The notes under the pieces were generated by a model. That model saw only the letters and a program-made list of their open reading frames with translations, did no database searches and was not told the origin of the DNA. A stretch of 32,000 nucleotides of DNA from Coprobacillaceae bacterium (GTDB lineage Bacteria > Bacillota_I > Bacilli_A > Erysipelotrichales > Coprobacillaceae): NCBI GenBank assembly GCA_963675515.1, contig OY776328.1, positions 240,001 through 272,000 on the forward strand, in the 5' to 3' direction. The translations under genes and the position numbers were made by a program. Numbering within the stretch: the stretch's first letter is position 1; the number at the start of each line of letters is the position of its first letter. Positions 1 through 32,000 of the stretch are shown in pieces.

Positions 1-263
1 CAGGCTTTACCGATGACGATTTCAAAACCATCATTCCGGATAGTTGGAACGCAGTCGACTAAGCTAAGTTTTACCAGCGGGCTGTTGACTTCGTTGGCAC
101 ATTCGCTTACCCTGGATCTTTTCCGATACAGCTTCGAATATTTGTGGTAGCAAAAGGCATTAAAAGAAACGTCATTGGCTAAGCACCATTTCTTGATTGG
201 TAAATCACTATTGGTGGCATCTTCGAAAAACTGATGCCACTGGTCCTGAGAATATTGATTCAT
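1..263 (-). CDS. IS66-family accessory protein (TnpA/orf1-like), N-terminal part; the gene continues past the left window edge
   Basis: Hand translation of the minus strand from ATG (263-261), with GGAGG at 274-270, gives MNQYSQDQWHQFFEDATNSDLPIKKWCLANDVSFNAFCYHKYSKLYRKRS...GFEIVIGKA. The frame is open to position 1. The pattern W..F....S.L....WC..N.[IV]S...F.Y is typical of the IS66 orf1 HTH. It is absent from the ORF track because the window truncates it. Confidence 0.45.
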   Translation of the reverse strand, partial: MNQYSQDQWHQFFEDATNSDLPIKKWCLANDVSFNAFCYHKYSKLYRKRSRVSECANEVNSPLVKLSLVDCVPTIRNDGFEIVIGKA

Positions 264-860
264 ATCACACCTCCAAGTTGATGTGATCATTGTATCAACA
301 AAAAGAAAGGAATCCTACCACCGCTCTATTTGGCGCGTACATTCAAACATGGTTGGGGTCTCGACAATATATCGCTCAGAAGTGAATTTCAAGTCGGATT
401 TCAATAATCAAAAATCCCGGGTCTATGAAATTGACGTATATAAGCTTTGCCTTTGGTAATTTGGGATCATTGGGACGGAGAACGATGAGGATATCAGGTC
501 TAAATGGAAGCTGTCCAGCTAATTCTATTGATGCGATCCGGACCTTTACAATGAGCTAATCGCTGGTTTGGTTCTTACATTCTGCCGAGGATGCAACTGG
601 AAGACTTTATACCCAAGCACCTCATGTGATATATAGTGAATTAGCTTCGCGAGAGCCTATCCAGCTTCCTGGCCATAATTACAACATCGAAGGCACCGTC
701 TACCTGACGAAAGTGGAATGCGGATAAAGACCAAAATCAGTTGAGACCAATAATTCTGGCTTCGCAAATTAATCTTGAGCTTTGGACAACGTACAAGACG
801 AAAAGAAAAGCTCCAATCGACATTTGAAGACGACCAGAGCGTTTGTAACGAAAGTGAATC

Positions 861-1370
861 TTATTTGTCGGTCGATCCCATGCCACCGTCTCTGACATTC
901 TCGCAAATGTCATCTTCAACAATTCCAAAAGGAAGGAATATTCCCTGTGCGAACCCCTGAAGCTTTTCGATTGACATTATCTTGCCCTCGTTGGAATCAT
1001 TGGTTATTTTGATGAAAATATGACCCTCGTTGCTTGAATCGTAGTAGTCGGCGTCAATTATCCCTACGGTATTGTTGAGCTGCAAGCGGAATTTGAAGCC
1101 CAGCCCGCTGCGGGGGAAGACACCAAGAAACCAGCCATCTCTGATTTGCACCCGGATCCCTGTGGGAATCTTTATCGTCTCCCCTGGAGCCAGGGAAAAG
1201 TTCAGCGGCGATAGAATATCGTAACCTGCCGATCCCTTGGTAGCTCTTTTTGGCAATTCCAGTATCTGATAAATTGACAAAGCTTCCTCCCGGGAAACTG
1301 GGAATGTGTCCAGATAATCAGTGACAAACCGCTCTTGTGACACAAATTCGAATTTTGCGACTCTTTCCAT
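861..1370 (-). CDS. dut: dUTP diphosphatase (trimeric dUTPase)
   Basis: 169-aa ORF carrying dUTPase motifs: GSAGYDI, PRSGLG, VGIIDADYY, and C-terminal GGMGST. Confidence 0.88.
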   Translation of the reverse strand: MERVAKFEFVSQERFVTDYLDTFPVSREEALSIYQILELPKRATKGSAGYDILSPLNFSLAPGETIKIPTGIRVQIRDGWFLGVFPRSGLGFKFRLQLNNTVGIIDADYYDSSNEGHIFIKITNDSNEGKIMSIEKLQGFAQGIFLPFGIVEDDICENVRDGGMGSTDK

Positions 1371-1597
1371 AATACAACCTCCTAGACTTGTTGTGCTATT
1401 TGAGATTCTACCATGAAACAGGTTTTATTGAAAGGCAGTGCTGTTGAAAAATTGAAATTGAGATTCAAACCGGCAGTAAATCCTTCTCAATTGCTGATAA
1501 AAATAGATTTTAGTTTAGTGCAATAATTGCGTAAAAGTATTAAAATCAAAGGTTGATTATGATATAATTTTTTAGATAGAATAACTTGGAGGTTATT

Positions 1598-2371
1598 ATG
1601 ACAAAAACGATAGCAATTACAAACCAAAAGGGCGGTGTTGGTAAGACCACTACGTGTGTAAACTTATCGGCAGCGTTATGCCGGTTAAAGTATAAAGTCC
1701 TCTTAATAGATACTGACCCTCAAGCGAATGCGACTCAGGGTATTGGAACGAACCGTGACGAATTGGAGCTGTCAACCTATGACATTTTGATGGGAAATGC
1801 CGACATCAATGACGTTATAAAGAAAACGTATATTGAAAACCTCGACATATGCCCGGCTTCAATCGAGCTTGCCGGAGCAGACATCGAACTTTCAAATGTG
1901 AAAGTGGGACGGGAGCAACGGTTGAAAAATGCGATCAAGGAATTGAAAAAGGAATATGATTACATCATCATCGATTGTCCTCCCGCATTGGGGCTTTTGA
2001 ACACGAACGCCTTGGCTGCATGCAACTCGGTTTTGATTCCGGTACAATGCGAATATTATGCATTGGAAGGACTGACACAGTTGTTAAATACGATCCTTCT
2101 GGCCCAGTCGGTATTCAACAAGGATCTGGCTATTGAAGGAATCCTGCTGACCATGCTTGACAGCCGAACCAACCTGGGAATCGAAGTCAGCCAGGAAGTG
2201 CGCAAATATTTCAAGGAAAAAGTTTACAAGACCGTCATTCCAAGAAATGTCCGCTTATCCGAGGCGCCTAGCCAGGGAGTAGCAATTTTCGATTACGATA
2301 ACCGCAGTGAAGGTGCAAAGGCATATTTGAAATTGGCTAAGGAGATGGTGAAACGCAATGGCAAAAAGTAA
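1598..2371 (+). CDS. soj: ParA/Soj chromosome-partitioning ATPase
   Basis: Deviant Walker A NQKGGVGKTT. Full-length ParA-like sequence. The ATG at 1598 follows GGAGG (1588-1592); the track's TTG start at 1586 lies inside the SD. Confidence 0.95.
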   Translation: MTKTIAITNQKGGVGKTTTCVNLSAALCRLKYKVLLIDTDPQANATQGIGTNRDELELSTYDILMGNADINDVIKKTYIENLDICPASIELAGADIELSNVKVGREQRLKNAIKELKKEYDYIIIDCPPALGLLNTNALAACNSVLIPVQCEYYALEGLTQLLNTILLAQSVFNKDLAIEGILLTMLDSRTNLGIEVSQEVRKYFKEKVYKTVIPRNVRLSEAPSQGVAIFDYDNRSEGAKAYLKLAKEMVKRNGKK

Positions 2372-3251
2372 GGGGCTTTCTAAAGGGTTAAATAATATTT
2401 TTGGGGGCGATATCGATCGTGTGATAAGTGACATTGAACAAGGTGTGAGCCAAAAGGGCAGCGACAATGTGCTTATCAGCGAAATCAGACCAAATCCATA
2501 CCAGCCAAGAAAAGTGTTCGATGAGACAAAGCTAAAAGAGCTGGCTATTTCAATCAAGGAACATGGAATATTCCAGCCGGTCCTGCTAAAAGAAGCGGTC
2601 AATGGCTATGAAATTGTGGCAGGAGAACGACGCTGTCGGGCGGCCAAAATGGCAGGATTGGAGAAAATCCCGGCAATCATTGTTGAAATAAGCGACAACG
2701 ATATGATGGAGATTGCCTTGCTTGAAAACATCCAGCGGGAAAATCTCAATGCAATTGAAGAAGCACGCGGATACAAGGTCCTGATGGAGCGATTGGCATT
2801 GACCCAGCAGGAGCTTTCAGACAAGATCGGAAAGAGTCGCAGCCATATCGCAAATTCCCTGCGGCTGCTGAACCTTGCTCCTGCAGTTCAGAGTATGGTA
2901 ATGGATGACAGGATCTCAATGGGGCATGCCCGGGCATTGGTGACAATTGATGGTGACAAAGCCGCCCAGATCGCATCACGGATCGTGGCCGAACACTTGT
3001 CAGTCAGGGATGTGGAAAACCTGATTAAACAGACGGACCCGGAAGAATCGGACAGCCCAAAACAACCTGACGTGGGCTCAAAACCGAAACCGGAATACAA
3101 GACTCAACAGCTTCAGTATGTTGAGAGTCTGATAAGGAAAAAATTCCAGACAAAAGTTGCTGTCAACAGCAACGCAATCACAATAAAGTATACTGATCTG
3201 GATGACCTGAATCGGATTCTTGAATTGATGGAAGTAATTGAAGAGAGTTAA
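2358..3251 (+). CDS. spo0J: ParB/Spo0J partition protein
   Basis: ParB box motifs: IRPNPYQPRK, GERRCRAAK, LLENIQRENLN, and an HTH (QQELSDKIGKSRSHIANSLRLL). Overlaps the end of parA. Confidence 0.95.
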   Translation: MAKSKGLSKGLNNIFGGDIDRVISDIEQGVSQKGSDNVLISEIRPNPYQPRKVFDETKLKELAISIKEHGIFQPVLLKEAVNGYEIVAGERRCRAAKMAGLEKIPAIIVEISDNDMMEIALLENIQRENLNAIEEARGYKVLMERLALTQQELSDKIGKSRSHIANSLRLLNLAPAVQSMVMDDRISMGHARALVTIDGDKAAQIASRIVAEHLSVRDVENLIKQTDPEESDSPKQPDVGSKPKPEYKTQQLQYVESLIRKKFQTKVAVNSNAITIKYTDLDDLNRILELMEVIEES

Positions 3252-3259
3252 TCGGACGG

Positions 3260-3296
3260 GAATATGTTATTGTTTGTAACATATTCTTGTTTTTTC
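3260..3296 (+). terminator. Intrinsic terminator after parB
   Basis: Perfect 10-bp stem GAATATGTTA / TAACATATTC with a 7-nt loop, followed by TTGTTTTTTC. Confidence 0.65.
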
Positions 3297-3364
3297 TTTT
3301 TCAAGGTCTATTATTGACAAATAAGCCAATATAAGTTACCTTCTAAAATATAAGGAGAACAGTT

Positions 3365-4255
3365 ATGGAGTTTCAAATTGAGAATTTGCATAAAAGTTTT
3401 GGAAGCAAAAAGGTTTTGCAAGGGGTTGACTTGCATGTGGCCTCCGGAGAAGCGTTGGGACTTCTTGGCCGCAATGGTGCCGGTAAGACGACAATCATCA
3501 GGATCATCCTGGATTTGTTCAACGGTGATCAGGGTGAAATCCTGATTGACGGAAAAAAGGTCGACCGCAATAAAATCAAGATCGGTTATTTGCCCGAAGA
3601 GCGAGGTCTATATCCCAAAAAGAAAATCTCTGAACAGCTTATCTATTTTGGCATGTTGAAGGGGATGACCAAAAAGGAGGCCTTGAATTCAATTAACCAC
3701 TACCTGGACCGCCTGGATATCATGAACTACAAAGATGCCAAGCTTGAAACATTGTCGAAGGGTAATCAACAGAAGATACAATTGATAGTTGCCTTGCTTG
3801 ACGATCCTGATATCGTGATATTGGATGAGCCTTTTTCCGGACTCGATCCGGTTACCGCGCAGATGCTCAAAGATATTGTGGTCGAGCTGATCGGGAGGCA
3901 AAAGATTGTTATTTTTTCCTCACATCAGATGAACTATATCGAAGAGTTCTGCAACAACATTGCTGTCTTGAACAAAGGTAGAATTGTCCTTGATGGAAAA
4001 ATTGATGAGATAAAGAGGTCTTACCCGCGCAACAAATTCAAAATAAAAACTGTGGATAATGACCTGGCAGCCACCAAGATATCCTTTCCAGCCAAGGTTG
4101 CTGGCCAGAATATAATAGTCGAACTGGAAGATGAAAGCCAGAGTATTGACTTGTTTAAGCAACTGGCATCAACAGATATCGTGATTGAGGGGTACAATGT
4201 CATTGAGCCTACCTTGAATGATATTTTTGTGGATTATACCAAGGAGGGGATTTAA
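3365..4255 (+). CDS. ABC transporter ATP-binding protein (ABC-2/NatA-like)
   Basis: Walker A GRNGAGKTT, signature LSKGNQQK, Walker B IVILDEP. Followed directly by a permease gene. Confidence 0.9.
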   Translation: MEFQIENLHKSFGSKKVLQGVDLHVASGEALGLLGRNGAGKTTIIRIILDLFNGDQGEILIDGKKVDRNKIKIGYLPEERGLYPKKKISEQLIYFGMLKGMTKKEALNSINHYLDRLDIMNYKDAKLETLSKGNQQKIQLIVALLDDPDIVILDEPFSGLDPVTAQMLKDIVVELIGRQKIVIFSSHQMNYIEEFCNNIAVLNKGRIVLDGKIDEIKRSYPRNKFKIKTVDNDLAATKISFPAKVAGQNIIVELEDESQSIDLFKQLASTDIVIEGYNVIEPTLNDIFVDYTKEGI

Positions 4256-5485
4256 ATGAGACAGTTTCTAGTTGTTTTCAAACACGAGTATATGACTTTT
4301 TTGAAAAACAAGGTATTTGTAGTGATGTCGGTAATTGGAATTGTCGGTATCCTTGTCCTGACCTCAATTCCCCGGTTCGCTGCGGCATTCGACTTTGGAT
4401 CAGGCGGTTCAGTCGATTCCGCTGAGAACATCGCCTTGGTGGACATGACCGGAAATGGAGAAACTACAAAGGCAATTATGGAAAGCGCCCTTGGTAATGT
4501 GGAAATCAGTTTAGAATCATATTCACGGACTGATCTGGAGACAAAGGTCAAGGAAGGCACTTATGATTGTGGCTTCATTATTGACAGTATCGACCATTAC
4601 AGCTATATTGTCAACAGCCAGGAAATGTATGATACCAAAAACCAGATCATGCAGGAGATCCTGAAAGTGCAATATCAAAGCTACCTGATGACACAAAACG
4701 GATTAAGTGTCGAGCAGGCCGGCAGTGTTATAAATGCAACAGTCACAGGCGATATCGTGAATATCGGGGTTGACCAGGCTCAGAATTTTCTCTTCACCTA
4801 TATTATGATCATGTTCTTGTATATTGTAATCATGATATACGGCCAGTTGATTGCCACAAATGTTGCCACTGAAAAGACATCGCGTGCAATGGAAATGCTT
4901 ATTACAAGCGCCAAGCCCAAAAGTCTGATGTTTGGAAAAATATTTGCCTCTGGATGTGCCGGTTTGACCCAGCTTATCTCGATCATAGGTGCCGGTTATT
5001 TGGGCTACCTTATCAACAAGGAATATCTGATGGAAGGATCATTTCTGCAAATCCTGAATGTATCCATACCAACCTTGATATTCGGGGTCCTGTTTTTCCT
5101 GCTTGGCTATTTTCTATACGCATTTCTTTATGGTGCCATCGGTTCGACAGTTTCAAAAATCGAGGACATTTCTCCTGCTGTCATGCCAGTGACGATATTA
5201 TTTGTCATCGGATTCATGATCACAATTTCCGGAACGAGTTCGGGAGATGTCGATTCAACTTTGGTCTTTGTGAGTTCGTTTATTCCTTTTTTTGCCCCTA
5301 TGGCAATGCTTGCAAGAATCGGGATGAGTGTCGTTCCGCCTTACCAGATCGCTATCACAATCGCATTGTTGTTGGCGAGTACCGCACTGATCGGATACAT
5401 GGCTACAAAAATCTACCGTCTTGGAGTCATGCACTATGGAAATCGTCTGAAAATCAAGGACTTGTTCAAGGCATTGAGGGGCTGA
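4256..5485 (+). CDS. ABC-2 family transporter permease (NatB-like)
   Basis: 409 aa. One N-terminal TM segment, a large extracytoplasmic loop, then about 5 C-terminal TM segments. Start is adjacent to the ATPase stop. Confidence 0.78.
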   Translation: MRQFLVVFKHEYMTFLKNKVFVVMSVIGIVGILVLTSIPRFAAAFDFGSGGSVDSAENIALVDMTGNGETTKAIMESALGNVEISLESYSRTDLETKVKEGTYDCGFIIDSIDHYSYIVNSQEMYDTKNQIMQEILKVQYQSYLMTQNGLSVEQAGSVINATVTGDIVNIGVDQAQNFLFTYIMIMFLYIVIMIYGQLIATNVATEKTSRAMEMLITSAKPKSLMFGKIFASGCAGLTQLISIIGAGYLGYLINKEYLMEGSFLQILNVSIPTLIFGVLFFLLGYFLYAFLYGAIGSTVSKIEDISPAVMPVTILFVIGFMITISGTSSGDVDSTLVFVSSFIPFFAPMAMLARIGMSVVPPYQIAITIALLLASTALIGYMATKIYRLGVMHYGNRLKIKDLFKALRG

Positions 5486-5595
5486 TTTGAGTAATTGAGC
5501 ACCTGAGCGTTTGATCTCATTCTCATTAATATTATAATAAGTAAAGTATACAAGATAAGGAGAACGTTTGAACACAGGTTTGAACAAAAAGAACA

Positions 5596-6261
5596 ATGAC
5601 AAATGAAGATATTTTGGCCCGCGTCGACCATACGTTGTTAAAGCCGACAGCCACATTTGAACAGATTGATCAGATAGCCAGGGAATCAATCGAATTCCAT
5701 ACGGCTTCGATATGCATCCCTCAGACTTATGTCAGAAGGATTCATGAACTTTATCAAGATCAAGTAAACATCTGCACTGTCATCGGATTTCCGCTAGGTT
5801 ACAATTCTACGGAATCGAAAATCAAGGAAGCCGAAGTTGCCATCAGTGATGGCGCGGACGAGATAGACATGGTGATAAACATCTGCGATGTGAAAAACCG
5901 GGAATACGCAAAAATCGAGGAAGAAATCAGGCAGATCAAAGATGCTTGCGGACCGAAGATACTGAAGGTGATCATTGAGACATGCTACCTTGACAATCAA
6001 GAGAAAATCGAATTGTGCCGTGTGGTCACCAACGCAAAGGCCGATTATATCAAAACATCAACCGGATTCGGTTCTGGTGGAGCTACTTTTGAAGATATCA
6101 AGCTCTTCAAAAAACACATCGGTCCAGATGTTAAAATCAAAGCGGCGGGGGGAATCAATACATATGCCGACCTGGAGGAGTTTGTCACTCTGGGCTGTGA
6201 CCGTTTGGGGACATCCCGGGCCATCAGCATAATCAAGGGGGTGAAAAGCTCAGGATATTGA
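5596..6261 (+). CDS. deoC: Deoxyribose-phosphate aldolase
   Basis: N-terminal VDHTLLKP, plus DMVINI, the Schiff-base region IKTSTGF, and KAAGGI. 221 aa. Confidence 0.92.
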   Translation: MTNEDILARVDHTLLKPTATFEQIDQIARESIEFHTASICIPQTYVRRIHELYQDQVNICTVIGFPLGYNSTESKIKEAEVAISDGADEIDMVINICDVKNREYAKIEEEIRQIKDACGPKILKVIIETCYLDNQEKIELCRVVTNAKADYIKTSTGFGSGGATFEDIKLFKKHIGPDVKIKAAGGINTYADLEEFVTLGCDRLGTSRAISIIKGVKSSGY

Positions 6262-6375
6262 TATATGTTAATATTCAGTTCATCAATCGGGACTATAATT
6301 GATTCATAAGGTAAAACTTATACCTCTCCCTTATTTTAATTGATCCATATAATAGCTGGCTGATTGATCAGCGAA

Positions 6376-6406
6376 AGATCGGACATGAGTTTCGGTCTTT
6401 TTTTTG
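6376..6406 (+). terminator. Putative intrinsic terminator after deoC
   Basis: 8-bp stem AGATCGGA / TTCGGTCT (two G-U pairs) followed by a T7-8 run. Confidence 0.5.
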
Positions 6407-6428
6407 CCTTAATTGGGAATGGGAGCAT

Positions 6429-6455
6429 AAAAAAACCAGCTTGATTTCAAGCTGG
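6429..6455 (-). terminator. Intrinsic terminator of the DUF4430 lipoprotein gene
   Basis: On the minus strand: CCAGCTT-GAAATC-AAGCTGG followed by TTTTTTT. Confidence 0.7.
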
Positions 6456-6469
6456 CAATCCATGTCGGT

Positions 6470-6847
6470 CTAATAACCTTGGTTTAAGGTCAAATTGTAA
6501 GTTGAACCATCAGCCAATTCAATGCCATCGGCACCGGTAGCGGCCATTTCACCATCGACGCTAATTCCCCACCAGTATTGGTTGGTCGCATCATCTTTGA
6601 TTCCGTCCACTTCATGGATATACATCCCATATTCGCTGTCTTCATAGACAACCAAGTCCTCAGCTTTCAAAAAATCAGCCAATGTAGCTTCGGTTGTTTG
6701 GTAATCAGTAGCTTCGGTGACGTTGTCGCGAACGCTAACAACCTCAAGTGTGATGTTTTTTTGATTGTCATCGGCAGTGTTTGAAGCGCAACCGAACAAA
6801 CCGAAAGACGATACCAACGTCAATAATAATGCATAAATCTTTTTCAT
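6470..6847 (-). CDS. DUF4430-type (transcobalamin-like) lipoprotein, probable corrinoid-binding surface protein
   Basis: Lipobox LFGC after an N-terminal signal peptide. The C-terminal pattern YWWGISVDGEMAATGADGIELADGSTYNLTL matches the DUF4430 signature. Directly preceded by a cobalamin riboswitch. Confidence 0.78.
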   Translation of the reverse strand: MKKIYALLLTLVSSFGLFGCASNTADDNQKNITLEVVSVRDNVTEATDYQTTEATLADFLKAEDLVVYEDSEYGMYIHEVDGIKDDATNQYWWGISVDGEMAATGADGIELADGSTYNLTLNQGY

Positions 6848-6885
6848 TCTCTATCTCCTTTAGACTATTCTTTTAAAAAGTATTC

Positions 6886-7003
6886 CGGCTTTGCTTCAAC
6901 GTTCTGCAACCTTCCCGGGAAAATCCCAGTGGTATTCAGCAGTTCTCCACATTACGGCGGCGGATCCGCTCAGGTTTCACACCTGATTCCAATTTTAAAA
7001 GGT
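6886..7003 (-). ncRNA. Cobalamin (B12) riboswitch
   Basis: The minus strand reads ...TGGAATCAGGTGTGAAACCTGAGCGGATCCGCCGCCGTAATGTGGAGAACTGCTGAATACCACTGGGATTTTCCCGGGAAGGTTGC. This contains the conserved GGAA..GGTG.GAA.CC...C.G..CCGCC.CCGTAA core and a B12-box-like CCACTGGG...CCGGGAAGG. A TATAAT (minus, 7015-7010) sits just upstream. Confidence 0.8.
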
Positions 7004-7055
7004 GAAATCATTATAGCGAATAATCGTTTCAAAAACAACAAATAACATAATATAT

Positions 7056-8030
7056 CTACTTTGATGTGAAATGCTTTATAATGGCGACATTGGCCGGTTT
7101 GGAGTTGAACGGCAGGACACAGCTAAAACCACCAATGAAATTATGGAAATCATTGTATTTTGCAGCCTCTTTCTCGATGGCAATTCTGGTATCGTTGGCA
7201 TCATTTTTCACGAATGCCTTGACCGGGGAAAGGTTACCTAGAACAAGGGATATTTTGGGAACGAATCCAAAAACCTTGGTCAGGTCGCTCTCATTGCCAA
7301 CGGAGATCAGATCCGGTTCCAATTTCATAAGACTTAGGTTAAGCTTGTCGATGTCATCGATGCAGCTATGAAAACCAAACAACATGTCTGACTGGCTTTG
7401 CTTGATGTTTAATATATGTCTTGTTGCATGATTTGTAATCTGCATGTTTGAAAGAAATTGCAGTGACGGTTCGCAAACGATATAGCCGTTAGAACCGCTT
7501 TTGCGAAGATCGTCGACATAGTTGATGATAAACTCGGTGGTTATTTTAAGGCACTTATCAAGTGTTCCCGGACTTTGAAGCAGTTCCTTGACCTTGTTGA
7601 ACGACAGGATCTGGCAAAGCAATGTGAAGGGTCCGGAAACAAAATTGAATACTGGCAAGTCATCATTATCGGCCAATTGCCTCGTTGCTTTAAGATGAGC
7701 CAGGTAACGACTCGTCTTGAGACTGGGAACCTGCTTTTCCAAAAACAGATCCAAACTGATCGGGGCAATGACCAAAGGAAGGGTTTTGATGTGGTATAGC
7801 ATCATGACATTGAAGCATTCGGCCTCGATAGTCAGATCCATCAATGGAAGATAAGCTGGCAGATCGAACTCCTTGGTTGCTTTTGTCGTTGCCTGGGCGA
7901 TCATTTCGCCCGAAGTCAGGGCGGAAGTGATCGAATATCCAAGATTATTGAGATAGTAGTTTGTTAAAAAAGGGAAGAGGTTGCAGGTGCTTTGAGTGTG
8001 TTTGAGCCAGGTATGTTTGTCAAAATTCAC
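7056..8030 (-). CDS. URO-D superfamily methyltransferase-like protein (MtaA/MtbA- or core-MetE-like)
   Basis: 324 aa with a URO-D/MtaA-like overall pattern. Retains a candidate Zn-ligand arrangement: H-x-C (GFHSCIDD) and a later Cys (GGFSCVLP). The GTG start overlaps the metG stop by 1 nt. Confidence 0.6.
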   Translation of the reverse strand: MNFDKHTWLKHTQSTCNLFPFLTNYYLNNLGYSITSALTSGEMIAQATTKATKEFDLPAYLPLMDLTIEAECFNVMMLYHIKTLPLVIAPISLDLFLEKQVPSLKTSRYLAHLKATRQLADNDDLPVFNFVSGPFTLLCQILSFNKVKELLQSPGTLDKCLKITTEFIINYVDDLRKSGSNGYIVCEPSLQFLSNMQITNHATRHILNIKQSQSDMLFGFHSCIDDIDKLNLSLMKLEPDLISVGNESDLTKVFGFVPKISLVLGNLSPVKAFVKNDANDTRIAIEKEAAKYNDFHNFIGGFSCVLPFNSKPANVAIIKHFTSK

Positions 8031-9955
8031 TATGATATTTTTGCTCCATTTGGAAGCTTGTCAAGCATTGGAACTTCGATCAACTTCTTTTGCACACCTG
8101 CTAGGATCATCCCTTGTGACTCGACTCCTCTAAGCTTGACCGGCTTGAGGTTCTTGACAACAATGACTTTCTTACCGATAAGATCTTCTGGCTCATAGAA
8201 GTCCGCAATGCCCGAAACAATCTGTCTTGTCTGGTCACCGATATTTATCTGGCTGACAAGCAATTTTTTTGCGTCAGGATGTTTCTCGCATCTTTCAATA
8301 GTCCCAACGACCAGCTCGATCTTTTTGAAATCGTCGATTGTGATCAGATCTTCTTCAGGCTGCGCAATTGGCTGTTTGCTTTTGTTCAACGCCTCAACTT
8401 TTGCATTGATTTCTTTCGGGTCGAGACGGGCGAACAGCACTTCAGGGTTCTTGGTTACGGTATTGCCAATTTCATAGCCGCCAAATTCGCTGATGCTTGA
8501 GAAATCGCGGTTGGTTGTATTTATCTGGTCAAGGATTGAAGTCGCACTTGATGGTATGTATGGGTACAATGCAATCGCACTAAACCGAATGGCCTCAATC
8601 AGATTGTAGATCACCGTTTGCAAACGGTCAGATTGGCTTTCGTCTTTGGCAAGCACCCAAGGAGTTGTCTCGTCGATGTATTTGTTTGTCCGGCGCAGGG
8701 CAACCATTATTTCATCAAGAGCCTTGGCGATTTTGAAATCGTCAGCGTATTCCTTGACTTTGGTCACCATGGCAGTCATCGTGTCTTTCAGTTCCTGGTC
8801 GACCGGCTCATCAACCTGAGGGTTTCCAACAACACCGTCGAAATACTTGTTGGCCATCGCAATCGTCCGATTCACGAGATTACCCAAGGTGTTAGCGAGG
8901 TCAGTGTTGATCTTTTCAATTACCAGTTCCCAAGTCAATGACCCATCATTGTCATAAGGTATTTCCGAAAGGACATAGTAACGGGTTGCATCAACGCCGA
9001 AGATGTCAACCAGATCATCGGCATAAATTACATTTCCCTTGGATTTCGACATTTTCGAATCTCCCTGAAGAAGCCAAGGGTGACCGAACACCTGTTTGGG
9101 CAGCGGGATATCCAAAGCCATCAGCATGATTGGCCAGTAGATGGTATGGAATCTGACAATGTCCTTACCGATAATATGGACATCGGCTGGCCAGTATTTC
9201 TTGTACAATTCGCCATGGTTGCCGTCCACGTCATAACCCAAACCAGTGATATAGTTCGATAGGGCATCGATCCATACATAGACAACATGCTTTGGATCAA
9301 AGTCGACAGGAATCGACCAGGTGAATGATGTCCGGGAAACGCAGAGGTCCTGGAGACCTGGCAAAAGGAAGTTGTTCATCATTTCGTTTTTGCGGGATAC
9401 CGGTTGGATGAATTCAGGATTGTCGTTGATGTGCTTGATCAAACGATCTGCGTACTTGGAAAGCTTGAAGAAGTACGCTTCTTCCTTGGCGTCTTCAACC
9501 GGACCGCCACAATCAGGGCAAGCTCCGTCATTCAACTGGCTTTCAGTGAAGAAAGATTCGCAGGCTTTGCAATATTTCCCTTCATAATGTCCCAGATATA
9601 TATCGCCTTGGTCATATAGTTTCTTGAAGATCTTCTGAACCTGCTTTTCGTGATATTTATCAGTTGTTCTGATAAAGTAATCATAAGAAGTGTCCATCCG
9701 GTCCCATATTCTTCTTACATCTTTGGCGATTTCGTCGACAAATTGTTGGGGTGGGACGTTTGCCGCTTTGGCCTTGTCCTCTATTTTTTGTCCGTGTTCA
9801 TCGGTTCCGGTCTGGAAATAGACGTTGTAACCTTCCTGGCGCTTGAACCTTGCAATGGCATCGGCCAAGATGATCTCGTATGTGTTGCCGATATGCGGTT
9901 TACCTGAAGTGTAGGTAATCGCGGTTGTTAAATAATAGTCATTAGCTGTTTTCAT
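8030..9955 (-). CDS. metG: Methionine--tRNA ligase with C-terminal tRNA-binding (EMAP/Trbp111-like) domain
   Basis: HIGH-type motif (KPHIGNTYE), KMSKS, a Cys-knuckle (CKACESFF...CPDCG), and a C-terminal tRNA-binding domain. 641 aa. Confidence 0.97.
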   Translation of the reverse strand: MKTANDYYLTTAITYTSGKPHIGNTYEIILADAIARFKRQEGYNVYFQTGTDEHGQKIEDKAKAANVPPQQFVDEIAKDVRRIWDRMDTSYDYFIRTTDKYHEKQVQKIFKKLYDQGDIYLGHYEGKYCKACESFFTESQLNDGACPDCGGPVEDAKEEAYFFKLSKYADRLIKHINDNPEFIQPVSRKNEMMNNFLLPGLQDLCVSRTSFTWSIPVDFDPKHVVYVWIDALSNYITGLGYDVDGNHGELYKKYWPADVHIIGKDIVRFHTIYWPIMLMALDIPLPKQVFGHPWLLQGDSKMSKSKGNVIYADDLVDIFGVDATRYYVLSEIPYDNDGSLTWELVIEKINTDLANTLGNLVNRTIAMANKYFDGVVGNPQVDEPVDQELKDTMTAMVTKVKEYADDFKIAKALDEIMVALRRTNKYIDETTPWVLAKDESQSDRLQTVIYNLIEAIRFSAIALYPYIPSSATSILDQINTTNRDFSSISEFGGYEIGNTVTKNPEVLFARLDPKEINAKVEALNKSKQPIAQPEEDLITIDDFKKIELVVGTIERCEKHPDAKKLLVSQINIGDQTRQIVSGIADFYEPEDLIGKKVIVVKNLKPVKLRGVESQGMILAGVQKKLIEVPMLDKLPNGAKIS

Positions 9956-10011
9956 GTTTGCTTAATGATTAATGGAAATAATCATTTTCCTTCCTATAGA
10001 TTAAAATTTTA

Positions 10012-10262
10012 AATAAAAAAAAGTACCAATTAAAGGACGAAAATTCCGCGGTACCACCTTTATTATACGTATCCGTATCTCTTGAAGCGTTAACGCCGCC
10101 AACGTTTATTTCTACATATCGAAATAACTGCTCCTGAACCATTCGACTATATCTGCCTGTCAGTTTCCACCAGCCACTGACTCTCTAAAAGGCACTTGAT
10201 AGCTTCTTTCAATCACCGCATTTTCCAGTACATTTTAACGCCTGAAGCCGATTTTGTCAAAC
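10012..10262 (-). ncRNA. T-box leader (probable Met specifier) upstream of metG
   Basis: The minus strand contains AGAGAG (GA motif), CTGGTGGAAAC (stem I distal region), an AUG in a plausible specifier context (TCGAATGG), and the conserved T-box AAAGGTGGTACCGCGG (10061-10046). A hairpin and a T8 run (terminator, ~10060-10012) follow. Confidence 0.8.
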
Positions 10263-10361
10263 AATTGTTGTTTCCAAAATATTTTCATAATTTAAAATAA
10301 TTGTCCCATTTACTTCTCAGCAGTATTATAATAAGGTAAAGTCAGTTGAAATGGAGTATGT

Positions 10362-11348
10362 ATGGATAAGAAGTTAACGATAAAAGACATCGCAAAGCTC
10401 GCTGGAGTCGGCAAATCAACCGTGTCACGGTATTTCAATGGCGGTTCGATAAAGGATGAGACCCGGGAAAAAATAAAGAAAGTGATTGAAGCCAATAATT
10501 TTGAGCCCAACCAATTCGCTGCCAGTTTGAAGGCGAAACAGTCAAAACTGATTGGGGTTATCGCACCGTGCTTTGATTCGACAATAACATCCAGAATCCT
10601 GATGAGCATCGATGACATGCTTCTAAAGGAAGGCTATCGCTCCATCGTAATCAATACCAACCACTCGCAGACAAGGGAACTAGACTCAATCATGGCATTG
10701 TGGCGGATGAACGTCGATGGCATCATCCTGATTGCCACCAATATAACCATGGCCCACCGAACGGCGGCCGCCAAGATTGATGTCCCGTTGATATTTTTGG
10801 GTCAGAGTGTCCCTGAGGCCATATCAATAATAAATGACGACTACCGCGCCGGTTACGATGCCGGAAATCTCGTGGGAAGAATCAATCCTGAAAATGTGCT
10901 TGTGGTAACTGTCGACAAGTGGGATGAAGCGGTAGGGGATACAAGGCGTCGGGGAATAGTGGCCGGTTTGAAGGCTAACGGGATTGAAAACATCGATATC
11001 GTGGAATCGGATTTCTCGTTCAAGAAAACCCAGAAATTGGTTGGCGACCGGCTGGAAAGAAAGAAATACGACGCGATAATATGTGCCACCGACAATATGG
11101 CACTGGCAGCTTTCAAGGAGCTGAAGAATCGTGGATTGCGGGTGCCTGGGGATGTTTCGCTGATAGGATTTGGAGGTTATGACATAACCAGCCTGATTTC
11201 TCCGAGTCTGACTTCGTTCAGATTTGAAAGCGAACAGGCCGGAAGAGTGGCAGTCACAACAATGATTGATCTTATCAATGGCAAAGAAGTGAAGCCACAG
11301 CAAGTAATAGATTACCGCTGCATAATAGGCGAGAGTGTCAGACTGTAG
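10362..11348 (+). CDS. scrR: LacI-family transcriptional repressor (sucrose operon repressor-like)
   Basis: N-terminal HTH TIKDIAKLAGVGKSTVSRYFNG followed by a periplasmic-binding-protein-like sugar-binding fold. Sits directly upstream of scrA-scrB. Confidence 0.82.
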   Translation: MDKKLTIKDIAKLAGVGKSTVSRYFNGGSIKDETREKIKKVIEANNFEPNQFAASLKAKQSKLIGVIAPCFDSTITSRILMSIDDMLLKEGYRSIVINTNHSQTRELDSIMALWRMNVDGIILIATNITMAHRTAAAKIDVPLIFLGQSVPEAISIINDDYRAGYDAGNLVGRINPENVLVVTVDKWDEAVGDTRRRGIVAGLKANGIENIDIVESDFSFKKTQKLVGDRLERKKYDAIICATDNMALAAFKELKNRGLRVPGDVSLIGFGGYDITSLISPSLTSFRFESEQAGRVAVTTMIDLINGKEVKPQQVIDYRCIIGESVRL

Positions 11349-11398
11349 GACTGGCACTTTTATTTTCGAAAAAAATGGAACCGGTCCCAAATTTATTG

Positions 11399-11427
11399 TT
11401 GACAGTTGGTAGGCGTCGTGCTATATT
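11399..11427 (+). promoter_or_regulatory. Sigma-A type promoter of scrA-scrB
   Basis: TTGACA (11399-11404), 17-bp spacer, TATATT (11422-11427). Confidence 0.6.
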
Positions 11428-11438
11428 GTAGATGTGAC

Positions 11439-11454
11439 ATGGGAACGTTCCCAT
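11439..11454. promoter_or_regulatory. LacI-family/cre-like operator (perfect 16-bp palindrome)
   Basis: ATGGGAACGTTCCCAT lies immediately downstream of the -10 element. It matches the general LacI/CcpA operator shape TG.AA.CG.TT.CA. Confidence 0.7.
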
Positions 11455-11469
11455 AAGGAGGAGAGCTTT

Positions 11470-13377
11470 ATGAATTATAATGCAATAGCTAAAGAAATCA
11501 TTGCTGGGGTGGGCGGTAAGGAAAACATCAACCAGATATTTCATTGCGCAACTCGACTTAGAATCGTTGTAAAGGACAGCGGAAAAATCGACGACGGCAG
11601 AATTACCGATATTGATGAGGTTAAGGGGACCTTCAACAATAAAGGACAGTATCAGATCATTTTAGGTTCAGGAGTGGTCAACCTTGTCTGCGAAGAAGCG
11701 CTGAAAATCGCGGGTATAAGCAACAGTGAGACTGTGGCTGAAAAAAGTGACAAGCCTGAAGGAAACTTGCTGCAGCGTTTTGTGAACACTTTGAGTGATA
11801 TTTTTGTACCGATCATCCCGGCAATCGTTGCGGGCGGATTGTTGATGGGGATCAATAACCTTCTGACATCTCAGGGTCTTTTCTATCCGGGGATGAGTGT
11901 GATTGAGGCAAATCCAGGTCTTGGTGATATCGCCGGTTTTATCAATATGTGTGCCAATGCGCCTTTTGTATTCCTGCCGGTTTTGATTGGCTTCTCGGCA
12001 ACTAGAAAGTTTGGCGGCAATGCTTTCTTGGGGGCGGCATTGGGGATGCTGATGGTCCATCCGGACCTGCTCAATGCCTATAGTTACGGGGCAACCGGGG
12101 TTGAAGTTCCCACTTGGAATTTGTTTGGTCTGGGTGTCGAGGCTGTCGGTTATCAGGGGACAGTGCTGCCAGTACTGGCTTCTTCATGGATTCTGGCAAA
12201 TATTGAAAAGAGATTGCATAAGGTTACGCCAATATGGCTGGACAACCTGTCAACACCTTTGCTGTCAATTCTGGTTACAGGTCTTTTGACTTTTATCATT
12301 GTCGGACCAATCATGAGGGTTGCCGGTACGGGCTTGGCTGCAGGTATGACTTGGGTTTATGATTCTTTGGGATTTGTCGGCGGCGGGATCCTAGGTTTCT
12401 TCTATGCGCCACTGGTAATCACCGGAATGCATCACAGTTTCATCGCAATTGAAACAACATTGCTTGCCGATATCGCCAATACCGGCGGTTCATTCATCTT
12501 CCCGACTGCATCGGCTTCAAACGTGGCTCAAGGTGCGGCGGTTCTGGCGATCTTGTTATTGACCAGAGATGCAAAATTGAAATCAATTTGTTCGGCTTCA
12601 GGCGTTTCCGCATTGCTGGGGATCACTGAACCCGCTATGTTCGGGGTCACTTTGAAGCTCAAATATCCATTCATCGGATCTTGTATCGGTGCTGCTGCAG
12701 GATCGGCTTTTATGGCGGCGACTAAAACCAAAGCGATCGCCTTGGGTGCGGCCGGGTTGCCAGGATTCATCTCATTCCCGGTTGATTCCCAAATTCCTTT
12801 CTGGATCGGTATCGCCATCGCCTTTGTTGTATCATTTGGAACCACATTCGTGCTTCACAATTATAATGAGAAGAAGACGTCACAAGCCAAGATGGCTTCG
12901 GCTTCGACAGCTTCCAATCAGGTTCTTGTAAATACGACCATAGAATCGCCGATTGCCGGTAAAGTTTTGCCGATGGAGCAAAGCAGCGATCAGGTATTCT
13001 CAAATAAGACTCTTGGAGACGGATTTGTCGTGATGCCAGATGACGGGAATCTGACTTCACCAATCAATGGGAAAATCAGCTTCATCTATCCGACCAGGCA
13101 TGCAATAGGACTGATTGATGACAACGGTCTGGAGATCCTGATTCATATCGGTATCGATACGGTGGCCCTTGAGGGAAAACCGTTTGAATCATTTGTGAAA
13201 ACGGATGACGTTGTAACAGCGGGACAGCCGCTGATGAAAATCGATCTTGATGCCATCAAGTCGGCAGGGTTATCGGACGAAGTTATCGTTGTCGTTACAT
13301 CAAAGACACCGTTCATATCCAGAACGAATATCAAAGGAGAATTGAATGAAACAATCCTTGAACTCTCAAACGCTTAG
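11470..13377 (+). CDS. scrA: PTS sucrose-specific EIIBCA component
   Basis: EIIB CATRLR motif, a multi-TM EIIC core, and a C-terminal glucose-type EIIA (GDGFVVMP...HIGIDTVALEGKPF). The ATG at 11470 follows GGAGGAG. Confidence 0.9.
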   Translation: MNYNAIAKEIIAGVGGKENINQIFHCATRLRIVVKDSGKIDDGRITDIDEVKGTFNNKGQYQIILGSGVVNLVCEEALKIAGISNSETVAEKSDKPEGNLLQRFVNTLSDIFVPIIPAIVAGGLLMGINNLLTSQGLFYPGMSVIEANPGLGDIAGFINMCANAPFVFLPVLIGFSATRKFGGNAFLGAALGMLMVHPDLLNAYSYGATGVEVPTWNLFGLGVEAVGYQGTVLPVLASSWILANIEKRLHKVTPIWLDNLSTPLLSILVTGLLTFIIVGPIMRVAGTGLAAGMTWVYDSLGFVGGGILGFFYAPLVITGMHHSFIAIETTLLADIANTGGSFIFPTASASNVAQGAAVLAILLLTRDAKLKSICSASGVSALLGITEPAMFGVTLKLKYPFIGSCIGAAAGSAFMAATKTKAIALGAAGLPGFISFPVDSQIPFWIGIAIAFVVSFGTTFVLHNYNEKKTSQAKMASASTASNQVLVNTTIESPIAGKVLPMEQSSDQVFSNKTLGDGFVVMPDDGNLTSPINGKISFIYPTRHAIGLIDDNGLEILIHIGIDTVALEGKPFESFVKTDDVVTAGQPLMKIDLDAIKSAGLSDEVIVVVTSKTPFISRTNIKGELNETILELSNA

Positions 13378-14689
13378 ACTACCAGAAGACCAAACGGCAT
13401 TGAAGTACCATTTGATGCCGCCGATGGGCTGGCTCAATGATCCTAACGGACTGTGCCGCTTCAATGGAGTCTTGCATATATTCTTCCAGCATAGCTTCGA
13501 TCCCAAGGGTGGATTGAAGCAGTGGGGACATTACACAACTTCTGATTATATCAACTACAGGCTTCATCCTATAGCCCTGACTCCAGACTGCGTATACGAC
13601 AGGGATGGAGTGTATTCGGGCAGCGCAATCGTTGCTGGCAATAAAATGCATCTTTTTTACACCGGCAATGTCAAGTATGACGGAGACCATGACAGAATCC
13701 TTAGTGGCCGGGACAGCAACGTTGTTCATGTGACAAGTGATGACGGATTCGGATTTTCGGCCAAAGAGCTGGTCCTGACCAATGATGATTATCCGCAAAC
13801 TCTGACCCGCCATGTGCGTGACCCTAAAATATTCGTCAAAAATAATGTTTACTACATGGTTCTTGGGGCGCGGACAAAGGAGGATATCGGGGAGGTCATT
13901 TTCTTCGAATCGTCCGACCTTCGTGATTGGAAATATTCCTATAGTCTGACTTCGAAGGAACGGATAGGCTACATGTGGGAGTGCCCAGACTACATCAATC
14001 TTGATGGTCAGGAGTTTTTGTTATGCTGTCCTCAAGGTGTGGAAACGCAAAATGACAGATTCCAACCCCTTTACAATAATGGCTATTTCAAGGTTGTTGA
14101 TCGGCAATTGTCGGACTTTGTCGAGCTGGATATCGGATTTGATTACTATGCCACCCAGACATTTCAAGACAACGGCAAAGTTATTGCAATCGGGTGGATG
14201 GGAATGCCTGATGTCGACTATTCCAATGTCAATGATGACAAGTGGCAGCACTGTCTTGCTATTCCGCGGGAATTGGTCCTGGAAAACGGCGTGGTGTTCC
14301 AAAAGCCGATCGAGCAGCTGCAAAATCTCCGAGGCAAATATTTCAAAGGGAAAAATATTGGTCTCGACAACAACAGTTTCGAGCTGATTTTGAATGAGAT
14401 CGAAGGGGATCTGCATCTGAAACTTCGTGATGATGTGATTATAAGTTACGAAAATAAACTGTTGAAGTTGGACATGGGTAATTCGGGTATGGGCCGGACG
14501 TCCCGGATCTTGGAGCTGCCGGAACTTACCGGATTGCATATTTTCTCTGATGTCTCTTCATTGGAGGTATTTGTCAACGATGGATTTAAAACAATCACCA
14601 CTAGGGTATATAATGATAATTGCCAGATAGAAAGCAACTGTGAATTCGAAGGGTACACTCTTAACGGATTCAATATTGAGGCAGACTAA
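13346..14689 (+). CDS. scrB: Sucrose-6-phosphate hydrolase (GH32)
   Basis: GH32 motifs: WLNDPNG, a VRDPK-type RDP motif, and MWECPD. 447 aa. Overlaps the scrA 3' end. Confidence 0.9.
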   Translation: MKQSLNSQTLRLPEDQTALKYHLMPPMGWLNDPNGLCRFNGVLHIFFQHSFDPKGGLKQWGHYTTSDYINYRLHPIALTPDCVYDRDGVYSGSAIVAGNKMHLFYTGNVKYDGDHDRILSGRDSNVVHVTSDDGFGFSAKELVLTNDDYPQTLTRHVRDPKIFVKNNVYYMVLGARTKEDIGEVIFFESSDLRDWKYSYSLTSKERIGYMWECPDYINLDGQEFLLCCPQGVETQNDRFQPLYNNGYFKVVDRQLSDFVELDIGFDYYATQTFQDNGKVIAIGWMGMPDVDYSNVNDDKWQHCLAIPRELVLENGVVFQKPIEQLQNLRGKYFKGKNIGLDNNSFELILNEIEGDLHLKLRDDVIISYENKLLKLDMGNSGMGRTSRILELPELTGLHIFSDVSSLEVFVNDGFKTITTRVYNDNCQIESNCEFEGYTLNGFNIEAD

Positions 14690-14731
14690 AAACCTGCAGC
14701 TTGGGAACAATTCTCAAAGCTGCAGGTTTTT
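14688..14731. terminator. Intrinsic terminator of scrB (probably bidirectional in the ancestral locus)
   Basis: A5, then the 9-bp stem CCTGCAGCT / AGCTGCAGG, then T6. Confidence 0.8.
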
Positions 14732-16243
14732 TGTATGCCGGGCATGGCATATATCTAGGTGGTGAAAGTCCACTGTGGGGGTGACGTCGCAACTGCCAAC
14801 CACTAGCCAATATCAAGGGTGTCCATCGTGAGGTGGAATCTGAAAGAAGATGGAGGCAAAACCCTGGTCCGAGGAACACGAATCACATCAGGCATGTAAT
14901 GGGGACGAGCGTGCAAAACAACGCAAAGTCATAAGAGGTTGCGGAATGATACTATTACATGTAAATGTGGCGGATATATGGGGTGAAATAGATATGACCT
15001 TATCCCGGGAGATCTTGCGAGGGAGCAATCCTAGTAACAACGAATCGCAAGAAGTCAGCAGACGTCGTAGTAGCGAAGAAGTGGCTGTAATGGTCATGGA
15101 GTGAAGGACTGAATAAATCTATCAGTTATTAAAATTAGGCTTGATTTCATCACGCGAAAACGCAAAGACAGTCGAACACACTAGTAAAGCCCGAAAGAAG
15201 AATGTAGGGAAAGTGAGCCTGATGAATAGCGAAAACAATGGAGGTAACGGAAATATGAAAACTGATAACGAATTACTGGAACAAATGCTTAGCCATACCA
15301 ATCTCAAACAAGCGTATGTACAAGTTAAACGAAACAAAGGTGCATGCGGAATTGATGGTATGGATGTCTACCAACTTAAGGGATATCTAGATGAACATCT
15401 GGATGAAATTAAGGCAAGCATAATGAACCGCACGTATAAACCACAACCGGTTAGGAGAGTGGAAATACCAAAAGCTGATGGTGGAACAAGAAATCTAGGA
15501 GTGCCTACAGTCATCGATAGATTCATTCAGCAAGCTATCGCCCAGGTATTAACACCAATCTATGAACCAATCTTCAGTGACAACAACTATGGTTTTAGAC
15601 CCAATAGATGTTGTGAAATGGCAGTTATCAAGGCATTGGAATACATGAACGAAGGATTCCAATGGGTCGTGGATATTGACTTGGAGAAGTTTTTCGACAA
15701 TATCAACCACGATAAACTTATTACATTGGTGATGAAGGATGTAAAGAGCGGTGAGATTGTATCGCTTATTAGAAAATTCCTGGTAAGTGGAATTATGATT
15801 GACGATGAATATAAGGAATCTATAGTCGGTACTATGCAAGGTGGTCCGTTAAGTCCACTACTATCCAATATATTTCTTAATGAATTGGACAAGGAAATGG
15901 AAGCTAGGGGGTTACACTATACACGTTATGCCGATGACTGTATGATTTTCGTTGGGAGTAGCAAAGCAGCTGACAGAGTCATGGCATCAATAAGCAAATT
16001 CATCGAAACCAAGCTAGGCCTGAAAGTCAATATGACCAAAAGCAAAGTTGCAAAACCCAACGACATAAAGTATTTGGGATTTGGATTCTACTATGATACT
16101 TTCAACCAGCTTTGGAAAGCAAAACCGCATGCCAAATCAATAAAGACACTTAAAGAAAAATTGAAGGAATTGACTAATCGAAGTTGGTCAATTCCCTGGG
16201 ATTATAGATGCTTAAAGATACGGCAACTAATAGTCGGGTGGAT

Positions 16244-16251
16244 AAACTACT
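16244..16251. repeat. 8-bp target-site duplication of the IS256-family element (left copy)
   Basis: AAACTACT at 16244-16251 is repeated at 17619-17626. Confidence 0.8.
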
Positions 16252-17618
16252 GATAGTGTAAAATATTTTGTGTAAATAGGATTTCAACTTTTAAGTAGAA
16301 AAAAGGGTGCAACCCTTGTAAAATTAGTTCGACGAAAACAATTTACGAGAGGATTACACCCATGAACTATTTTACAACAACTTTACTTAGAAGTCTAATA
16401 TCAAATGATAATAATCTGCCAGCTTTTGAGCAAGTAGTCTCAGAACTTTTCCGGAGCGAATTGGAGAATGCCATCAACGATATTTTGAAGTCCGAACTTA
16501 CCGTTTTTCTTGATTATGAGAAATATGACCGATCTGAGAATTCGAATTCAAGAAATGGCTATTACAACCGCGATTACAACACTAAATATGGTGTGTTGAA
16601 CCTGCGCATACCACGTGACCGTCAAGGGGACTTTGATTCACCGCTGGTCCCTAAATATCAGCGAAACGATCTAGCTACCACCAACACTGTCATCGATCTA
16701 TTTAATTCAGGGATGACCAACAGCGACATTGTAAAAACTGTTGAATCAATCTACGGCAAGAAATACTCCAGACAGACAGTTTCCAATATTACTAAGGAAA
16801 TAGTTGCCCATGTTGAAGCCTTTAAAAATCGCCCGTTAAACAAGCAATACGCAGTTGTTTATACCGACGCTACAGTTATTCCTTTGCGGCGCGATACCGT
16901 GTCTAAAGAGGCGGTTCATATCGCTATAGGAGTGACTCTAGAGGGAACAAAGGAAATACTAGGATATTCAATTGCGCCAACCGAATCCGCAACAACATGG
17001 CGGGAACTGTTTGAAGAGTTCAAAACACGCGGTTTGGAAGCGGTTGCGTTATTCTGTACTGACGGGCTAACCGGTGTTGAGAACGCCATTGAAGACACTT
17101 TTCCGATGGCCAAAATCCAACGTTGCCTGGTGCATGTTTCAAGAAACATTACAGCCAAAGCAAGAGTGAAAGACCGTAGTGAGATTGCACAGGATTTTAA
17201 GCGAGTTTACAATTGCGAAACTGAAAAAGCGGCGAGTGAAGAGCTTAAGGAGTTCATCACCAAATGGGGGCAAAAATACCCAAAAGTGGCAAAATCACTT
17301 GAAGAGAATTCAAATCTATTCACTTTCTATTTGTTCCCTGAATCGGTACGCAAGAGCATATATACAACAAACCTGATCGAAGGTTTCAATAAACAGCTCA
17401 AGCGGAAAATCAAGGCTAAAGAACAATTCCCAAATGAGGAAGCTGTGGAGAAATACATCGTTTCGCAATTTGAACAATATAACCAAAAATTCATGAACCA
17501 TACCCATAAGGGATTCAAAGGAATATCTTACGAACGTTGGTTCCTGCTAGAAGAAGAATAACCAAGATGATCAGTAAGAACTAATTTTACAAATTTACAC
17601 AAAAATATTGACACTACC
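16252..17618 (+). mobile_element. IS256-family insertion sequence (1367 bp)
   Basis: Imperfect 26-bp terminal IRs: GATAGTGTAAAATATTTTGTGTAAAT versus the reverse complement GGTAGTGTCAATATTTTTGTGTAAAT (21/26 match). Single transposase ORF. 8-bp TSD. Confidence 0.85.
16362..17561 (+). CDS. IS256-family (mutator-type) transposase
   Basis: 399 aa. Typical IS256 pattern: RNGYYNRDYNTKYGVLNLRIPRDRQG, and a DDE triad in the contexts YTDAT, CTDGL, NLIEGFN. Confidence 0.92.
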   Translation: MNYFTTTLLRSLISNDNNLPAFEQVVSELFRSELENAINDILKSELTVFLDYEKYDRSENSNSRNGYYNRDYNTKYGVLNLRIPRDRQGDFDSPLVPKYQRNDLATTNTVIDLFNSGMTNSDIVKTVESIYGKKYSRQTVSNITKEIVAHVEAFKNRPLNKQYAVVYTDATVIPLRRDTVSKEAVHIAIGVTLEGTKEILGYSIAPTESATTWRELFEEFKTRGLEAVALFCTDGLTGVENAIEDTFPMAKIQRCLVHVSRNITAKARVKDRSEIAQDFKRVYNCETEKAASEELKEFITKWGQKYPKVAKSLEENSNLFTFYLFPESVRKSIYTTNLIEGFNKQLKRKIKAKEQFPNEEAVEKYIVSQFEQYNQKFMNHTHKGFKGISYERWFLLEEE

Positions 17619-17626
17619 AAACTACT
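17619..17626. repeat. 8-bp target-site duplication of the IS256-family element (right copy)
   Basis: AAACTACT, identical to 16244-16251. Confidence 0.8.
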
Positions 17627-17862
17627 ATAAAATAGGTAACTTCAAAGGTACGTGCGAAAACCTCGACGGGTGGATTAGATTTAGAATAAGAATGTATCTC
17701 TGGAAGAAATGGAAAACCATTAAGAACAGGAGAAAACAACTTAGAAAACTTGGAGCAAAACGATGGCAATATGAATCATGGTCAAACTCTAGGAAATCAT
17801 ACGCCCGGTGTGCTAGCACATTTCTTAAGACAAGGGTCACAAACGAGTTACTCAAAAGAAAA

Positions 17863-17887
17863 GGCCTAGTATCACTACTAGACCAAT
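17863..17887. repeat. Long (22-25 bp) target duplication of the IS1634-like element (left copy)
   Basis: GGCCTAGTATCACTACTAGACCAAT is repeated exactly at 19910-19934. The last 3 nt are ambiguous between the IS end and the duplication. Confidence 0.85.
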
Positions 17888-18077
17888 GGAGTCAACTTTA
17901 GGAACTTTTTCCTAGTTAGCTCTTTTTATATCTATATGCATCTTAAATATAAATCTCTGACGCTTAATTCAAGTTTAGTTTAAATCTTCACATGAAAAAA
18001 AGCGCATAATCCCCCATAGAATTTTAGCGTTTTTTTAAAATTGCGATATTCATGTTATAATGATAGTGTATTCTTGA

Positions 18078-19616
18078 CTACGGGGCAACTGTTCTCATGA
18101 CGCCTTTGATGGTTTGAATTTTTGGATAGTTTCGCCCATCAAGCGAGAATCGGTAGTAGAATCCACTAGGAACTACTCTGCCCCAACGTTGACTGTGCCT
18201 GTTCTTGCGGACGGGCACTTTTATTGTTTGGGCTACGGCAACTATTTGCTTAATCCTTTTTCGCATCAGTGTTTTCTTATGACTGTAAAACGGATACAGC
18301 AGGTTGTTCTCCATCAGCAGATTATGTAGTTGTTTGATGTTGACCCGGTACTGGATATTATCTTCATCATTTTTATCGGAGGTTTCTTCACGATTAGGCC
18401 GGCGGCGGTGCTTGCCCGGGTGCCTGCTAAGATACCTGTCGATTTCTTTCCTGATCACTCCCAAGATATTGTAAAGCACGATTTTGCCATAGATGCAGCA
18501 TTGGGATACGGTGTCGGATTCGCTAACGTGTCGTTCCAGTTCCATATCGGTTTTTAGCGTTTTATATGCCACCTCAATATTCCAACGCTTTGAATAGAGC
18601 TCGATGATATCCTCGTGGCTGAACTCTTCTTTTGACAAACTGGTAAAGTATGTTATATCTGATTCAATGGACTCCCCGAATTTATTACTGTATGCATAAG
18701 TAAATTTTACGACTCTTATCTTCACTTTGGGGTTATCTTCTCTGATTTTACGGGCTTCATCAGAGAACCGGAATCTTTTCCGCCATAGCCTGTCAACATC
18801 TACCTCGATCCACTCATCATTTGAAGTCATTTCACTGACTTGCTTTTTAAAGAAGTTGGATTTGGCACGGATGCAATAATCAAATCCTAAGTGCTCAAGA
18901 TGACTGATAAGCTCGACTGAGCCATAGTAGCGATCAGCAAGATAAATCACTTTCTTGCCAGCCAACAGATCCCCACAACTATAAAGGTGTTGGAAGGCAA
19001 GTGGAATTTCTGAGTAAGGGGCAGGTCTCATCATGAAATCCAAAAAGATGCCGTTGGTGACGTCATATAGTCCAGCTGATTTGGACAGAACTTTCTTAAC
19101 ATCGAAAATATCTTTGACGTACTGGTTTTTCCAAAAGCCGAAGTTATAAATATTGTGGATGCTATAGGGAATTTCTAGAAAGGTCCCATCTTCAGCTAAA
19201 AGCGTATACCCTTTATATGTCTTAGGCAGCTTGCTTTGATAGAACTCCTTGGCAAACTCTTTGAATAAATATCTGAATACTGATGGATTGAGTTTTTTGA
19301 TATCGACGTTAAGAGCTTGCTTGGTGATCCTTTTTTCCAAGCGGTCAGTGGAGCAGAAATACTTGGTCAAGTCCGTGTTAGTGTCCTTAGAATTTCTAAA
19401 AACAAAGTAGAGAATTACATCCCTGAAAGTCATAGTCCGATTGCGAGTAAAATTAGAACTAAAGTTCCTAGATAAATTACGAGTGATGTCAGAAGACAAG
19501 ACATCCGCGAAAGAATTGAAGAAATCTGTCATCTTATTAGTCTTAACTACATTATTCATCATCGTATACCAACCTTGGTTTCTTTTTAGCGAAAGCCGCT
19601 TTGAGGAAAGGAACAC
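18078..19616 (-). CDS. IS4/IS1634-family DDE transposase, main ORF (catalytic part)
   Basis: 512 aa. IS4 signature Y-x2-R-x3-E-x6-K in LYSKRWNIEVAYKTLK, plus YLADRYYGS. Confidence 0.85.
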   Translation of the reverse strand: MFLSSKRLSLKRNQGWYTMMNNVVKTNKMTDFFNSFADVLSSDITRNLSRNFSSNFTRNRTMTFRDVILYFVFRNSKDTNTDLTKYFCSTDRLEKRITKQALNVDIKKLNPSVFRYLFKEFAKEFYQSKLPKTYKGYTLLAEDGTFLEIPYSIHNIYNFGFWKNQYVKDIFDVKKVLSKSAGLYDVTNGIFLDFMMRPAPYSEIPLAFQHLYSCGDLLAGKKVIYLADRYYGSVELISHLEHLGFDYCIRAKSNFFKKQVSEMTSNDEWIEVDVDRLWRKRFRFSDEARKIREDNPKVKIRVVKFTYAYSNKFGESIESDITYFTSLSKEEFSHEDIIELYSKRWNIEVAYKTLKTDMELERHVSESDTVSQCCIYGKIVLYNILGVIRKEIDRYLSRHPGKHRRRPNREETSDKNDEDNIQYRVNIKQLHNLLMENNLLYPFYSHKKTLMRKRIKQIVAVAQTIKVPVRKNRHSQRWGRVVPSGFYYRFSLDGRNYPKIQTIKGVMRTVAP

Positions 19617-19749
19617 TTTCTCCGTCTACAAGACCGAAATTAATAAGAACGCGGTGTTTAGATACACCATTTTCACGATAAGACTCAACAAGTGCACAAA
19701 AATAGGTATTATCTTTACCTTTATTGTTCTTAACAGCTCTGACAAACAT
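19552..19749 (-). CDS. N-terminal segment of the IS1634-like transposase, in a different frame (frameshifted or two-ORF arrangement)
   Basis: The 65-aa ORF MFVRAVKNNKGKDNTYFCALVESYRENGVSKHRVLINFG... resembles the conserved N-terminus of IS1634-family transposases. It overlaps the main ORF by 65 nt, around an A-rich tract (GCTAAAAAGAAACC). Confidence 0.55.
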   Translation of the reverse strand: MFVRAVKNNKGKDNTYFCALVESYRENGVSKHRVLINFGLVDGESVPFLKAAFAKKKPRLVYDDE

Positions 19750-19909
19750 AATATCGCCTCTTTTCTTAACTACATTATATCACTATAATGGCTAAATATC
19801 AGCAAATATTACTTATAATCTTAACTACAAATTCAAATCAAATATCGAACAGTTGTCAAAAACATCAAAAAAAGAGCCGACTTAAGGAATTTCTTAAGTT
19901 GACTCCATT

Positions 19910-19934
19910 GGCCTAGTATCACTACTAGACCAAT
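19910..19934. repeat. Long target duplication of the IS1634-like element (right copy)
   Basis: Identical to 17863-17887. Confidence 0.85.
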
Positions 19935-19966
19935 ATCAGTTAAAACATATTTCAGTATAGATTTAA

Positions 19967-19998
19967 ACCGCCGTATGCCGGCCGGCTTGTACGGTGGT
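19967..19998 (+). ncRNA. Group II intron domain V (class C type)
   Basis: ACCGCCGUAU-GCC-GGCC-GGC-UU-GUACGGUGGU. This folds as a 10-bp lower helix, a 2-nt 3' bulge, a 3-bp upper helix and a tetraloop. CGC occupies the catalytic-triad position. Length is 32 nt. Confidence 0.8.
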
Positions 19999-19999
19999 G

Positions 20000-20019
20000 T
20001 TATCCCGATATCGGGATAA
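20000..20019. repeat. Perfect 20-bp palindrome at the left RIT/intron junction
   Basis: TTATCCCGATATCGGGATAA. It consists of two inverted copies of the 9-mer TTATCCCGA, which also recurs inside both RIT inverted repeats. Confidence 0.9.
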
Positions 20020-20023
20020 TCAA

Positions 20024-20107
20024 ACTTATACCGACTTTTGGATTATCCCGACAAATATGTATTTTTGAGGGATAGTCTCTTTTTGTATTATTAAAAGTCG
20101 GGATAAT
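20024..20107. repeat. RIT left terminal inverted repeat (84 bp)
   Basis: Matches the reverse complement of 23367-23450 at 79/84 positions by hand alignment. Confidence 0.9.
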
Positions 20108-20147
20108 TTTATTTTCAGTCTATAATGTAGTTAGGAGGTAGTTTGAA

Positions 20148-21377
20148 ATGAAAAATTTGAATAGTATCGACGAATTAGTTCAGCTTGCTTTAAATAACCT
20201 GAAGTCTCAAGGCTATAATGAACTTACCATTCAGGCCTACGAATCCAGCTACTTTAACCCCATTTTGAAAAGATATTCTGACTTAAACCAAATCAACTAT
20301 AGTCAAGAAATTATGGATTCACTGCTAAAGCTCTATCTTTCGCAACTTCAAAACAAAATTATTAGTAGGACCACCTATAATAAAAGAGTGCGTGGCGTCT
20401 TAATGATCACCGAACTTAATGATTTCGGTTCCTTCAAGTGGAAAGTTTTCACATTTAAGGATGAAATCCCTATATCATCAGGGTTCAAAATGACAATAAA
20501 AGAATATTTGAAAAATAGAGATGTATCTATTAGGACCCTTCAATTTGAAGAGCGAATCCTATATTTATTTTCAAATTTTCTAAACAATCATGATATTTTG
20601 CAACCGAAATTAATAAGTACTAGCGATATAGTGGAATTTATTAAAATCATCTCTAAGGATAACCCAAAATCCATGGATAGAATACTCACTTGTTTGAAAA
20701 AATATTTAGTTAATTTGTACAGAAATAAAAAGATTGATTTTGATATAAGCTCCATCGTTTCCTTTGGTAAAATACGAGACAGGGCATTATATCCGCCGAT
20801 AGATATGATTGATCTTGTAGGAATTTTAAATTCAATTGATAGGGAGACACCTACCGGAAAAAGAAATTATGCGATTATAATATTGGGTGCAATGACAGGG
20901 CTAAGAGCTGGAGATATAGTACGGATTCAGCTTGAAGATATTGATTGGAAAAAACGCAAATTAAATATAGTTCAGGGGAAAACAAATAGTCCCATATCAG
21001 TGCCATTAACTGAGAGTGTCTGTAATGCAATTGCGGACTACATTCTAAATGGAAGACCCAAAACAGATGATAATAGTATTTTTATAAGATCCATAGCTCC
21101 TTTTACGGGGCTTAAAGACGGCTGTTCTATCGCTTCTTTTTTTAGAAGGTATCTATTAAAGGCTGGAATTGAACCATCCCTTAAAACCGGGAACACTTTC
21201 CACTCTATTAGGCGGATGTTTGGGACTCAATTGATTATCAACGGTGTTCCGGTTACAATGATTGCCCAGCTTTTGGGTCACCAATCAGTCATACCTACTA
21301 AGCAATATATTTCACTTGATGTTGAGGGTTTGAGAAAGTGTGCGTTATCGATGGAAACACTTGATGGTAGATTATGA
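20148..21377 (+). CDS. ritA: Tyrosine recombinase, first of trio
   Basis: 409 aa. Catalytic residues in context: GLRAGD (R), GKTNS (K), HSIRR (H-x-x-R), GHQS (H), KQYISL (Y). Preceded by GGAGG. Confidence 0.8.
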   Translation: MKNLNSIDELVQLALNNLKSQGYNELTIQAYESSYFNPILKRYSDLNQINYSQEIMDSLLKLYLSQLQNKIISRTTYNKRVRGVLMITELNDFGSFKWKVFTFKDEIPISSGFKMTIKEYLKNRDVSIRTLQFEERILYLFSNFLNNHDILQPKLISTSDIVEFIKIISKDNPKSMDRILTCLKKYLVNLYRNKKIDFDISSIVSFGKIRDRALYPPIDMIDLVGILNSIDRETPTGKRNYAIIILGAMTGLRAGDIVRIQLEDIDWKKRKLNIVQGKTNSPISVPLTESVCNAIADYILNGRPKTDDNSIFIRSIAPFTGLKDGCSIASFFRRYLLKAGIEPSLKTGNTFHSIRRMFGTQLIINGVPVTMIAQLLGHQSVIPTKQYISLDVEGLRKCALSMETLDGRL

Positions 21378-22324
21378 AATTCATATATGAATATATCCCC
21401 GAAATGATTAATTATCGAATTGATTTAGGGTATTCGTTGCAACCAACTTCTTGGTATCTTAAAGATTTTTCCAGATACTTGAAGAAAAATTTTCCCAGTG
21501 AAACAATGCTTACTCAAGAAATGATCATGCCTTGGTGTGTGCAAAGGAAAACTGAGCAGGCGTGCAGTTTTCGATCTAGAATGTCATCAATAAGACAATT
21601 TACACTTTACCTTTTTGCGAACGGAGCTTCCAATTTTGTACTTGATTTGAATTTCTTACCTAAAATCACAAGATATGTACCCTATATATTTACAAACATG
21701 GAGCTTAAAACCATTTTTGAAATGGCTGATAGTAAAAAATATATCAAACCGATTACAGCTAAAAATAGAATCATATCTGTAATCTATCGATTGATATACT
21801 TTTGTGGTCTTCGGCCAAACGAAGGTCGTGAAATAATGAAAAAAGATTTGGACTTGGATAACGGAACTATACTTATTAGAAAAAACAAAAATCATAAGGA
21901 ACGTCTAATTCCAATGGCAGCTGATGTAACAGATATGATGCGCGAGTATATCGATGAAATGAAGTTAATATTTCCAAATACTGATTATGTTTTTCCATCT
22001 CCAACCGGGCTTCCATATCATTCAAAATGGTTAAGGACGGAATTCTTGAAGATTTGGGATGAGATAAAACCCGAGGGTGGTAGAGCTCGTGTAAGAGTAT
22101 ACGATTTACGTCATCGCTGGGCGACAACTGTCATGATGAAACTCTTAAACGATGGTGAAGATTTATATTCATTGCTTCCCTACATGAGTGCCTATATGGG
22201 TCATTCCAATTTCGAAGACACGGCTTATTATATTCACTTACTACCAGAGGAATTAATTAAATCATCTGAAGTTGATTGGGAAAGGTTTTCCTCAATCATT
22301 CCTGAGGTGTCTAAGTATGACTGA
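21374..22324 (+). CDS. ritB: Tyrosine recombinase, second of trio
   Basis: 316 aa. Catalytic contexts: GLRPNEG, LRHRW, GHSN, AYYIHL. ATGA start/stop overlap with the first gene. Confidence 0.8.
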   Translation: MKFIYEYIPEMINYRIDLGYSLQPTSWYLKDFSRYLKKNFPSETMLTQEMIMPWCVQRKTEQACSFRSRMSSIRQFTLYLFANGASNFVLDLNFLPKITRYVPYIFTNMELKTIFEMADSKKYIKPITAKNRIISVIYRLIYFCGLRPNEGREIMKKDLDLDNGTILIRKNKNHKERLIPMAADVTDMMREYIDEMKLIFPNTDYVFPSPTGLPYHSKWLRTEFLKIWDEIKPEGGRARVRVYDLRHRWATTVMMKLLNDGEDLYSLLPYMSAYMGHSNFEDTAYYIHLLPEELIKSSEVDWERFSSIIPEVSKYD

Positions 22325-23366
22325 AAATTCATTATGTTTCTTCAAAATGATTAGAGATTATTTTGAGTCTTTCTTACCAAAACAAAAAGGAAACAGCTTC
22401 AACACAATCAAATCCTATAAAATCACTATGAATCAATTTCTAAAACATGCATGTAGCGCCAATAAAATCAAACTATCTGAATTTTGCTTCGAGATGACCT
22501 CGGTTAAGCTGCTTGAGAATTTTTTGGATGACGGTGAGCAATATTCCGGGTGGTCCTGCAGTACTAGAAATCAGAAACTGGCAGCCATACGTTCGTTTTA
22601 CAAATATGTTGCCTCTCGTAATATTTCTTTAATGGCATATTACCAAGAACTACTTGCGGTCCCAATGAAAAAGATGTCCAAGAATAATCAGATTGAATAC
22701 TTCTCCGAAAATGTTTTAGAAACATTACTTAGGCAGCCAAACACAAAAACAAAAAAAGGAATACGGGATTTGGTTTTCATGATACTAATGTATGACACTG
22801 GAGCTAGAATTCAGGAAATTTTGGATCTCAAAATTGGAGACCTATTCCTATTTAGTGAAGTCCCGTACGTGAAACTAACTGGAAAGGGCAGTAAAGTAAG
22901 ATTAGTCCCAATTATGGAAAAAACGGTAAACCACTTGAAAAATTATCTATCGATATTTCACTTAAAATCAAAAGACGATAGCTTCGTTTTTTGTTCAAAA
23001 CGAAAGGAAATCATCAGTCAACTGTCGCCAGACGCTGTTCAAAAATTTATTGATAAATATTGTGCATCCGCTCATGATGTAGATGAAGAAGTACCTATTC
23101 ATATTTATCCGCATATGTTCCGCCATTCTAGAGCCATGCATTTATATCATGGTGGAATGCCGCTACCACTTATTTCCGAATGGCTTGGACACGCGCAAGT
23201 TTCTACAACAATGGAATTCTATGCGCAGCCAACATTAGAAATGAAAAAACAGGCAATTGAGCAGGCTACAGAAGCAATTAGCCCCTTAATAAATATTTCT
23301 AATAAATACAATCTGGATTTTGAAAATGATGAAGAACTGATCAAAAGGCTTTATGGATTGATATGA
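22317..23366 (+). CDS. ritC: Tyrosine recombinase, third of trio
   Basis: About 349 aa from the ATG at 22317, which overlaps the second gene by 8 nt. Catalytic contexts: TGARIQE, FRHSRA, GHAQVSTT, EFYAQ. Confidence 0.8.
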   Translation: MTENSLCFFKMIRDYFESFLPKQKGNSFNTIKSYKITMNQFLKHACSANKIKLSEFCFEMTSVKLLENFLDDGEQYSGWSCSTRNQKLAAIRSFYKYVASRNISLMAYYQELLAVPMKKMSKNNQIEYFSENVLETLLRQPNTKTKKGIRDLVFMILMYDTGARIQEILDLKIGDLFLFSEVPYVKLTGKGSKVRLVPIMEKTVNHLKNYLSIFHLKSKDDSFVFCSKRKEIISQLSPDAVQKFIDKYCASAHDVDEEVPIHIYPHMFRHSRAMHLYHGGMPLPLISEWLGHAQVSTTMEFYAQPTLEMKKQAIEQATEAISPLINISNKYNLDFENDEELIKRLYGLI

Positions 23367-23450
23367 GTTATCCCGACTTTTAATAATCCAAAAAAGGACT
23401 ATCCCTCAAAAATACATAATTGTCGGGATAATCCAAAAGTCGGTATAAGT
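23367..23450. repeat. RIT right terminal inverted repeat (84 bp)
   Basis: Reverse complement of 20024-20107, with 5 mismatches. Confidence 0.9.
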
Positions 23451-23455
23451 GGTGT

Positions 23456-23503
23456 GAGAGGTCGAAAATAAATAGGGAAACTATTTATTTTCTCCTACTC
23501 GAT
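23456..23503 (+). ncRNA. Putative group II intron domain VI and 3' end
   Basis: The helix is GAGAGG..G-AAAAUAAAUAG-GGAAA-CUAUUUAUUUU-C.CCU-A-CUC. An unpaired A at 23497 is the 7th nucleotide from a terminal ...GAU (AY) at 23503. Confidence 0.55.
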
Positions 23504-24234
23504 TAATGTCCATTTGAATTTTGGCCCGAACCGACTTGGCCCCCGGAACCTTGGGCGTTTTGGTTTGAATTGGTGTTTTCGCCACCGTTGTCTGTGTTTC
23601 CGTTCTGGCTGTTGTTGCCATTTTGATTCTGCTCCTGATTCTTGATTTGCATCTGGAGCTGGTTATATGACAGTTTGAAGCAGTCTTCAATGTCCGAATC
23701 AGGGTCGAGCTGGGCCAATCTCAAACATGCATGGTATTTGCCAAAGGTCATATTGTATTGATGGGCGATTTGGTAATTGTTCTGCTGGGCTTCGACGAAT
23801 CCGGTCAACGCACTGTCGATTTTGGCATTGTCGTTGAAGTAGACAACAGTTATTGTCACCGGATTGCCAACTTTGGCTTGGAGATTTTCGATGACATCAA
23901 GATAATTGTCATGCAGATAATCATGTTCTCCTATGAGTGCTGTGCTGGAATCGTCATATCCCATGATTTTGATAACTTCGTTATTCGAATCAACTTCCAA
24001 TTCCACGGCCATATCTCCATCCAGGGACAATGCCATTACTGCCTGGGACTTGTTGAAATAGTTGAAAGATAAGAACACCGCGAGAAATATCGCCAGACTT
24101 GAAAGCACGGCTTTTGAAAAATATGGTATACGCCTTTTTTTTGTTGCCGGTCGATAAATATGGTTCAACGTCTGGTTTTTTAGCTCCGGCGATGCTTTTA
24201 TCCGATCAAAATCGGATTTAAATTTTTCATTCAT
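23503..24234 (-). CDS. Membrane anti-sigma factor (single TM) with an N/Q/G-rich C-terminal tail
   Basis: Short cytoplasmic N-terminus, a TM segment (AVLSSLAIFLAVFLSF), an extracytoplasmic domain, and the tail NQEQNQNGNNSQNGNTDNGGENTNSNQNAQGSGGQVGSGQNSNGH. Overlaps the 3' end of the ECF sigma gene. The second ATG (24234) has better SD spacing than 24243. Confidence 0.7.
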   Translation of the reverse strand: MNEKFKSDFDRIKASPELKNQTLNHIYRPATKKRRIPYFSKAVLSSLAIFLAVFLSFNYFNKSQAVMALSLDGDMAVELEVDSNNEVIKIMGYDDSSTALIGEHDYLHDNYLDVIENLQAKVGNPVTITVVYFNDNAKIDSALTGFVEAQQNNYQIAHQYNMTFGKYHACLRLAQLDPDSDIEDCFKLSYNQLQMQIKNQEQNQNGNNSQNGNTDNGGENTNSNQNAQGSGGQVGSGQNSNGH

Positions 24235-24706
24235 TAAAATCATCTCCTAGCTGTTTTTTCAATAATTCGCGGCCTCTTTTCAAGTCGCTGTAAATGCTGT
24301 TGGTTTTCCTGTTGAGGATCTTGGAAATCTGGTCGGCGGTGTAACCCTCATAATAGTGAAGGTAGATGGCCAACTTGTAATTCTTGGGCAACATCAGAAC
24401 CGCTGAAATAAGGTCGCTGTTGCCAAAATTTTCCTCGGTCTGGATGTCCCTTAGCTGGTCGATGTCCACCGTCTTTTTGAATATGTTTTTGAATGTGTTC
24501 TTGCATTCATTGATGGTGACTCTTATCAACCAGGCTTTTTCATGATCCAATGACTCAAAAGGAGTTTCACGAGTAGCGTATTTTAAGAAGACATTTTGAA
24601 ATACGTCCTGACAATCCGCATCGTTTTTCAAGTTCAAAATGCAGATTTTTTTTATCATGTCTCCGTATTGGTCAATCTTCATTCGACAGATATCTTCGCT
24701 AATCAT
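24227..24706 (-). CDS. ECF-type sigma-70 family RNA polymerase sigma factor
   Basis: 159 aa. Region 2 (DCQDVFQNVFLKY...AWLIRVTINECKN) and region 4 (YEGYTADQISKILNRKTNSIYSDLKRGRELL). Confidence 0.88.
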   Translation of the reverse strand: MISEDICRMKIDQYGDMIKKICILNLKNDADCQDVFQNVFLKYATRETPFESLDHEKAWLIRVTINECKNTFKNIFKKTVDIDQLRDIQTEENFGNSDLISAVLMLPKNYKLAIYLHYYEGYTADQISKILNRKTNSIYSDLKRGRELLKKQLGDDFNE

Positions 24707-24736
24707 AGTAATCTCCTTTAGACAGACAAAAGAATG

Positions 24737-25168
24737 TTATTGCTTACTATAATTATGCTCCGATTGTGATTGGTTTGCAAATGCATTCTCGTTGTCACAT
24801 TCGTTTTGGCATTCACCGTCATTGTCCTGAGTTTGGACTCTTTGACGGGTTTGAGCTTGGGTCTGTTCCTGATCCTGAGTTTGAACCTCTGCTTGTTCTT
24901 GAGACTGGGTCTGGTTTTGAACACAATTTCTATTTCTTGTTTGCGTTTGAACTTGTTCTTGGGTCTGGTCGCATGTACCGTCTCCTTGTGAGTTTTCTCC
25001 CACTAGATCACAAATACCATCTTCGTTTTCATCCACGAAGTTTGATGCCTGCAATATTGTCGCTTCACCTGAAGCGTTTTGGGCTACCGGACCTGCCTGG
25101 GCCATTACCGTAGTCGCACCTGAACCGAGCATTACCATTAAAACTGAACTGATTACAATGTTTTTCAT
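24737..25168 (-). CDS. Small secreted acidic Q/T-rich Cys-motif protein, copy 1 (co-transcribed with the sigma/anti-sigma genes)
   Basis: Signal peptide MKNIVISSVLMVMLGSGATTVMAQA. The mature part contains FVDENEDGICD, GDGTCDQ and DNDGECQNECD. GGAGG SD. Only 30 nt and no terminator separate it from the sigma gene. Confidence 0.8.
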   Translation of the reverse strand: MKNIVISSVLMVMLGSGATTVMAQAGPVAQNASGEATILQASNFVDENEDGICDLVGENSQGDGTCDQTQEQVQTQTRNRNCVQNQTQSQEQAEVQTQDQEQTQAQTRQRVQTQDNDGECQNECDNENAFANQSQSEHNYSKQ

Positions 25169-25192
25169 TTTATATTCCTCCTGTTTTCACAA

Positions 25193-25224
25193 CTAATACA
25201 ATTGAAAGTTGGAAATCCTTGCAA
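25193..25224 (-). promoter_or_regulatory. Conserved promoter-like bipartite motif upstream of copy 1 (candidate ECF-dependent promoter)
   Basis: Minus strand: TTGCAAGGATTTCC, 10 nt, TGTATTAG. Both blocks are identical in all three copies; the spacer differs in this copy. Confidence 0.45.
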
Positions 25225-25464
25225 CTTTTTTTGTTTTTTCAAATAATATTGCAAAACTTAATTAACCGTAAAATACATATTAGTTCGATATTTGGTTATT
25301 GTCACTTTTGAAAAACTACCAAACATTGGCTTTTTGGGTGTAAGTAATATTTCTACGGTACCAAAAATAAACTCCAAGATGCATATGGTGGCTAATTAAG
25401 TTACAAAACGGACAATACAGTTTATCGTGAACTATCGAATAGGGGCCATTTCCTTTTCGCAACA

Positions 25465-25488
25465 GAAAAAGCGCAAATATTGCGCTTT
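25465..25488 (-). terminator. Intrinsic terminator after copy 2
   Basis: Minus strand: GCGCAA-TAT-TTGCGC followed by TTTTTCT. Confidence 0.7.
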
Positions 25489-25511
25489 CAGGGTTCATAT
25501 GGTCCCTTATA

Positions 25512-25940
25512 TTATTGATTGTTGCCAAGACTGTAAGATGACTGTGTTTGGTTTGCCAATGCATTCTCATTGTCACATTCGTTTTGACATTCACCGTCAT
25601 TGTCCTGAGTTTGGATTCTTTGACGGGTTTGAGCTTGGGTCTGATCCTGAGTTTGAGCCTCTGCTTGTTCTTGAGACTGGGTCTGGTTTTGAATACAATT
25701 TCTGTTTCTTGTTTGCGTTTGAGCTTGTTCTTGGGTCTGGTCGCATGTACCGTCTCCTTGTGAGTTTTCTCCCACTAGATCACAAATACCATCTTCGTTT
25801 TCATCCACGAAGTTTGATGCCTGCAATGTTGTCGCTTCACCTGAAGCGTTTTGGGCTACCGGACCTGCCTGGGCCATTACCGTAGTCGCACCTGAACCGA
25901 GCATTACCATTAAAACTGAACTGATTACAATGTTTTTCAT
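25512..25940 (-). CDS. Small secreted acidic Q/T-rich Cys-motif protein, copy 2
   Basis: 142 aa. Near-identical to copies 1 and 3 apart from a few substitutions, one in-frame indel, and a different C-terminus from copy 1. Confidence 0.8.
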   Translation of the reverse strand: MKNIVISSVLMVMLGSGATTVMAQAGPVAQNASGEATTLQASNFVDENEDGICDLVGENSQGDGTCDQTQEQAQTQTRNRNCIQNQTQSQEQAEAQTQDQTQAQTRQRIQTQDNDGECQNECDNENALANQTQSSYSLGNNQ

Positions 25941-25964
25941 TTTATATTCCTCCTGTTTTCACAA

Positions 25965-25996
25965 CTAATACAACTTCAACCCGGAAATCCTTGCAA
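25965..25996 (-). promoter_or_regulatory. Conserved promoter-like bipartite motif upstream of copy 2
   Basis: TTGCAAGGATTTCC, 10 nt (GGGTTGAAGT), TGTATTAG. Confidence 0.45.
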
Positions 25997-26085
25997 CTAT
26001 TTTTATTTTTTTCAAATTTTATTACAAAACGGACAATGCAGTTTATCGAGAACTATCGAATAGGGGCCATTTCCTTTTCGCAATA

Positions 26086-26109
26086 GAAAAAGCGCAAATA
26101 TTGCGCTTT
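26086..26109 (-). terminator. Intrinsic terminator after copy 3
   Basis: Same hairpin GCGCAA-TAT-TTGCGC plus TTTTTCT as after copy 2. Confidence 0.7.
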
Positions 26110-26132
26110 CAGGGTTCATATGGTCCCTTATA

Positions 26133-26567
26133 TTATTGATTGTTGCCAAGACTGTAAGATGACTGTGTTTGGTTTGCCAATGCGTTCTCATTGTCACATT
26201 CGTTTTGACATTCACCGTCATTGTCCTGAGTTTGGACTCTTTGACGGGTTTGAGCTTGGGTCTGATCCTGATCCTGAGTTTGAGCCTCTGCTTGTTCTTG
26301 AGACTGGGTCTGGTTTTGAACACAATTTCTGTTTCTTGTTTGCGTTTGAGCTTGTACTTGGGTCTGGTCGCAAGTACCATCTCCTTGTGAGTTTTCTCCC
26401 ACTAGATCACAAATACCATCTTCGTTTTCATCCACGAAGTTTGATGCCTGCAATGTTGTCGCTTCACCTGAAGCGTTTTGGGCTACCGGACCTGCCTGGG
26501 CCATTACCGTAGTCGCACCTAAACCGAGCATTACCATTAAAACTGAACTGATTACAATGTTTTTCAT
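26133..26567 (-). CDS. Small secreted acidic Q/T-rich Cys-motif protein, copy 3
   Basis: 144 aa, with the same architecture as the other copies. Confidence 0.8.
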   Translation of the reverse strand: MKNIVISSVLMVMLGLGATTVMAQAGPVAQNASGEATTLQASNFVDENEDGICDLVGENSQGDGTCDQTQVQAQTQTRNRNCVQNQTQSQEQAEAQTQDQDQTQAQTRQRVQTQDNDGECQNECDNENALANQTQSSYSLGNNQ

Positions 26568-26591
26568 TTTAAATTCCTCCTGTTTTCACAA

Positions 26592-26623
26592 CTAATACAA
26601 CTTCAACCCGGAAATCCTTGCAA
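26592..26623 (-). promoter_or_regulatory. Conserved promoter-like bipartite motif upstream of copy 3
   Basis: TTGCAAGGATTTCC, 10 nt (GGGTTGAAGT), TGTATTAG. Confidence 0.45.
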
Positions 26624-26668
26624 TTTTTTCTGAAATATTTTTTGACTATAATAAACTGAGTGTTTCTC

Positions 26669-26697
26669 TTGAATTAATCGGATAAATATCATATAAT
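26669..26697 (+). promoter_or_regulatory. Sigma-A type promoter of the FAD-dependent protein gene
   Basis: TTGAAT (26669-26674), 17-bp spacer, TATAAT (26692-26697). Confidence 0.6.
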
Positions 26698-26723
26698 GAC
26701 TTTTGGTCAAAAAGGAGAACACA

Positions 26724-28142
26724 ATGGAAAATAACTATGATGTAATTATTGTCGGTGCCGGACCGGCAGGGATAATGGCCAGTTATGAACTGGTATTGAA
26801 AAATCCTAATTTAAGCATACTGTTAGTTGACAAAGGCTTGGACGTCACCAAAAGACGTTGCCCGATCAAGGAAAAGAAACTAACAGCTTGTCCGTTGATC
26901 AAAGAAAATGTCCCGGGCTGCTTGCCGGCCTGTTCGATAACCGCCGGATTTGGCGGGGCGGGAGCCTATTCCGATGGGAAATTCAATATCACCAGCGAAT
27001 TCGGGGGCTGGCTCACAGATTACTTGAGTCCTACCGAAGTTGAAGAAGTTATCAGATATGTCGATGAACTGTATCTGCTCCATGGAGCAACCAAAGAGAT
27101 AACGGATCCGACCACCGATGCAATCAAAGAGATTGAACACCGGGGTTATGCGGTAGGGTTGAAACTTTTGCGGGCTCAGGTGCGCCATCTGGGGACTGAA
27201 GAAAACCTGCGGATCATGTCGGAGATGTCGGATGAATTGAAGGAGAATATCGACATGATGTTCTCGACTGAAGTGGCGGACATCTCAGTAGAGGATAACC
27301 GCTGCACTGGAATTGTCCTGAACAACGGCACAAAGATAACGGCGAAATACACCGTCCTCGCACCTGGACGCGACGGTTCAGCCTGGCTGACGAGGATTCT
27401 GAAAAATCAGAACATCGAACTATATAACAACCAGGTTGATGTCGGGGTCCGGGTTGAGACTTCGAATATTGTCATGGAGGAGATCAATAAGAACCTCTAC
27501 GAAGGAAAATTCATTTATAATACATCGGTGGGAACAAAAGTTCGTACGTTCTGTTCCAATCCGAGCGGACATGTGGTGGTTGAAAACCACAGCGGAACCA
27601 TGCTTGCCAATGGTCATGCCTATCATGATCCAAAATTGGGTTCGAACAATACCAATTTTGCCTTATTGGTTTCCCACACTTTCTCCGAACCTTTCAATGC
27701 TCCAAATGAATATGCCCACGAAGTTTCCGGTCTGGCAAACAAGCTTTCAAACGGAAGCGTCATTGTCCAAAGGTACGGGGATATCAAAAAAGGTCGCCGG
27801 ACAACGGAAAAACGGCTAAAGGAAGGGTATACTGTTCCTACTCTTAAAGAGGCGGTACCGGGGGATTTGGGTCTGGTGCTTCCTTATAATACGATGAAGT
27901 CGATCATCGAGATGATCGAGGCCCTGGATACGGTCACTCCGGGTATCGCCAACGATCACACCCTTCTTTATGGGGTTGAGGCCAAATTCTATTCTGCAAG
28001 ACCTAGGGTTCGAAACAATTTCGAATCGGAAATAGACAATCTTTATGTCGCAGGTGACGGAGCGGGCTTGACCCGCGGACTGGCCCAAGCCGGAGCCAAT
28101 GGCATTCTTGTTGCCCGGGGAATATTAGCCAAAGAAAAATAA
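26724..28142 (+). CDS. FAD-dependent oxidoreductase (COG2509-like, function uncharacterised)
   Basis: Rossmann motif DVIIVGAGPAG at the N-terminus, a Cys-rich segment (RRCPIKEKKLTACPL...CLPAC), and C-terminal AGDGAG. The ATG at 26724 follows AAGGAG. Confidence 0.75.
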   Translation: MENNYDVIIVGAGPAGIMASYELVLKNPNLSILLVDKGLDVTKRRCPIKEKKLTACPLIKENVPGCLPACSITAGFGGAGAYSDGKFNITSEFGGWLTDYLSPTEVEEVIRYVDELYLLHGATKEITDPTTDAIKEIEHRGYAVGLKLLRAQVRHLGTEENLRIMSEMSDELKENIDMMFSTEVADISVEDNRCTGIVLNNGTKITAKYTVLAPGRDGSAWLTRILKNQNIELYNNQVDVGVRVETSNIVMEEINKNLYEGKFIYNTSVGTKVRTFCSNPSGHVVVENHSGTMLANGHAYHDPKLGSNNTNFALLVSHTFSEPFNAPNEYAHEVSGLANKLSNGSVIVQRYGDIKKGRRTTEKRLKEGYTVPTLKEAVPGDLGLVLPYNTMKSIIEMIEALDTVTPGIANDHTLLYGVEAKFYSARPRVRNNFESEIDNLYVAGDGAGLTRGLAQAGANGILVARGILAKEK

Positions 28143-28331
28143 TGATCATGAAATGCTTCCCTGAAATGGCGGAGCATTTTGCCTTTTTTCCATAAGAAAG
28201 ATGTTACTAGAAACAAGCGGGCAAAATATTTGAAATCGATAAGTTCCTTTTTTGGCGAAATTCAACGATTCTCAGTTTAATTGTCCGGTAATTTGTGGTA
28301 TATTGTATTCAACTTAGTGGAGGTAAAGAAG

Positions 28332-29975
28332 ATGCGTATATTTGCAACCGATATGGATGGAACGTTTTTGACTGAAGCAAAAACATTTGATGATAAATTC
28401 TATGACTTGTTTGAATTGATGAAAAAAAATGGCGACCGGTTTGTGGTCGCTTCTGGGGGGCAATACCAGAGACTGTGCATGAGATTCGATCATAATATCA
28501 GAAATGATATTATCTATGTTTCTGAAAACGGTGCCTTGATTCGCGATGGGGAGATAATAATACATAAAGACGTGATCCCAAATGAATCTTGGAAGAAAAT
28601 GATCGACCTCCTGGCGCCATATGATTGCATGATTGTGGTGTGCGGGGTTGAGCATGGCTATGTATTGAGAAAATATGCCCATTTCGATGATGTTATCAGG
28701 AAATTCTACAATAACATTGAATATGTCGAAAGCTATGAAGACATCACGGATGAGATACTAAAGCTTTCGTTTTACGAACCGGACGGAAAGGGGCCGGAAG
28801 TCCAGGATGAGGTGGCCCACCGTGTTCCCGATGACATCTACTGTGTCACCAGCGGGTTCACTTGGTTTGATATCCTTTCGAAGAGCGCAAACAAGGGTGA
28901 AGCACTAAAGAAGGTGTCGGTATACCTGAATGTCGACCGCAAAAACGTCTATGCCTTTGGCGACCAGATGAACGACTTCGAGATGTTGCGCTATGCCAAG
29001 AATTCCTATGCGGTTGCCAATTCGGTTGATGCCATCAAGGCGATAAGCAAATTCGAGATCCCGTCAAATGACGAAAACGGCGTAGTCAAGGAGCTTGAAA
29101 AAATCCTGATGGGGGATCACAAAGAGGCAACAATCATTTCCGGTAAAGAAATCTCGCTGAAAATAAAAGACCAGATCAGGGCCGAAGTGGCTCAGCTGGT
29201 CGCTCAAAACAAAAGAGTTCCAAAATTGGCAGTGATCCTGGTGGGAGAGAACCAGGCATCCAAGGTGTACGTCCGCAACAAGGAAAAAGGATGCGAATAT
29301 GTCAATATGGAATCGCTGATGATTTTAAAAGATGCCAACATCACCCAACAGGATCTCCTTGATCAAATCGCTGTATTGAATCAGGACAAGACTGTCGATG
29401 GCATCCTAGTGCAACTGCCGTTGCCAAAGCATATCGACGAGTCGAAGGTTCTCCGGGCAATAGATCCAAGCAAGGATGTCGATGGATTCCATCCCGACAA
29501 TATCGCGCGGCTGTTCCTGGGTGAAGACGGCCTGGTGCCTTGCACTCCAAAAGGAATGATGGTGATGCTTGAACAGATTGGATACGATCTGACCGGCAAA
29601 CAGGTTGTCGTGGTTGGCCGCAGCAATATCGTTGGTAAACCGGTGGCATTGTTGGCCCTTCAAAAAAACGCGACAGTCACCATCGCCCACAGCAGGACCA
29701 AGGATTTGAAAGCTGTCTGCAAACAAGCCGATGTCCTGATTGGAGCAATTGGAAAAGCTAAGTTCCTTGATGACCAATATGTCAAACCGGGAGCCGTTGT
29801 TCTTGATGTGGGAATCAACCGCGATGAGTTCAATAAGCTATGCGGAGACTTCGATTTCGACAAGGTCAAACATATCGCCAGTGCGATCACTCCGGTTCCA
29901 GGCGGAGTCGGGCCGATGACCATCACGATGTTGCTGGAAAACACATTGAAAGCTTACAAAACGCACGAGGGCTAA
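28332..29975 (+). CDS. folD: In-frame fusion of a Cof-type HAD-IIB phosphatase (N-terminal) and bifunctional methylenetetrahydrofolate dehydrogenase/cyclohydrolase FolD (C-terminal)
   Basis: The N-terminal ~265 aa carry HAD motifs: FATDMDGTFL, a cap region, GDQMNDFEML. The C-terminal ~285 aa are a full FolD: ILVGENQASKVYVRNK, VDGILVQLPLP, DVDGFHP, VVVVGRSNIVGKP, PVPGGVGPMT. No stop codon lies between the two parts. Confidence 0.85.
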   Translation: MRIFATDMDGTFLTEAKTFDDKFYDLFELMKKNGDRFVVASGGQYQRLCMRFDHNIRNDIIYVSENGALIRDGEIIIHKDVIPNESWKKMIDLLAPYDCMIVVCGVEHGYVLRKYAHFDDVIRKFYNNIEYVESYEDITDEILKLSFYEPDGKGPEVQDEVAHRVPDDIYCVTSGFTWFDILSKSANKGEALKKVSVYLNVDRKNVYAFGDQMNDFEMLRYAKNSYAVANSVDAIKAISKFEIPSNDENGVVKELEKILMGDHKEATIISGKEISLKIKDQIRAEVAQLVAQNKRVPKLAVILVGENQASKVYVRNKEKGCEYVNMESLMILKDANITQQDLLDQIAVLNQDKTVDGILVQLPLPKHIDESKVLRAIDPSKDVDGFHPDNIARLFLGEDGLVPCTPKGMMVMLEQIGYDLTGKQVVVVGRSNIVGKPVALLALQKNATVTIAHSRTKDLKAVCKQADVLIGAIGKAKFLDDQYVKPGAVVLDVGINRDEFNKLCGDFDFDKVKHIASAITPVPGGVGPMTITMLLENTLKAYKTHEG

Positions 29976-29977
29976 TC

Positions 29978-30172
29978 ATGGAATACAAGCTCAATGACAT
30001 AGTTGAAATGAAAAAACCCCATCCTTGCAAAAAATCAACTCAGTGGCAGATTGTCAGGATGGGGGCGGATATCAAAATTAAATGTTTGGGTTGCAACGCA
30101 ATCGTCATGTTCTCAAGAAGGGACTTCGAGAAGCGCCTGAAAAAGGTCGTTGTTTCGGCTCCGGAGGACTAA
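29978..30172 (+). CDS. DUF951 family small protein
   Basis: 64 aa: MEYKLNDIVEMKKPHPCKKSTQWQIVRMGADIKIKCLGCNAIVMFSRRDFEKRLKK. Contains the C-x(n)-C-x2-C pattern typical of DUF951. The ATG at 29978 follows the folD stop. Confidence 0.75.
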   Translation: MEYKLNDIVEMKKPHPCKKSTQWQIVRMGADIKIKCLGCNAIVMFSRRDFEKRLKKVVVSAPED

Positions 30173-30975
30173 CTGTAATACTCTTCAAAAATATGGTACA
30201 GAGTTTTCAAGGCGGCAGGATCGTCACTTGAAGATGCGTTTAACGCCTGATAAAGGGCCCAGTTCCGGGCTCTTTTTTTTGTCCCTTCATCCAGCCCGAG
30301 TGCCTTGAAGAATAGATTTCGGCCGTCCTTGTCAAGACAACTGTAGCCCAGGGCATAGTTGAAAGCCTCATCACCATAGTAAGGCGTGGCTATTGCGTCG
30401 ATCCCGATCAGGTACCCATCTTTTATGACCAGATCATCACAACTGACCAGCCCATATACAAAGGCATGATTTATCGGATCGGAAGATTCTTCGCCCTGGT
30501 TAAGGATATCAGTATAGACTTTCTGGTCGTTGCTACAGGGCTGGGCTGCGATTATTTCCTTGAGCGGCCCGATTTTTGTTGAGAAGTCAATCTGATCGCG
30601 ATCGCTAAAAATCCAAACCGGGAAATCGAGCGATTTAAGCCTTTTGAAAAAGTTTGCCAGTGTTGCGGCCAGTAATTTCGTATCGAAATCGTCAACTGAA
30701 TCTTTTTTAGAATCGTCGACGATTGAAACAAGCAAAAAATGCAGACCGTTTTTCTGGCCGGAATCCAATATGACAGGCAAATCAAGCTCGAGTCTTTTTG
30801 AAAGTGATGTGACCAGATCGAGGTGATTGAGGGTCTGGATAAAAATCGAATCATCATTAAAGATGTAAAGCTTGTTACGGTCGTATCTGTAGCAGGTACA
30901 GTCGCTACTTTGTTCAATTACCGGCAAATCCAGGTTGGCGAACTGTTCGAATGTCTTGTAATCTAATATGTTCAT
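30169..30975 (-). CDS. Aminoglycoside/choline-kinase-like phosphotransferase fold protein with degenerate catalytic motifs
   Basis: 268 aa with an APH-like layout. The catalytic-loop position reads YGLVSCDDLVIKDGYLIGIDA instead of HGD....N.....IDW/F. Confidence 0.45.
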   Translation of the reverse strand: MNILDYKTFEQFANLDLPVIEQSSDCTCYRYDRNKLYIFNDDSIFIQTLNHLDLVTSLSKRLELDLPVILDSGQKNGLHFLLVSIVDDSKKDSVDDFDTKLLAATLANFFKRLKSLDFPVWIFSDRDQIDFSTKIGPLKEIIAAQPCSNDQKVYTDILNQGEESSDPINHAFVYGLVSCDDLVIKDGYLIGIDAIATPYYGDEAFNYALGYSCLDKDGRNLFFKALGLDEGTKKRARNWALYQALNASSSDDPAALKTLYHIFEEYYS

Positions 30976-31061
30976 GGCAAAACCTCCTTGGATAAATCAT
31001 ATCACAAAGTGGAAGAATTGTCGGGATTGATGCGCAAAAAAGCATCCCTGAAGGATGCCGG

Positions 31062-31544
31062 TTAGAACAGGACGAATGCGAACAGGAAAGCGACAGCCAG
31101 TCCGCCAAGAATATCCGATATGTAATGGATGCCGCAGACTATTCGGAAAACCGATATGACTACCGCAATCGTTGTTACAACTATTCCCATGATTGGAAGA
31201 TAAGGAAGAAGTGAAAATCCGATTACAAATGCACTGGTGGCATGGCGTGAGGGGAATGATTCCCGGTCGTGTTTGACATCCCCGATGGGCTTGTAGTCGT
31301 ATACGGTGAATGGCCGCTTGCGCGATATCACCTTGCGAAATGCCGATGTCACCATGAAACATAGGAAAGGAACTAGTACCATCTTCAAGAAATGGTCTTG
31401 GAGATAATTGATTGCATAAATCAATGTGCAGGCATAAAGGAAAAAGACCATGAAAGGAAGGATTTTGTTCGCCCTCTTCAAAAATGATTTGAGGTTGGGT
31501 TTGGAGTTTATGCGGCTGACAAAGTAGAGATAGAAACTAGCCAT
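31062..31544 (-). CDS. PAP2-family membrane phosphatase
   Basis: PAP2 motifs KVISRKRP, PSRH and FRIVCGIHYISD, within a multi-TM protein of 160 aa. Confidence 0.85.
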   Translation of the reverse strand: MASFYLYFVSRINSKPNLKSFLKRANKILPFMVFFLYACTLIYAINYLQDHFLKMVLVPFLCFMVTSAFRKVISRKRPFTVYDYKPIGDVKHDRESFPSRHATSAFVIGFSLLPYLPIMGIVVTTIAVVISVFRIVCGIHYISDILGGLAVAFLFAFVLF

Positions 31545-31767
31545 TTTTAAGCACCAATATTGTAATCCCGGGATTGGTTGTCAGTATTTTCCGGCTTACT
31601 CTTTTGTGACGGTATTGCTTGCGGACATAATCCCTTAGAATAGTCGATGAGTATCCATGAATGACTTCAATTTCCTGACAAAACGATGTCTGCGAATCGA
31701 TAAAATTGTCGATGGCCACTTTGGCTTCAATTTTGGTCATTGAATGAATGTCAACGGAATAATACAT
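31537..31767 (-). CDS. Smr domain protein
   Basis: 76 aa. DIHSMTKIEA...VIHGYSSTILRDYV...NPGITILVL fits the Smr pattern (DLHG.T..EA...IHG.G.G.L...N.G.T.V.L). Confidence 0.7.
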   Translation of the reverse strand: MYYSVDIHSMTKIEAKVAIDNFIDSQTSFCQEIEVIHGYSSTILRDYVRKQYRHKRVSRKILTTNPGITILVLKNG

Positions 31768-31949
31768 AACTAGCTCCTTTGTGACCGCGAAAGCTTGAAT
31801 CGCGGCATCCCAATAAAAATATAATGTTTACTAAATTATAAGCAAGTTCGAAAAAAATTACAACAAATTGTTTGTTTGGTCCAAGTTTTATTGCTTTTAG
31901 TCGTTTTTTTAATTACAATGATTGTGAATATAATAAGGAGTGAACATAT

Positions 31950-32000
31950 ATGGCATTAACGGCAGGAATAGTTGGGTTACCAAATGTCGGTAAATCAACT
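31950..32000 (+). CDS. ychF: Redox-regulated ATPase YchF, 5' end (runs off the window)
   Basis: MALTAGIVGLPNVGKST is the canonical YchF N-terminus/P-loop. Preceded by AAGGAG. Confidence 0.85.
   Translation, partial: MALTAGIVGLPNVGKST

Follow-up and report, generated by a model that had tools for sequence, protein, structure and literature searches.

A group IIC intron downstream of scrB is interrupted by three DNA elements, one of which probably targets the junction between domains V and VI

The locus described here raises two questions: what makes up the DNA between a sucrose-6-phosphate hydrolase gene (scrB) and the convergent gene beyond it, and how the elements found there came to lie where they do. 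The window, the whole stretch of DNA that was analysed, is 32,000 nucleotides long and comes from a Coprobacillaceae bacterium. A reading made earlier from the sequence alone had proposed that a class C group II intron lies behind the scrB terminator and was expanded by three mobile elements. Both proposals held: the intron RT matches group IIC proteins and the RNA features agree, and the inserts are an IS256, an IS4-like and a RIT-like element. The intron proper extends over 14733-23503 on the plus strand, directly after the T-run of the scrB terminator, and measures 8.77 kb with its inserts. That the locus is an interrupted group IIC intron is almost certain. It contains the following features.

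13346-14689, plus strand: scrB (sucrose-6-phosphate hydrolase, GH32), host gene upstream of the intron, by Pfam and NCBIfam
14688-14732, plus strand: intrinsic terminator of scrB, with A5, stem 14693-14702/14717-14726 and T6 at 14727-14732
14733-16251, plus strand: intron segment 1, with the 5' end GUAUG, domains I-III, the start of domain IV and RT codons 1-332
16252-17618, plus strand: IS256-family element, 1367 bp, by NCBIfam, Pfam and inverted repeats
17627-17883, plus strand: intron segment 2, with RT codons about 333-418 (maturase/X domain)
17884-19910, minus strand: putative IS4-family element, 2027 bp, by NCBIfam, its ends by comparison with the L120 relative
19931-20000, plus strand: intron segment 3, with the last RT codons, domain V and the J5/6 GU at 19999-20000
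20001-23449, plus strand: RIT-like element, 3449 bp, with three tyrosine recombinases and inverted repeats
23456-23503, plus strand: domain VI and intron 3' end (...CUCGAU), by the consensus D5-D6 fold
23503-24243, minus strand: 246-aa protein, convergent, downstream of the intron, anti-sigma by position only
24227-24706, minus strand: ECF-type sigma-70 factor, by Pfam Sigma70_r2/r4_2

The scrB product matched the Pfam Glyco_hydro_32N/C families and NCBIfam scrB_fam (373 bits; cut-off 356). The scrB terminator was detected as an inverted repeat, and residues 14688-14732 have a folding energy of -26.2 kcal/mol (z = -7.8). Searches of Pfam and NCBIfam gave zero family matches for the 246-aa convergent protein; to call it an anti-sigma factor is reasonable, based solely on its place downstream of an ECF-type sigma gene. 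This convergent pair (23503-24706) is syntenic with L004-L013. Ten related Erysipelotrichaceae contigs have scrB, the hairpin, T6, AATG and the anti-sigma stop without the intron. To either side of this site the contigs keep the order of the window (about 79% identical), and there was no counterpart of the 8.77-kb intron region anywhere in them. In this empty site, which the equivalent hairpin fills, the A-run/hairpin/T-run adjoins the stop codon of the convergent gene, the arrangement that had been predicted for the locus without its intron.

The intron's 5' end, GTATGCCGGGCATGG, is at 14733 and adjoins T6. The sequence-only reading had rightly put the intron immediately after T6; its start at 14688 includes the terminator. 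Segment 1 contains the EBS1 loop AAAA (14915-14918) and the RT start ATG (15255), and the first 400 nt of the intron are 96.5% identical to intact copies. The RT frame continues in segment 2 (...GWINY/YKIGNF...), which is identical to the intact paralog P0133, and ends at the stop codon in segment 3 (19958-19960). Domain V (D5) was confirmed at 19967-19998 and was aligned to D5 of 40+ relatives. Counting the closing A-U pair it is 32 nt long, against a canonical 34 nt, and it has the CGC triad and an upper helix of 3 bp. Its bulge is UU where AC is usual, and UU is also found in two other natural introns. Domain VI (D6) likewise lies where it had been placed, and the unpaired A 7 nt before the terminal AU is the bulged branch point at 23497. 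We obtained a D5-D6 consensus fold from 19 sequences, with 29 pairs of which 11 have compensatory changes, and the window fits it. Exon base +1, the putative IBS3, is the T at 23504, and the same intron 3' end followed by T is present in 14 relatives.

Taking out the three inserts, as had been done before, leaves a repaired intron of 1894 nt. The length given earlier, 1895, differs by a 1-nt ambiguity that exists because a T comes after the intron, and the insert boundaries were refined to 16252-17618, 17884-19910 and 20001-23449. The repaired intron is colinear end to end (1-1894) with intact copies from a related genome, at 82.7% identity. Its RT reads through in frame and has 427 aa with YADD; only RVT_1 (residues 71-277) and GIIM (296-374) were found in it by Pfam, and no endonuclease domain was detected in that search, all as had been described. 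It is 100% identical (427/427 aa) to the uninterrupted RT P0133 of the same genome. A check against Rfam, also suggested earlier, succeeded in the native window for domains I-IV, where group-II-D1D4-3 (RF02001) scored 122.7 bits (E = 5e-25; gathering score 32) and D1D4-1 (RF01998) 44.5 bits (gathering score 35), at 14822-15109. The D5-D6 model RF00029 gave zero matches in the native window because D5 and D6 are split by an insert. It did match an intact relative (L001:7290-7367; 45.7 bits, gathering score 40), in an alignment with two gaps in the D5 upper helix/loop, of three consensus positions and of one.

The closest solved RT is that of the E. rectale IIC intron (7UIM; E = 9e-166). Other solved matches on the IIC side were the 5HHJ and 5HHL RT-domain chains (1.5e-132 and 5e-129) and GsI-IIC (5e-112), and the matches to LtrA (IIA; 1e-42) and T.el4h (IIB; 1e-38) were weaker. 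These E-values strongly favour class C, an assignment that draws on RNA features and on the best matches among solved structures rather than on a formal IEP phylogeny. Class C introns insert downstream of intrinsic terminator motifs, a stem-loop followed by T's (PMC1702495, PMC4424553). We found the 5' end after a hairpin and T-run in the window copy and in all 18 of the 18 relatives with a mapped 5' end, and the +1 exon base was T in 14/14 relatives with a mapped 3' end. Group IIC introns are marked by a short EBS1-IBS1 pairing and by EBS3-IBS3, without EBS2-IBS2. In most lineages here, exon positions -4 to -1 change together with the EBS1 loop of 4 nt (EBS1/IBS1 pairs AAAA/TTTT, CAAA/TTTG, TAAA/TTTA, AGAA/TTCT, ATAA/TTAT and ATGA/TCAT); in L043 and L091 just 2/4 positions pair with the exon. 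Judged from these sequences, the scrB terminator is the homing site of the intron, with TTTT at 14729-14732 as the putative IBS1. The EBS1 AAAA would have directed insertion by its match to the last four T's of the terminator tail, at a site followed by T, the base found there in every relative examined. Pairing and site preference were observed directly, and we infer the event itself, the insertion of the intron directly 3' of the scrB terminator. The group IIC (class C) retroelement is multicopy, and the intron at this locus is one of its copies. Searches for uninterrupted copies and for an empty junction had been advised, and both were found, the copies in the same genome (the P0133 RT gene) and in a related genome. 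Apart from its RIT insertion, the intron is ordinary.

Two of the inserts lie in the RT gene. The IS256 transposase (16362-17561) scored 387 bits with NCBIfam transpos_IS256 (NF033543; cut-off 150) and E = 2e-115 with Pfam Transposase_mut. The element has terminal inverted repeats of about 26-27 nt and is flanked by the 8-bp target duplication AAACTACT (16244-16251 and 17619-17626); duplications in the IS256 family are typically 8-9 bp. The IS4-like element has the ends CAATGG...CCATTG in common with the L120 relative. Its transposase (minus strand, 18078-19616; called product 494 aa) scored 157 bits with NCBIfam transpos_IS4_1 (NF033592; cut-off 115). The flanking 20-bp target duplication GCCTAGTATCACTACTAGAC (17864-17883 and 19911-19930) forms an imperfect hairpin, within flanks whose maximal direct repeat is 25 bp. 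The IS4 family usually makes target duplications of about 9-13 bp, and the palindromic 20 bp here is longer. The L120 relative has a 14-bp duplication and sits at the centre of a terminator hairpin, and on these two cases only, the IS4-like element may be target-selective for palindromes.

The third and largest insert, the RIT-like element, lies in the linker between domains V and VI and has TGGTGT on both sides, at 19995-20000 (the crossover/duplicated hexamer) and 23450-23455. It is composed as follows.

20001-20018: 18-nt palindrome TATCCCGATATCGGGATA
20019-20024: hexamer ATCAAA
20025-20106: left inverted repeat
20148-21377, plus strand: ritA, 409 aa, Phage_integrase (Pfam)
21374-22324, plus strand: ritB, 316 aa, Phage_integrase (Pfam)
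22317-23366, plus strand: ritC, 349 aa, ATG at 22317, Phage_integrase (Pfam)
23368-23449: right inverted repeat

RIT elements have three adjacent, short-overlapping tyrosine recombinase genes, ritA-ritB-ritC, each of its own subfamily (PMC3414803), with two core-binding domains in RitA and an extra C-terminal helix in RitC (PMC8138268). In the window, ritA and ritB overlap by 4 bp and ritB and ritC by 8 bp, and the inverted repeats (83 nt) are 95% complementary. The best BLASTP partners in the pHG1 trio were A for A (2e-49), B for B (5e-44) and C for C (1e-61). By eye, the C-terminal parts have candidates for the catalytic R...HxxR...Y signature: HSIRR...GH...QY, LRHRW...GH...YY and FRHSR...GH...FY. 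There were additional ritA/ritB copies in the same genome, and a near-identical copy of the element is present at another locus (L094).

The three inserts appear to be unrelated and independent DNA elements that arrived after the intron, and recently, as the sequence-only reading had also held; the recent date is supported because the repaired RT equals its intact paralog in the same genome. The RT gene is now in three pieces and domains V and VI are 3.45 kb apart, so this copy should neither splice nor move and is predicted to be dead in both respects. That the 8.8-kb structure is instead an artefact, repeats wrongly joined during assembly of a genome from a metagenome, is extremely improbable: the source, a single 2.88-Mb contig, does appear to be metagenome-derived and all four elements are repeats, but matched target duplications or hexamers flank each insert on both sides, removal of the inserts restores an open frame and nucleotide-level colinearity with intact copies, both outer flanks are syntenic with relatives, and a chimeric join would not give such precise junctions three times.

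The RIT targeting is the interesting part of the locus. We sampled metagenome contigs picked from six RitC protein clusters, 47-96% identical to the RitC of the window and associated with several intron lineages. Some contigs agree at one flank but not at the other, which means that a number of left/right pairs are chimeric or rearranged, and RIT flanks were therefore counted singly. Fourteen of the 16 distinct outer junctions fell at the same D5/D6 position in diverse group II introns. These comprised 8 distinct junctions of the form IR/6-mer/D6 and 6 of the form IR/6-mer/palindrome/6-mer/D5, with the rit genes in both orientations and with 6-bp donor-type footprints. Rfam D1-D4 matches were found beside the RITs in L102, L103, L109, L112 and L127, and one RIT-bearing intron has an AGC-type D5 and an RT only 36% identical to that of the window. 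In L103 the D6-side TTCTGT is able to pair with the D5 5' strand of the intron found there, and the D5-side TGGTGT is not. L106 contains IRR/TGGTGT/palindrome/ACACCA/IRL, a circle or tandem joint. Two of the 16 junctions were elsewhere: L113 is without an intron motif, and L109/L110 adjoin a different intron in its 5' region. The end architecture is shared by more distant RITs (L096, 43% RitB identity), which have no evident intron target. In L109, the single case of a second RIT lineage, an intron RT gene is split at the PQGG-coding motif, which hints that the intron-targeting habit may be broader.

From this census, it is likely that the RIT clade integrates site-specifically at D5/D6 of group II introns. 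It had earlier been suggested that the intron may act as a neutral landing pad. On such an account, random insertions would be kept since the intron is dispensable, and those in neighbouring genes purged. The intron is dispensable, to judge from the empty site in relatives and the intact paralog elsewhere in the genome, the IS256 insertion has no evident target motif beyond its ordinary 8-bp duplication, and all three insertions lie inside 1.9 kb, between flanking genes that are intact. However, selection based on neutrality cannot give the nucleotide-precise recurrence of RITs of six clusters at one inter-domain position in unrelated introns, so this account fails for the RIT element; the IS4-like relative in L120 is also in a palindrome. 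For the locus as a whole we regard it as improbable.

A still less probable alternative is that the RIT is cargo and that the association arises from retrotransposing RIT-bearing introns rather than from any choice of introns by the RIT. Both RITs and introns are multicopy in these genomes, and RIT contigs often stop where the element does, as a repeat nested in a repeat would lead one to expect. Yet a 3.4-kb separation of D5 and D6 should abolish splicing, the window intron is present without interruption elsewhere in its genome and in relatives, and the same RIT clade occurs, with the rit genes in both orientations, in introns with different D5 types whose RTs share only 36% identity. The foreign D5-side hexamer in L103 suggests that the element came from an intron of another type, and L106 contains a free joint of the two RIT ends.

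The best explanation of the whole, and in our judgement a very likely one, is a IIC intron behind a terminator, three later inserts and a site-specific RIT. After the intron, the IS256 and IS4-like elements would have entered the RT gene and the RIT-like element the D5/D6 linker. The RIT target would be 6 bp, consisting of the last bases of the domain V 3' strand and J5/6 (...RCGG/N6/RRGRGG...). The element may move via a circular form with the joint IRR-hexamer-palindrome-hexamer'-IRL, in which a crossover on either side of the palindrome would give either orientation of the rit genes and always leave the palindrome next to domain V. The flanking hexamers would then be coupling sequences brought along from previous sites, in the manner of Tn554 and SE elements. 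Both flanking hexamers of the window RIT are TGGTGT, which fits this model only if TGGTGT was present at the donor site as well. We put the chances of these circle and coupling-sequence details at about even.

We lean slightly towards a broader view, in which a clade of Firmicute RIT elements are dedicated parasites of group II introns, with attachment at the D5 edge and J5/6, either orientation, a circular form and 6-bp footprints. In the literature searched, tests of target specificity and of movement are listed as lacking for RITs generally (PMC10214605, Table 1), and how they are mobilised is described as still to be deduced (PMC5737581). If true, this view would give RIT elements their first defined target and att-site architecture, and would make them a case of a DNA transposon specialised on a retroelement.

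The intron resembles other group IIC introns, B.h.I1 of Bacillus halodurans and the E. rectale intron (PDB 7UIM/7UIN), in its size of about 1.9 kb, its short domain V, an RT and maturase without an endonuclease domain, its site after a terminator hairpin, the short EBS1-IBS1 pairing and the T at +1. Its GUAUG 5' end and UU D5 bulge are minor variants common to some relatives. Unlike intact members of the group, the window copy carries three interruptions and is presumably inert.

The RIT-like element shares with the RIT archetype (Cupriavidus metallidurans CH34, C. necator pHG1) the gene order A (about 410 aa), B (about 320) and C (about 340), long terminal inverted repeats and multiple copies within a genome. 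It differs from the pHG1 RIT in its Firmicute host, with only 27-34% identity, and from the archetype in the 18-nt palindrome with hexamers at one end and in the defined, recurrent target of its clade inside group II introns. Tn554/SE-type transposons are alike in site-specific transposition by multiple tyrosine recombinases, and they carry a 6-bp donor-flank sequence into the new site (PMC10214605), which matches the mismatched L103 hexamers and the 'fossil' ATCAAA in the window copy. No counterpart of TnpC/Srap or Tfp was found in the RIT-like element and its proteins differ from those of Tn554/SE, as do the end architecture and the target, which is an RNA-gene motif in a mobile element and not an att site of the chromosome. 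In twintrons and IS-interrupted introns, too, one selfish element is nested in another, with the host intron disabled or altered. Twintrons are introns within introns that arise via retrohoming, whereas the invaders here are DNA transposons, one of which, the RIT, appears to use the most conserved sequence of the intron as its attachment site.

The group IIC intron behind the scrB terminator (14733-23503, plus strand) is split by an IS256 element, an IS4-like element and a RIT-like (recombinase-in-trio) element. The intron alone is an ordinary, routine and well-understood element of a known type, and insertion behind terminators and endonuclease-less reverse transcriptases (RTs) are textbook properties of IIC introns (PMC4424553, PMC1702495). 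The main value of the locus is the third insert, not the intron.

Features of the intron locus
13346-14689: scrB, GH32 (NCBIfam scrB_fam), ending in TAA
14688-14732: scrB terminator, A5, 10+5-bp hairpin and T6, folding at -26.2 kcal/mol (z = -7.8)
from 14733: intron 5' start, GTATGCCGGGCATGG, at the base directly 3' of the T-run
14822-15109, plus: Rfam group-II-D1D4-3, 122.7 bits, E = 5e-25
14822-15109, plus: Rfam D1D4-1, 44.5 bits
15141-16253: RT fragment, first ORF
16252-17618: IS256 element, 26-27-nt terminal inverted repeats, 8-bp duplication AAACTACT
16362-17561: IS256 transposase
17608-17901: RT fragment, second ORF
18078-19616, minus: IS4-family transposase
20001-23449: RIT-like element, three consecutive tyrosine recombinase genes at 20148-23366
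23503-24243: convergent 246-aa gene without known family, downstream of the intron
24227-24706: ECF-type sigma factor gene, downstream of the intron

We repaired the intron by deleting 16252-17626, 17888-19934 and 20001-23455, the cuts given in an earlier sequence-only reading. The repaired element is 1894 nt long and has a single 427-aa ORF with YADD and the Pfam domains RVT_1 and GIIM; Pfam detected no endonuclease domain in this product. Positions 1-1894 aligned end to end, at 82.7% identity, with intact copies in the Coprobacillaceae MAG OY780959.1, which carries at least 10 full-length copies of this sister intron and one truncated copy (L014-L021, L038, L042, L048). The repaired RT is identical at 427/427 residues to P0133, the product of an uninterrupted gene on the same 2,881,239-bp contig as the truncated RT, scrB and sigma factor genes, and the junction residues (...GWINY/YKIGNF... 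and ...SLLDQ/YQLKHISV) are therefore exactly right. The absence of any amino acid change in the disrupted copy relative to P0133 supports the view that all three insertions are recent. Each sister copy in OY780959.1 lies behind a different terminator, with TTG or GTG at exon positions -3 to -1; together these copies offer natural material for deriving the target rules of IIC introns.

The empty site was found in 10 Erysipelotrichaceae contigs (L004-L013, e.g. GCA_028698185.1). These have a sigma factor gene, a 241-aa gene and convergent scrB with a gap of only 45 bp, reading TAAAAAAG-hairpin-TTTTTTAATG. Colinearity with the window extends for >6.6 kb on the left side and >5 kb on the right side (~79% identity), and nowhere in these contigs was there a match to the 8.77-kb intron region. 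This synteny without the insert demonstrates an empty site in which the A-run, hairpin and T-run abut the convergent stop codon, as had been proposed from the window alone, and we infer that the hairpin serves as a bidirectional terminator. A consensus terminator scan did not pick up the scrB hairpin, because its rule requires loops of 3-8 nt; the hairpin is visible by folding. With the uninterrupted copies and the empty junction that the sequence-only reading had suggested looking for both in hand, its restored reading frame is borne out, its observation is confirmed almost to the nucleotide, and its main interpretation, a IIC intron with three recent nested inserts, holds.

Elsewhere in the window, a ~300-nt repeat occurs three times at 24762-26460 (78-95% identical, spacing 772 and 627 nt), overlapping small Q/T-rich ORFs with signal-peptide-like starts (e.g. 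24737-25168, minus) upstream of the sigma factor gene; relatives have a single 133-aa gene there (L004, 9569-9970). A T-box leader (10030-10225, minus, 128 bits) and a cobalamin riboswitch (6859-7048, minus, 66 bits) are unconnected with the intron.

The 3' end of the ribozyme was examined by covariation. Aligning the repaired window with 18 diverse relatives gave a consensus for domains V and VI with 29 pairs, of which 11 show compensatory changes. Domain V is 32 nt long, with a 10-bp lower helix that includes CGC/GUG at the triad position, a 2-nt bulge and a 3-bp upper helix; in domain VI, an A is bulged 7 nt before the 3' end. This shape is adopted by the repaired window (-39 kcal/mol, z = -6.1), and the domains V and VI originally described from the sequence are upheld. 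In the Rfam search also proposed at that time, domains I-IV matched in the window and an intact relative matched RF00029 (domains V-VI) at 45.7 bits (gathering score 40), the match stopping exactly at ...CUCGAU, but RF00029 found nothing in the native window at a cut-off of E <= 10. The latter is due to the 3.45 kb separating domains V and VI and is not counter-evidence to the intron. The domain V bulge at 19988-19989 is UU, and most relatives have AC. Decay of domain V was rejected as an explanation, since the Actinomycetes MAG introns L087 and L088 carry the same bulge; AU is found in L081. Bulge identity seems to be tolerant in this lineage.

Among solved homologues, the RT was closest to the E. 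rectale IIC RT (7UIM; E = 9e-166), followed by the 5HHJ and 5HHL RT-domain chains (1.5e-132 and 5e-129) and the GsI-IIC RT (5e-112), with LtrA (IIA; 1e-42) and the T. elongatus IIB RT (1e-38) much further away. Taking solved homologues as a proxy for a class-labelled tree, the RT would belong to class C. A hairpin and T-run lie directly upstream in 18/18 relatives with a mapped 5' end, and a T directly follows the intron in 14/14 with a mapped 3' end. This after-terminator placement is the same as the known habit of class C introns (PMC1702495, PMC4424553). In addition, the four exon bases that precede GU(A/G)UG covary with a 4-nt loop aligned to window positions 14915-14918.

Loop and exon pairs
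AAAA/TTTT: window
CAAA/TTTG: Coprobacillaceae, L023, L047
TAAA/TTTA: L022
AGAA/TTCT: L024
ATAA/TTAT: L041
ATGA/TCAT: L051

The covariation identifies the loop as EBS1, which pairs with exon IBS1, and therefore fixes the 5' splice site between 14732 and 14733. Judged by this base pairing, the window intron's own guide matches the scrB T-run. A boundary shifted by one nucleotide (GTATG...CGATT, with T6 as in relatives) was rejected by the covariation at the 5' junction, and also because a T at +1 in all copies fits IBS3. The locus is a clean worked example: its site is also known empty, one paralog is intact and the splice site is fixed by EBS1/IBS1 covariation. The EBS1 loops of L043 (ATGA) and L091 (CTAA) match their exons (GCTT and CAAG) at 2/4 positions, compared to 3-4/4 in other lineages, and these copies may be ectopic insertions. 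The positions concerned in L043 are 3470-3480 and about 3660. L043, from a MAG with an empty scrB site, is the closest relative of the window intron (94% RT identity).

The longest direct repeat of the IS4-like insert is 25 nt. Comparison with a 44%-identical relative gave family ends of CAATGG...CCATTG; the element is therefore 17884-19910, and a 20-bp target was duplicated, the imperfect hairpin GCCTAGTATCACTACTAGAC (17864-17883 and 19911-19930). This relative (L120, transposase 1501-2934) sits in the middle of a terminator hairpin, where the 14-bp perfect palindrome GGCGCCATGGCGCC is duplicated, and adjoins the 5' end of another IIC intron. Duplications of 20 and 14 bp are unusually long, and palindromic, for IS4. 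These two cases suggest, short of proof, that the family targets palindromes or hairpins and duplicates the whole palindrome. Comparison of the element with plasmids (blastn) gave no match.

Known since 2009, RIT elements are found in many phyla. In the window copy, ritA, ritB and ritC encode products of 409, 316 and 349 aa; the overlap between ritA and ritB is 4 bp. Each product is closest to its own counterpart in the archetypal C. necator pHG1 trio (27%, 30% and 34% identity; E = 2e-49, 5e-44 and 1e-61). The terminal inverted repeats (IRs) are 83 nt long and 95% complementary. TGGTGT flanks the element at 19995-20000 and 23450-23455 and is present once in intact introns. A second copy (L094; 92-97% protein identity), with TTTGAT on both flanks, also lies between domains V and VI, in a different, opposite-strand intron whose RT is only 36% identical to that of the window and whose domain V is of the canonical AGC type.

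We sampled five further RitC clusters (47-58% identity) beyond the window and L094, six clusters of the clade in all, and counted every distinct sequence lying outside an IR end. The RIT contexts are all from metagenome contigs; since several of these agree at one flank only, flank pairs can be chimeric or rearranged.

Sequences outside RIT ends
IR-hexamer-domain VI...CUAC(U/C)CGAU: 8 cases (window, L094, L095, L103, L109/L117, L127-L134, L137, L146)
IR-hexamer-palindrome-hexamer-reverse complement of domain V: 6 cases (window, L094, L101/L102, L101/L103, L110 group, L112/L118)
IRR-TGGTGT-palindrome-ACACCA-IRL (circular form or tandem): 1 case (L106)
abutting the 5' region of an RF02005-type intron: 1 case (L109/L110)
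without intron motif: 1 case (L113)

Rfam domain I-IV matches lie beside the RITs in L102, L103, L109, L112 and L127. The reconstructed target is ...R-Y-G-Y-R-C-G-G, N6, R-R-G-R-G-G..., in which N6 is the end of the domain V 3' strand plus the J5/6 linker. The palindrome end always adjoins domain V, and the rit genes run in either direction. The intron had been suggested as a possible neutral landing pad for its inserts. This is not supported for the RIT, whose junctions recur between domains V and VI; judging from these junctions, site-specific integration at the domain V/VI junction should replace that view, at least for the RIT. A RitB-based metagenome scan recovered only 6 loci, the 28-nt RIT end had no exact match in the metagenome contigs scanned, and tblastn of RitA, RitB and RitC against 80 intron loci of reference genomes found no additional RITs.

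In L109/L110 (about 6128-6415), the right end of the first RIT reads AAG-TTCTGT-GAGGGTTGCGCC..., and an RF02005 (D1D4-6) match starts 45 nt on; the left flank of this RIT in L110 is domain V of another intron. Either domain V lies almost directly before a second intron's 5' end, an order that would be twintron-like or permuted, or the contig has undergone rearrangement. A RIT of another lineage (L109 7405-10619, minus; L110, L111, L114-L117; binding motif TTATGCAAAGTAA) splits an intron RT gene within the coding motif ...TPQGG/GVISP... (CCGCAGGGGGG/.../GGCGGGGTG). This single context suggests that another RIT clade also targets conserved intron sequence.

On one contig (L106, about 1754-2021), ritB-ritC-IRR is followed by TGGTGT, TATTTCGACTTCGTAATA, ACACCA and IRL-ritA. 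Ends joined via a palindrome are as expected of an excised circle or a head-to-tail tandem. The joint is symmetric (IRR-hexamer-palindrome-hexamer'-IRL) and would give two equivalent crossover sites, one on either side of the palindrome. If either site recombined with domain V-N6-domain VI, the two orientations seen would result, the palindrome staying beside domain V in both, and the hexamers would act as coupling sequences. In L103, the domain V-side hexamer is TGGTGT, yet the domain V 5' strand AGAGCCGUGU needs ...GGUUCU; the domain VI-side hexamer is the native TTCTGT. Read on the other strand, the inner hexamer of the window RIT, ATCAAA, is TTTGAT, which L094-type introns have as their hexamer; it looks like a record of earlier residence. 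The end layout is repeated in a distant RIT (L096; 43% RitB identity; binding motif TTATTCCGA), where 500-560 and 4030-4075 read CGCCTT-TATTCCGATGTCGGAATA-AAGGCG-IR...IR-CGCCTT, in which TATTCCGATGTCGGAATA is a palindrome. Its flanks contain no domain V or VI and no evident intron, so this end design may be general, with a target specific to the clade.

PMC3414803 describes RITs as trios with inverted repeats and says of their mobility that it 'remains to be experimentally demonstrated'; PMC10214605 (Table 1) lists both target specificity and movement as 'NT', and PMC5737581 could not establish the circular intermediates. A full-text search found no paper in which group II introns are connected with RITs or with trios of tyrosine recombinases, and an earlier mention is possible. 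A RIT lineage with a short, conserved and easily synthesised target (~40 bp, domain V-J5/6-domain VI) and a circle-type junction would make the mechanism directly testable. If the proposal is true, group II introns are inactivated by parasites of their own that act at the DNA level, and this bears on intron copy-number control in gut Firmicutes and on the annotation of 'degenerate' introns. In leaving such hexamers, RITs would resemble Tn554 and SE elements with their 6-bp footprints (PMC10214605).

Follow-up and report, generated by a model that had tools for sequence, protein, structure and literature searches.

When three tyrosine-recombinase genes lie inside a group II intron between two copies of a short direct repeat, is that repeat a target-site duplication or the crossover core of a recombinase, and is the intron a regular target of such elements? 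We addressed this question for a recombinase-in-trio (RIT) element in a 32,000-nt stretch of a Coprobacillaceae genome (contig OY776328.1, hereafter the window), in which GTGGTGT occurs on both sides of the insert, at 19994-20000 and 23449-23455, as originally predicted. We estimate a probability of about 75% that the window contains an intact RIT element of a clade that targets the domain V/VI junction of group II introns and would move by tyrosine-recombinase exchange at a 6-bp core. A poorly understood transposon family would thereby gain a defined target and recombination site. The element is of a known kind; what is new is the target specificity and the resolved architecture of the site, and the mechanism is one that we infer.

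The host intron and its empty site

The host is a dead, IIC-like group II intron that starts directly 3' of a terminator hairpin, which is IIC-like behavior. An intact homologous intron at another locus (L012-L014) has an IEP 82% identical to that of the window, and the 5' segment in the window is 83% identical to L012 2471-3997 (BLAST). This segment matches the Rfam models RF02001 (14822-14999, 122.7 bits) and RF01998 (15018-15109), and its part of the IEP contains RVT_1 and GIIM positions 1-38; TIGR04416 is matched with 375 bits. The intron also carries an IS256-family insertion with an 8-bp target duplication (AAACTACT at 16244-16251 and 17619-17626) and an IS4-family insertion with an apparent 26-bp hairpin duplication, to each side of which L012 4233-4258 aligns (Table 1). 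The 3' bulge of domain V is TT in the window versus AC in L012, and the intron ends with ...CCTAC at 23498, where the 3' exon follows with TCGATT.

The homologous intron at this other locus, rather than an empty allele of the same locus, defines the empty site. In L012 it reads ...CGTACGGTGGTGTGAGAGGTCGG..., with GTGGTGT in a single copy, and this stretch is the RF00029 domain V-VI match (45.7 bits; gathering score 40). The domain V/VI region rebuilt from the window equals this match, L012 4318-4324 maps to both repeat copies in the window (BLAST), and intact homologues carry exactly the joined sequence that had been predicted from the flanks. The insertion had been placed in the linker between domains V and VI; it does lie between the two domains, but the core consists of the last five bases of the domain V 3' strand and only one linker base.

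Table 1. Features of the interrupted intron and the RIT element in the window.
Feature	Position	Strand	Remarks
Intron 5' segment	14733-16251	+	domains I-IV and N-terminal part of IEP (ORF 15141-16253); 5' end approximate
IS256-family insertion	16252-17618	+	splits IEP maturase domain; Transposase_mut E = 2e-115, NF033543
Intron segment, C-terminal end of IEP	17619-17887	+	GIIM positions 37-79; 79% identical to L012 3991-4258
IS4-family insertion	17888-19908	-	transposase 18078-19616, minus strand; DDE_Tnp_1, NF033592; boundaries approximate
Intron domain V	19967-19998	+	32 nt; CGC triad
Spacer, domain V side	19994-19999	+	GTGGTG; putative crossover region (domain V last 5 nt and 1 linker nt)
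B2.B2' palindrome	20000-20019	.	TTATCCCGAT followed by ATCGGGATAA; perfect, 20 bp
Internal spacer	20020-20025	.	TCAAAC, reverse complement of GTTTGA
Left inverted repeat	20024-20106	+	
ritA	20148-21377	+	409 aa; two N-terminal four-helix bundles, then catalytic domain
ritB	21374-22324	+	316 aa; Tyr at expected first His of HxxR
ritC	22317-23366	+	349 aa; C-terminal extension past catalytic Tyr
Right inverted repeat	23368-23450	-	B1' (GTCGGTATAA) at 23439-23448
Spacer, domain VI side	23449-23454	+	GTGGTG
Linker T and intron domain VI	23455-23498	+	

Organization of the element ends

The RIT element occupies 20000-23454 (3,455 bp) and comprises ritA, ritB, ritC and inverted repeats whose 83-nt arms are 95% complementary, essentially the 84-bp repeats (79/84 matches) described earlier. 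Eight copies of the 10-bp motif TTATCCCGAC lie inside the two ends, and matches to it number 11 in the whole window compared with 1.7 expected. B1 (TTATACCGAC) lies at 20026-20035 in the left repeat, which also contains a second direct motif at 20043-20052 and, at 20097-20106, an inverted one. GTGGTGT had been taken to bound the inverted repeats directly, which does not hold on the left, where the B2.B2' palindrome and TCAAAC intervene. The original prediction did not describe this palindrome or the inverted 6-bp spacer (20000-20025). The palindrome belongs to the element but falls outside the long inverted repeat, is found at the domain V end only, and is not present in the intact homologous intron (L012 compared). 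The core is 6 bp long; the T that makes up the seventh match belongs to the B2 arm, as its first base, on one side and to the linker on the other. The element-side core site has the 10-bp arms B1' and B2 around these 6 bp. When joined, the element ends fold into one 194-nt hairpin (-89 kcal/mol, z = -24).

The Rit genes and proteins

Three co-oriented, overlapping ORFs of the lengths originally given (409, 316 and ~349 aa) all match PF00589 (E = 4e-27, 3e-22 and 3e-31 for ORFs 1, 2 and 3), with overlaps of 4 bp (ATGA, 21374-21377) and 8 bp (22317-22324). For the third gene, the longest ORF, from TTG 22272, is 364 aa. All six R-K-H-R-H-Y catalytic residues had been assigned to each protein; they are present in RitA and RitC, but in RitB Tyr replaces the first His (VYDLRH, giving Y-D-L-R), as it does in the related copies L001, L016 and L058, while L009 and L098 retain His. 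An AF2 model of RitA (pLDDT 86) has four-helix bundles at residues 7-93 and 111-192, with the catalytic domain following them, and solved recombinases, the closest being XerA, the lambda Int core, IntI, XerH and Cre, align over only ~280-340 columns of its 409 residues. By sequence, RitC runs ~25 residues further beyond the catalytic Tyr than RitA or RitB.

The rit genes are under purifying selection (dN/dS relative to the sister copy L011 of 0.24, 0.10 and 0.09 for ritA, ritB and ritC), and the element is probably still functional. Against 98 loci, tblastn gave best matches of ORFs 1, 2 and 3 to the first, second and third genes throughout, so the predicted RitA/RitB/RitC order is found in every trio examined, including those of the beta-proteobacterium Ferrovum (L009; 414, 308 and 349 aa) and a Desulfobacterales MAG (L008). 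No further ORF fits within the 3,455-bp element, leaving no room for a fourth, non-recombinase protein, and the only enzymes encoded are tyrosine recombinases, with no DDE or HUH enzyme among the ORFs. The source genome has two RitA paralogues (P0121, P0122) outside the compared set of copies.

Related copies share layout and target

We compared ~60 related copies (98 loci for tblastn), in 27 of which the spacers were readable. All 27 elements have the same layout: target, 6 bp, palindrome B2.B2', 6 bp inverted, B1, ritABC, B1', 6 bp, target. These 27 include Robertmurraya and a clade with RitA ~30% identical, and other RIT clades with this end architecture lie inside IS66 and IS21-type transposase genes. 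The clade used for the target rule was delimited by RitA identity of at least 35% and gave 27 distinct palindrome-side junctions. It is large and mostly from gut and rumen, and many relatives are contigs of 3.3-3.6 kb, near the length of the element.

Whether copies elsewhere share the target had been set beforehand as a refuting test; L011 and 25 further distinct junctions do. Although the Rit proteins of L011 are 92% (RitA), 97% (RitB) and 95% (RitC) identical to those of the window, its host is a different intron, with an IEP only 36% identical, and the insertion is at the homologous domain V/VI junction. L011 contains GTTTGA, its crossover 6-mer and the reverse complement of the window's internal spacer, three times, and its palindrome is at the opposite end of the gene block, still adjoining domain V. 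Across the clade, domain V sequence adjoins the palindrome-side junction in 27/27 cases, and 26 of these flanks fold as a domain V hairpin with a 2-nt bulge that closes at the spacer, compared with 0/10 flanks of a distant clade. In 15 rebuilt or intact sites, 96% of domain V cells are paired and 10/14 pairs have compensatory changes (no value as high in 500 shuffles). Covariation of spacer positions 3-4 with the domain V 5' strand identifies the 6-mer as native intron sequence. These comparisons indicate that the clade inserts site-specifically in group II intron DNA, with the domain V/VI junction as its target. Rfam matches to domains I-IV in L024, L029, L045 and L058 represent two intron model classes. 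Four clade loci have unclear or non-intron flanks (L052, L059, L060, L066), and three are rearranged (L022, L039, L063).

Relative to the intron, the rit genes are sense at 17 junctions and antisense at 10, with the palindrome on the domain V side in all. The neighboring IEP gene, where seen, is on the plus strand upstream of ritA or on the minus strand downstream of ritC, the sole exception being an intron nested within ritA (L015-L018). An identical element is present in both orientations at one chromosomal locus: L028 and L026 are identical over 3,360 nt of element and have the same 1.36-kb host flank (98.4% identical) on opposite sides. Together with the presence of the same element in two different introns, this gives comparative support for movement of the element as a unit; like the dN/dS values and the element-length contigs, it is a sign of activity.

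The spacers behave as a crossover region

Of the 27 elements, 17 have three identical spacers, four have equal outer spacers with a different inner one, and six have unequal outer spacers. The flanking 6-mers of L016, for example, are GTTCGG and GTGCAA (4/6 positions different). In L016, L056 and L068, the domain V-side (palindrome-side) 6-mer is foreign and disrupts the basal helix of domain V. L016 and L056 have the native 6-mer on the domain VI side, and for L016 and L068 it can be seen in a relative that occupies the same intron type (L020, L024), at its domain V junction. Since a 6-mer that differs between the two flanks in six elements is more readily explained as an exchangeable crossover region than as a duplication, and since it lies between inverted 10-bp motifs and has a third, inverted copy, the data support the predicted reading of GTGGTGT as a crossover core, with its length refined from 5-7 bp to 6 bp.

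A model for movement

The sequences themselves establish the anatomy, the empty site, the rules for target and orientation, the variation in spacers, purifying selection and the two orientations at one locus. From comparison of these static sequences we infer a circular intermediate, together with the cleavage positions, the assignment of Rit proteins to half-sites and the mode of intron DNA recognition. The integrated ends would recombine into a circle with the junction B1'-S-B2 followed by B2'-S'-B1. Because this junction would be a near-perfect palindrome and the layout is constant in 27 elements, the circle would hold two identical, inverted core sites of the Xer/Cre type, each with two 10-bp inverted arms about a 6-bp spacer. 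One core site would use the 6-bp crossover region to pair with the intron, and tyrosine-recombinase strand exchange would then place the element between domains V and VI. Use of either core site could account for rit genes sense or antisense to the intron, and the asymmetry of the spacer for a palindrome that is always on the domain V side. A spacer match would be usual but a mismatch tolerated, in which case one junction would receive a foreign 6-mer, and the internal spacer left unused may still have the sequence of a previous target. The GTGGTG copies on the outside in the window are native intron sequence, and the internal GTTTGA matches the L011 target type. Simple heteroduplex segregation would leave one foreign 6-mer. 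The window element, however, has two native outer spacers and a different inner one, so the model must assume either repair or previous residence in an intron of the same family. Target arms resemble element arms only at chance level (1-6/14 positions), which counts against the model in that arm similarity would not account for recognition of the intron. Because the insertion divides the ribozyme core, the element probably inactivates any intron that it enters.

A bolder version, which we offer only as speculation, would make the clade specialized in parasitizing and inactivating group II introns. It would read the shape of the adjacent V/VI hairpins on extruded or single-stranded DNA in place of arm sequence, and insert by polar one-strand exchange from a folded hairpin site, with replication completing the process. 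The spacers would then be a rewritable record of the last targets, and the three recombinases would split the B1, B2 and target half-sites among them.

Alternative explanations

The same element and target could also be reached from a folded single strand, in which B1'-S-B2 pairs with B2'-S'-B1 to give a hairpin-borne core site, as in CTX-phage attP(+) or integron attC. Exchange would involve a single strand, and the junction would be resolved by replication in the way proposed for SE elements and Tn554; the DNA hairpins of domains V and VI might take part in recognition. The hairpin formed by the joined ends fits this scheme, although any long inverted repeat gives such a fold automatically. 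One-strand exchange predicts the polarity seen in L016, L056 and L068, the three clear mismatches, yet three cases are too few and L033 may be opposite. The lack of likeness between element and target arms and the proximity of RitA to Xer, integron and lambda-type recombinases among solved structures are also compatible with it, as is a mobilome study in which RIT DNA was enriched after exonuclease treatment and the circle junction was not found (PMC5737581), a result that also counts against the circle of the main model. However, double-strand inversion between inverted core sites explains most simply both orientations at one locus, and we consider this route, with its hypothetical single-stranded stage, rather unlikely.

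Two other explanations are far less probable. Staggered cleavage of the target and subsequent gap repair, in the manner of DDE transposons, would produce an ordinary target-site duplication and account for the single copy in the intact intron and for identical flanking 6-mers in 21/27 elements, the window included. This explanation is largely refuted by the six elements with unequal outer 6-mers (L016 at 4/6 positions) and by the third, inverted copy inside 17 elements, which duplication could not create; the exclusive coding for tyrosine recombinases and the position of the 6-mer between inverted motifs, in the style of a recombinase core site, make it very improbable. We give slightly less weight still to common descent, whereby RIT entered an ancestral intron once and spread as cargo by retrohoming, with no targeting. 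All clade elements with a readable flank are in introns, and such introns are multicopy and mobile, but near-identical elements occupy introns with IEPs 36% identical, the host introns belong to different Rfam D1-D4 model classes, both gene orientations occur, intact sister introns lack the element, and RIT clades of the same end architecture reside in transposase genes. Moreover, retrohoming requires ribozyme activity, which a 3.5-kb insert between domains V and VI is expected to abolish. These observations contradict this explanation.

Comparison with known systems

The ritA1B1C1 element of Cupriavidus metallidurans CH34 is reportedly the RIT archetype (Van Houdt 2009/2012; Ricker 2013). Judged by its published description rather than by direct protein comparison, the window element resembles it in having overlapping A-B-C tyrosine-recombinase genes (~410, 315 and 340 aa) with ATGA-type overlaps, and differs in that its ends are resolved into B1, B2 and 6-bp spacers. 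Short gene overlaps have been described in RIT elements (PMC3414803, PMC2864759), as have a length of ~3.5 kb and terminal inverted repeats with an 'overlapping palindromic sequence' at one end (PMC3414803). RitA with two consecutive core-binding domains and RitC with an extra C-terminal helix are also on record (Smyshlyaev 2021, PMC8138268). RIT copies are known inside mobile elements, namely in tnpA of IS66 and Tn6049 and in radC on islands (PMC2864759, PMC3414803), and we found no report of the group II intron V/VI junction as a target in the accessible RIT literature. In the published view RIT repeats 'do not fit' recombinase sites, and a 2023 review table (PMC10214605) lists target specificity, empty site and movement mode as untested.

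Tn554, SE (strand-biased circularizing integrative elements) and GInt likewise combine several tyrosine recombinases with site-specific insertion. These systems, however, depend on a fourth protein that is not a recombinase (TnpC, Srap or GinD), for which RIT has no room; they target chromosomal att sites instead of introns, and they are large and cargo-bearing, whereas the window element has no cargo. To our knowledge, Tn554 lacks terminal inverted repeats. In these systems a 6-bp junction can travel from donor to new site without duplication (PMC10214605). Among the RITs compared, foreign 6-mers are seen at the palindrome-side junction of L016, L056 and L068, and both junctions of most elements, including the one in the window, have the same 6-mer. 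The integrases of Tn916, Tn1549 and CTnDOT accept crossover ('coupling') sequences of 6-7 bp that are not identical, so that unequal junctions result, but these elements use one integrase with Xis and arm-type sites, have no palindromic double core site, and choose targets loosely (AT-rich or a short consensus). The CTX-phage and integron sites share with RIT the possibility of forming by folding of an imperfect single-strand palindrome, with an unrelated duplex as partner; the RIT palindrome arms, however, are almost perfectly paired and lack the extrahelical bases characteristic of attC, and a single-stranded RIT stage is hypothetical. The XerCD/dif, Cre/loxP and XerH/difH sites likewise have two inverted ~10-bp arms about a 6-8 bp crossover region; RIT differs from them in its three paralogous recombinases, two back-to-back core sites sharing a palindrome, and unrelated partner arms. 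Canonical core sites have an identical crossover in both partners, whereas spacer identity in RIT is usual, not obligatory.

Anatomy of the RIT element and its host intron

The element in the window is a RIT element. As originally predicted, it carries three overlapping, co-oriented tyrosine-recombinase genes (409, 316 and 349 aa), which overlap by 4 and 8 bp in line with published RITs, and the anticipated RitA-RitB-RitC order is upheld by positional matches of the three proteins to the first, second and third genes in every trio compared, from different phyla. RitA, as modelled by AlphaFold (pLDDT 86), shows two four-helix bundles ahead of the catalytic domain, the hallmark of RitA according to Smyshlyaev et al. 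(PMC8138268); the solved folds nearest RitA are XerA, lambda Int, IntI, Tn1549 Int, XerH and Cre, and RitC has the expected C-terminal extension. The catalytic H-x-x-R motif, claimed for all three recombinases, does not hold for RitB, in which alignment places a Tyr at the first His position. This Tyr marks RitB in the clade of the window element and is common to the RitB proteins of L001, L016 and L058, and those of L009 and L098 retain His; judged from these residues, RitB may differ in catalysis or may have a regulatory role.

The long inverted repeats and the GTGGTGT direct repeat were both found as expected. The inverted repeats (83 nt, 95% complementary) are composed of a 10-bp motif, TTATCCCGAC, present in 8 copies within the two ends and matched 11 times in the whole window compared with 1.7 matches expected; copies of the element can be sought by TTATCCCGATATCGGGATAA and by the 83-nt repeat. 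Overlooked previously were a perfect 20-bp palindrome between the direct repeat and the left inverted repeat and, between the palindrome and that repeat, the 6-mer TCAAAC. Origins of the palindrome as intron sequence or as the remains of some other element were discarded because intact introns lack it and every RIT has it.

Features of the window in and around the RIT element
Feature	Position (strand)	Remarks
Cobalamin riboswitch	6859-7048 (-)	66 bits; upstream of an unrelated gene
T-box leader	10030-10225 (-)	128 bits; upstream of an unrelated gene
Group II intron start	~14733	Directly 3' of the terminator hairpin of the sucrose-6-phosphate hydrolase gene
Intron pieces	14727-16251, 17620-17887, 19909-20000, 23449-23504	Alignment to L012
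Intron domains I-IV	14822-15109	Rfam
Intron RT/maturase ORF (IEP)	start 15141	
IS256-family element	16252-17618	8-bp duplication AAACTACT; interrupts maturase domain of IEP
IS4-family element	~17888-19908	3' of IEP
26-bp hairpin duplication (apparent)	17862-17887 and 19909-19934	Brackets IS4-family element
Intron domain V	19967-19998	
RIT element	20000-23454	3,455 bp
Direct repeat GTGGTGT	19994-20000 and 23449-23455	
Palindrome	20000-20019	
6-mer TCAAAC	20020-20025	
Inverted repeats	20024-20106 and 23368-23450	
ritA, ritB, ritC	20148-21377, 21374-22324, 22317-23366 (+)	
RitB motif VYDLRH	22100-22120	Tyr for first His of HxxR
Sigma-70-family factor and putative membrane protein genes	23503-24706	
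Tandem secreted-protein genes	24737-25168, 25512-25940 (-)	

Alignment to L012, an intact relative of the window intron (IEP 82% identical), resolved the host intron into four collinear pieces separated by three insertions, namely the IS256-family element, the IS4-family element and the RIT block. A duplication of 26 bp, as seen around the IS4-family element, is unusually long for IS4. Domain V in the window has TT in place of the conserved AC bulge of L012 (4290-4321) and a loop that is also unlike that of L012, changes that fit decay of an already dead intron. The predicted empty site is real, since the intact introns L012-L014 read ...CGTACGGTGGTGTGAGAGGTCGG... and have GTGGTGT once, inside the Rfam domain V-VI match; the window intron restored by loss of the element would read ...CGTACGGTGGTGTGAGAGG.... 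Beyond the intron, two near-identical tandem genes, whose products are small, secreted and Gln-, Thr- and Glu-rich, adjoin genes for a sigma-70-family factor and a putative membrane protein, which might be an anti-sigma factor.

A second copy and a common end architecture

Exact-sequence look-up returned no contig for RitA or for its cluster mates P0001, P0121 and P0122, the last two being RitA paralogues in the source genome, and a second copy of the element, L011, was reached through the cluster mate P0123, the only one of the look-ups to yield a locus. The Rit proteins of L011 and the window are 92%, 97% and 95% identical (RitA, RitB and RitC), with dN/dS values of 0.24, 0.10 and 0.09 for ritA, ritB and ritC, indicating purifying selection on all three genes. 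L011 is flanked by domains V and VI of an opposite-strand intron whose IEP is only 36% identical to that of the window (Rfam at gathering thresholds gave no match on L011), and its palindrome lies at the opposite end of the gene block compared with the window. The 6-mer flanking L011, GTTTGA on the intron strand, equals its internal spacer and is the reverse complement of the window internal spacer, TCAAAC.

The ends of 80 further loci found with a RitA profile, together with loci from other look-ups, were read by script; a scan of species-representative genomes yielded no relative above 33% identity. Wherever ends were visible they followed one plan: target, S (6-bp spacer), B2.B2' (20-bp palindrome), S' (the 6 bp inverted), B1, ritA-ritB-ritC, B1', S, target, where B1/B1' and B2/B2' are 10-bp arms. 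Robertmurraya copies, with a RitA 33% identical, have the same plan, and an element from the beta-proteobacterium Ferrovum (L009) also has an extra palindrome at one end.

The target is the domain V/VI junction

The clade whose RitA shares at least 35% identity with that of the window provided 27 distinct palindrome-side junctions; flanks were unclear in four loci of this clade and three loci were rearranged. A ...GCCGTAT...GTACG-type sequence precedes all 27 junctions, and 26 of the 27 flanks fold as a domain V hairpin with a 2-nt 3' bulge that closes exactly at the spacer, a fold found in 0 of 10 flanks from a more distant clade. At loci where the opposite junction was readable, it leads into a domain VI-like hairpin whose last bases are ...CCTAC or ...CTAC. 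Since insertion at the 3' end of an intron predicts the position and strand of its IEP gene, the visible adjoining IEP genes lie as expected, those upstream of ritA on the + strand and those downstream of ritC on the - strand, with the sole exception of an intron nested inside ritA (L015-L018). Rfam confirmed domains I-IV in four RIT-bearing loci, representing two model classes; at gathering thresholds these domains were not found in L032, L033 and several others, for which, as for L011, the intron call comes from the IEP and the domain V and VI sequences.

The domain V helix, compared over 15 sites that were rebuilt or intact, is 96% paired, and 10 of its 14 pairs show compensatory changes, a level equaled in 0 of 500 shuffles. 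The 3' strand of the basal helix is made up of spacer positions 1-5, which covary with the opposite 5' strand; therefore, the 6-mer is native intron sequence. Thus, of the original placement exactly in the domain V/VI linker, the junction stands, but the probable crossover region extends over the end of domain V and a single base of the linker.

Inheritance of the element as intron cargo was rejected because the same element occurs in unrelated introns and in both orientations. Recognition of the target through likeness to the element arms was likewise abandoned, as target and element arms agree at only 1-6 of 14 positions, the level expected by chance; the intron may instead be recognized by a dedicated subunit or through DNA shape.

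The nested intron (L016 557-2480; also in L015, L017 and L018) is an antisense group II intron with an IEP 75% identical to that of the window. The nesting is reciprocal, in that the RIT holding this intron itself occupies the domain V/VI junction of another intron.

The 6-mer as a probable crossover core

Among 27 elements with all three spacers readable, the spacers are identical in 17; in four, the window element among them, the outer two are equal and the inner one differs; and in six the outer two differ. For example, L016 has GTTCGG, GTGGTG and GTGCAA. GTGCAA is native to this intron type, because L020, a relative in the same type of intron, has it at all three spacers. In L016, L056 and L068 the domain V-side 6-mer disrupts the basal helix; the native 6-mer is found at the domain VI side in L016 and L056, and for L016 and L068 at the domain V junction of relatives in the same intron type (L020 and L024). 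A target-site duplication was dismissed because a staggered cut can produce neither unequal junctions nor an internal third copy, and the view that the repeat is a crossover core is supported by the unequal junctions of six elements and by that third copy. Strand exchange over a mismatch-tolerant 6-bp overlap would yield both features; such exchange resembles that of Tn916 and CTnDOT, as well as the carry-over of 6 bp known from Tn554 and SE elements (PMC10214605). By their sequences, the internal spacers seem to preserve targets visited earlier: GTTTGA, the L011 type, persists in the window element, and GTGGTG, the window type, in L016.

Orientation and the mode of movement

Of the 27 junctions, 17 have the rit genes in sense orientation to the intron and 10 in antisense orientation, and every one has its palindrome next to domain V. 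Both gene orientations and the fixed side of the palindrome would be expected if the two core sites are equivalent and inverted and the spacer is asymmetric. Joining of the ends would give B1'-S-B2/B2'-S'-B1, a palindrome with two identical core sites in inverted orientation, each of which would consist of 10-bp inverted arms around a 6-bp spacer, an arrangement that is classic for sites of the Xer, Cre and lambda type. A folded single-strand substrate undergoing exchange of one strand is a live, though less probable, rival to the double-stranded circle, since the target arms resemble the element arms only at chance level, the joined ends fold (as computed) into a 194-nt hairpin in single-stranded DNA, and a mobilome study found exonuclease-resistant RIT DNA and no circle junction (PMC5737581).

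The locus and its relatives make the long-open question of the RIT mechanism directly testable. They define attL, attR and the empty site exactly, and provide a strict orientation rule and an end architecture that holds generally, in which two core sites lie back to back and their 6-bp spacers are exchangeable. The domain V/VI junction is a concrete, clonable target of ~60 bp, and plasmid recombination assays can be designed from these data. The element is a mobile element specialized in the most conserved part of another, for which domain V/VI offers a multicopy, sequence-constrained and harmless landing site. RIT insertion should kill the host intron, and group II introns for which domain V or VI seems missing from assemblies of gut Firmicutes may be split by a RIT.

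RIT elements are widespread and were named in 2009, and to our knowledge no one has reproduced their movement. In the table of a 2023 review, their recombination sites, empty site, target specificity and mode of movement are given as untested (PMC10214605). Within the literature searched, which did not include Ricker et al. 2013, no report was found of intron domain V/VI targeting by RITs, of a resolved spacer and arm architecture or of an orientation rule, and a full-text search for RITs with introns or newer mechanistic work returned nothing. The element type is known, and the target specificity and site structure are newly seen here.

Other RIT clades

Known RIT sites lie inside IS66 tnpA, Tn6049 tnpA and radC (PMC2864759, PMC3414803). 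The elements L001-L004, L080, L081, L093, L097 and L098, with RitA about 30-33% identical, have the same ends and other targets: the Robertmurraya elements are within an IS66 transposase gene, L081 is within an IS21-type transposase gene (rve + Mu-transpos_C_2), L080 is within a gene for a Bro-N protein, and another target in these clades is a conserved coding site, ...GCCTTTG, 6 bp, GGC.... Other RIT clades appear to specialize likewise in IS66 and IS21-type transposase genes. By eye, a Lentibacillus flank is similar to the Robertmurraya flank in the IS66 transposase gene.

Signs of activity and rearranged forms

L028 and L026, from different human-gut metagenomes, carry an element identical over 3,360 nt, but a 1.36-kb host flank that they share (98.4% identical) adjoins one side of the element in L028 and the other side in L026, a difference reflecting either in-place inversion or excision followed by re-insertion; L028 contrasts in orientation with L027 as well as L026, and L071 has the L028 arrangement. 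Rearranged forms include L022 (1155-4614), which has no palindrome and is bordered at each end by domain VI and 6 nt of exon, and L039 (290-3793), with the palindrome and domain V on both sides; from this arrangement of their ends, both look like products of recombination between copies. In L063, the palindrome and domain V are missing on the left side. Many relatives were assembled as contigs of 3.3-3.6 kb, about the length of the element. In L076, L089, L049/L051 and L070, two RIT trios adjoin in tandem or inverted arrangement, which suggests that RITs insert beside or into each other.

Follow-up and report, generated by a model that had tools for sequence, protein, structure and literature searches.

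A one-sided palindrome in a recombinase-in-trio element nested within a group II intron, and its probable role as two back-to-back recombination sites

Introduction

What is the role of a perfect 20-bp palindrome that lies at one end of a recombinase-in-trio (RIT) element and has no counterpart at the other? RIT elements are widespread across bacterial phyla; to our knowledge, their movement has never been reproduced, and the need for three recombinases is unexplained. The 32-kb window (the whole stretch of DNA analysed here) contains an intact RIT element nested between domains V and VI (D5 and D6) of a group II intron, with the palindrome, termed PAL, at its left end. An earlier note on this DNA had placed PAL in an array of eight 9-mer sites and had suggested that it has the shape of a complete tyrosine-recombinase core.

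Sequence comparison

A total of 487 RitB homologues were found, and the geometry of the ends was counted over 72 non-redundant RIT ends. D5 was located using an nhmmer profile for which 39 distinct D5 sequences were taken from intact introns; the profile is narrow and misses divergent introns, for which Rfam matches and reading by eye were used. Many Logan contigs of approximately 3.3-3.4 kb (e.g. L003, L270) break inside the inverted repeat and have identical inverted termini; this is an assembly break, and these contigs provided no junctions.

Organization of the element

The element comprises three overlapping tyrosine-recombinase genes in the same orientation, each encoding a catalytic motif, and an 83-nt inverted repeat (20024-20106 and 23368-23450; 95% complementary); the length between the terminal 9-mers is 3423 bp (Table 1). 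The box II motifs, all with the tyrosine, read HSIRR...GH...QY in RitA, DLRH...GH...YY in RitB and HMFRH...GH...FY in RitC, and the catalytic domain of the first protein begins at residue 227. ritC has an in-frame ATG and the catalytic motif, and the gene call in a second copy, L004, is also 349 aa. The three protein lengths fall within the archetype range of 315-410 aa, and the order A/B/C was consistent by tblastn across about 50 related loci. The unit contains the three recombinase genes only; no excisionase and no conjugative or mobilisable cargo are present in it.

The 9-mer TTATMCCGA has nine exact matches in the window (dinucleotide shuffles: mean 0.45, maximum 3). Eight of these are located at the RIT ends, at the positions reported earlier (Table 1); the ninth, at 16859 within an IS256-type transposase gene, looks like a chance match. 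The outer and inner copies of each repeat do face each other, the arms being 53 nt apart. This arrangement is conserved in related RITs: the distance from PAL to site 1 is 6 bp in 72 of 72 ends, the step from site 1 to site 2 is 17 bp in 71 of 72, and the inverted inner site is positioned about 72-73 bp inward. Because the 9-mers are conserved with fixed spacing at RIT ends, they are very likely recombinase-binding sites, as the earlier note had assumed. A search of viral sequences with the repeat ends gave no match.

The -10-like hexamer is found where it had been placed, and relatives have TATAAT 9-14 bp after the inner site. Since a consensus scan of this region yielded no full sigma-70 promoter, the conserved -10 box is the basis on which a ritA promoter is proposed. 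The inner 9-mer likely occupies the -35 position of this putative promoter, and an autoregulation through the inner 9-mer would be plausible.

The inserted unit (20000-23454) is made up of PAL (20 bp), a spacer (6 bp), the RIT (3423 bp) and a second GTGGTG (6 bp), so that the target 6-mer GTGGTG is present as a direct repeat on both sides. Its first base is the first base of the palindrome, as had been proposed from the window: intact introns read ACGGTGGTG directly followed by TGAGAGG. In the alignment, at least 122 intact homologous introns have D5-GTGGTG-TGAGAGG with a single GTGGTG and no PAL. Neither of the two findings that the earlier note had named as refuting its reading (PAL in intact introns, a 9-mer not conserved in related RITs) was made. 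The host intron had been broken previously by other insertions; Rfam matches to intron domains D1-D4 are located upstream at 14822-15109.

Table 1. Features of the RIT element and its flanks (window coordinates; strands of single 9-mers in brackets)
Feature	Position	Strand	Basis
Group II intron D5, CGC triad; left target flank	19965-19998	+	nhmmer profile; match to intact introns
Left 6-bp block GTGGTG, target copy (last D5 bases and linker)	19994-19999	+	single copy in intact introns; recurs at 23449-23454
PAL, perfect palindrome TTATCCCGA-TA-TCGGGATAA; two outward-facing arm 9-mers, at 20000 (+) and 20011 (-)	20000-20019	.	sequence; 9-mer scan
Proposed complete dif-like core left after integration, TCGGGATAA-TCAAAC-TTATACCGA	20011-20034	+	inference; read from sequence, compared with dif
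Inner 6-bp spacer TCAAAC, putative 'fossil' coupling sequence, non-complementary to flanking GTGGTG	20020-20025	+	6 bp in 72/72 ends; same in L004
Left inverted repeat: site 1, 20026-20034 (+); site 2, 20043-20051 (+); inverted inner site, 20098-20106 (-)	20026-20106	+	
-10-like TATAAT	20121-20126	+	14 bp downstream of inner 9-mer
ritA, 409 aa, tyrosine recombinase with long N-terminal part	20148-21377	+	Pfam Phage_integrase 4.4e-27; HxxRR...GH...Y motif
ritB, 316 aa, 4-bp overlap with ritA	21374-22324	+	Pfam Phage_integrase 3.4e-22; LRH...GH...Y motif
ritC, about 349 aa from ATG at 22317, 8-bp overlap with ritB	22317-23366	+	Pfam Phage_integrase 2.9e-31 and SAM-like N-terminal domain
Right inverted repeat: inner site, 23368-23376 (+); site 2, 23423-23431 (-); terminal site 1, 23440-23448 (-)	23368-23448	-	
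Right 6-bp block GTGGTG, second target 6-mer, without PAL	23449-23454	+	sequence; repeat-6 bp-D6 junctions in 11 other loci
Intron D6 and intron 3' end (TGAGAGGTCG-hairpin-CTCCTAC); right target flank	23455-23498	+	collinear with the 3' ends of at least 122 intact introns

Distribution and one-sidedness of the palindrome

The palindrome TTATCCCGATATCGGGATAA is perfect, as described, and is lacking at the right end, where the repeat closes with TCGGTATAA and is followed by GTGGTG and TGAGAGG. The survey covered exact matches to the 20-mer, and the frequencies of PAL among the matches listed are therefore biased; at least 120 metagenome loci were listed, of very different G+C content and with unrelated targets, and nearly always PAL stands beside one RIT inverted repeat. 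One viral contig also carries the exact 20-mer. An RIT-type 9-mer was found on exactly one side of PAL in 87 of 126 occurrences among the matches listed, and in the unbiased sample of RitB homologues the elements that could be read at both ends (the window, L004, L001 and L253) have PAL or a symmetric variant at one end, as has L263 at its readable ritA end; far ends in this sample read repeat-6 bp-D6. The one-sidedness that had been observed in the window is genuine, and is the rule among these PAL-bearing RITs.

The layout is constant: target, 6 bp, PAL, 6 bp, the repeat (9-mer, 17-bp step, 9-mer, inverted 9-mer), ritABC, the mirror repeat, 6 bp, target. The same layout with another arm motif is found on a complete Mesorhizobium plasmid, with a RitB that is 23% identical. 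The neighbour of PAL is ritA in about 20 loci and ritC in about 24, and the side of the target is fixed, with D5 immediately 5' of PAL in 11 of 11 profile matches; Rfam matches to D1-D4 and D5 in further loci support this polarity.

PAL could have been a resident feature of the target, either a part of the intron or the footprint of an earlier element, beside which the RIT inserted. Solo PALs without a RIT would fit such a landing pad, some of them located at the same group II intron position and with 6-bp direct repeats (L052, L061, L017/L066/L125). However, PAL is absent from the intact homologous introns counted above, and it occurs in unrelated targets, i.e. IS66-family transposase genes, DUF222 and other protein-coding genes; deletion of PAL, spacer, RIT and 6 bp from the sequence restores the reading frames of the IS66-family transposase and DUF222 genes at such loci. 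A landing pad also predicts that the inner spacer equals the outer block, which is the case in 0 of 81 junctions, and the window and L004 have the same inner spacer despite their different introns. An origin of PAL in the target is highly improbable on these observations; PAL is a component of the RIT that travels with the element, and is not a part of the intron.

A PAL that serves mainly in regulation or structure, for instance as an operator, as a barrier to transcription or as a site for a host factor, and takes no direct part in strand exchange would agree with a palindromic sequence of protein-binding type and, in the window, with its location upstream of ritA. Yet PAL lies beside ritC as often as beside ritA, hence is no promoter-proximal operator, and its placement follows the target side and the 6-bp blocks, which leaves this explanation barely any credit.

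The 6-bp blocks

The outer block is the reverse complement of the inner spacer in 45 of 81 junctions, where block, PAL and spacer form a perfect 32-bp palindrome (5 of 6 positions match in 13 more junctions); the remaining 36 are not mirrored, and their mismatched spacers match other known target 6-mers. The direct identity of spacer and outer block never exceeds 4 of 6 positions. In about 25 complete elements, any of the three 6-mers may be the odd one out, and all three mismatch patterns occur. L004 has GTTTGA as its target block, and the inner spacer of the window is complementary to it. The 6-bp blocks behave like crossover (coupling) sequences, as far as aligned junctions can tell.

These blocks bear on the suggestion of the earlier note that PAL itself is the full core, taken here with two arms of 7-9 bp around a 6-bp overlap, GATATC, and with strand exchange inside PAL. 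For this suggestion speak the perfect palindrome of two recombinase-type 9-mers, the central GATATC, which is 6 bp long and palindromic, and the strong conservation of PAL. Such a core predicts a half-PAL at each junction, but none was found in the 11 far-type junctions of the unbiased RitB-homologue sample or at the right end of the window; a PAL divided between both junctions was never found. The 6 bp outside PAL are the part that is specific to each site and duplicated, and the centre of PAL switches between TA and AT among variants. In addition, dif-type arms point their ATAA/TTAT ends at the overlap, whereas the PAL arms point them outward; the dif-like arrangement is that of arm, 6 bp and terminal 9-mer. 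The comparison does not support this suggestion, and strand exchange within PAL is quite improbable.

The sequence of site 1 differs from the PAL arm in 61 of 72 ends, so PAL is not copied from the repeat; for the same reason, the view that PAL is made de novo out of the repeat ends with every insertion was rejected.

Further copies and rearranged forms

The second copy, L004, is 3423 bp in length and 94.9% identical to the RIT of the window without gaps; it is located in a different intron and neighbourhood and has PAL at the opposite gene end, with the same inner spacer, TCAAAC. The RitB 90% cluster holds a second full-length copy and two fragments on the same 2.88-Mb contig, and a search of genome contigs with RitB found only two distant loci. 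Mobility of the RIT is supported by copies at different sites and by empty sites.

In one family (P0016), CAGAAC is always beside the ritA-side repeat and GTGGTG beside the ritC-side repeat. The two products expected from one circle are represented by L253 and by the left end of L254, and the Logan contig L256 self-closes via exactly repeat(C)-GTGGTG-PAL-CAGAAC-repeat(A). This circle could be an artefact of the k=31 graph, as the 32-nt 6-PAL-6 sequence is common to two genomic junction types.

Other contigs have two PALs (L048, L063, L102, L027, L254, L255) or none (L248), with flanks that are paralogous and not identical, and a complete plasmid (L271) has a zero-PAL copy with inverted paralogous flanks. 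That all of these are fold-back artefacts was rejected, given the paralogous flanks and the zero-PAL copy in the complete plasmid; the metagenome contigs are possibly chimeras between two copies. Solo PALs with 6-bp direct repeats were found in L052, L056, L061, L074 and L117.

Some of these observations could also be read as traces of a hairpin or telomere-like step, in which PAL would be the tip, replicated or fused, of a covalently closed hairpin that the recombinases produce in the manner of telomere resolvases, and the mirrored 6-mers would arise by fold-back and not by a homology-guided choice. All PAL variants are perfectly symmetric, with both arms changing together, and these variants and the usual 32-bp palindrome would also be compatible with a hairpin-based step. 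Single-stranded PAL folds with -9.2 kcal/mol, better than shuffled sequence (z = -3.0), and the zero- and double-PAL forms whose flanks are inverted and paralogous, including the one on a complete plasmid, point the same way. Exonuclease-protected RIT DNA without detectable circle junctions was described by Nielsen et al., who proposed hairpins (PMC5737581). On the other side, the palindrome ends after 6 bp, beyond which target and repeat differ; the unmirrored junctions, with their matches to known target 6-mers, are not what fold-back would give, and a tip of 2 nt is sterically unlikely. L256 links the ritC-side to the ritA-side repeat via PAL with two different spacers, unlike fold-back, and a circle accounts for both gene orientations and for the fixed target polarity without hairpins. 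A hairpin step is unlikely when these points are taken together.

Proposed mechanism

With a probability of roughly 0.6, PAL supplies two back-to-back recombination sites, and the crossover core would be formed by PAL arm, N6 and terminal 9-mer and not by PAL itself; the position of the crossover was deduced from comparative junctions. The two outward-facing arms of PAL would be bound by recombinase, and on either side of PAL an arm, the 6-bp block next to it and the terminal 9-mer of the repeat would together give a Xer/dif-like core, TCGGnATAA-N6-TTATnCCGA; the second and the inner 9-mers would be accessory sites. The excised circle would read repeat(ritC side)-N6-PAL-N6-repeat(ritA side), i.e. 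two mirror-image cores with PAL in common. In integration, a single spacer of the two would undergo a tyrosine-recombinase crossover with the 6-bp target; spacer-target identity would favour this exchange, in which mismatches would be tolerated. The spacer used would become the 6-bp repeat that flanks the insert on both sides, and PAL with the unused spacer would remain at one end, on a constant side of the target; the choice of the core would set whether ritA or ritC neighbours PAL. The unused spacer would be a heritable record of an earlier site, and TCAAAC in the window would thus recall a target block such as that of L004. The full core that would persist after integration (Table 1) may account for solo PALs and rearranged forms.

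The window, with GTGGTG on both outer sides and TCAAAC inside, is not the one-step product of a mismatched tyrosine-recombinase exchange; it would need either mismatch repair or a donor circle in which GTGGTG was already present, e.g. one derived from a further copy in this genome. Recombination of two sites with unrelated spacers is required for solo PALs with direct repeats, and this counts against the model.

A more far-reaching version, which we regard as tentative and somewhat doubtful, is that of a 'two-address' attachment site: PAL with its two mirror-image dif-like cores, whose spacers are independent heritable labels copied from earlier targets. Spacer-target identity over 6 bp would set the site and the orientation, the surviving core would recombine with other copies of the target, and the recombinases would divide the work. 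If true, a resident RIT would keep recombining with other target copies (introns, transposase genes), would yield solo-PAL, PAL-less and double-PAL copies, and would rearrange the other mobile elements of its host; the three recombinases would split PAL arms, terminal repeat arms, and accessory or target DNA between them.

Implications

The PAL model offers a testable account of RIT movement, with explicit predictions for the positions of strand cuts and for the role of the 6-bp blocks. It defines experimental substrates, i.e. a 44-bp double core (9-6-20-6-9) and accessory sites at fixed spacing, and natural targets, i.e. the group II intron D5/D6 junction, which reads ...ACG-GTGGTG-TGAGAGG, and DNN codons of IS66 transposases. 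Should integration be guided by the 6-bp spacers, the local target choice of a RIT would be partly written in DNA, which would be of interest for genome engineering. PAL is furthermore a cheap marker for RIT ends and footprints in genomes and metagenomes, and it shows that whole RIT lineages are specialised in nesting within other mobile elements.

Comparison with known systems

The element in the window agrees with known RIT elements (Van Houdt et al. 2009/2012, Ricker et al. 2013) in the probable order ritA-ritB-ritC with overlaps of 4 and 8 bp, in the catalytic motifs of all three proteins, in its size of about 3.4-3.5 kb, in the inverted repeats that terminate it, in the presence of several copies per genome, and in the insertion into other mobile elements. 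The target specificity and movement of RITs are listed as 'not tested' (PMC10214605); the end features are said not to fit core/arm sites, and the accessible literature has no model of the ends. The accessible literature, Ricker et al. 2013 aside, was not found to describe PAL at one end only, the constant 6-bp spacers with their 'memory', the constant polarity with respect to the target or the intron target between D5 and D6; within the same scope, the one-sided PAL appears to be undescribed save for one vague remark of 2012. The 18- and 20-mers of PAL were absent from the literature searched.

Telomere resolvases are similar to RITs in the perfect palindrome and in enzymes of the tyrosine-recombinase type. 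TelK, TelN and ResT apply tyrosine-recombinase chemistry to a perfect palindrome, the stagger around its centre being 6 bp. The RIT palindrome, in contrast, is only 20-32 bp long and chromosome-internal, and the palindrome is the feature of such a system that is seen here.

Transposons of the Tn916 type can carry short coupling blocks, which need not match, at their flanks from the previous to the next site. RITs share with the Tn916/CTnDOT type and with Tn554/SE that the short (6-bp) flanks need not match and may derive from the previous site; the 6-mers of complete elements show all three mismatch patterns, and the window spacer corresponds to the L004 block as given above. SE elements and Tn554 bring 6 bp of donor flank to the new site (PMC10214605). 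RITs differ from the coupling-sequence transposons in having long inverted repeats and no Xis-type gene, in three 6-bp positions instead of two, with a conserved palindrome between two of them, and in insertion in either gene orientation at a polar target; unlike Tn916-like elements, the unit in the window has neither a set of a single integrase and excisionase nor cargo.

The Rit proteins have been classed with the Xer-like 'simple' tyrosine recombinases (PMC8138268), and dif sites read ...ATAA-N6-TTAT..., e.g. GGTGCGCATAA-TGTATA-TTATGTTAAAT (PMC3025954). XerC/XerD-dif, together with dif-integrating IMEX such as CTX phage, has in common with the proposed RIT core the ...ATAA and TTAT... arms around a 6-bp centre, and inverted arms with a 6-bp centre are present in the window at 20011-20034. 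In contrast to XerC/XerD-dif, the RIT recombinases are encoded by the element and are three, not two; the arms are 9 bp long, and two cores would be fused back to back through PAL; the targets are not dif and are without arm-like sequence; and the central region is variable and apparently inherited from earlier sites.

RIT element and host intron

The sequence at 20000-20107 of the window belongs to a recombinase-in-trio (RIT) element and forms its left end. The element is an ordinary member of its family, with three overlapping tyrosine-recombinase ORFs (ritA, ritB and ritC in RIT nomenclature) between inverted repeats. Its host is a group II intron that was already wrecked by other insertions: the reverse-transcriptase ORF is interrupted by an IS256-type element, and the intron is a nest of IS256-type, IS4-type and RIT elements. 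Upstream, the window has a cobalamin riboswitch and a T-box leader, which have no relation to the palindrome and would suit a Gram-positive host of low G+C.

Coordinates of features in the window and in related loci (L numbers); PAL, 20-bp palindrome
Sequence	Feature	Position	Strand	Remarks
Window	Cobalamin riboswitch	6859-7048	-	
Window	T-box leader	10030-10225	-	
Window	Host group II intron	14745-23500	+	
Window	Intron domains D1-D4	14822-15109		Rfam match
Window	IS256-type element	~16252-17618		8-bp duplication AAACTACT
Window	IS256-type transposase	16362-17561		
Window	Maturase remnant	17608-17901		Downstream of IS256-type transposase
Window	IS4-type element	17888-19909		Direct repeats 17863-17887 / 19910-19934, unusually long (25 bp)
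Window	IS4-type transposase	18078-19616	-	
Window	Intron domain V (D5)	19965-19998		D5 profile match
Window	Insertion	20000-23454		PAL 20 bp + TCAAAC 6 bp + RIT 3423 bp + second GTGGTG
Window	PAL	20000-20019		TTATCCCGATATCGGGATAA, perfect
Window	Proposed core	20011-20034		TCGGGATAA-TCAAAC-TTATACCGA
Window	RIT inverted repeat	20024-20106 and 23368-23450		83 nt, complementarity 95%; brackets the three ORFs
Window	RIT ORF 1	20148-21377		Pfam Phage_integrase match; box II motif and catalytic tyrosine kept
Window	RIT ORF 2	21374-22324		As ORF 1
Window	RIT ORF 3	22317-23366		As ORF 1
L001 (Bullifex porci)	PAL variant	8073-8092		TTATCCCGA-AT-TCGGGATAA
L253 (P0016 family)	PAL variant	5074-5093		TTATCCTGA-AT-TCAGGATAA
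L263	PAL variant	2616-2635		TTATCCGGA-AT-TCCGGATAA
L263	Second RIT	5790-8954		Opposite orientation, directly after truncated ritC
L075	IS1595-like element	2908-4021		Ends TTGGGGGTATCCATTTAACCGGAG...; GACGCG duplicated
L255	Illumina adapter	1-24		ttcagacgtgtgctcttccgatct, fused to PAL middle
L256	Terminal overlap	1-30 / 3455-3484		30 nt
L268	Degenerate copy	3395-3486		Stretch from ritC-side site 2 to PAL right arm missing

Ownership and spread of the palindrome

The earlier note had described an array of TTATMCCGA sites and a palindrome at one end only, and both descriptions hold: the 9-mer occurs nine times in the window (0.45 expected), eight times where it had been placed, and PAL is found at the left end only. 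The note had also asked whether PAL belongs to the uninterrupted intron. A scan with the joined flanks of the window gave at least 122 matches in at least 120 viral contigs with intact intron 3' ends, which read ...AACCGCCGTATGCCGAACGGCACGTACGGTGGTG/TGAGAGGTCG-hairpin-CTCCTAC TCGATT, with one GTGGTG and without PAL. The limits of the insertion follow from the exact match of the window's flanks to these introns, and PAL is part of the RIT element, not of the intron. The reading of PAL as a landing pad resident in the target is contradicted by these empty sites and by the inner spacer, which equals the outer block in 0 of 81 junctions.

Matches to all 20 bases of PAL came from at least 120 metagenome loci and a single viral contig. 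The G+C content of the metagenome loci varies from very high to low, and their Rit proteins often share just 20-30% identity with those of the window; among the matches listed, 87 of 126 PAL occurrences are accompanied, on one side and not the other, by a RIT-type 9-mer at a distance of 6 bp. L004, an ENA metagenome contig, has a second copy of the window's RIT (3423 bp, 94.9% identity, no gaps) in another intron and another gene neighborhood. In intron orientation it reads D5-GTTTGA-PAL-TCAAAC-[ritC...ritA]-GTTTGA-D6 (D6, domain VI); PAL thus lies on the D5 side as in the window, but at the opposite gene end, and the inner spacer is TCAAAC in both.

Fixed architecture of the ends

End geometry was measured on 72 non-redundant RIT ends. 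PAL and the terminal 9-mer (site 1) are separated by 6 bp in all 72, site 2 starts 17 bp after the start of site 1 in 71, and the inverted inner 9-mer lies 72-73 bp from site 1 in 43/63. The consensus TTAT[G/C]CCGA is kept at this spacing, which bears out conservation of the 9-mer in related elements. Since site 1 mostly differs from the PAL arm (61/72 ends), PAL is inherited as such and is not a repeat-derived copy. In the degenerate copy of L268 the gap looks as if two direct 9-mers had recombined.

PAL neighbors ritA in about 20 loci and ritC in about 24; this occurrence next to either gene is at odds with a role in regulation alone. It keeps to one constant side of the target: D5 lies directly 5' of PAL in 11/11 D5-profile hits, the orientation of Rfam D1-D4 or D5 matches agrees (L263, L100, L123, L078, L068, L113, L073, L004), and in IS66-type targets PAL invariably abuts ...GTTGTTGNNN. 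As to regulation by the repeat, a consensus promoter scan of 19900-20250 found no promoter; the inner 9-mer is followed after 9-14 bp by TATAAT in the window and in its relatives L004, L003, L248, L253, L263 and L270, so that the 9-mer would cover the -35 position, and autoregulation through it is plausible.

In an unbiased sample, chosen by RitB homology and not by PAL, all relatives with RitB identity of at least ~47% and readable ends lie between D5 and D6 of group II introns; these introns belong to several structural classes. PAL variants with AT instead of TA at the center (L001, L253, L263) are always perfectly symmetric, with both arms co-varying; in L263 PAL and the repeat are apparently 8 bp apart, not 6 bp. 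No half-PAL was found at 11 far-type junctions, all of which read repeat-6 bp-D6. The earlier note had seen in PAL the shape of a complete recombinase core, with for example GATATC as its central region; this reading is contradicted by the lack of half-PALs at these junctions and by the variable, duplicated 6-mers, which are located outside PAL. The core-like unit would rather be composed of a PAL arm, 6 bp, and the terminal 9-mer.

The 6-bp blocks and targets

Loci were oriented target-X-PAL-X'-repeat...repeat-far-target for comparison of the three 6-mers. X is the reverse complement of X' in 45/81 junctions; 13 others agree at 5/6 positions, eight at 4/6, and 15 are unrelated (2-3 of 6). The 32-bp palindromes of the mirrored junctions might suggest that PAL is made by a hairpin or telomere-like step, as might the symmetric variants, the predicted fold of PAL (-9.2 kcal/mol, z = -3), and the report that RIT DNA was exonuclease-protected and circles were undetected (PMC5737581). 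We regard such a step as unlikely, for palindromy ends after 6 bp and mirroring is absent from 36/81 junctions.

Across about 25 complete elements, all three blocks agree in L004, L014, L020, L029, L053, L071, L084 and L115; far equals the reverse complement of X', unlike X, in L045, L072/L085, L093, L113 and L114; X equals the reverse complement of X', unlike far, in L007; and X equals far, unlike the reverse complement of X', in the window, L037 and L107. Deletion in silico of PAL, X', RIT and one 6-mer restored IS66-family transposase ORFs (L029, L114, L115) and a DUF222 ORF (L036), which confirms the 6-bp duplication. These comparisons liken the three blocks to crossover or coupling sequences.

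Entire RIT lineages have conserved coding motifs in other mobile elements as their insertion sites: DNN codons and CxAH of IS66-family transposases (L029, L037, L071, L114, L115), GG(I/V)ISPxLAN of group II reverse transcriptases (L271), and DUF222 (L036); L020 and L072/L093 also belong here, and serine-recombinase and IS3 OrfA-like genes were judged by eye. In four loci with differing spacers (L075, L076, L104, L016) an IS1595-like element is located exactly inside the 6-bp spacer between PAL and repeat, and the 6-mer is duplicated; this suggests that such elements insert preferentially into the spacer or core.

Proposed mechanism

We propose, with a probability of about 0.6, that RIT elements move by means of two back-to-back, dif-like cores. 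The excised circle would read repeat-N6-PAL-N6-repeat, i.e. two mirror-image cores, and integrate by strand exchange between one circle spacer and a 6-bp target. Such one-spacer integration would explain the whole PAL at a single end, the 6-bp duplication and, from a two-core circle, either gene orientation; polarity to the target would be fixed because spacer and target 6-mer align one way only. Mirrored spacers would reflect homology used at integration, and mismatched 'fossil' spacers mismatched events. The window's TCAAAC would record a former site whose target block was GTTTGA, like that of L004, and the window's outer blocks, both GTGGTG, would be best explained by a hop from an intron of the same genome with the same target block; this genome has further RIT copies.

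In the P0016 family (L253, L254, L256) the ritA-side repeat is always adjoined by CAGAAC and the ritC-side repeat by GTGGTG. PAL adjoins ritC in L253 (intron target block GTTCTG) and ritA at the left end of L254 (GTGGTG); a single circle would be expected to give precisely this pair of products. L256 (Logan SRR21159516_194376, 3484 nt) is self-closing, and its closure path, repeat(C)-GTGGTG-PAL variant-CAGAAC-repeat(A), is the predicted circle junction; the contig may stem from an excised circle or from a tandem array, or else be an artefact that a k=31 assembly graph made of two genomic copies. Eight contigs resembling L256 were reported. The adapter in L255 is a read-through artefact, and therefore the ends of such Logan contigs need care.

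One full core would survive integration, and its recombination with the far junction or second targets would yield solo-, zero- and double-PAL forms. Solo PALs are flanked by 6-bp direct repeats (L052, L056, L061, L074, L117) or by inverted, paralogous flanks (L064); such flanks also border zero-PAL copies (L248; L271 in a complete Bacillus plasmid), and double-PAL copies comprise L048, L063, L102 and L027, and likewise L254 and L255. With PAL at both ends or neither, the two flanks represent the same target-gene half twice, as inverted paralogues. Assembly chimeras may lie behind some metagenome cases; L271, in a complete plasmid, is therefore not one. Two RITs share one contig in L058, as in L263.

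Comparison with known systems

RITs have been known since 2009. In a 2023 review table, their target specificity, empty site and movement are given as not tested (PMC10214605), and Van Houdt et al. stated that RIT features do not fit core/arm sites. The 18- or 20-mer of PAL had no match in a literature search whose reach did not extend to Ricker et al. 2013; the end architecture and the model built on it appear to be new. A complete Mesorhizobium huakuii plasmid (RitB 23% identical to the window's) has a RIT in which another arm motif occurs in the same arrangement; its ends read repeat(C)-GCATC-[AAATGTG TTTGAG CACATTT]-GATGC-flank and flank-GGATGC-repeat(A). Rit proteins count among the Xer-like 'simple' recombinases (PMC8138268), and the proposed RIT core shares the layout ...ATAA-N6-TTAT... 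with dif, which in E. coli reads GGTGCGCATAA-TGTATA-TTATGTTAAAT (PMC3025954).

Follow-up and report, generated by a model that had tools for sequence, protein, structure and literature searches.

The 32-kb window, i.e., the whole stretch of DNA analysed, contains an envelope-signalling operon of a three-gene type that is common in Firmicutes, consisting of the genes for a small secreted DxDxDG-Cys protein, for a sigma factor of the ECF group, and for an anti-sigma factor of the SEAL type. The proposal of the preliminary description that the first gene of this operon has been amplified together with its promoter is supported by a promoter-like motif in front of each of the three copies and by the single copy present in relatives. 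The explanation that we prefer, and hold with about even confidence on the basis of sequence analysis, is that the small protein would be the sigma-controlled output of the operon, an extracytoplasmic, cation-binding, disordered polypeptide, the dose of which is raised by the amplification.

The genes follow each other in the order previously described (copy 3, terminator, copy 2, terminator, copy 1, sigma, and anti-sigma), in agreement with both the open reading frames and the predicted hairpins (Table 1), and copy terminators are found after copies 3 and 2 only. The 30-nt spacing between copy 1 and the sigma gene, noted earlier as lacking a terminator, contains an RBS alone and folds into no stable hairpin (dG −3.3, z +0.7). 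The sigma and anti-sigma genes overlap, also as noted, by 8 nt, or by 17 nt if the anti-sigma gene starts at 24243; the start at 24234 is more likely to be the true one, because the orthologues begin with MNEKF. The repeated units are spaced unequally (772 versus 627 bp) because of an insertion of ~150 bp, the ends of which are imperfect 27-nt inverted repeats with the flanks TTTTGTAA/TTTTGCAA; no second copy of this insertion was found within the 32-kb window, nor a match in comparison with plasmids.

Table 1. Features of the operon and of its amplified first gene (window coordinates)
Feature	Position	Strand	Basis and remarks
ECF-type promoter-like motif, copy 3	26594–26622	minus	Motif scan; TGCAAG-N17-TGTATT
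Small secreted protein gene, copy 3	26133–26567	minus	ORF, 144 aa; derived C-terminus; P0001, 100% identical
Intrinsic-terminator hairpin 3′ of copy 3	26088–26110	minus	10-bp stem, then UUUUUCU; dG −11.5 kcal/mol, z −4.2, 0/200 shuffles equally stable; repeat I2
ECF-type promoter-like motif, copy 2	25967–25995	minus	Motif scan
Small secreted protein gene, copy 2	25512–25940	minus	ORF, 142 aa; derived C-terminus, minus one QD unit; P0002
Intrinsic-terminator hairpin 3′ of copy 2	25467–25489	minus	With U-run; dG −13.2 kcal/mol, z −4.0
Insertion of ~150 bp between copy 2 terminator and copy 1 promoter	25250–25402	none	Repeat I1
ECF-type promoter-like motif, copy 1	25195–25223	minus	Motif scan and cross-genus conservation
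Small secreted protein gene, copy 1	24737–25168	minus	ORF, 143 aa; ancestral C-terminus
ECF (group 4) sigma-70 factor gene	24227–24706	minus	ORF, 159 aa; profile matches
Anti-sigma gene, single-pass	23503–24234 (ORF to 24243)	minus	RsgI_M match, orthologue alignment
Operon-end hairpin, directly past the anti-sigma stop	23456–23500	minus	dG −17.9 kcal/mol, z −5.5

Within the window, the strict bipartite motif TGMAAG-N17-YGTATT has exactly three matches, one in front of each copy, and the same motif is conserved 5′ of the small gene in each related locus, across genera. Its relaxed form was matched at 16 of 20 loci with the same sigma subfamily, at none of 7 loci with another ECF sigma, and at 2 of 25 unlinked loci (21 matches in total in 879 kb). 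The motif before copy 1 presumably serves as the promoter from which the whole operon (copy 1, sigma, and anti-sigma) is transcribed, and all three copy promoters are probably sigma-dependent. As to copy number, for which a survey had been proposed, the syntenic site carries just one copy in relatives, and one copy each is found in ~30 other sigma-linked loci, indicating that only this genome has the triplication.

The products of the three copies are near-identical and of 142–144 aa, as described previously, with 89–96% protein identity and one in-frame indel of 6 nt, at which a CTGATC hexamer repeat differs by one unit. A difference at the C-terminus was correctly noted but had been placed in the last 15 residues of copy 1; the break falls within the last 7–8 codons, and copies 2 and 3 are the derived ones, with copy 1 retaining the ancestral end (…EHNYSKQ, as in P0003 and P0004). 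Residue counts bear out the view of the mature part as Q-rich, acidic, and poor in hydrophobic residues: it has 25–26 Q, 19–21 D+E against 4–5 K+R, and just 12–14 residues of I, L, M, F, V, W, and Y together. Proteins of the window clade further contain a (Q-x)n segment of 50 residues. The signal peptide, formerly described as ending in AQA, is more likely to be cut between VMA and Q than between AQA and G, since VMA is kept in the orthologues and AQA is not. Similarly, five Cys are indeed present in the window protein, whereas the orthologues have four; of the three DG-x-C motifs described, the first (NFVDE[ND]EDG[IV]CDL) and last (DGEC) are conserved in orthologues, and the middle one is not. 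Two AlphaFold2 runs, with 6 and 121 sequences, gave pLDDT values of 40–45, which may be due to an alignment that is shallow or repetitive instead of to true disorder.

By sequence searches, the window protein belongs, as a divergent member, to a large, widespread, uncharacterised family of secreted low-complexity repeat proteins. A profile of six orthologues searched against 1.84 billion representatives retrieved 218 clusters (50% identity) at E ≤ 1e-3; 1–8 copies of N-F-V-D-[EA]-[DN]-G-D-G-[VI]-C-D-N are present in 148 of the 149 matches listed outside the query's cluster, and the median length among the family matches listed is 138 aa. The window clade is atypical, with one canonical motif versus 2–4 and without a His/Arg-rich tail; canonical relatives have cationic G/R-rich tails. 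A match to a characterised family, the search for which had been named as a test, was not obtained for the window protein in profile and database searches. The earlier description of an unrecognised family can be refined: the protein belongs to a coherent but uncharacterised repeat family that Pfam PF27309 (MJ0753_N) touches faintly. PF27309 is the sole database family on the canonical FVDxDGDGxCD-repeat proteins, being assigned to about one-third of the family hits of one search; these assignments are flagged 'faint', the window proteins have none, and we found no literature on this Pfam family.

The family repeat, N-F-V-D-x-[DN]-G-D-G-[VI]-C-D-N, resembles the cation loops of EF-hand and Excalibur proteins, with an invariant Cys. 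Canonical relatives weakly match Excalibur (4 of 16; best E, 2.3e-4), EF-hand_1 (6 of 16), lanmodulin (E, 0.08), and TSP3-type models, with no other coherent class among their weak matches; none of these reaches its curated cut-off, and the window protein has no significant match to a Ca-loop family. The likeness to thrombospondin type 3 and EF-hand loops suggested earlier is accordingly that of a generic DxDxDG loop, the window protein matching no such model at E ≤ 1. Lanmodulin, likewise small and exported, acquires its fold only upon metal binding. The small protein lacks both the position-12 Glu and the flanking helices of an EF-hand. It shares with Excalibur, the loop of which is DxDxDGxxCE (PMC8391695), a D-x-[DN]-x-D-G core in an extracellular bacterial protein and a Cys just past the loop, but the spacing in its family (D-G-[VI]-C-D) is one residue shorter. 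The low pLDDT values and the weak resemblance of canonical relatives to Ca-loop families are consistent with a disordered, secreted, Ca- or metal-binding protein.

The sigma factor matches Sigma70_r4_2 (1e-10), Sigma70_r2 (1.5e-4), and TIGR02937 sigma70-ECF (57.2 bits; cut-off, 42.9), and a homology search gave 2206 homologues. From its N-terminus, the anti-sigma factor comprises a short cytoplasmic segment, one TM helix, a SEAL ectodomain of the RsgI type, and a ~50-aa N/Q/G-rich tail; RsgI_M is matched with E 0.003, and a profile of the anti-sigma family finds the solved RsgI ectodomains 8hep_B (1.9e-18) and 8t9n_A (8e-13). In its extracytoplasmic plan the anti-sigma resembles that of SigI–RsgI signalling (Bacillus subtilis RsgI and Clostridium thermocellum RsgI1–9), with one TM, a juxtamembrane SEAL domain, and a polar disordered tail, and the expected logic would be the same: a tail-dependent signal, intramembrane proteolysis, and then sigma release (PMC10556640, PMC9732909, PMC10328401). 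In contrast to that system, however, the sigma is a canonical ECF factor (sigma2 and sigma4_2) and not SigI, the cytoplasmic N-terminus of the anti-sigma (~45 aa) has no RsgI_N match, and the operon is headed by a conserved secreted protein gene without a sigI–rsgI counterpart. In addition, the Asn-Pro autocleavage position is Asp-Met in the alignment of the window clade (Asp-Ala in C. thermocellum RsgI8); because its SEAL domain lacks the Asn-Pro site, activation may not follow the RsgI route.

The linkage to sigma and anti-sigma genes, likewise named earlier as a test, is conserved far beyond the genus. A small signal-peptide protein with DG[IV]CD lies just 5′ of sigma in six of seven distinct sigma-homologue loci, five with 50–70% sigma identity and the sixth in the query's own genus. 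In a motif-only survey, 35 of 61 informative metagenome loci were ECF-linked. The window's sigma subfamily lies directly downstream of the motif gene in 24 of the 61, with a SEAL anti-sigma detected in 19 of these 24. In seven further loci, the motif gene is accompanied by a different ECF sigma, an anti-sigma of the zf-HC2 type, and a Metal_resist (CnrX/Spy/ZraP-like) protein, and four others have a weaker-scoring ECF sigma ORF within the locus; in three of these four, the sigma is 1.3–1.6 kb upstream and a DUF2202 (ferritin-like) gene comes after the motif gene. The architecture of a small extracytoplasmic protein, an ECF sigma, and a membrane anti-sigma recalls CnrYXH/NccYXH-type modules, unlike which the window operon has no Metal_resist protein and its anti-sigma is of the SEAL type and not CnrY-like; nor does the small protein show the helical-hairpin fold or a Metal_resist/LTXXQ match.

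Instead of being an output, the small protein might serve the anti-sigma factor as a ligand or co-sensor, as CnrX does CnrY or RseB does RseA, binding the ectodomain or tail of the anti-sigma, perhaps bridged by metal, and setting the threshold of proteolytic sigma release. We regard this as rather unlikely, while recognising that the small gene always comes first in the operon and that ectodomain Cys/His are conserved in the alignment of typical anti-sigma family members. Moreover, the two proteins vary together in how much His their last 30 residues contain (Spearman 0.74, p 2e-4, n = 20 deduplicated loci), with no correlation of either with GC content, and tail compositions of matched pairs correlate at 0.667, compared with 0.473 ± 0.036 when the pairs are permuted (the observed value was reached in 0 of 5000 permutations). 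This co-variation suits a direct partner or co-sensor role equally with an effector role; it could also stem from a bias of low-complexity extracellular sequence that is shared within lineages, the loci being phylogenetically non-independent. The family is, on the other hand, combined with two or more unrelated kinds of anti-sigma, and ~43% of its sampled loci have no adjacent sigma, which argues for an effector and not an obligate co-sensor. In the zf-HC2 operons, the sensor slot is already taken by the CnrX-like Metal_resist protein, and here the terminators uncouple the dose of the extra copies from that of the anti-sigma, which would be unusual for a stoichiometric partner. We lean towards an effector with feedback over a ligand or decoy.

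A sigma-controlled antimicrobial or signalling peptide (bacteriocin or pheromone) would fit the small size, Sec export, and Cys content, as well as the cationic tails of canonical relatives, two of 16 of which match NCBIfam JUQZ_fam_ocin very weakly (E, 0.02). It is nevertheless quite improbable, given the strongly acidic mature window protein, the absence of immunity, transporter, and processing genes from the window operon and 24 sigma-linked metagenome loci, and recurrent neighbours elsewhere that are Metal_resist and DUF2202 genes and not bacteriocin machinery. The Cys residues adjoining Asp inside the repeats, and a weak match of one relative to an MNIO RiPP precursor model (E, 0.007), could point to a Cys/Asp-crosslinked or heterocyclised RiPP precursor (ranthipeptide-like or MNIO/bufferin-like); bufferin-type precursors likewise bear Sec signals. 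However, the window has no adjacent gene for a radical-SAM, MNIO (DUF692), or other maturase, and no maturase is among the recurrent families of 95 neighbouring ORFs around motif genes, making this reading very improbable. PqqD and ATP-grasp genes do lie farther downstream at one Bacteroidota-type locus, but they are not recurrent. That the ORFs are low-complexity artefacts or functionless decaying duplicates is scarcely credible: their composition and the lack of a confident AlphaFold2 fold would allow it, but all three frames are intact, the sole indel is in frame, and the signal peptide, motif, RBS, and promoter are conserved in orthologues down to 52% identity and across genera. The pN/pS between copies (0.35–0.68, with few substitutions behind the figure), although not far under 1, also indicates from the sequences that the genes are real.

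In the preferred explanation, the sigma factor freed from its anti-sigma would transcribe the operon from the bipartite promoter before the small gene, and the product, exported by Sec, largely disordered, and acidic, would bind Ca2+ or a transition metal through the N-F-V-D-E-N-E-D-G-I-C-D loop and the C-terminal DGEC half-motif. It would act in the wall compartment probed by the disordered tail of the anti-sigma; owing to this shared compartment, and in view of the tail co-variation, the small protein may also feed back on the sensor. Promoter and gene have been copied twice more upstream, each extra copy closed by its own terminator. If the small protein were a co-sensor, the triplication would retune sensitivity; if it is the sigma-controlled output, induction should give about threefold small protein with an unchanged sigma:anti-sigma ratio, because the extra copies carry promoters and are closed by terminators.

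Five genes occupy the minus strand at 23503-26640, and ORF calls place them in the order given in the preliminary description, with copies 3, 2 and 1 of the small gene followed by the genes for the sigma factor and the anti-sigma factor (table below). The finer anatomy agrees with that description as well: the sigma and anti-sigma genes overlap by 8 nt; the 30-nt gap between copy 1 and the sigma gene holds an RBS alone and folds no better than shuffled sequences; and copies 3 and 2 are each followed by a terminator consisting of a 10-bp hairpin and UUUUUCU (dG, -11.5 and -13.2 kcal/mol, respectively; z about -4). In Pfam, the sigma factor contains Sigma70_r4_2 (1e-10) and Sigma70_r2 (1.5e-4) and no other domain, and its TIGR02937 score (57.2 bits; cut-off, 42.9) lies above the NCBIfam threshold for the ECF superfamily; its length and domain content are those of an ECF (group 4) factor, which has sigma2 and sigma4 only within about 150-200 aa. 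RsgI_M-type proteins are encoded downstream of the sigma homologues in all loci sampled; the membrane protein is the predicted cognate anti-sigma factor, presumably co-transcribed with the sigma factor as in other ECF systems. At the syntenic site of close relatives, flanked by a gene for an FAD-dependent protein and a GH32/PTS/LacI cluster, one small gene is followed by the sigma and then the anti-sigma gene.

Features of the operon and of the DNA around it
Feature	Position (nt)	Strand	Remark
Small gene, copy 3	26133-26567	minus	ORF call
Small gene, copy 2	25512-25940	minus	ORF call
Small gene, copy 1	24737-25168	minus	ORF call
Sigma gene	24227-24706	minus	ORF call; 159 aa
Anti-sigma gene	23503-24234/24243	minus	ORF call; membrane protein; overlaps end of sigma gene
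Insertion, ~150 bp	25250-25402		Between copy 2 terminator and copy 1 promoter; flanked by TTTTGTAA/TTTTGCAA
Mobile-element block	14700-23500		8.8 kb
RVT_1 reverse-transcriptase ORF	15141-16253		Within the 8.8-kb block
IS256/Mutator transposase	16362-17561		27-nt inverted repeats
DDE_Tnp_1 transposase	18078-19616	minus	42-nt inverted repeats
Tyrosine recombinase genes	20148-21377, 21374-22324, 22272-23366		Three, tandem, overlapping
Inverted repeats bounding the recombinase genes	20024-20106 and 23368-23450		83 nt, 95% identical
HAD-FolD fusion ORF	28281-29975		564 aa

The three small proteins are 89-96% identical, and their single indel, in frame and 6 nt long, corresponds to one unit of a CTGATC hexamer repeat. 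As first described, the mature protein is acidic, rich in Q, T and N, poor in hydrophobic residues and provided with five Cys. Of the DG-x-C motifs then proposed, however, only one is canonical (NFVDENEDGICD, residues 43-54), GDGTCD being degenerate and DGEC a C-terminal half-motif; orthologues keep the first and last alone (the NFVDENEDGICD position and DGEC). Between the motifs, every second residue is Gln, (Q-x)n, over residues about 66-116 (~50) of each copy, with 15 successive Gln-Gln spacings of exactly 2 versus 4.3 expected, a number reached in none of 2000 shuffles. This segment is retained in the orthologues P0003-P0005, and its two-residue period hints at a polar zipper or a strand in extended form. 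A (Y-x)n stretch replaces it in a more distant relative (locus L010).

Pfam and NCBIfam scans of the small protein of the window gave nothing but noise, and the orthologue alignment, run as a profile against the PDB, yielded no useful match. When 5.8 billion proteins were searched through a word index, the small protein matched only itself and three orthologues, which come from metagenome assemblies of Erysipelotrichaceae, and a scan of genome contigs returned a single species representative, an Erysipelotrichaceae MAG. A HMMER profile built from a six-sequence alignment, on the other hand, recovered 218 clusters (E <= 1e-3) from 1.84 billion representatives via the first-motif segment; judged by this similarity, the small protein belongs, as a divergent member, to a large uncharacterised repeat family, and its earlier designation as belonging to no recognised family is refined accordingly. 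Nearly all the recovered proteins are 90-320 aa long with a signal peptide, and in nearly all a 13-residue motif, N-F-V-D-[EA]-[DN]-G-D-G-[VI]-C-D-N, is present in 1-8 copies (mostly 2-4), separated by G/N/Q/R-rich linkers and followed by tails rich in G/R/N/Q or in His. Small and of low complexity, the window protein has the signal peptide and at least one N-F-[VI]-D-x-[DN]-x-D-G-[VI]-C-D motif that define the family, but not the typical two to four tandem copies. Source annotations of the family read 'hypothetical'; the sole database family on canonical members is Pfam PF27309 (MJ0753_N), found on about a third of them and marked faint, and this annotation is absent from the window proteins.

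Canonical members weakly resemble, in sequence, calcium-loop families of the DxDxDG type, and no other coherent class: among 16 of them, Excalibur is matched by 4 (best E, 2.3e-4) and EF-hand_1 by 6, lanmodulin is matched at E 0.08, and the TSP3-type proteins CglD and MtsD are also weakly resembled. The thrombospondin type 3 lead of the preliminary description came to nothing: the Pfam models TSP_3 and TSP3_bac are unmatched by the window proteins, only 1 of 16 relatives matches TSP3_bac (E 0.15), and membership was rejected with the defining features absent. Excalibur (PF05901) was likewise rejected, as its model is unmatched by the window proteins at E <= 1 and its DxDxDGxxCE differs in spacing from the DxDxDGxCD of the small protein. 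The window loop has positions 1, 3, 5 and 6 of an EF-hand but no Glu at position 12, no Pfam match and, in AlphaFold2 predictions of the small protein, no flanking helices, so that EF-hand membership was also rejected; the EF-hand-like character once attributed to the loop is echoed in the weak matches of canonical relatives but not in the window protein, which EF-hand models leave unmatched. AlphaFold2 gave no confident fold for the small protein (pLDDT, 40.4 with 6 sequences and 44.7 with 121 sequences), and these low values fit disorder or metal-dependent folding and prove neither.

A nine-sequence profile of the anti-sigma factor matches the structures of RsgI ectodomains (8hep_B, 1.9e-18; 8heq_B, 4e-12) and of Bacillus subtilis RsgI (8t9n_A, 8e-13), and likewise RsgI2 and RsgI9; the window protein alone scores E 0.003 against RsgI_M, under the Pfam cut-off. 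It is thus predicted to carry a juxtamembrane SEAL/RsgI_M ectodomain after a single TM helix, in a layout of short cytoplasmic N-terminus, TM helix, SEAL domain and polar low-complexity tail that is also the architecture of B. subtilis RsgI; the final ~50 residues are N/Q/G/S-rich without a hydrophobic core. RsgI_N is unmatched in Pfam, and, whereas an RsgI that bears this domain binds a SigI-type sigma factor, the partner here is a canonical ECF sigma factor. The SEAL domain of RsgI undergoes autocleavage at an Asn-Pro site, and its disordered tail is required for triggering intramembrane proteolysis (PMC10556640, PMC9732909, PMC10328401). Cleavage is abolished by Pro-to-Ala replacement in RsgI2 and RsgI6, and Clostridium thermocellum RsgI8 has a natural Asp-Ala (PMC10328401); tail signalling persists in a non-cleavable variant of B. 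subtilis RsgI (PMC10556640). In alignment A3, which covers the anti-sigma family, this site (between beta1 and beta2) is Asp-Met in the window protein and Asp-Leu or Asp-Ile in close relatives, most distant members keeping D[IV]NPS, and the SEAL domain of the window clade is without a ~10-residue insert that bears conserved Cys/His in more typical members. The window anti-sigma factor probably does not autocleave. A His-rich tail closes the small protein, and another the anti-sigma factor, in many module members (loci L012, L016, L018 and L020, plus a number of metagenome loci), e.g., HHENGHHARHHGNHH and EHGHHHGQHHE in Thomasclavelia; both tails have been lost in the window clade.

The linkage of DG-x-C-D proteins to ECF sigma/anti-sigma pairs, which the preliminary description had put forward for a neighbourhood survey, emerged from both sides. 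Sigma homologues of ~50% identity occur in Thomasclavelia, Lachnospiraceae, Candidatus Bariatricus and other Firmicutes; among five sampled loci, a small signal-peptide DG[IV]CD protein is encoded directly upstream in four, Eubacterium plexicaudatum being the exception, and an RsgI_M-type anti-sigma factor downstream in all five. From the motif side, the peptide pattern [VI]Dx[ND]xDG[IV]CD alone was used to query metagenomes; ORFs were called in the 80 loci returned and searched with HMMs from the sigma homologues and the anti-sigma alignment, and the counts rest on 61 distinct loci with enough flanking sequence. This sigma subfamily is encoded directly downstream of the motif gene in 24 of the 61, with a SEAL anti-sigma factor detected in 19 of these 24 and most of the rest cut by contig ends. 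A different ECF sigma factor followed by a zf-HC2 anti-sigma factor and PF13801 Metal_resist (CnrX/Spy-like) was found in 7/61 loci, with one further example, and 4/61 hold an ECF sigma ORF of weaker score at some other place in the locus; three of these four have it 1.3-1.6 kb upstream, with a DUF2202 ferritin-like gene next after the motif gene. No sigma gene was in reach in the remaining 26/61. By these class counts, ECF linkage is present in about 57% of the sampled family members, with at least two unrelated types of anti-sigma factor as partners. Distant relatives of the small protein on Bacteroidota-like contigs occupy two other conserved operon types, one consisting of motif protein, ECF sigma, zf-HC2 anti-sigma and Metal_resist, and the other of ECF sigma, further ORF(s), motif protein and DUF2202, with Metal_resist confirmed in L056 (loci L051, L061, L076, L086, L090, L094 and L102, and L052, L056 and L084).

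Each related locus has a bipartite element ~45 nt before the start codon of the small gene, TG(A/C)A(A/T)(G/T)GATT and then (C/T)GTATTA, which persists even where the remaining intergenic DNA has completely diverged. Summarised as TGMAAG-N17-YGTATT, it resembles the Bacillus ECF consensus of the sigmaW type, TGAAAC-N16-CGTA. The strict pattern occurs exactly three times in the window, once ahead of each copy. A relaxed pattern was found in 16/20 same-subfamily metagenome loci (with a near-variant in two more), in 0/7 of those that have the other type of ECF sigma factor and in 2/25 unlinked loci, with a total of 21 matches in 879 kb on both strands. On strong comparative grounds, TGMAAG-N17-YGTATT is the predicted cognate promoter and the operon is probably autoregulated; the autoregulation proposed at the outset, which in ECF systems proceeds from a group-specific -35/-10 promoter, gains comparative backing from a conserved motif specific to the region upstream of the small gene. 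Reading TTGCAA... as part of a sigma-70 promoter was rejected, as every -10-like hexamer is poorly spaced from it and the sites are missing from the results of a simple scan. L078 (motif gene, 319-699) and one other unlinked locus have the promoter motif TGAAAGGATTC...GACGTAT ahead of the motif gene and no adjacent sigma gene; these two motif genes may be unlinked regulon members.

The window has three copies of the small gene; the 30 or so other sigma-linked loci have a single one each. The repeat unit runs from the promoter through the gene and ~125 nt of terminator-bearing filler to an A-rich stretch that leads up to the next promoter. The distinct C-terminus ascribed to copy 1 does set it apart from copies 2 and 3, but the break in homology falls in the final 7-8 codons: ...EHNYSKQ is common to copy 1 and the orthologues, where it runs straight into the sigma gene, and copies 2 and 3 have another tail and a terminator in common. 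This common tail and terminator indicate that the promoter-gene-terminator cassette was formed once and duplicated afterwards. Divergence among the copies is low (pS, 0.036 between copies 2 and 3 and 0.04-0.07 versus copy 1 before the junction; pN/pS, 0.35-0.68). The ~150-bp insertion, which accounts for a unit spacing of 772 versus 627 bp, has imperfect 27-nt terminal inverted repeats and appears MITE-like, its status as a MITE being unproven since a second copy is absent from the window. The spacer between copies 2 and 1 (filler plus insert) was unmatched in plasmids, and the ~125-nt filler after copies 2 and 3 in any fetched locus. Adjoining the operon, the 8.8-kb mobile-element block spans the interval from the GH32 gene to the anti-sigma stop codon and is missing from the relatives' syntenic loci; its part at 20024-23450 looks like a recombinase-in-trio element and ends 53 nt from that stop codon. 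Such a setting could favour rearrangement. Also in the window, a Cof-type HAD phosphatase (Hydrolase_3/S6PP) is fused to a complete FolD (THF dehydrogenase/cyclohydrolase), a fusion also present, at 547-548 aa, in the relatives' syntenic loci.

Every function given here to the small protein and the operon is one that we infer. We propose, with about an even chance of being right, that the output under sigma control is the small protein, which would be exported by Sec, disordered and acidic and would bind divalent cations via its DxDxDG-Cys loop(s). An effector role is favoured because the family pairs with different types of anti-sigma factor and often has no adjacent sigma gene, and the CnrX/Spy-like and ferritin-like genes that recur beside it in the other arrangements suggest a connection with stress of the envelope or from metals. 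Amplification would then raise small-protein output about three-fold; with copy 1 alone on the transcript of the regulators, the sigma:anti-sigma ratio would stay constant. The operon differs from CnrYXH, which includes a CnrX-like (Metal_resist) periplasmic sensor, in having none; Metal_resist proteins are confined to the other operon types, which belong to distant relatives. A RiPP precursor (ranthipeptide/MNIO) was rejected, since no radical SAM/SPASM or DUF692 maturase is found around the operon or among recurrent neighbour families, and a bacteriocin, since there is no accessory gene and the small protein is acidic; these readings and that of an artefact are unlikely.

The main rival to the output reading, and the less probable of the two in our estimate, takes the small protein as a co-sensor or ligand of the anti-sigma factor. 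In its favour, over 20 deduplicated loci, the composition of its tail tracks that of the anti-sigma tail (matched correlation, 0.667 versus 0.473 +/- 0.036 permuted; 0/5000 permutations reach 0.667), and the His counts of the two tails correlate (rho 0.74, p 2e-4), neither tracking GC content; common lineage bias and phylogenetic non-independence could also account for such co-variation. Output and co-sensor are compatible within a feedback model, akin to the pairing of disordered regions between B. subtilis RsgI and PBP1 (PMC9732909). A wider proposal, speculative and somewhat less probable still, is that FVDxDGDGxCD-repeat proteins are a widespread, unrecognised ECF-controlled class of disordered, extracytoplasmic buffers of cations or metals, that the small protein of the SEAL module is both output and feedback ligand, its low-complexity tail having evolved together with the sensor tail of the anti-sigma factor, and that tandem amplification of the promoter-plus-gene cassette is an adaptive dosage response. 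If true, sensor and effector would probe or bind one common wall or metal target, which would carry the paired-IDR logic of RsgI/PBP1 over to a secreted protein, and the amplification would be comparable to that of metallothionein genes.

ECF sigma/anti-sigma pairs are among the chief envelope-signalling devices of bacteria, and, to our knowledge, most ECF groups are without a known signal or output. ECF operons, SEAL anti-sigma factors and DxDxDG loops are individually known already; in the searchable literature (motif strings, PF27309, MJ0753, ECF+SEAL), we found no description of the three-gene module, of a SEAL anti-sigma factor paired with a canonical ECF sigma factor, or of the systematic ECF link of the repeat family. 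The analysis defines a module common in gut Firmicutes, composed of a canonical ECF sigma factor, an RsgI-type SEAL anti-sigma factor and a conserved secreted repeat protein, and ties the repeat family in other phyla to CnrX-like and ferritin-like genes. It offers a testable handle on a repeat family that numbers at least 218 clusters (50% identity) and has no assigned function, on whether SEAL-domain signalling works with ECF sigma factors and without the Asn-Pro cleavage site, and on possible co-evolution between the disordered tails of sensor and effector; the triplication is a natural dosage variant for experiments.
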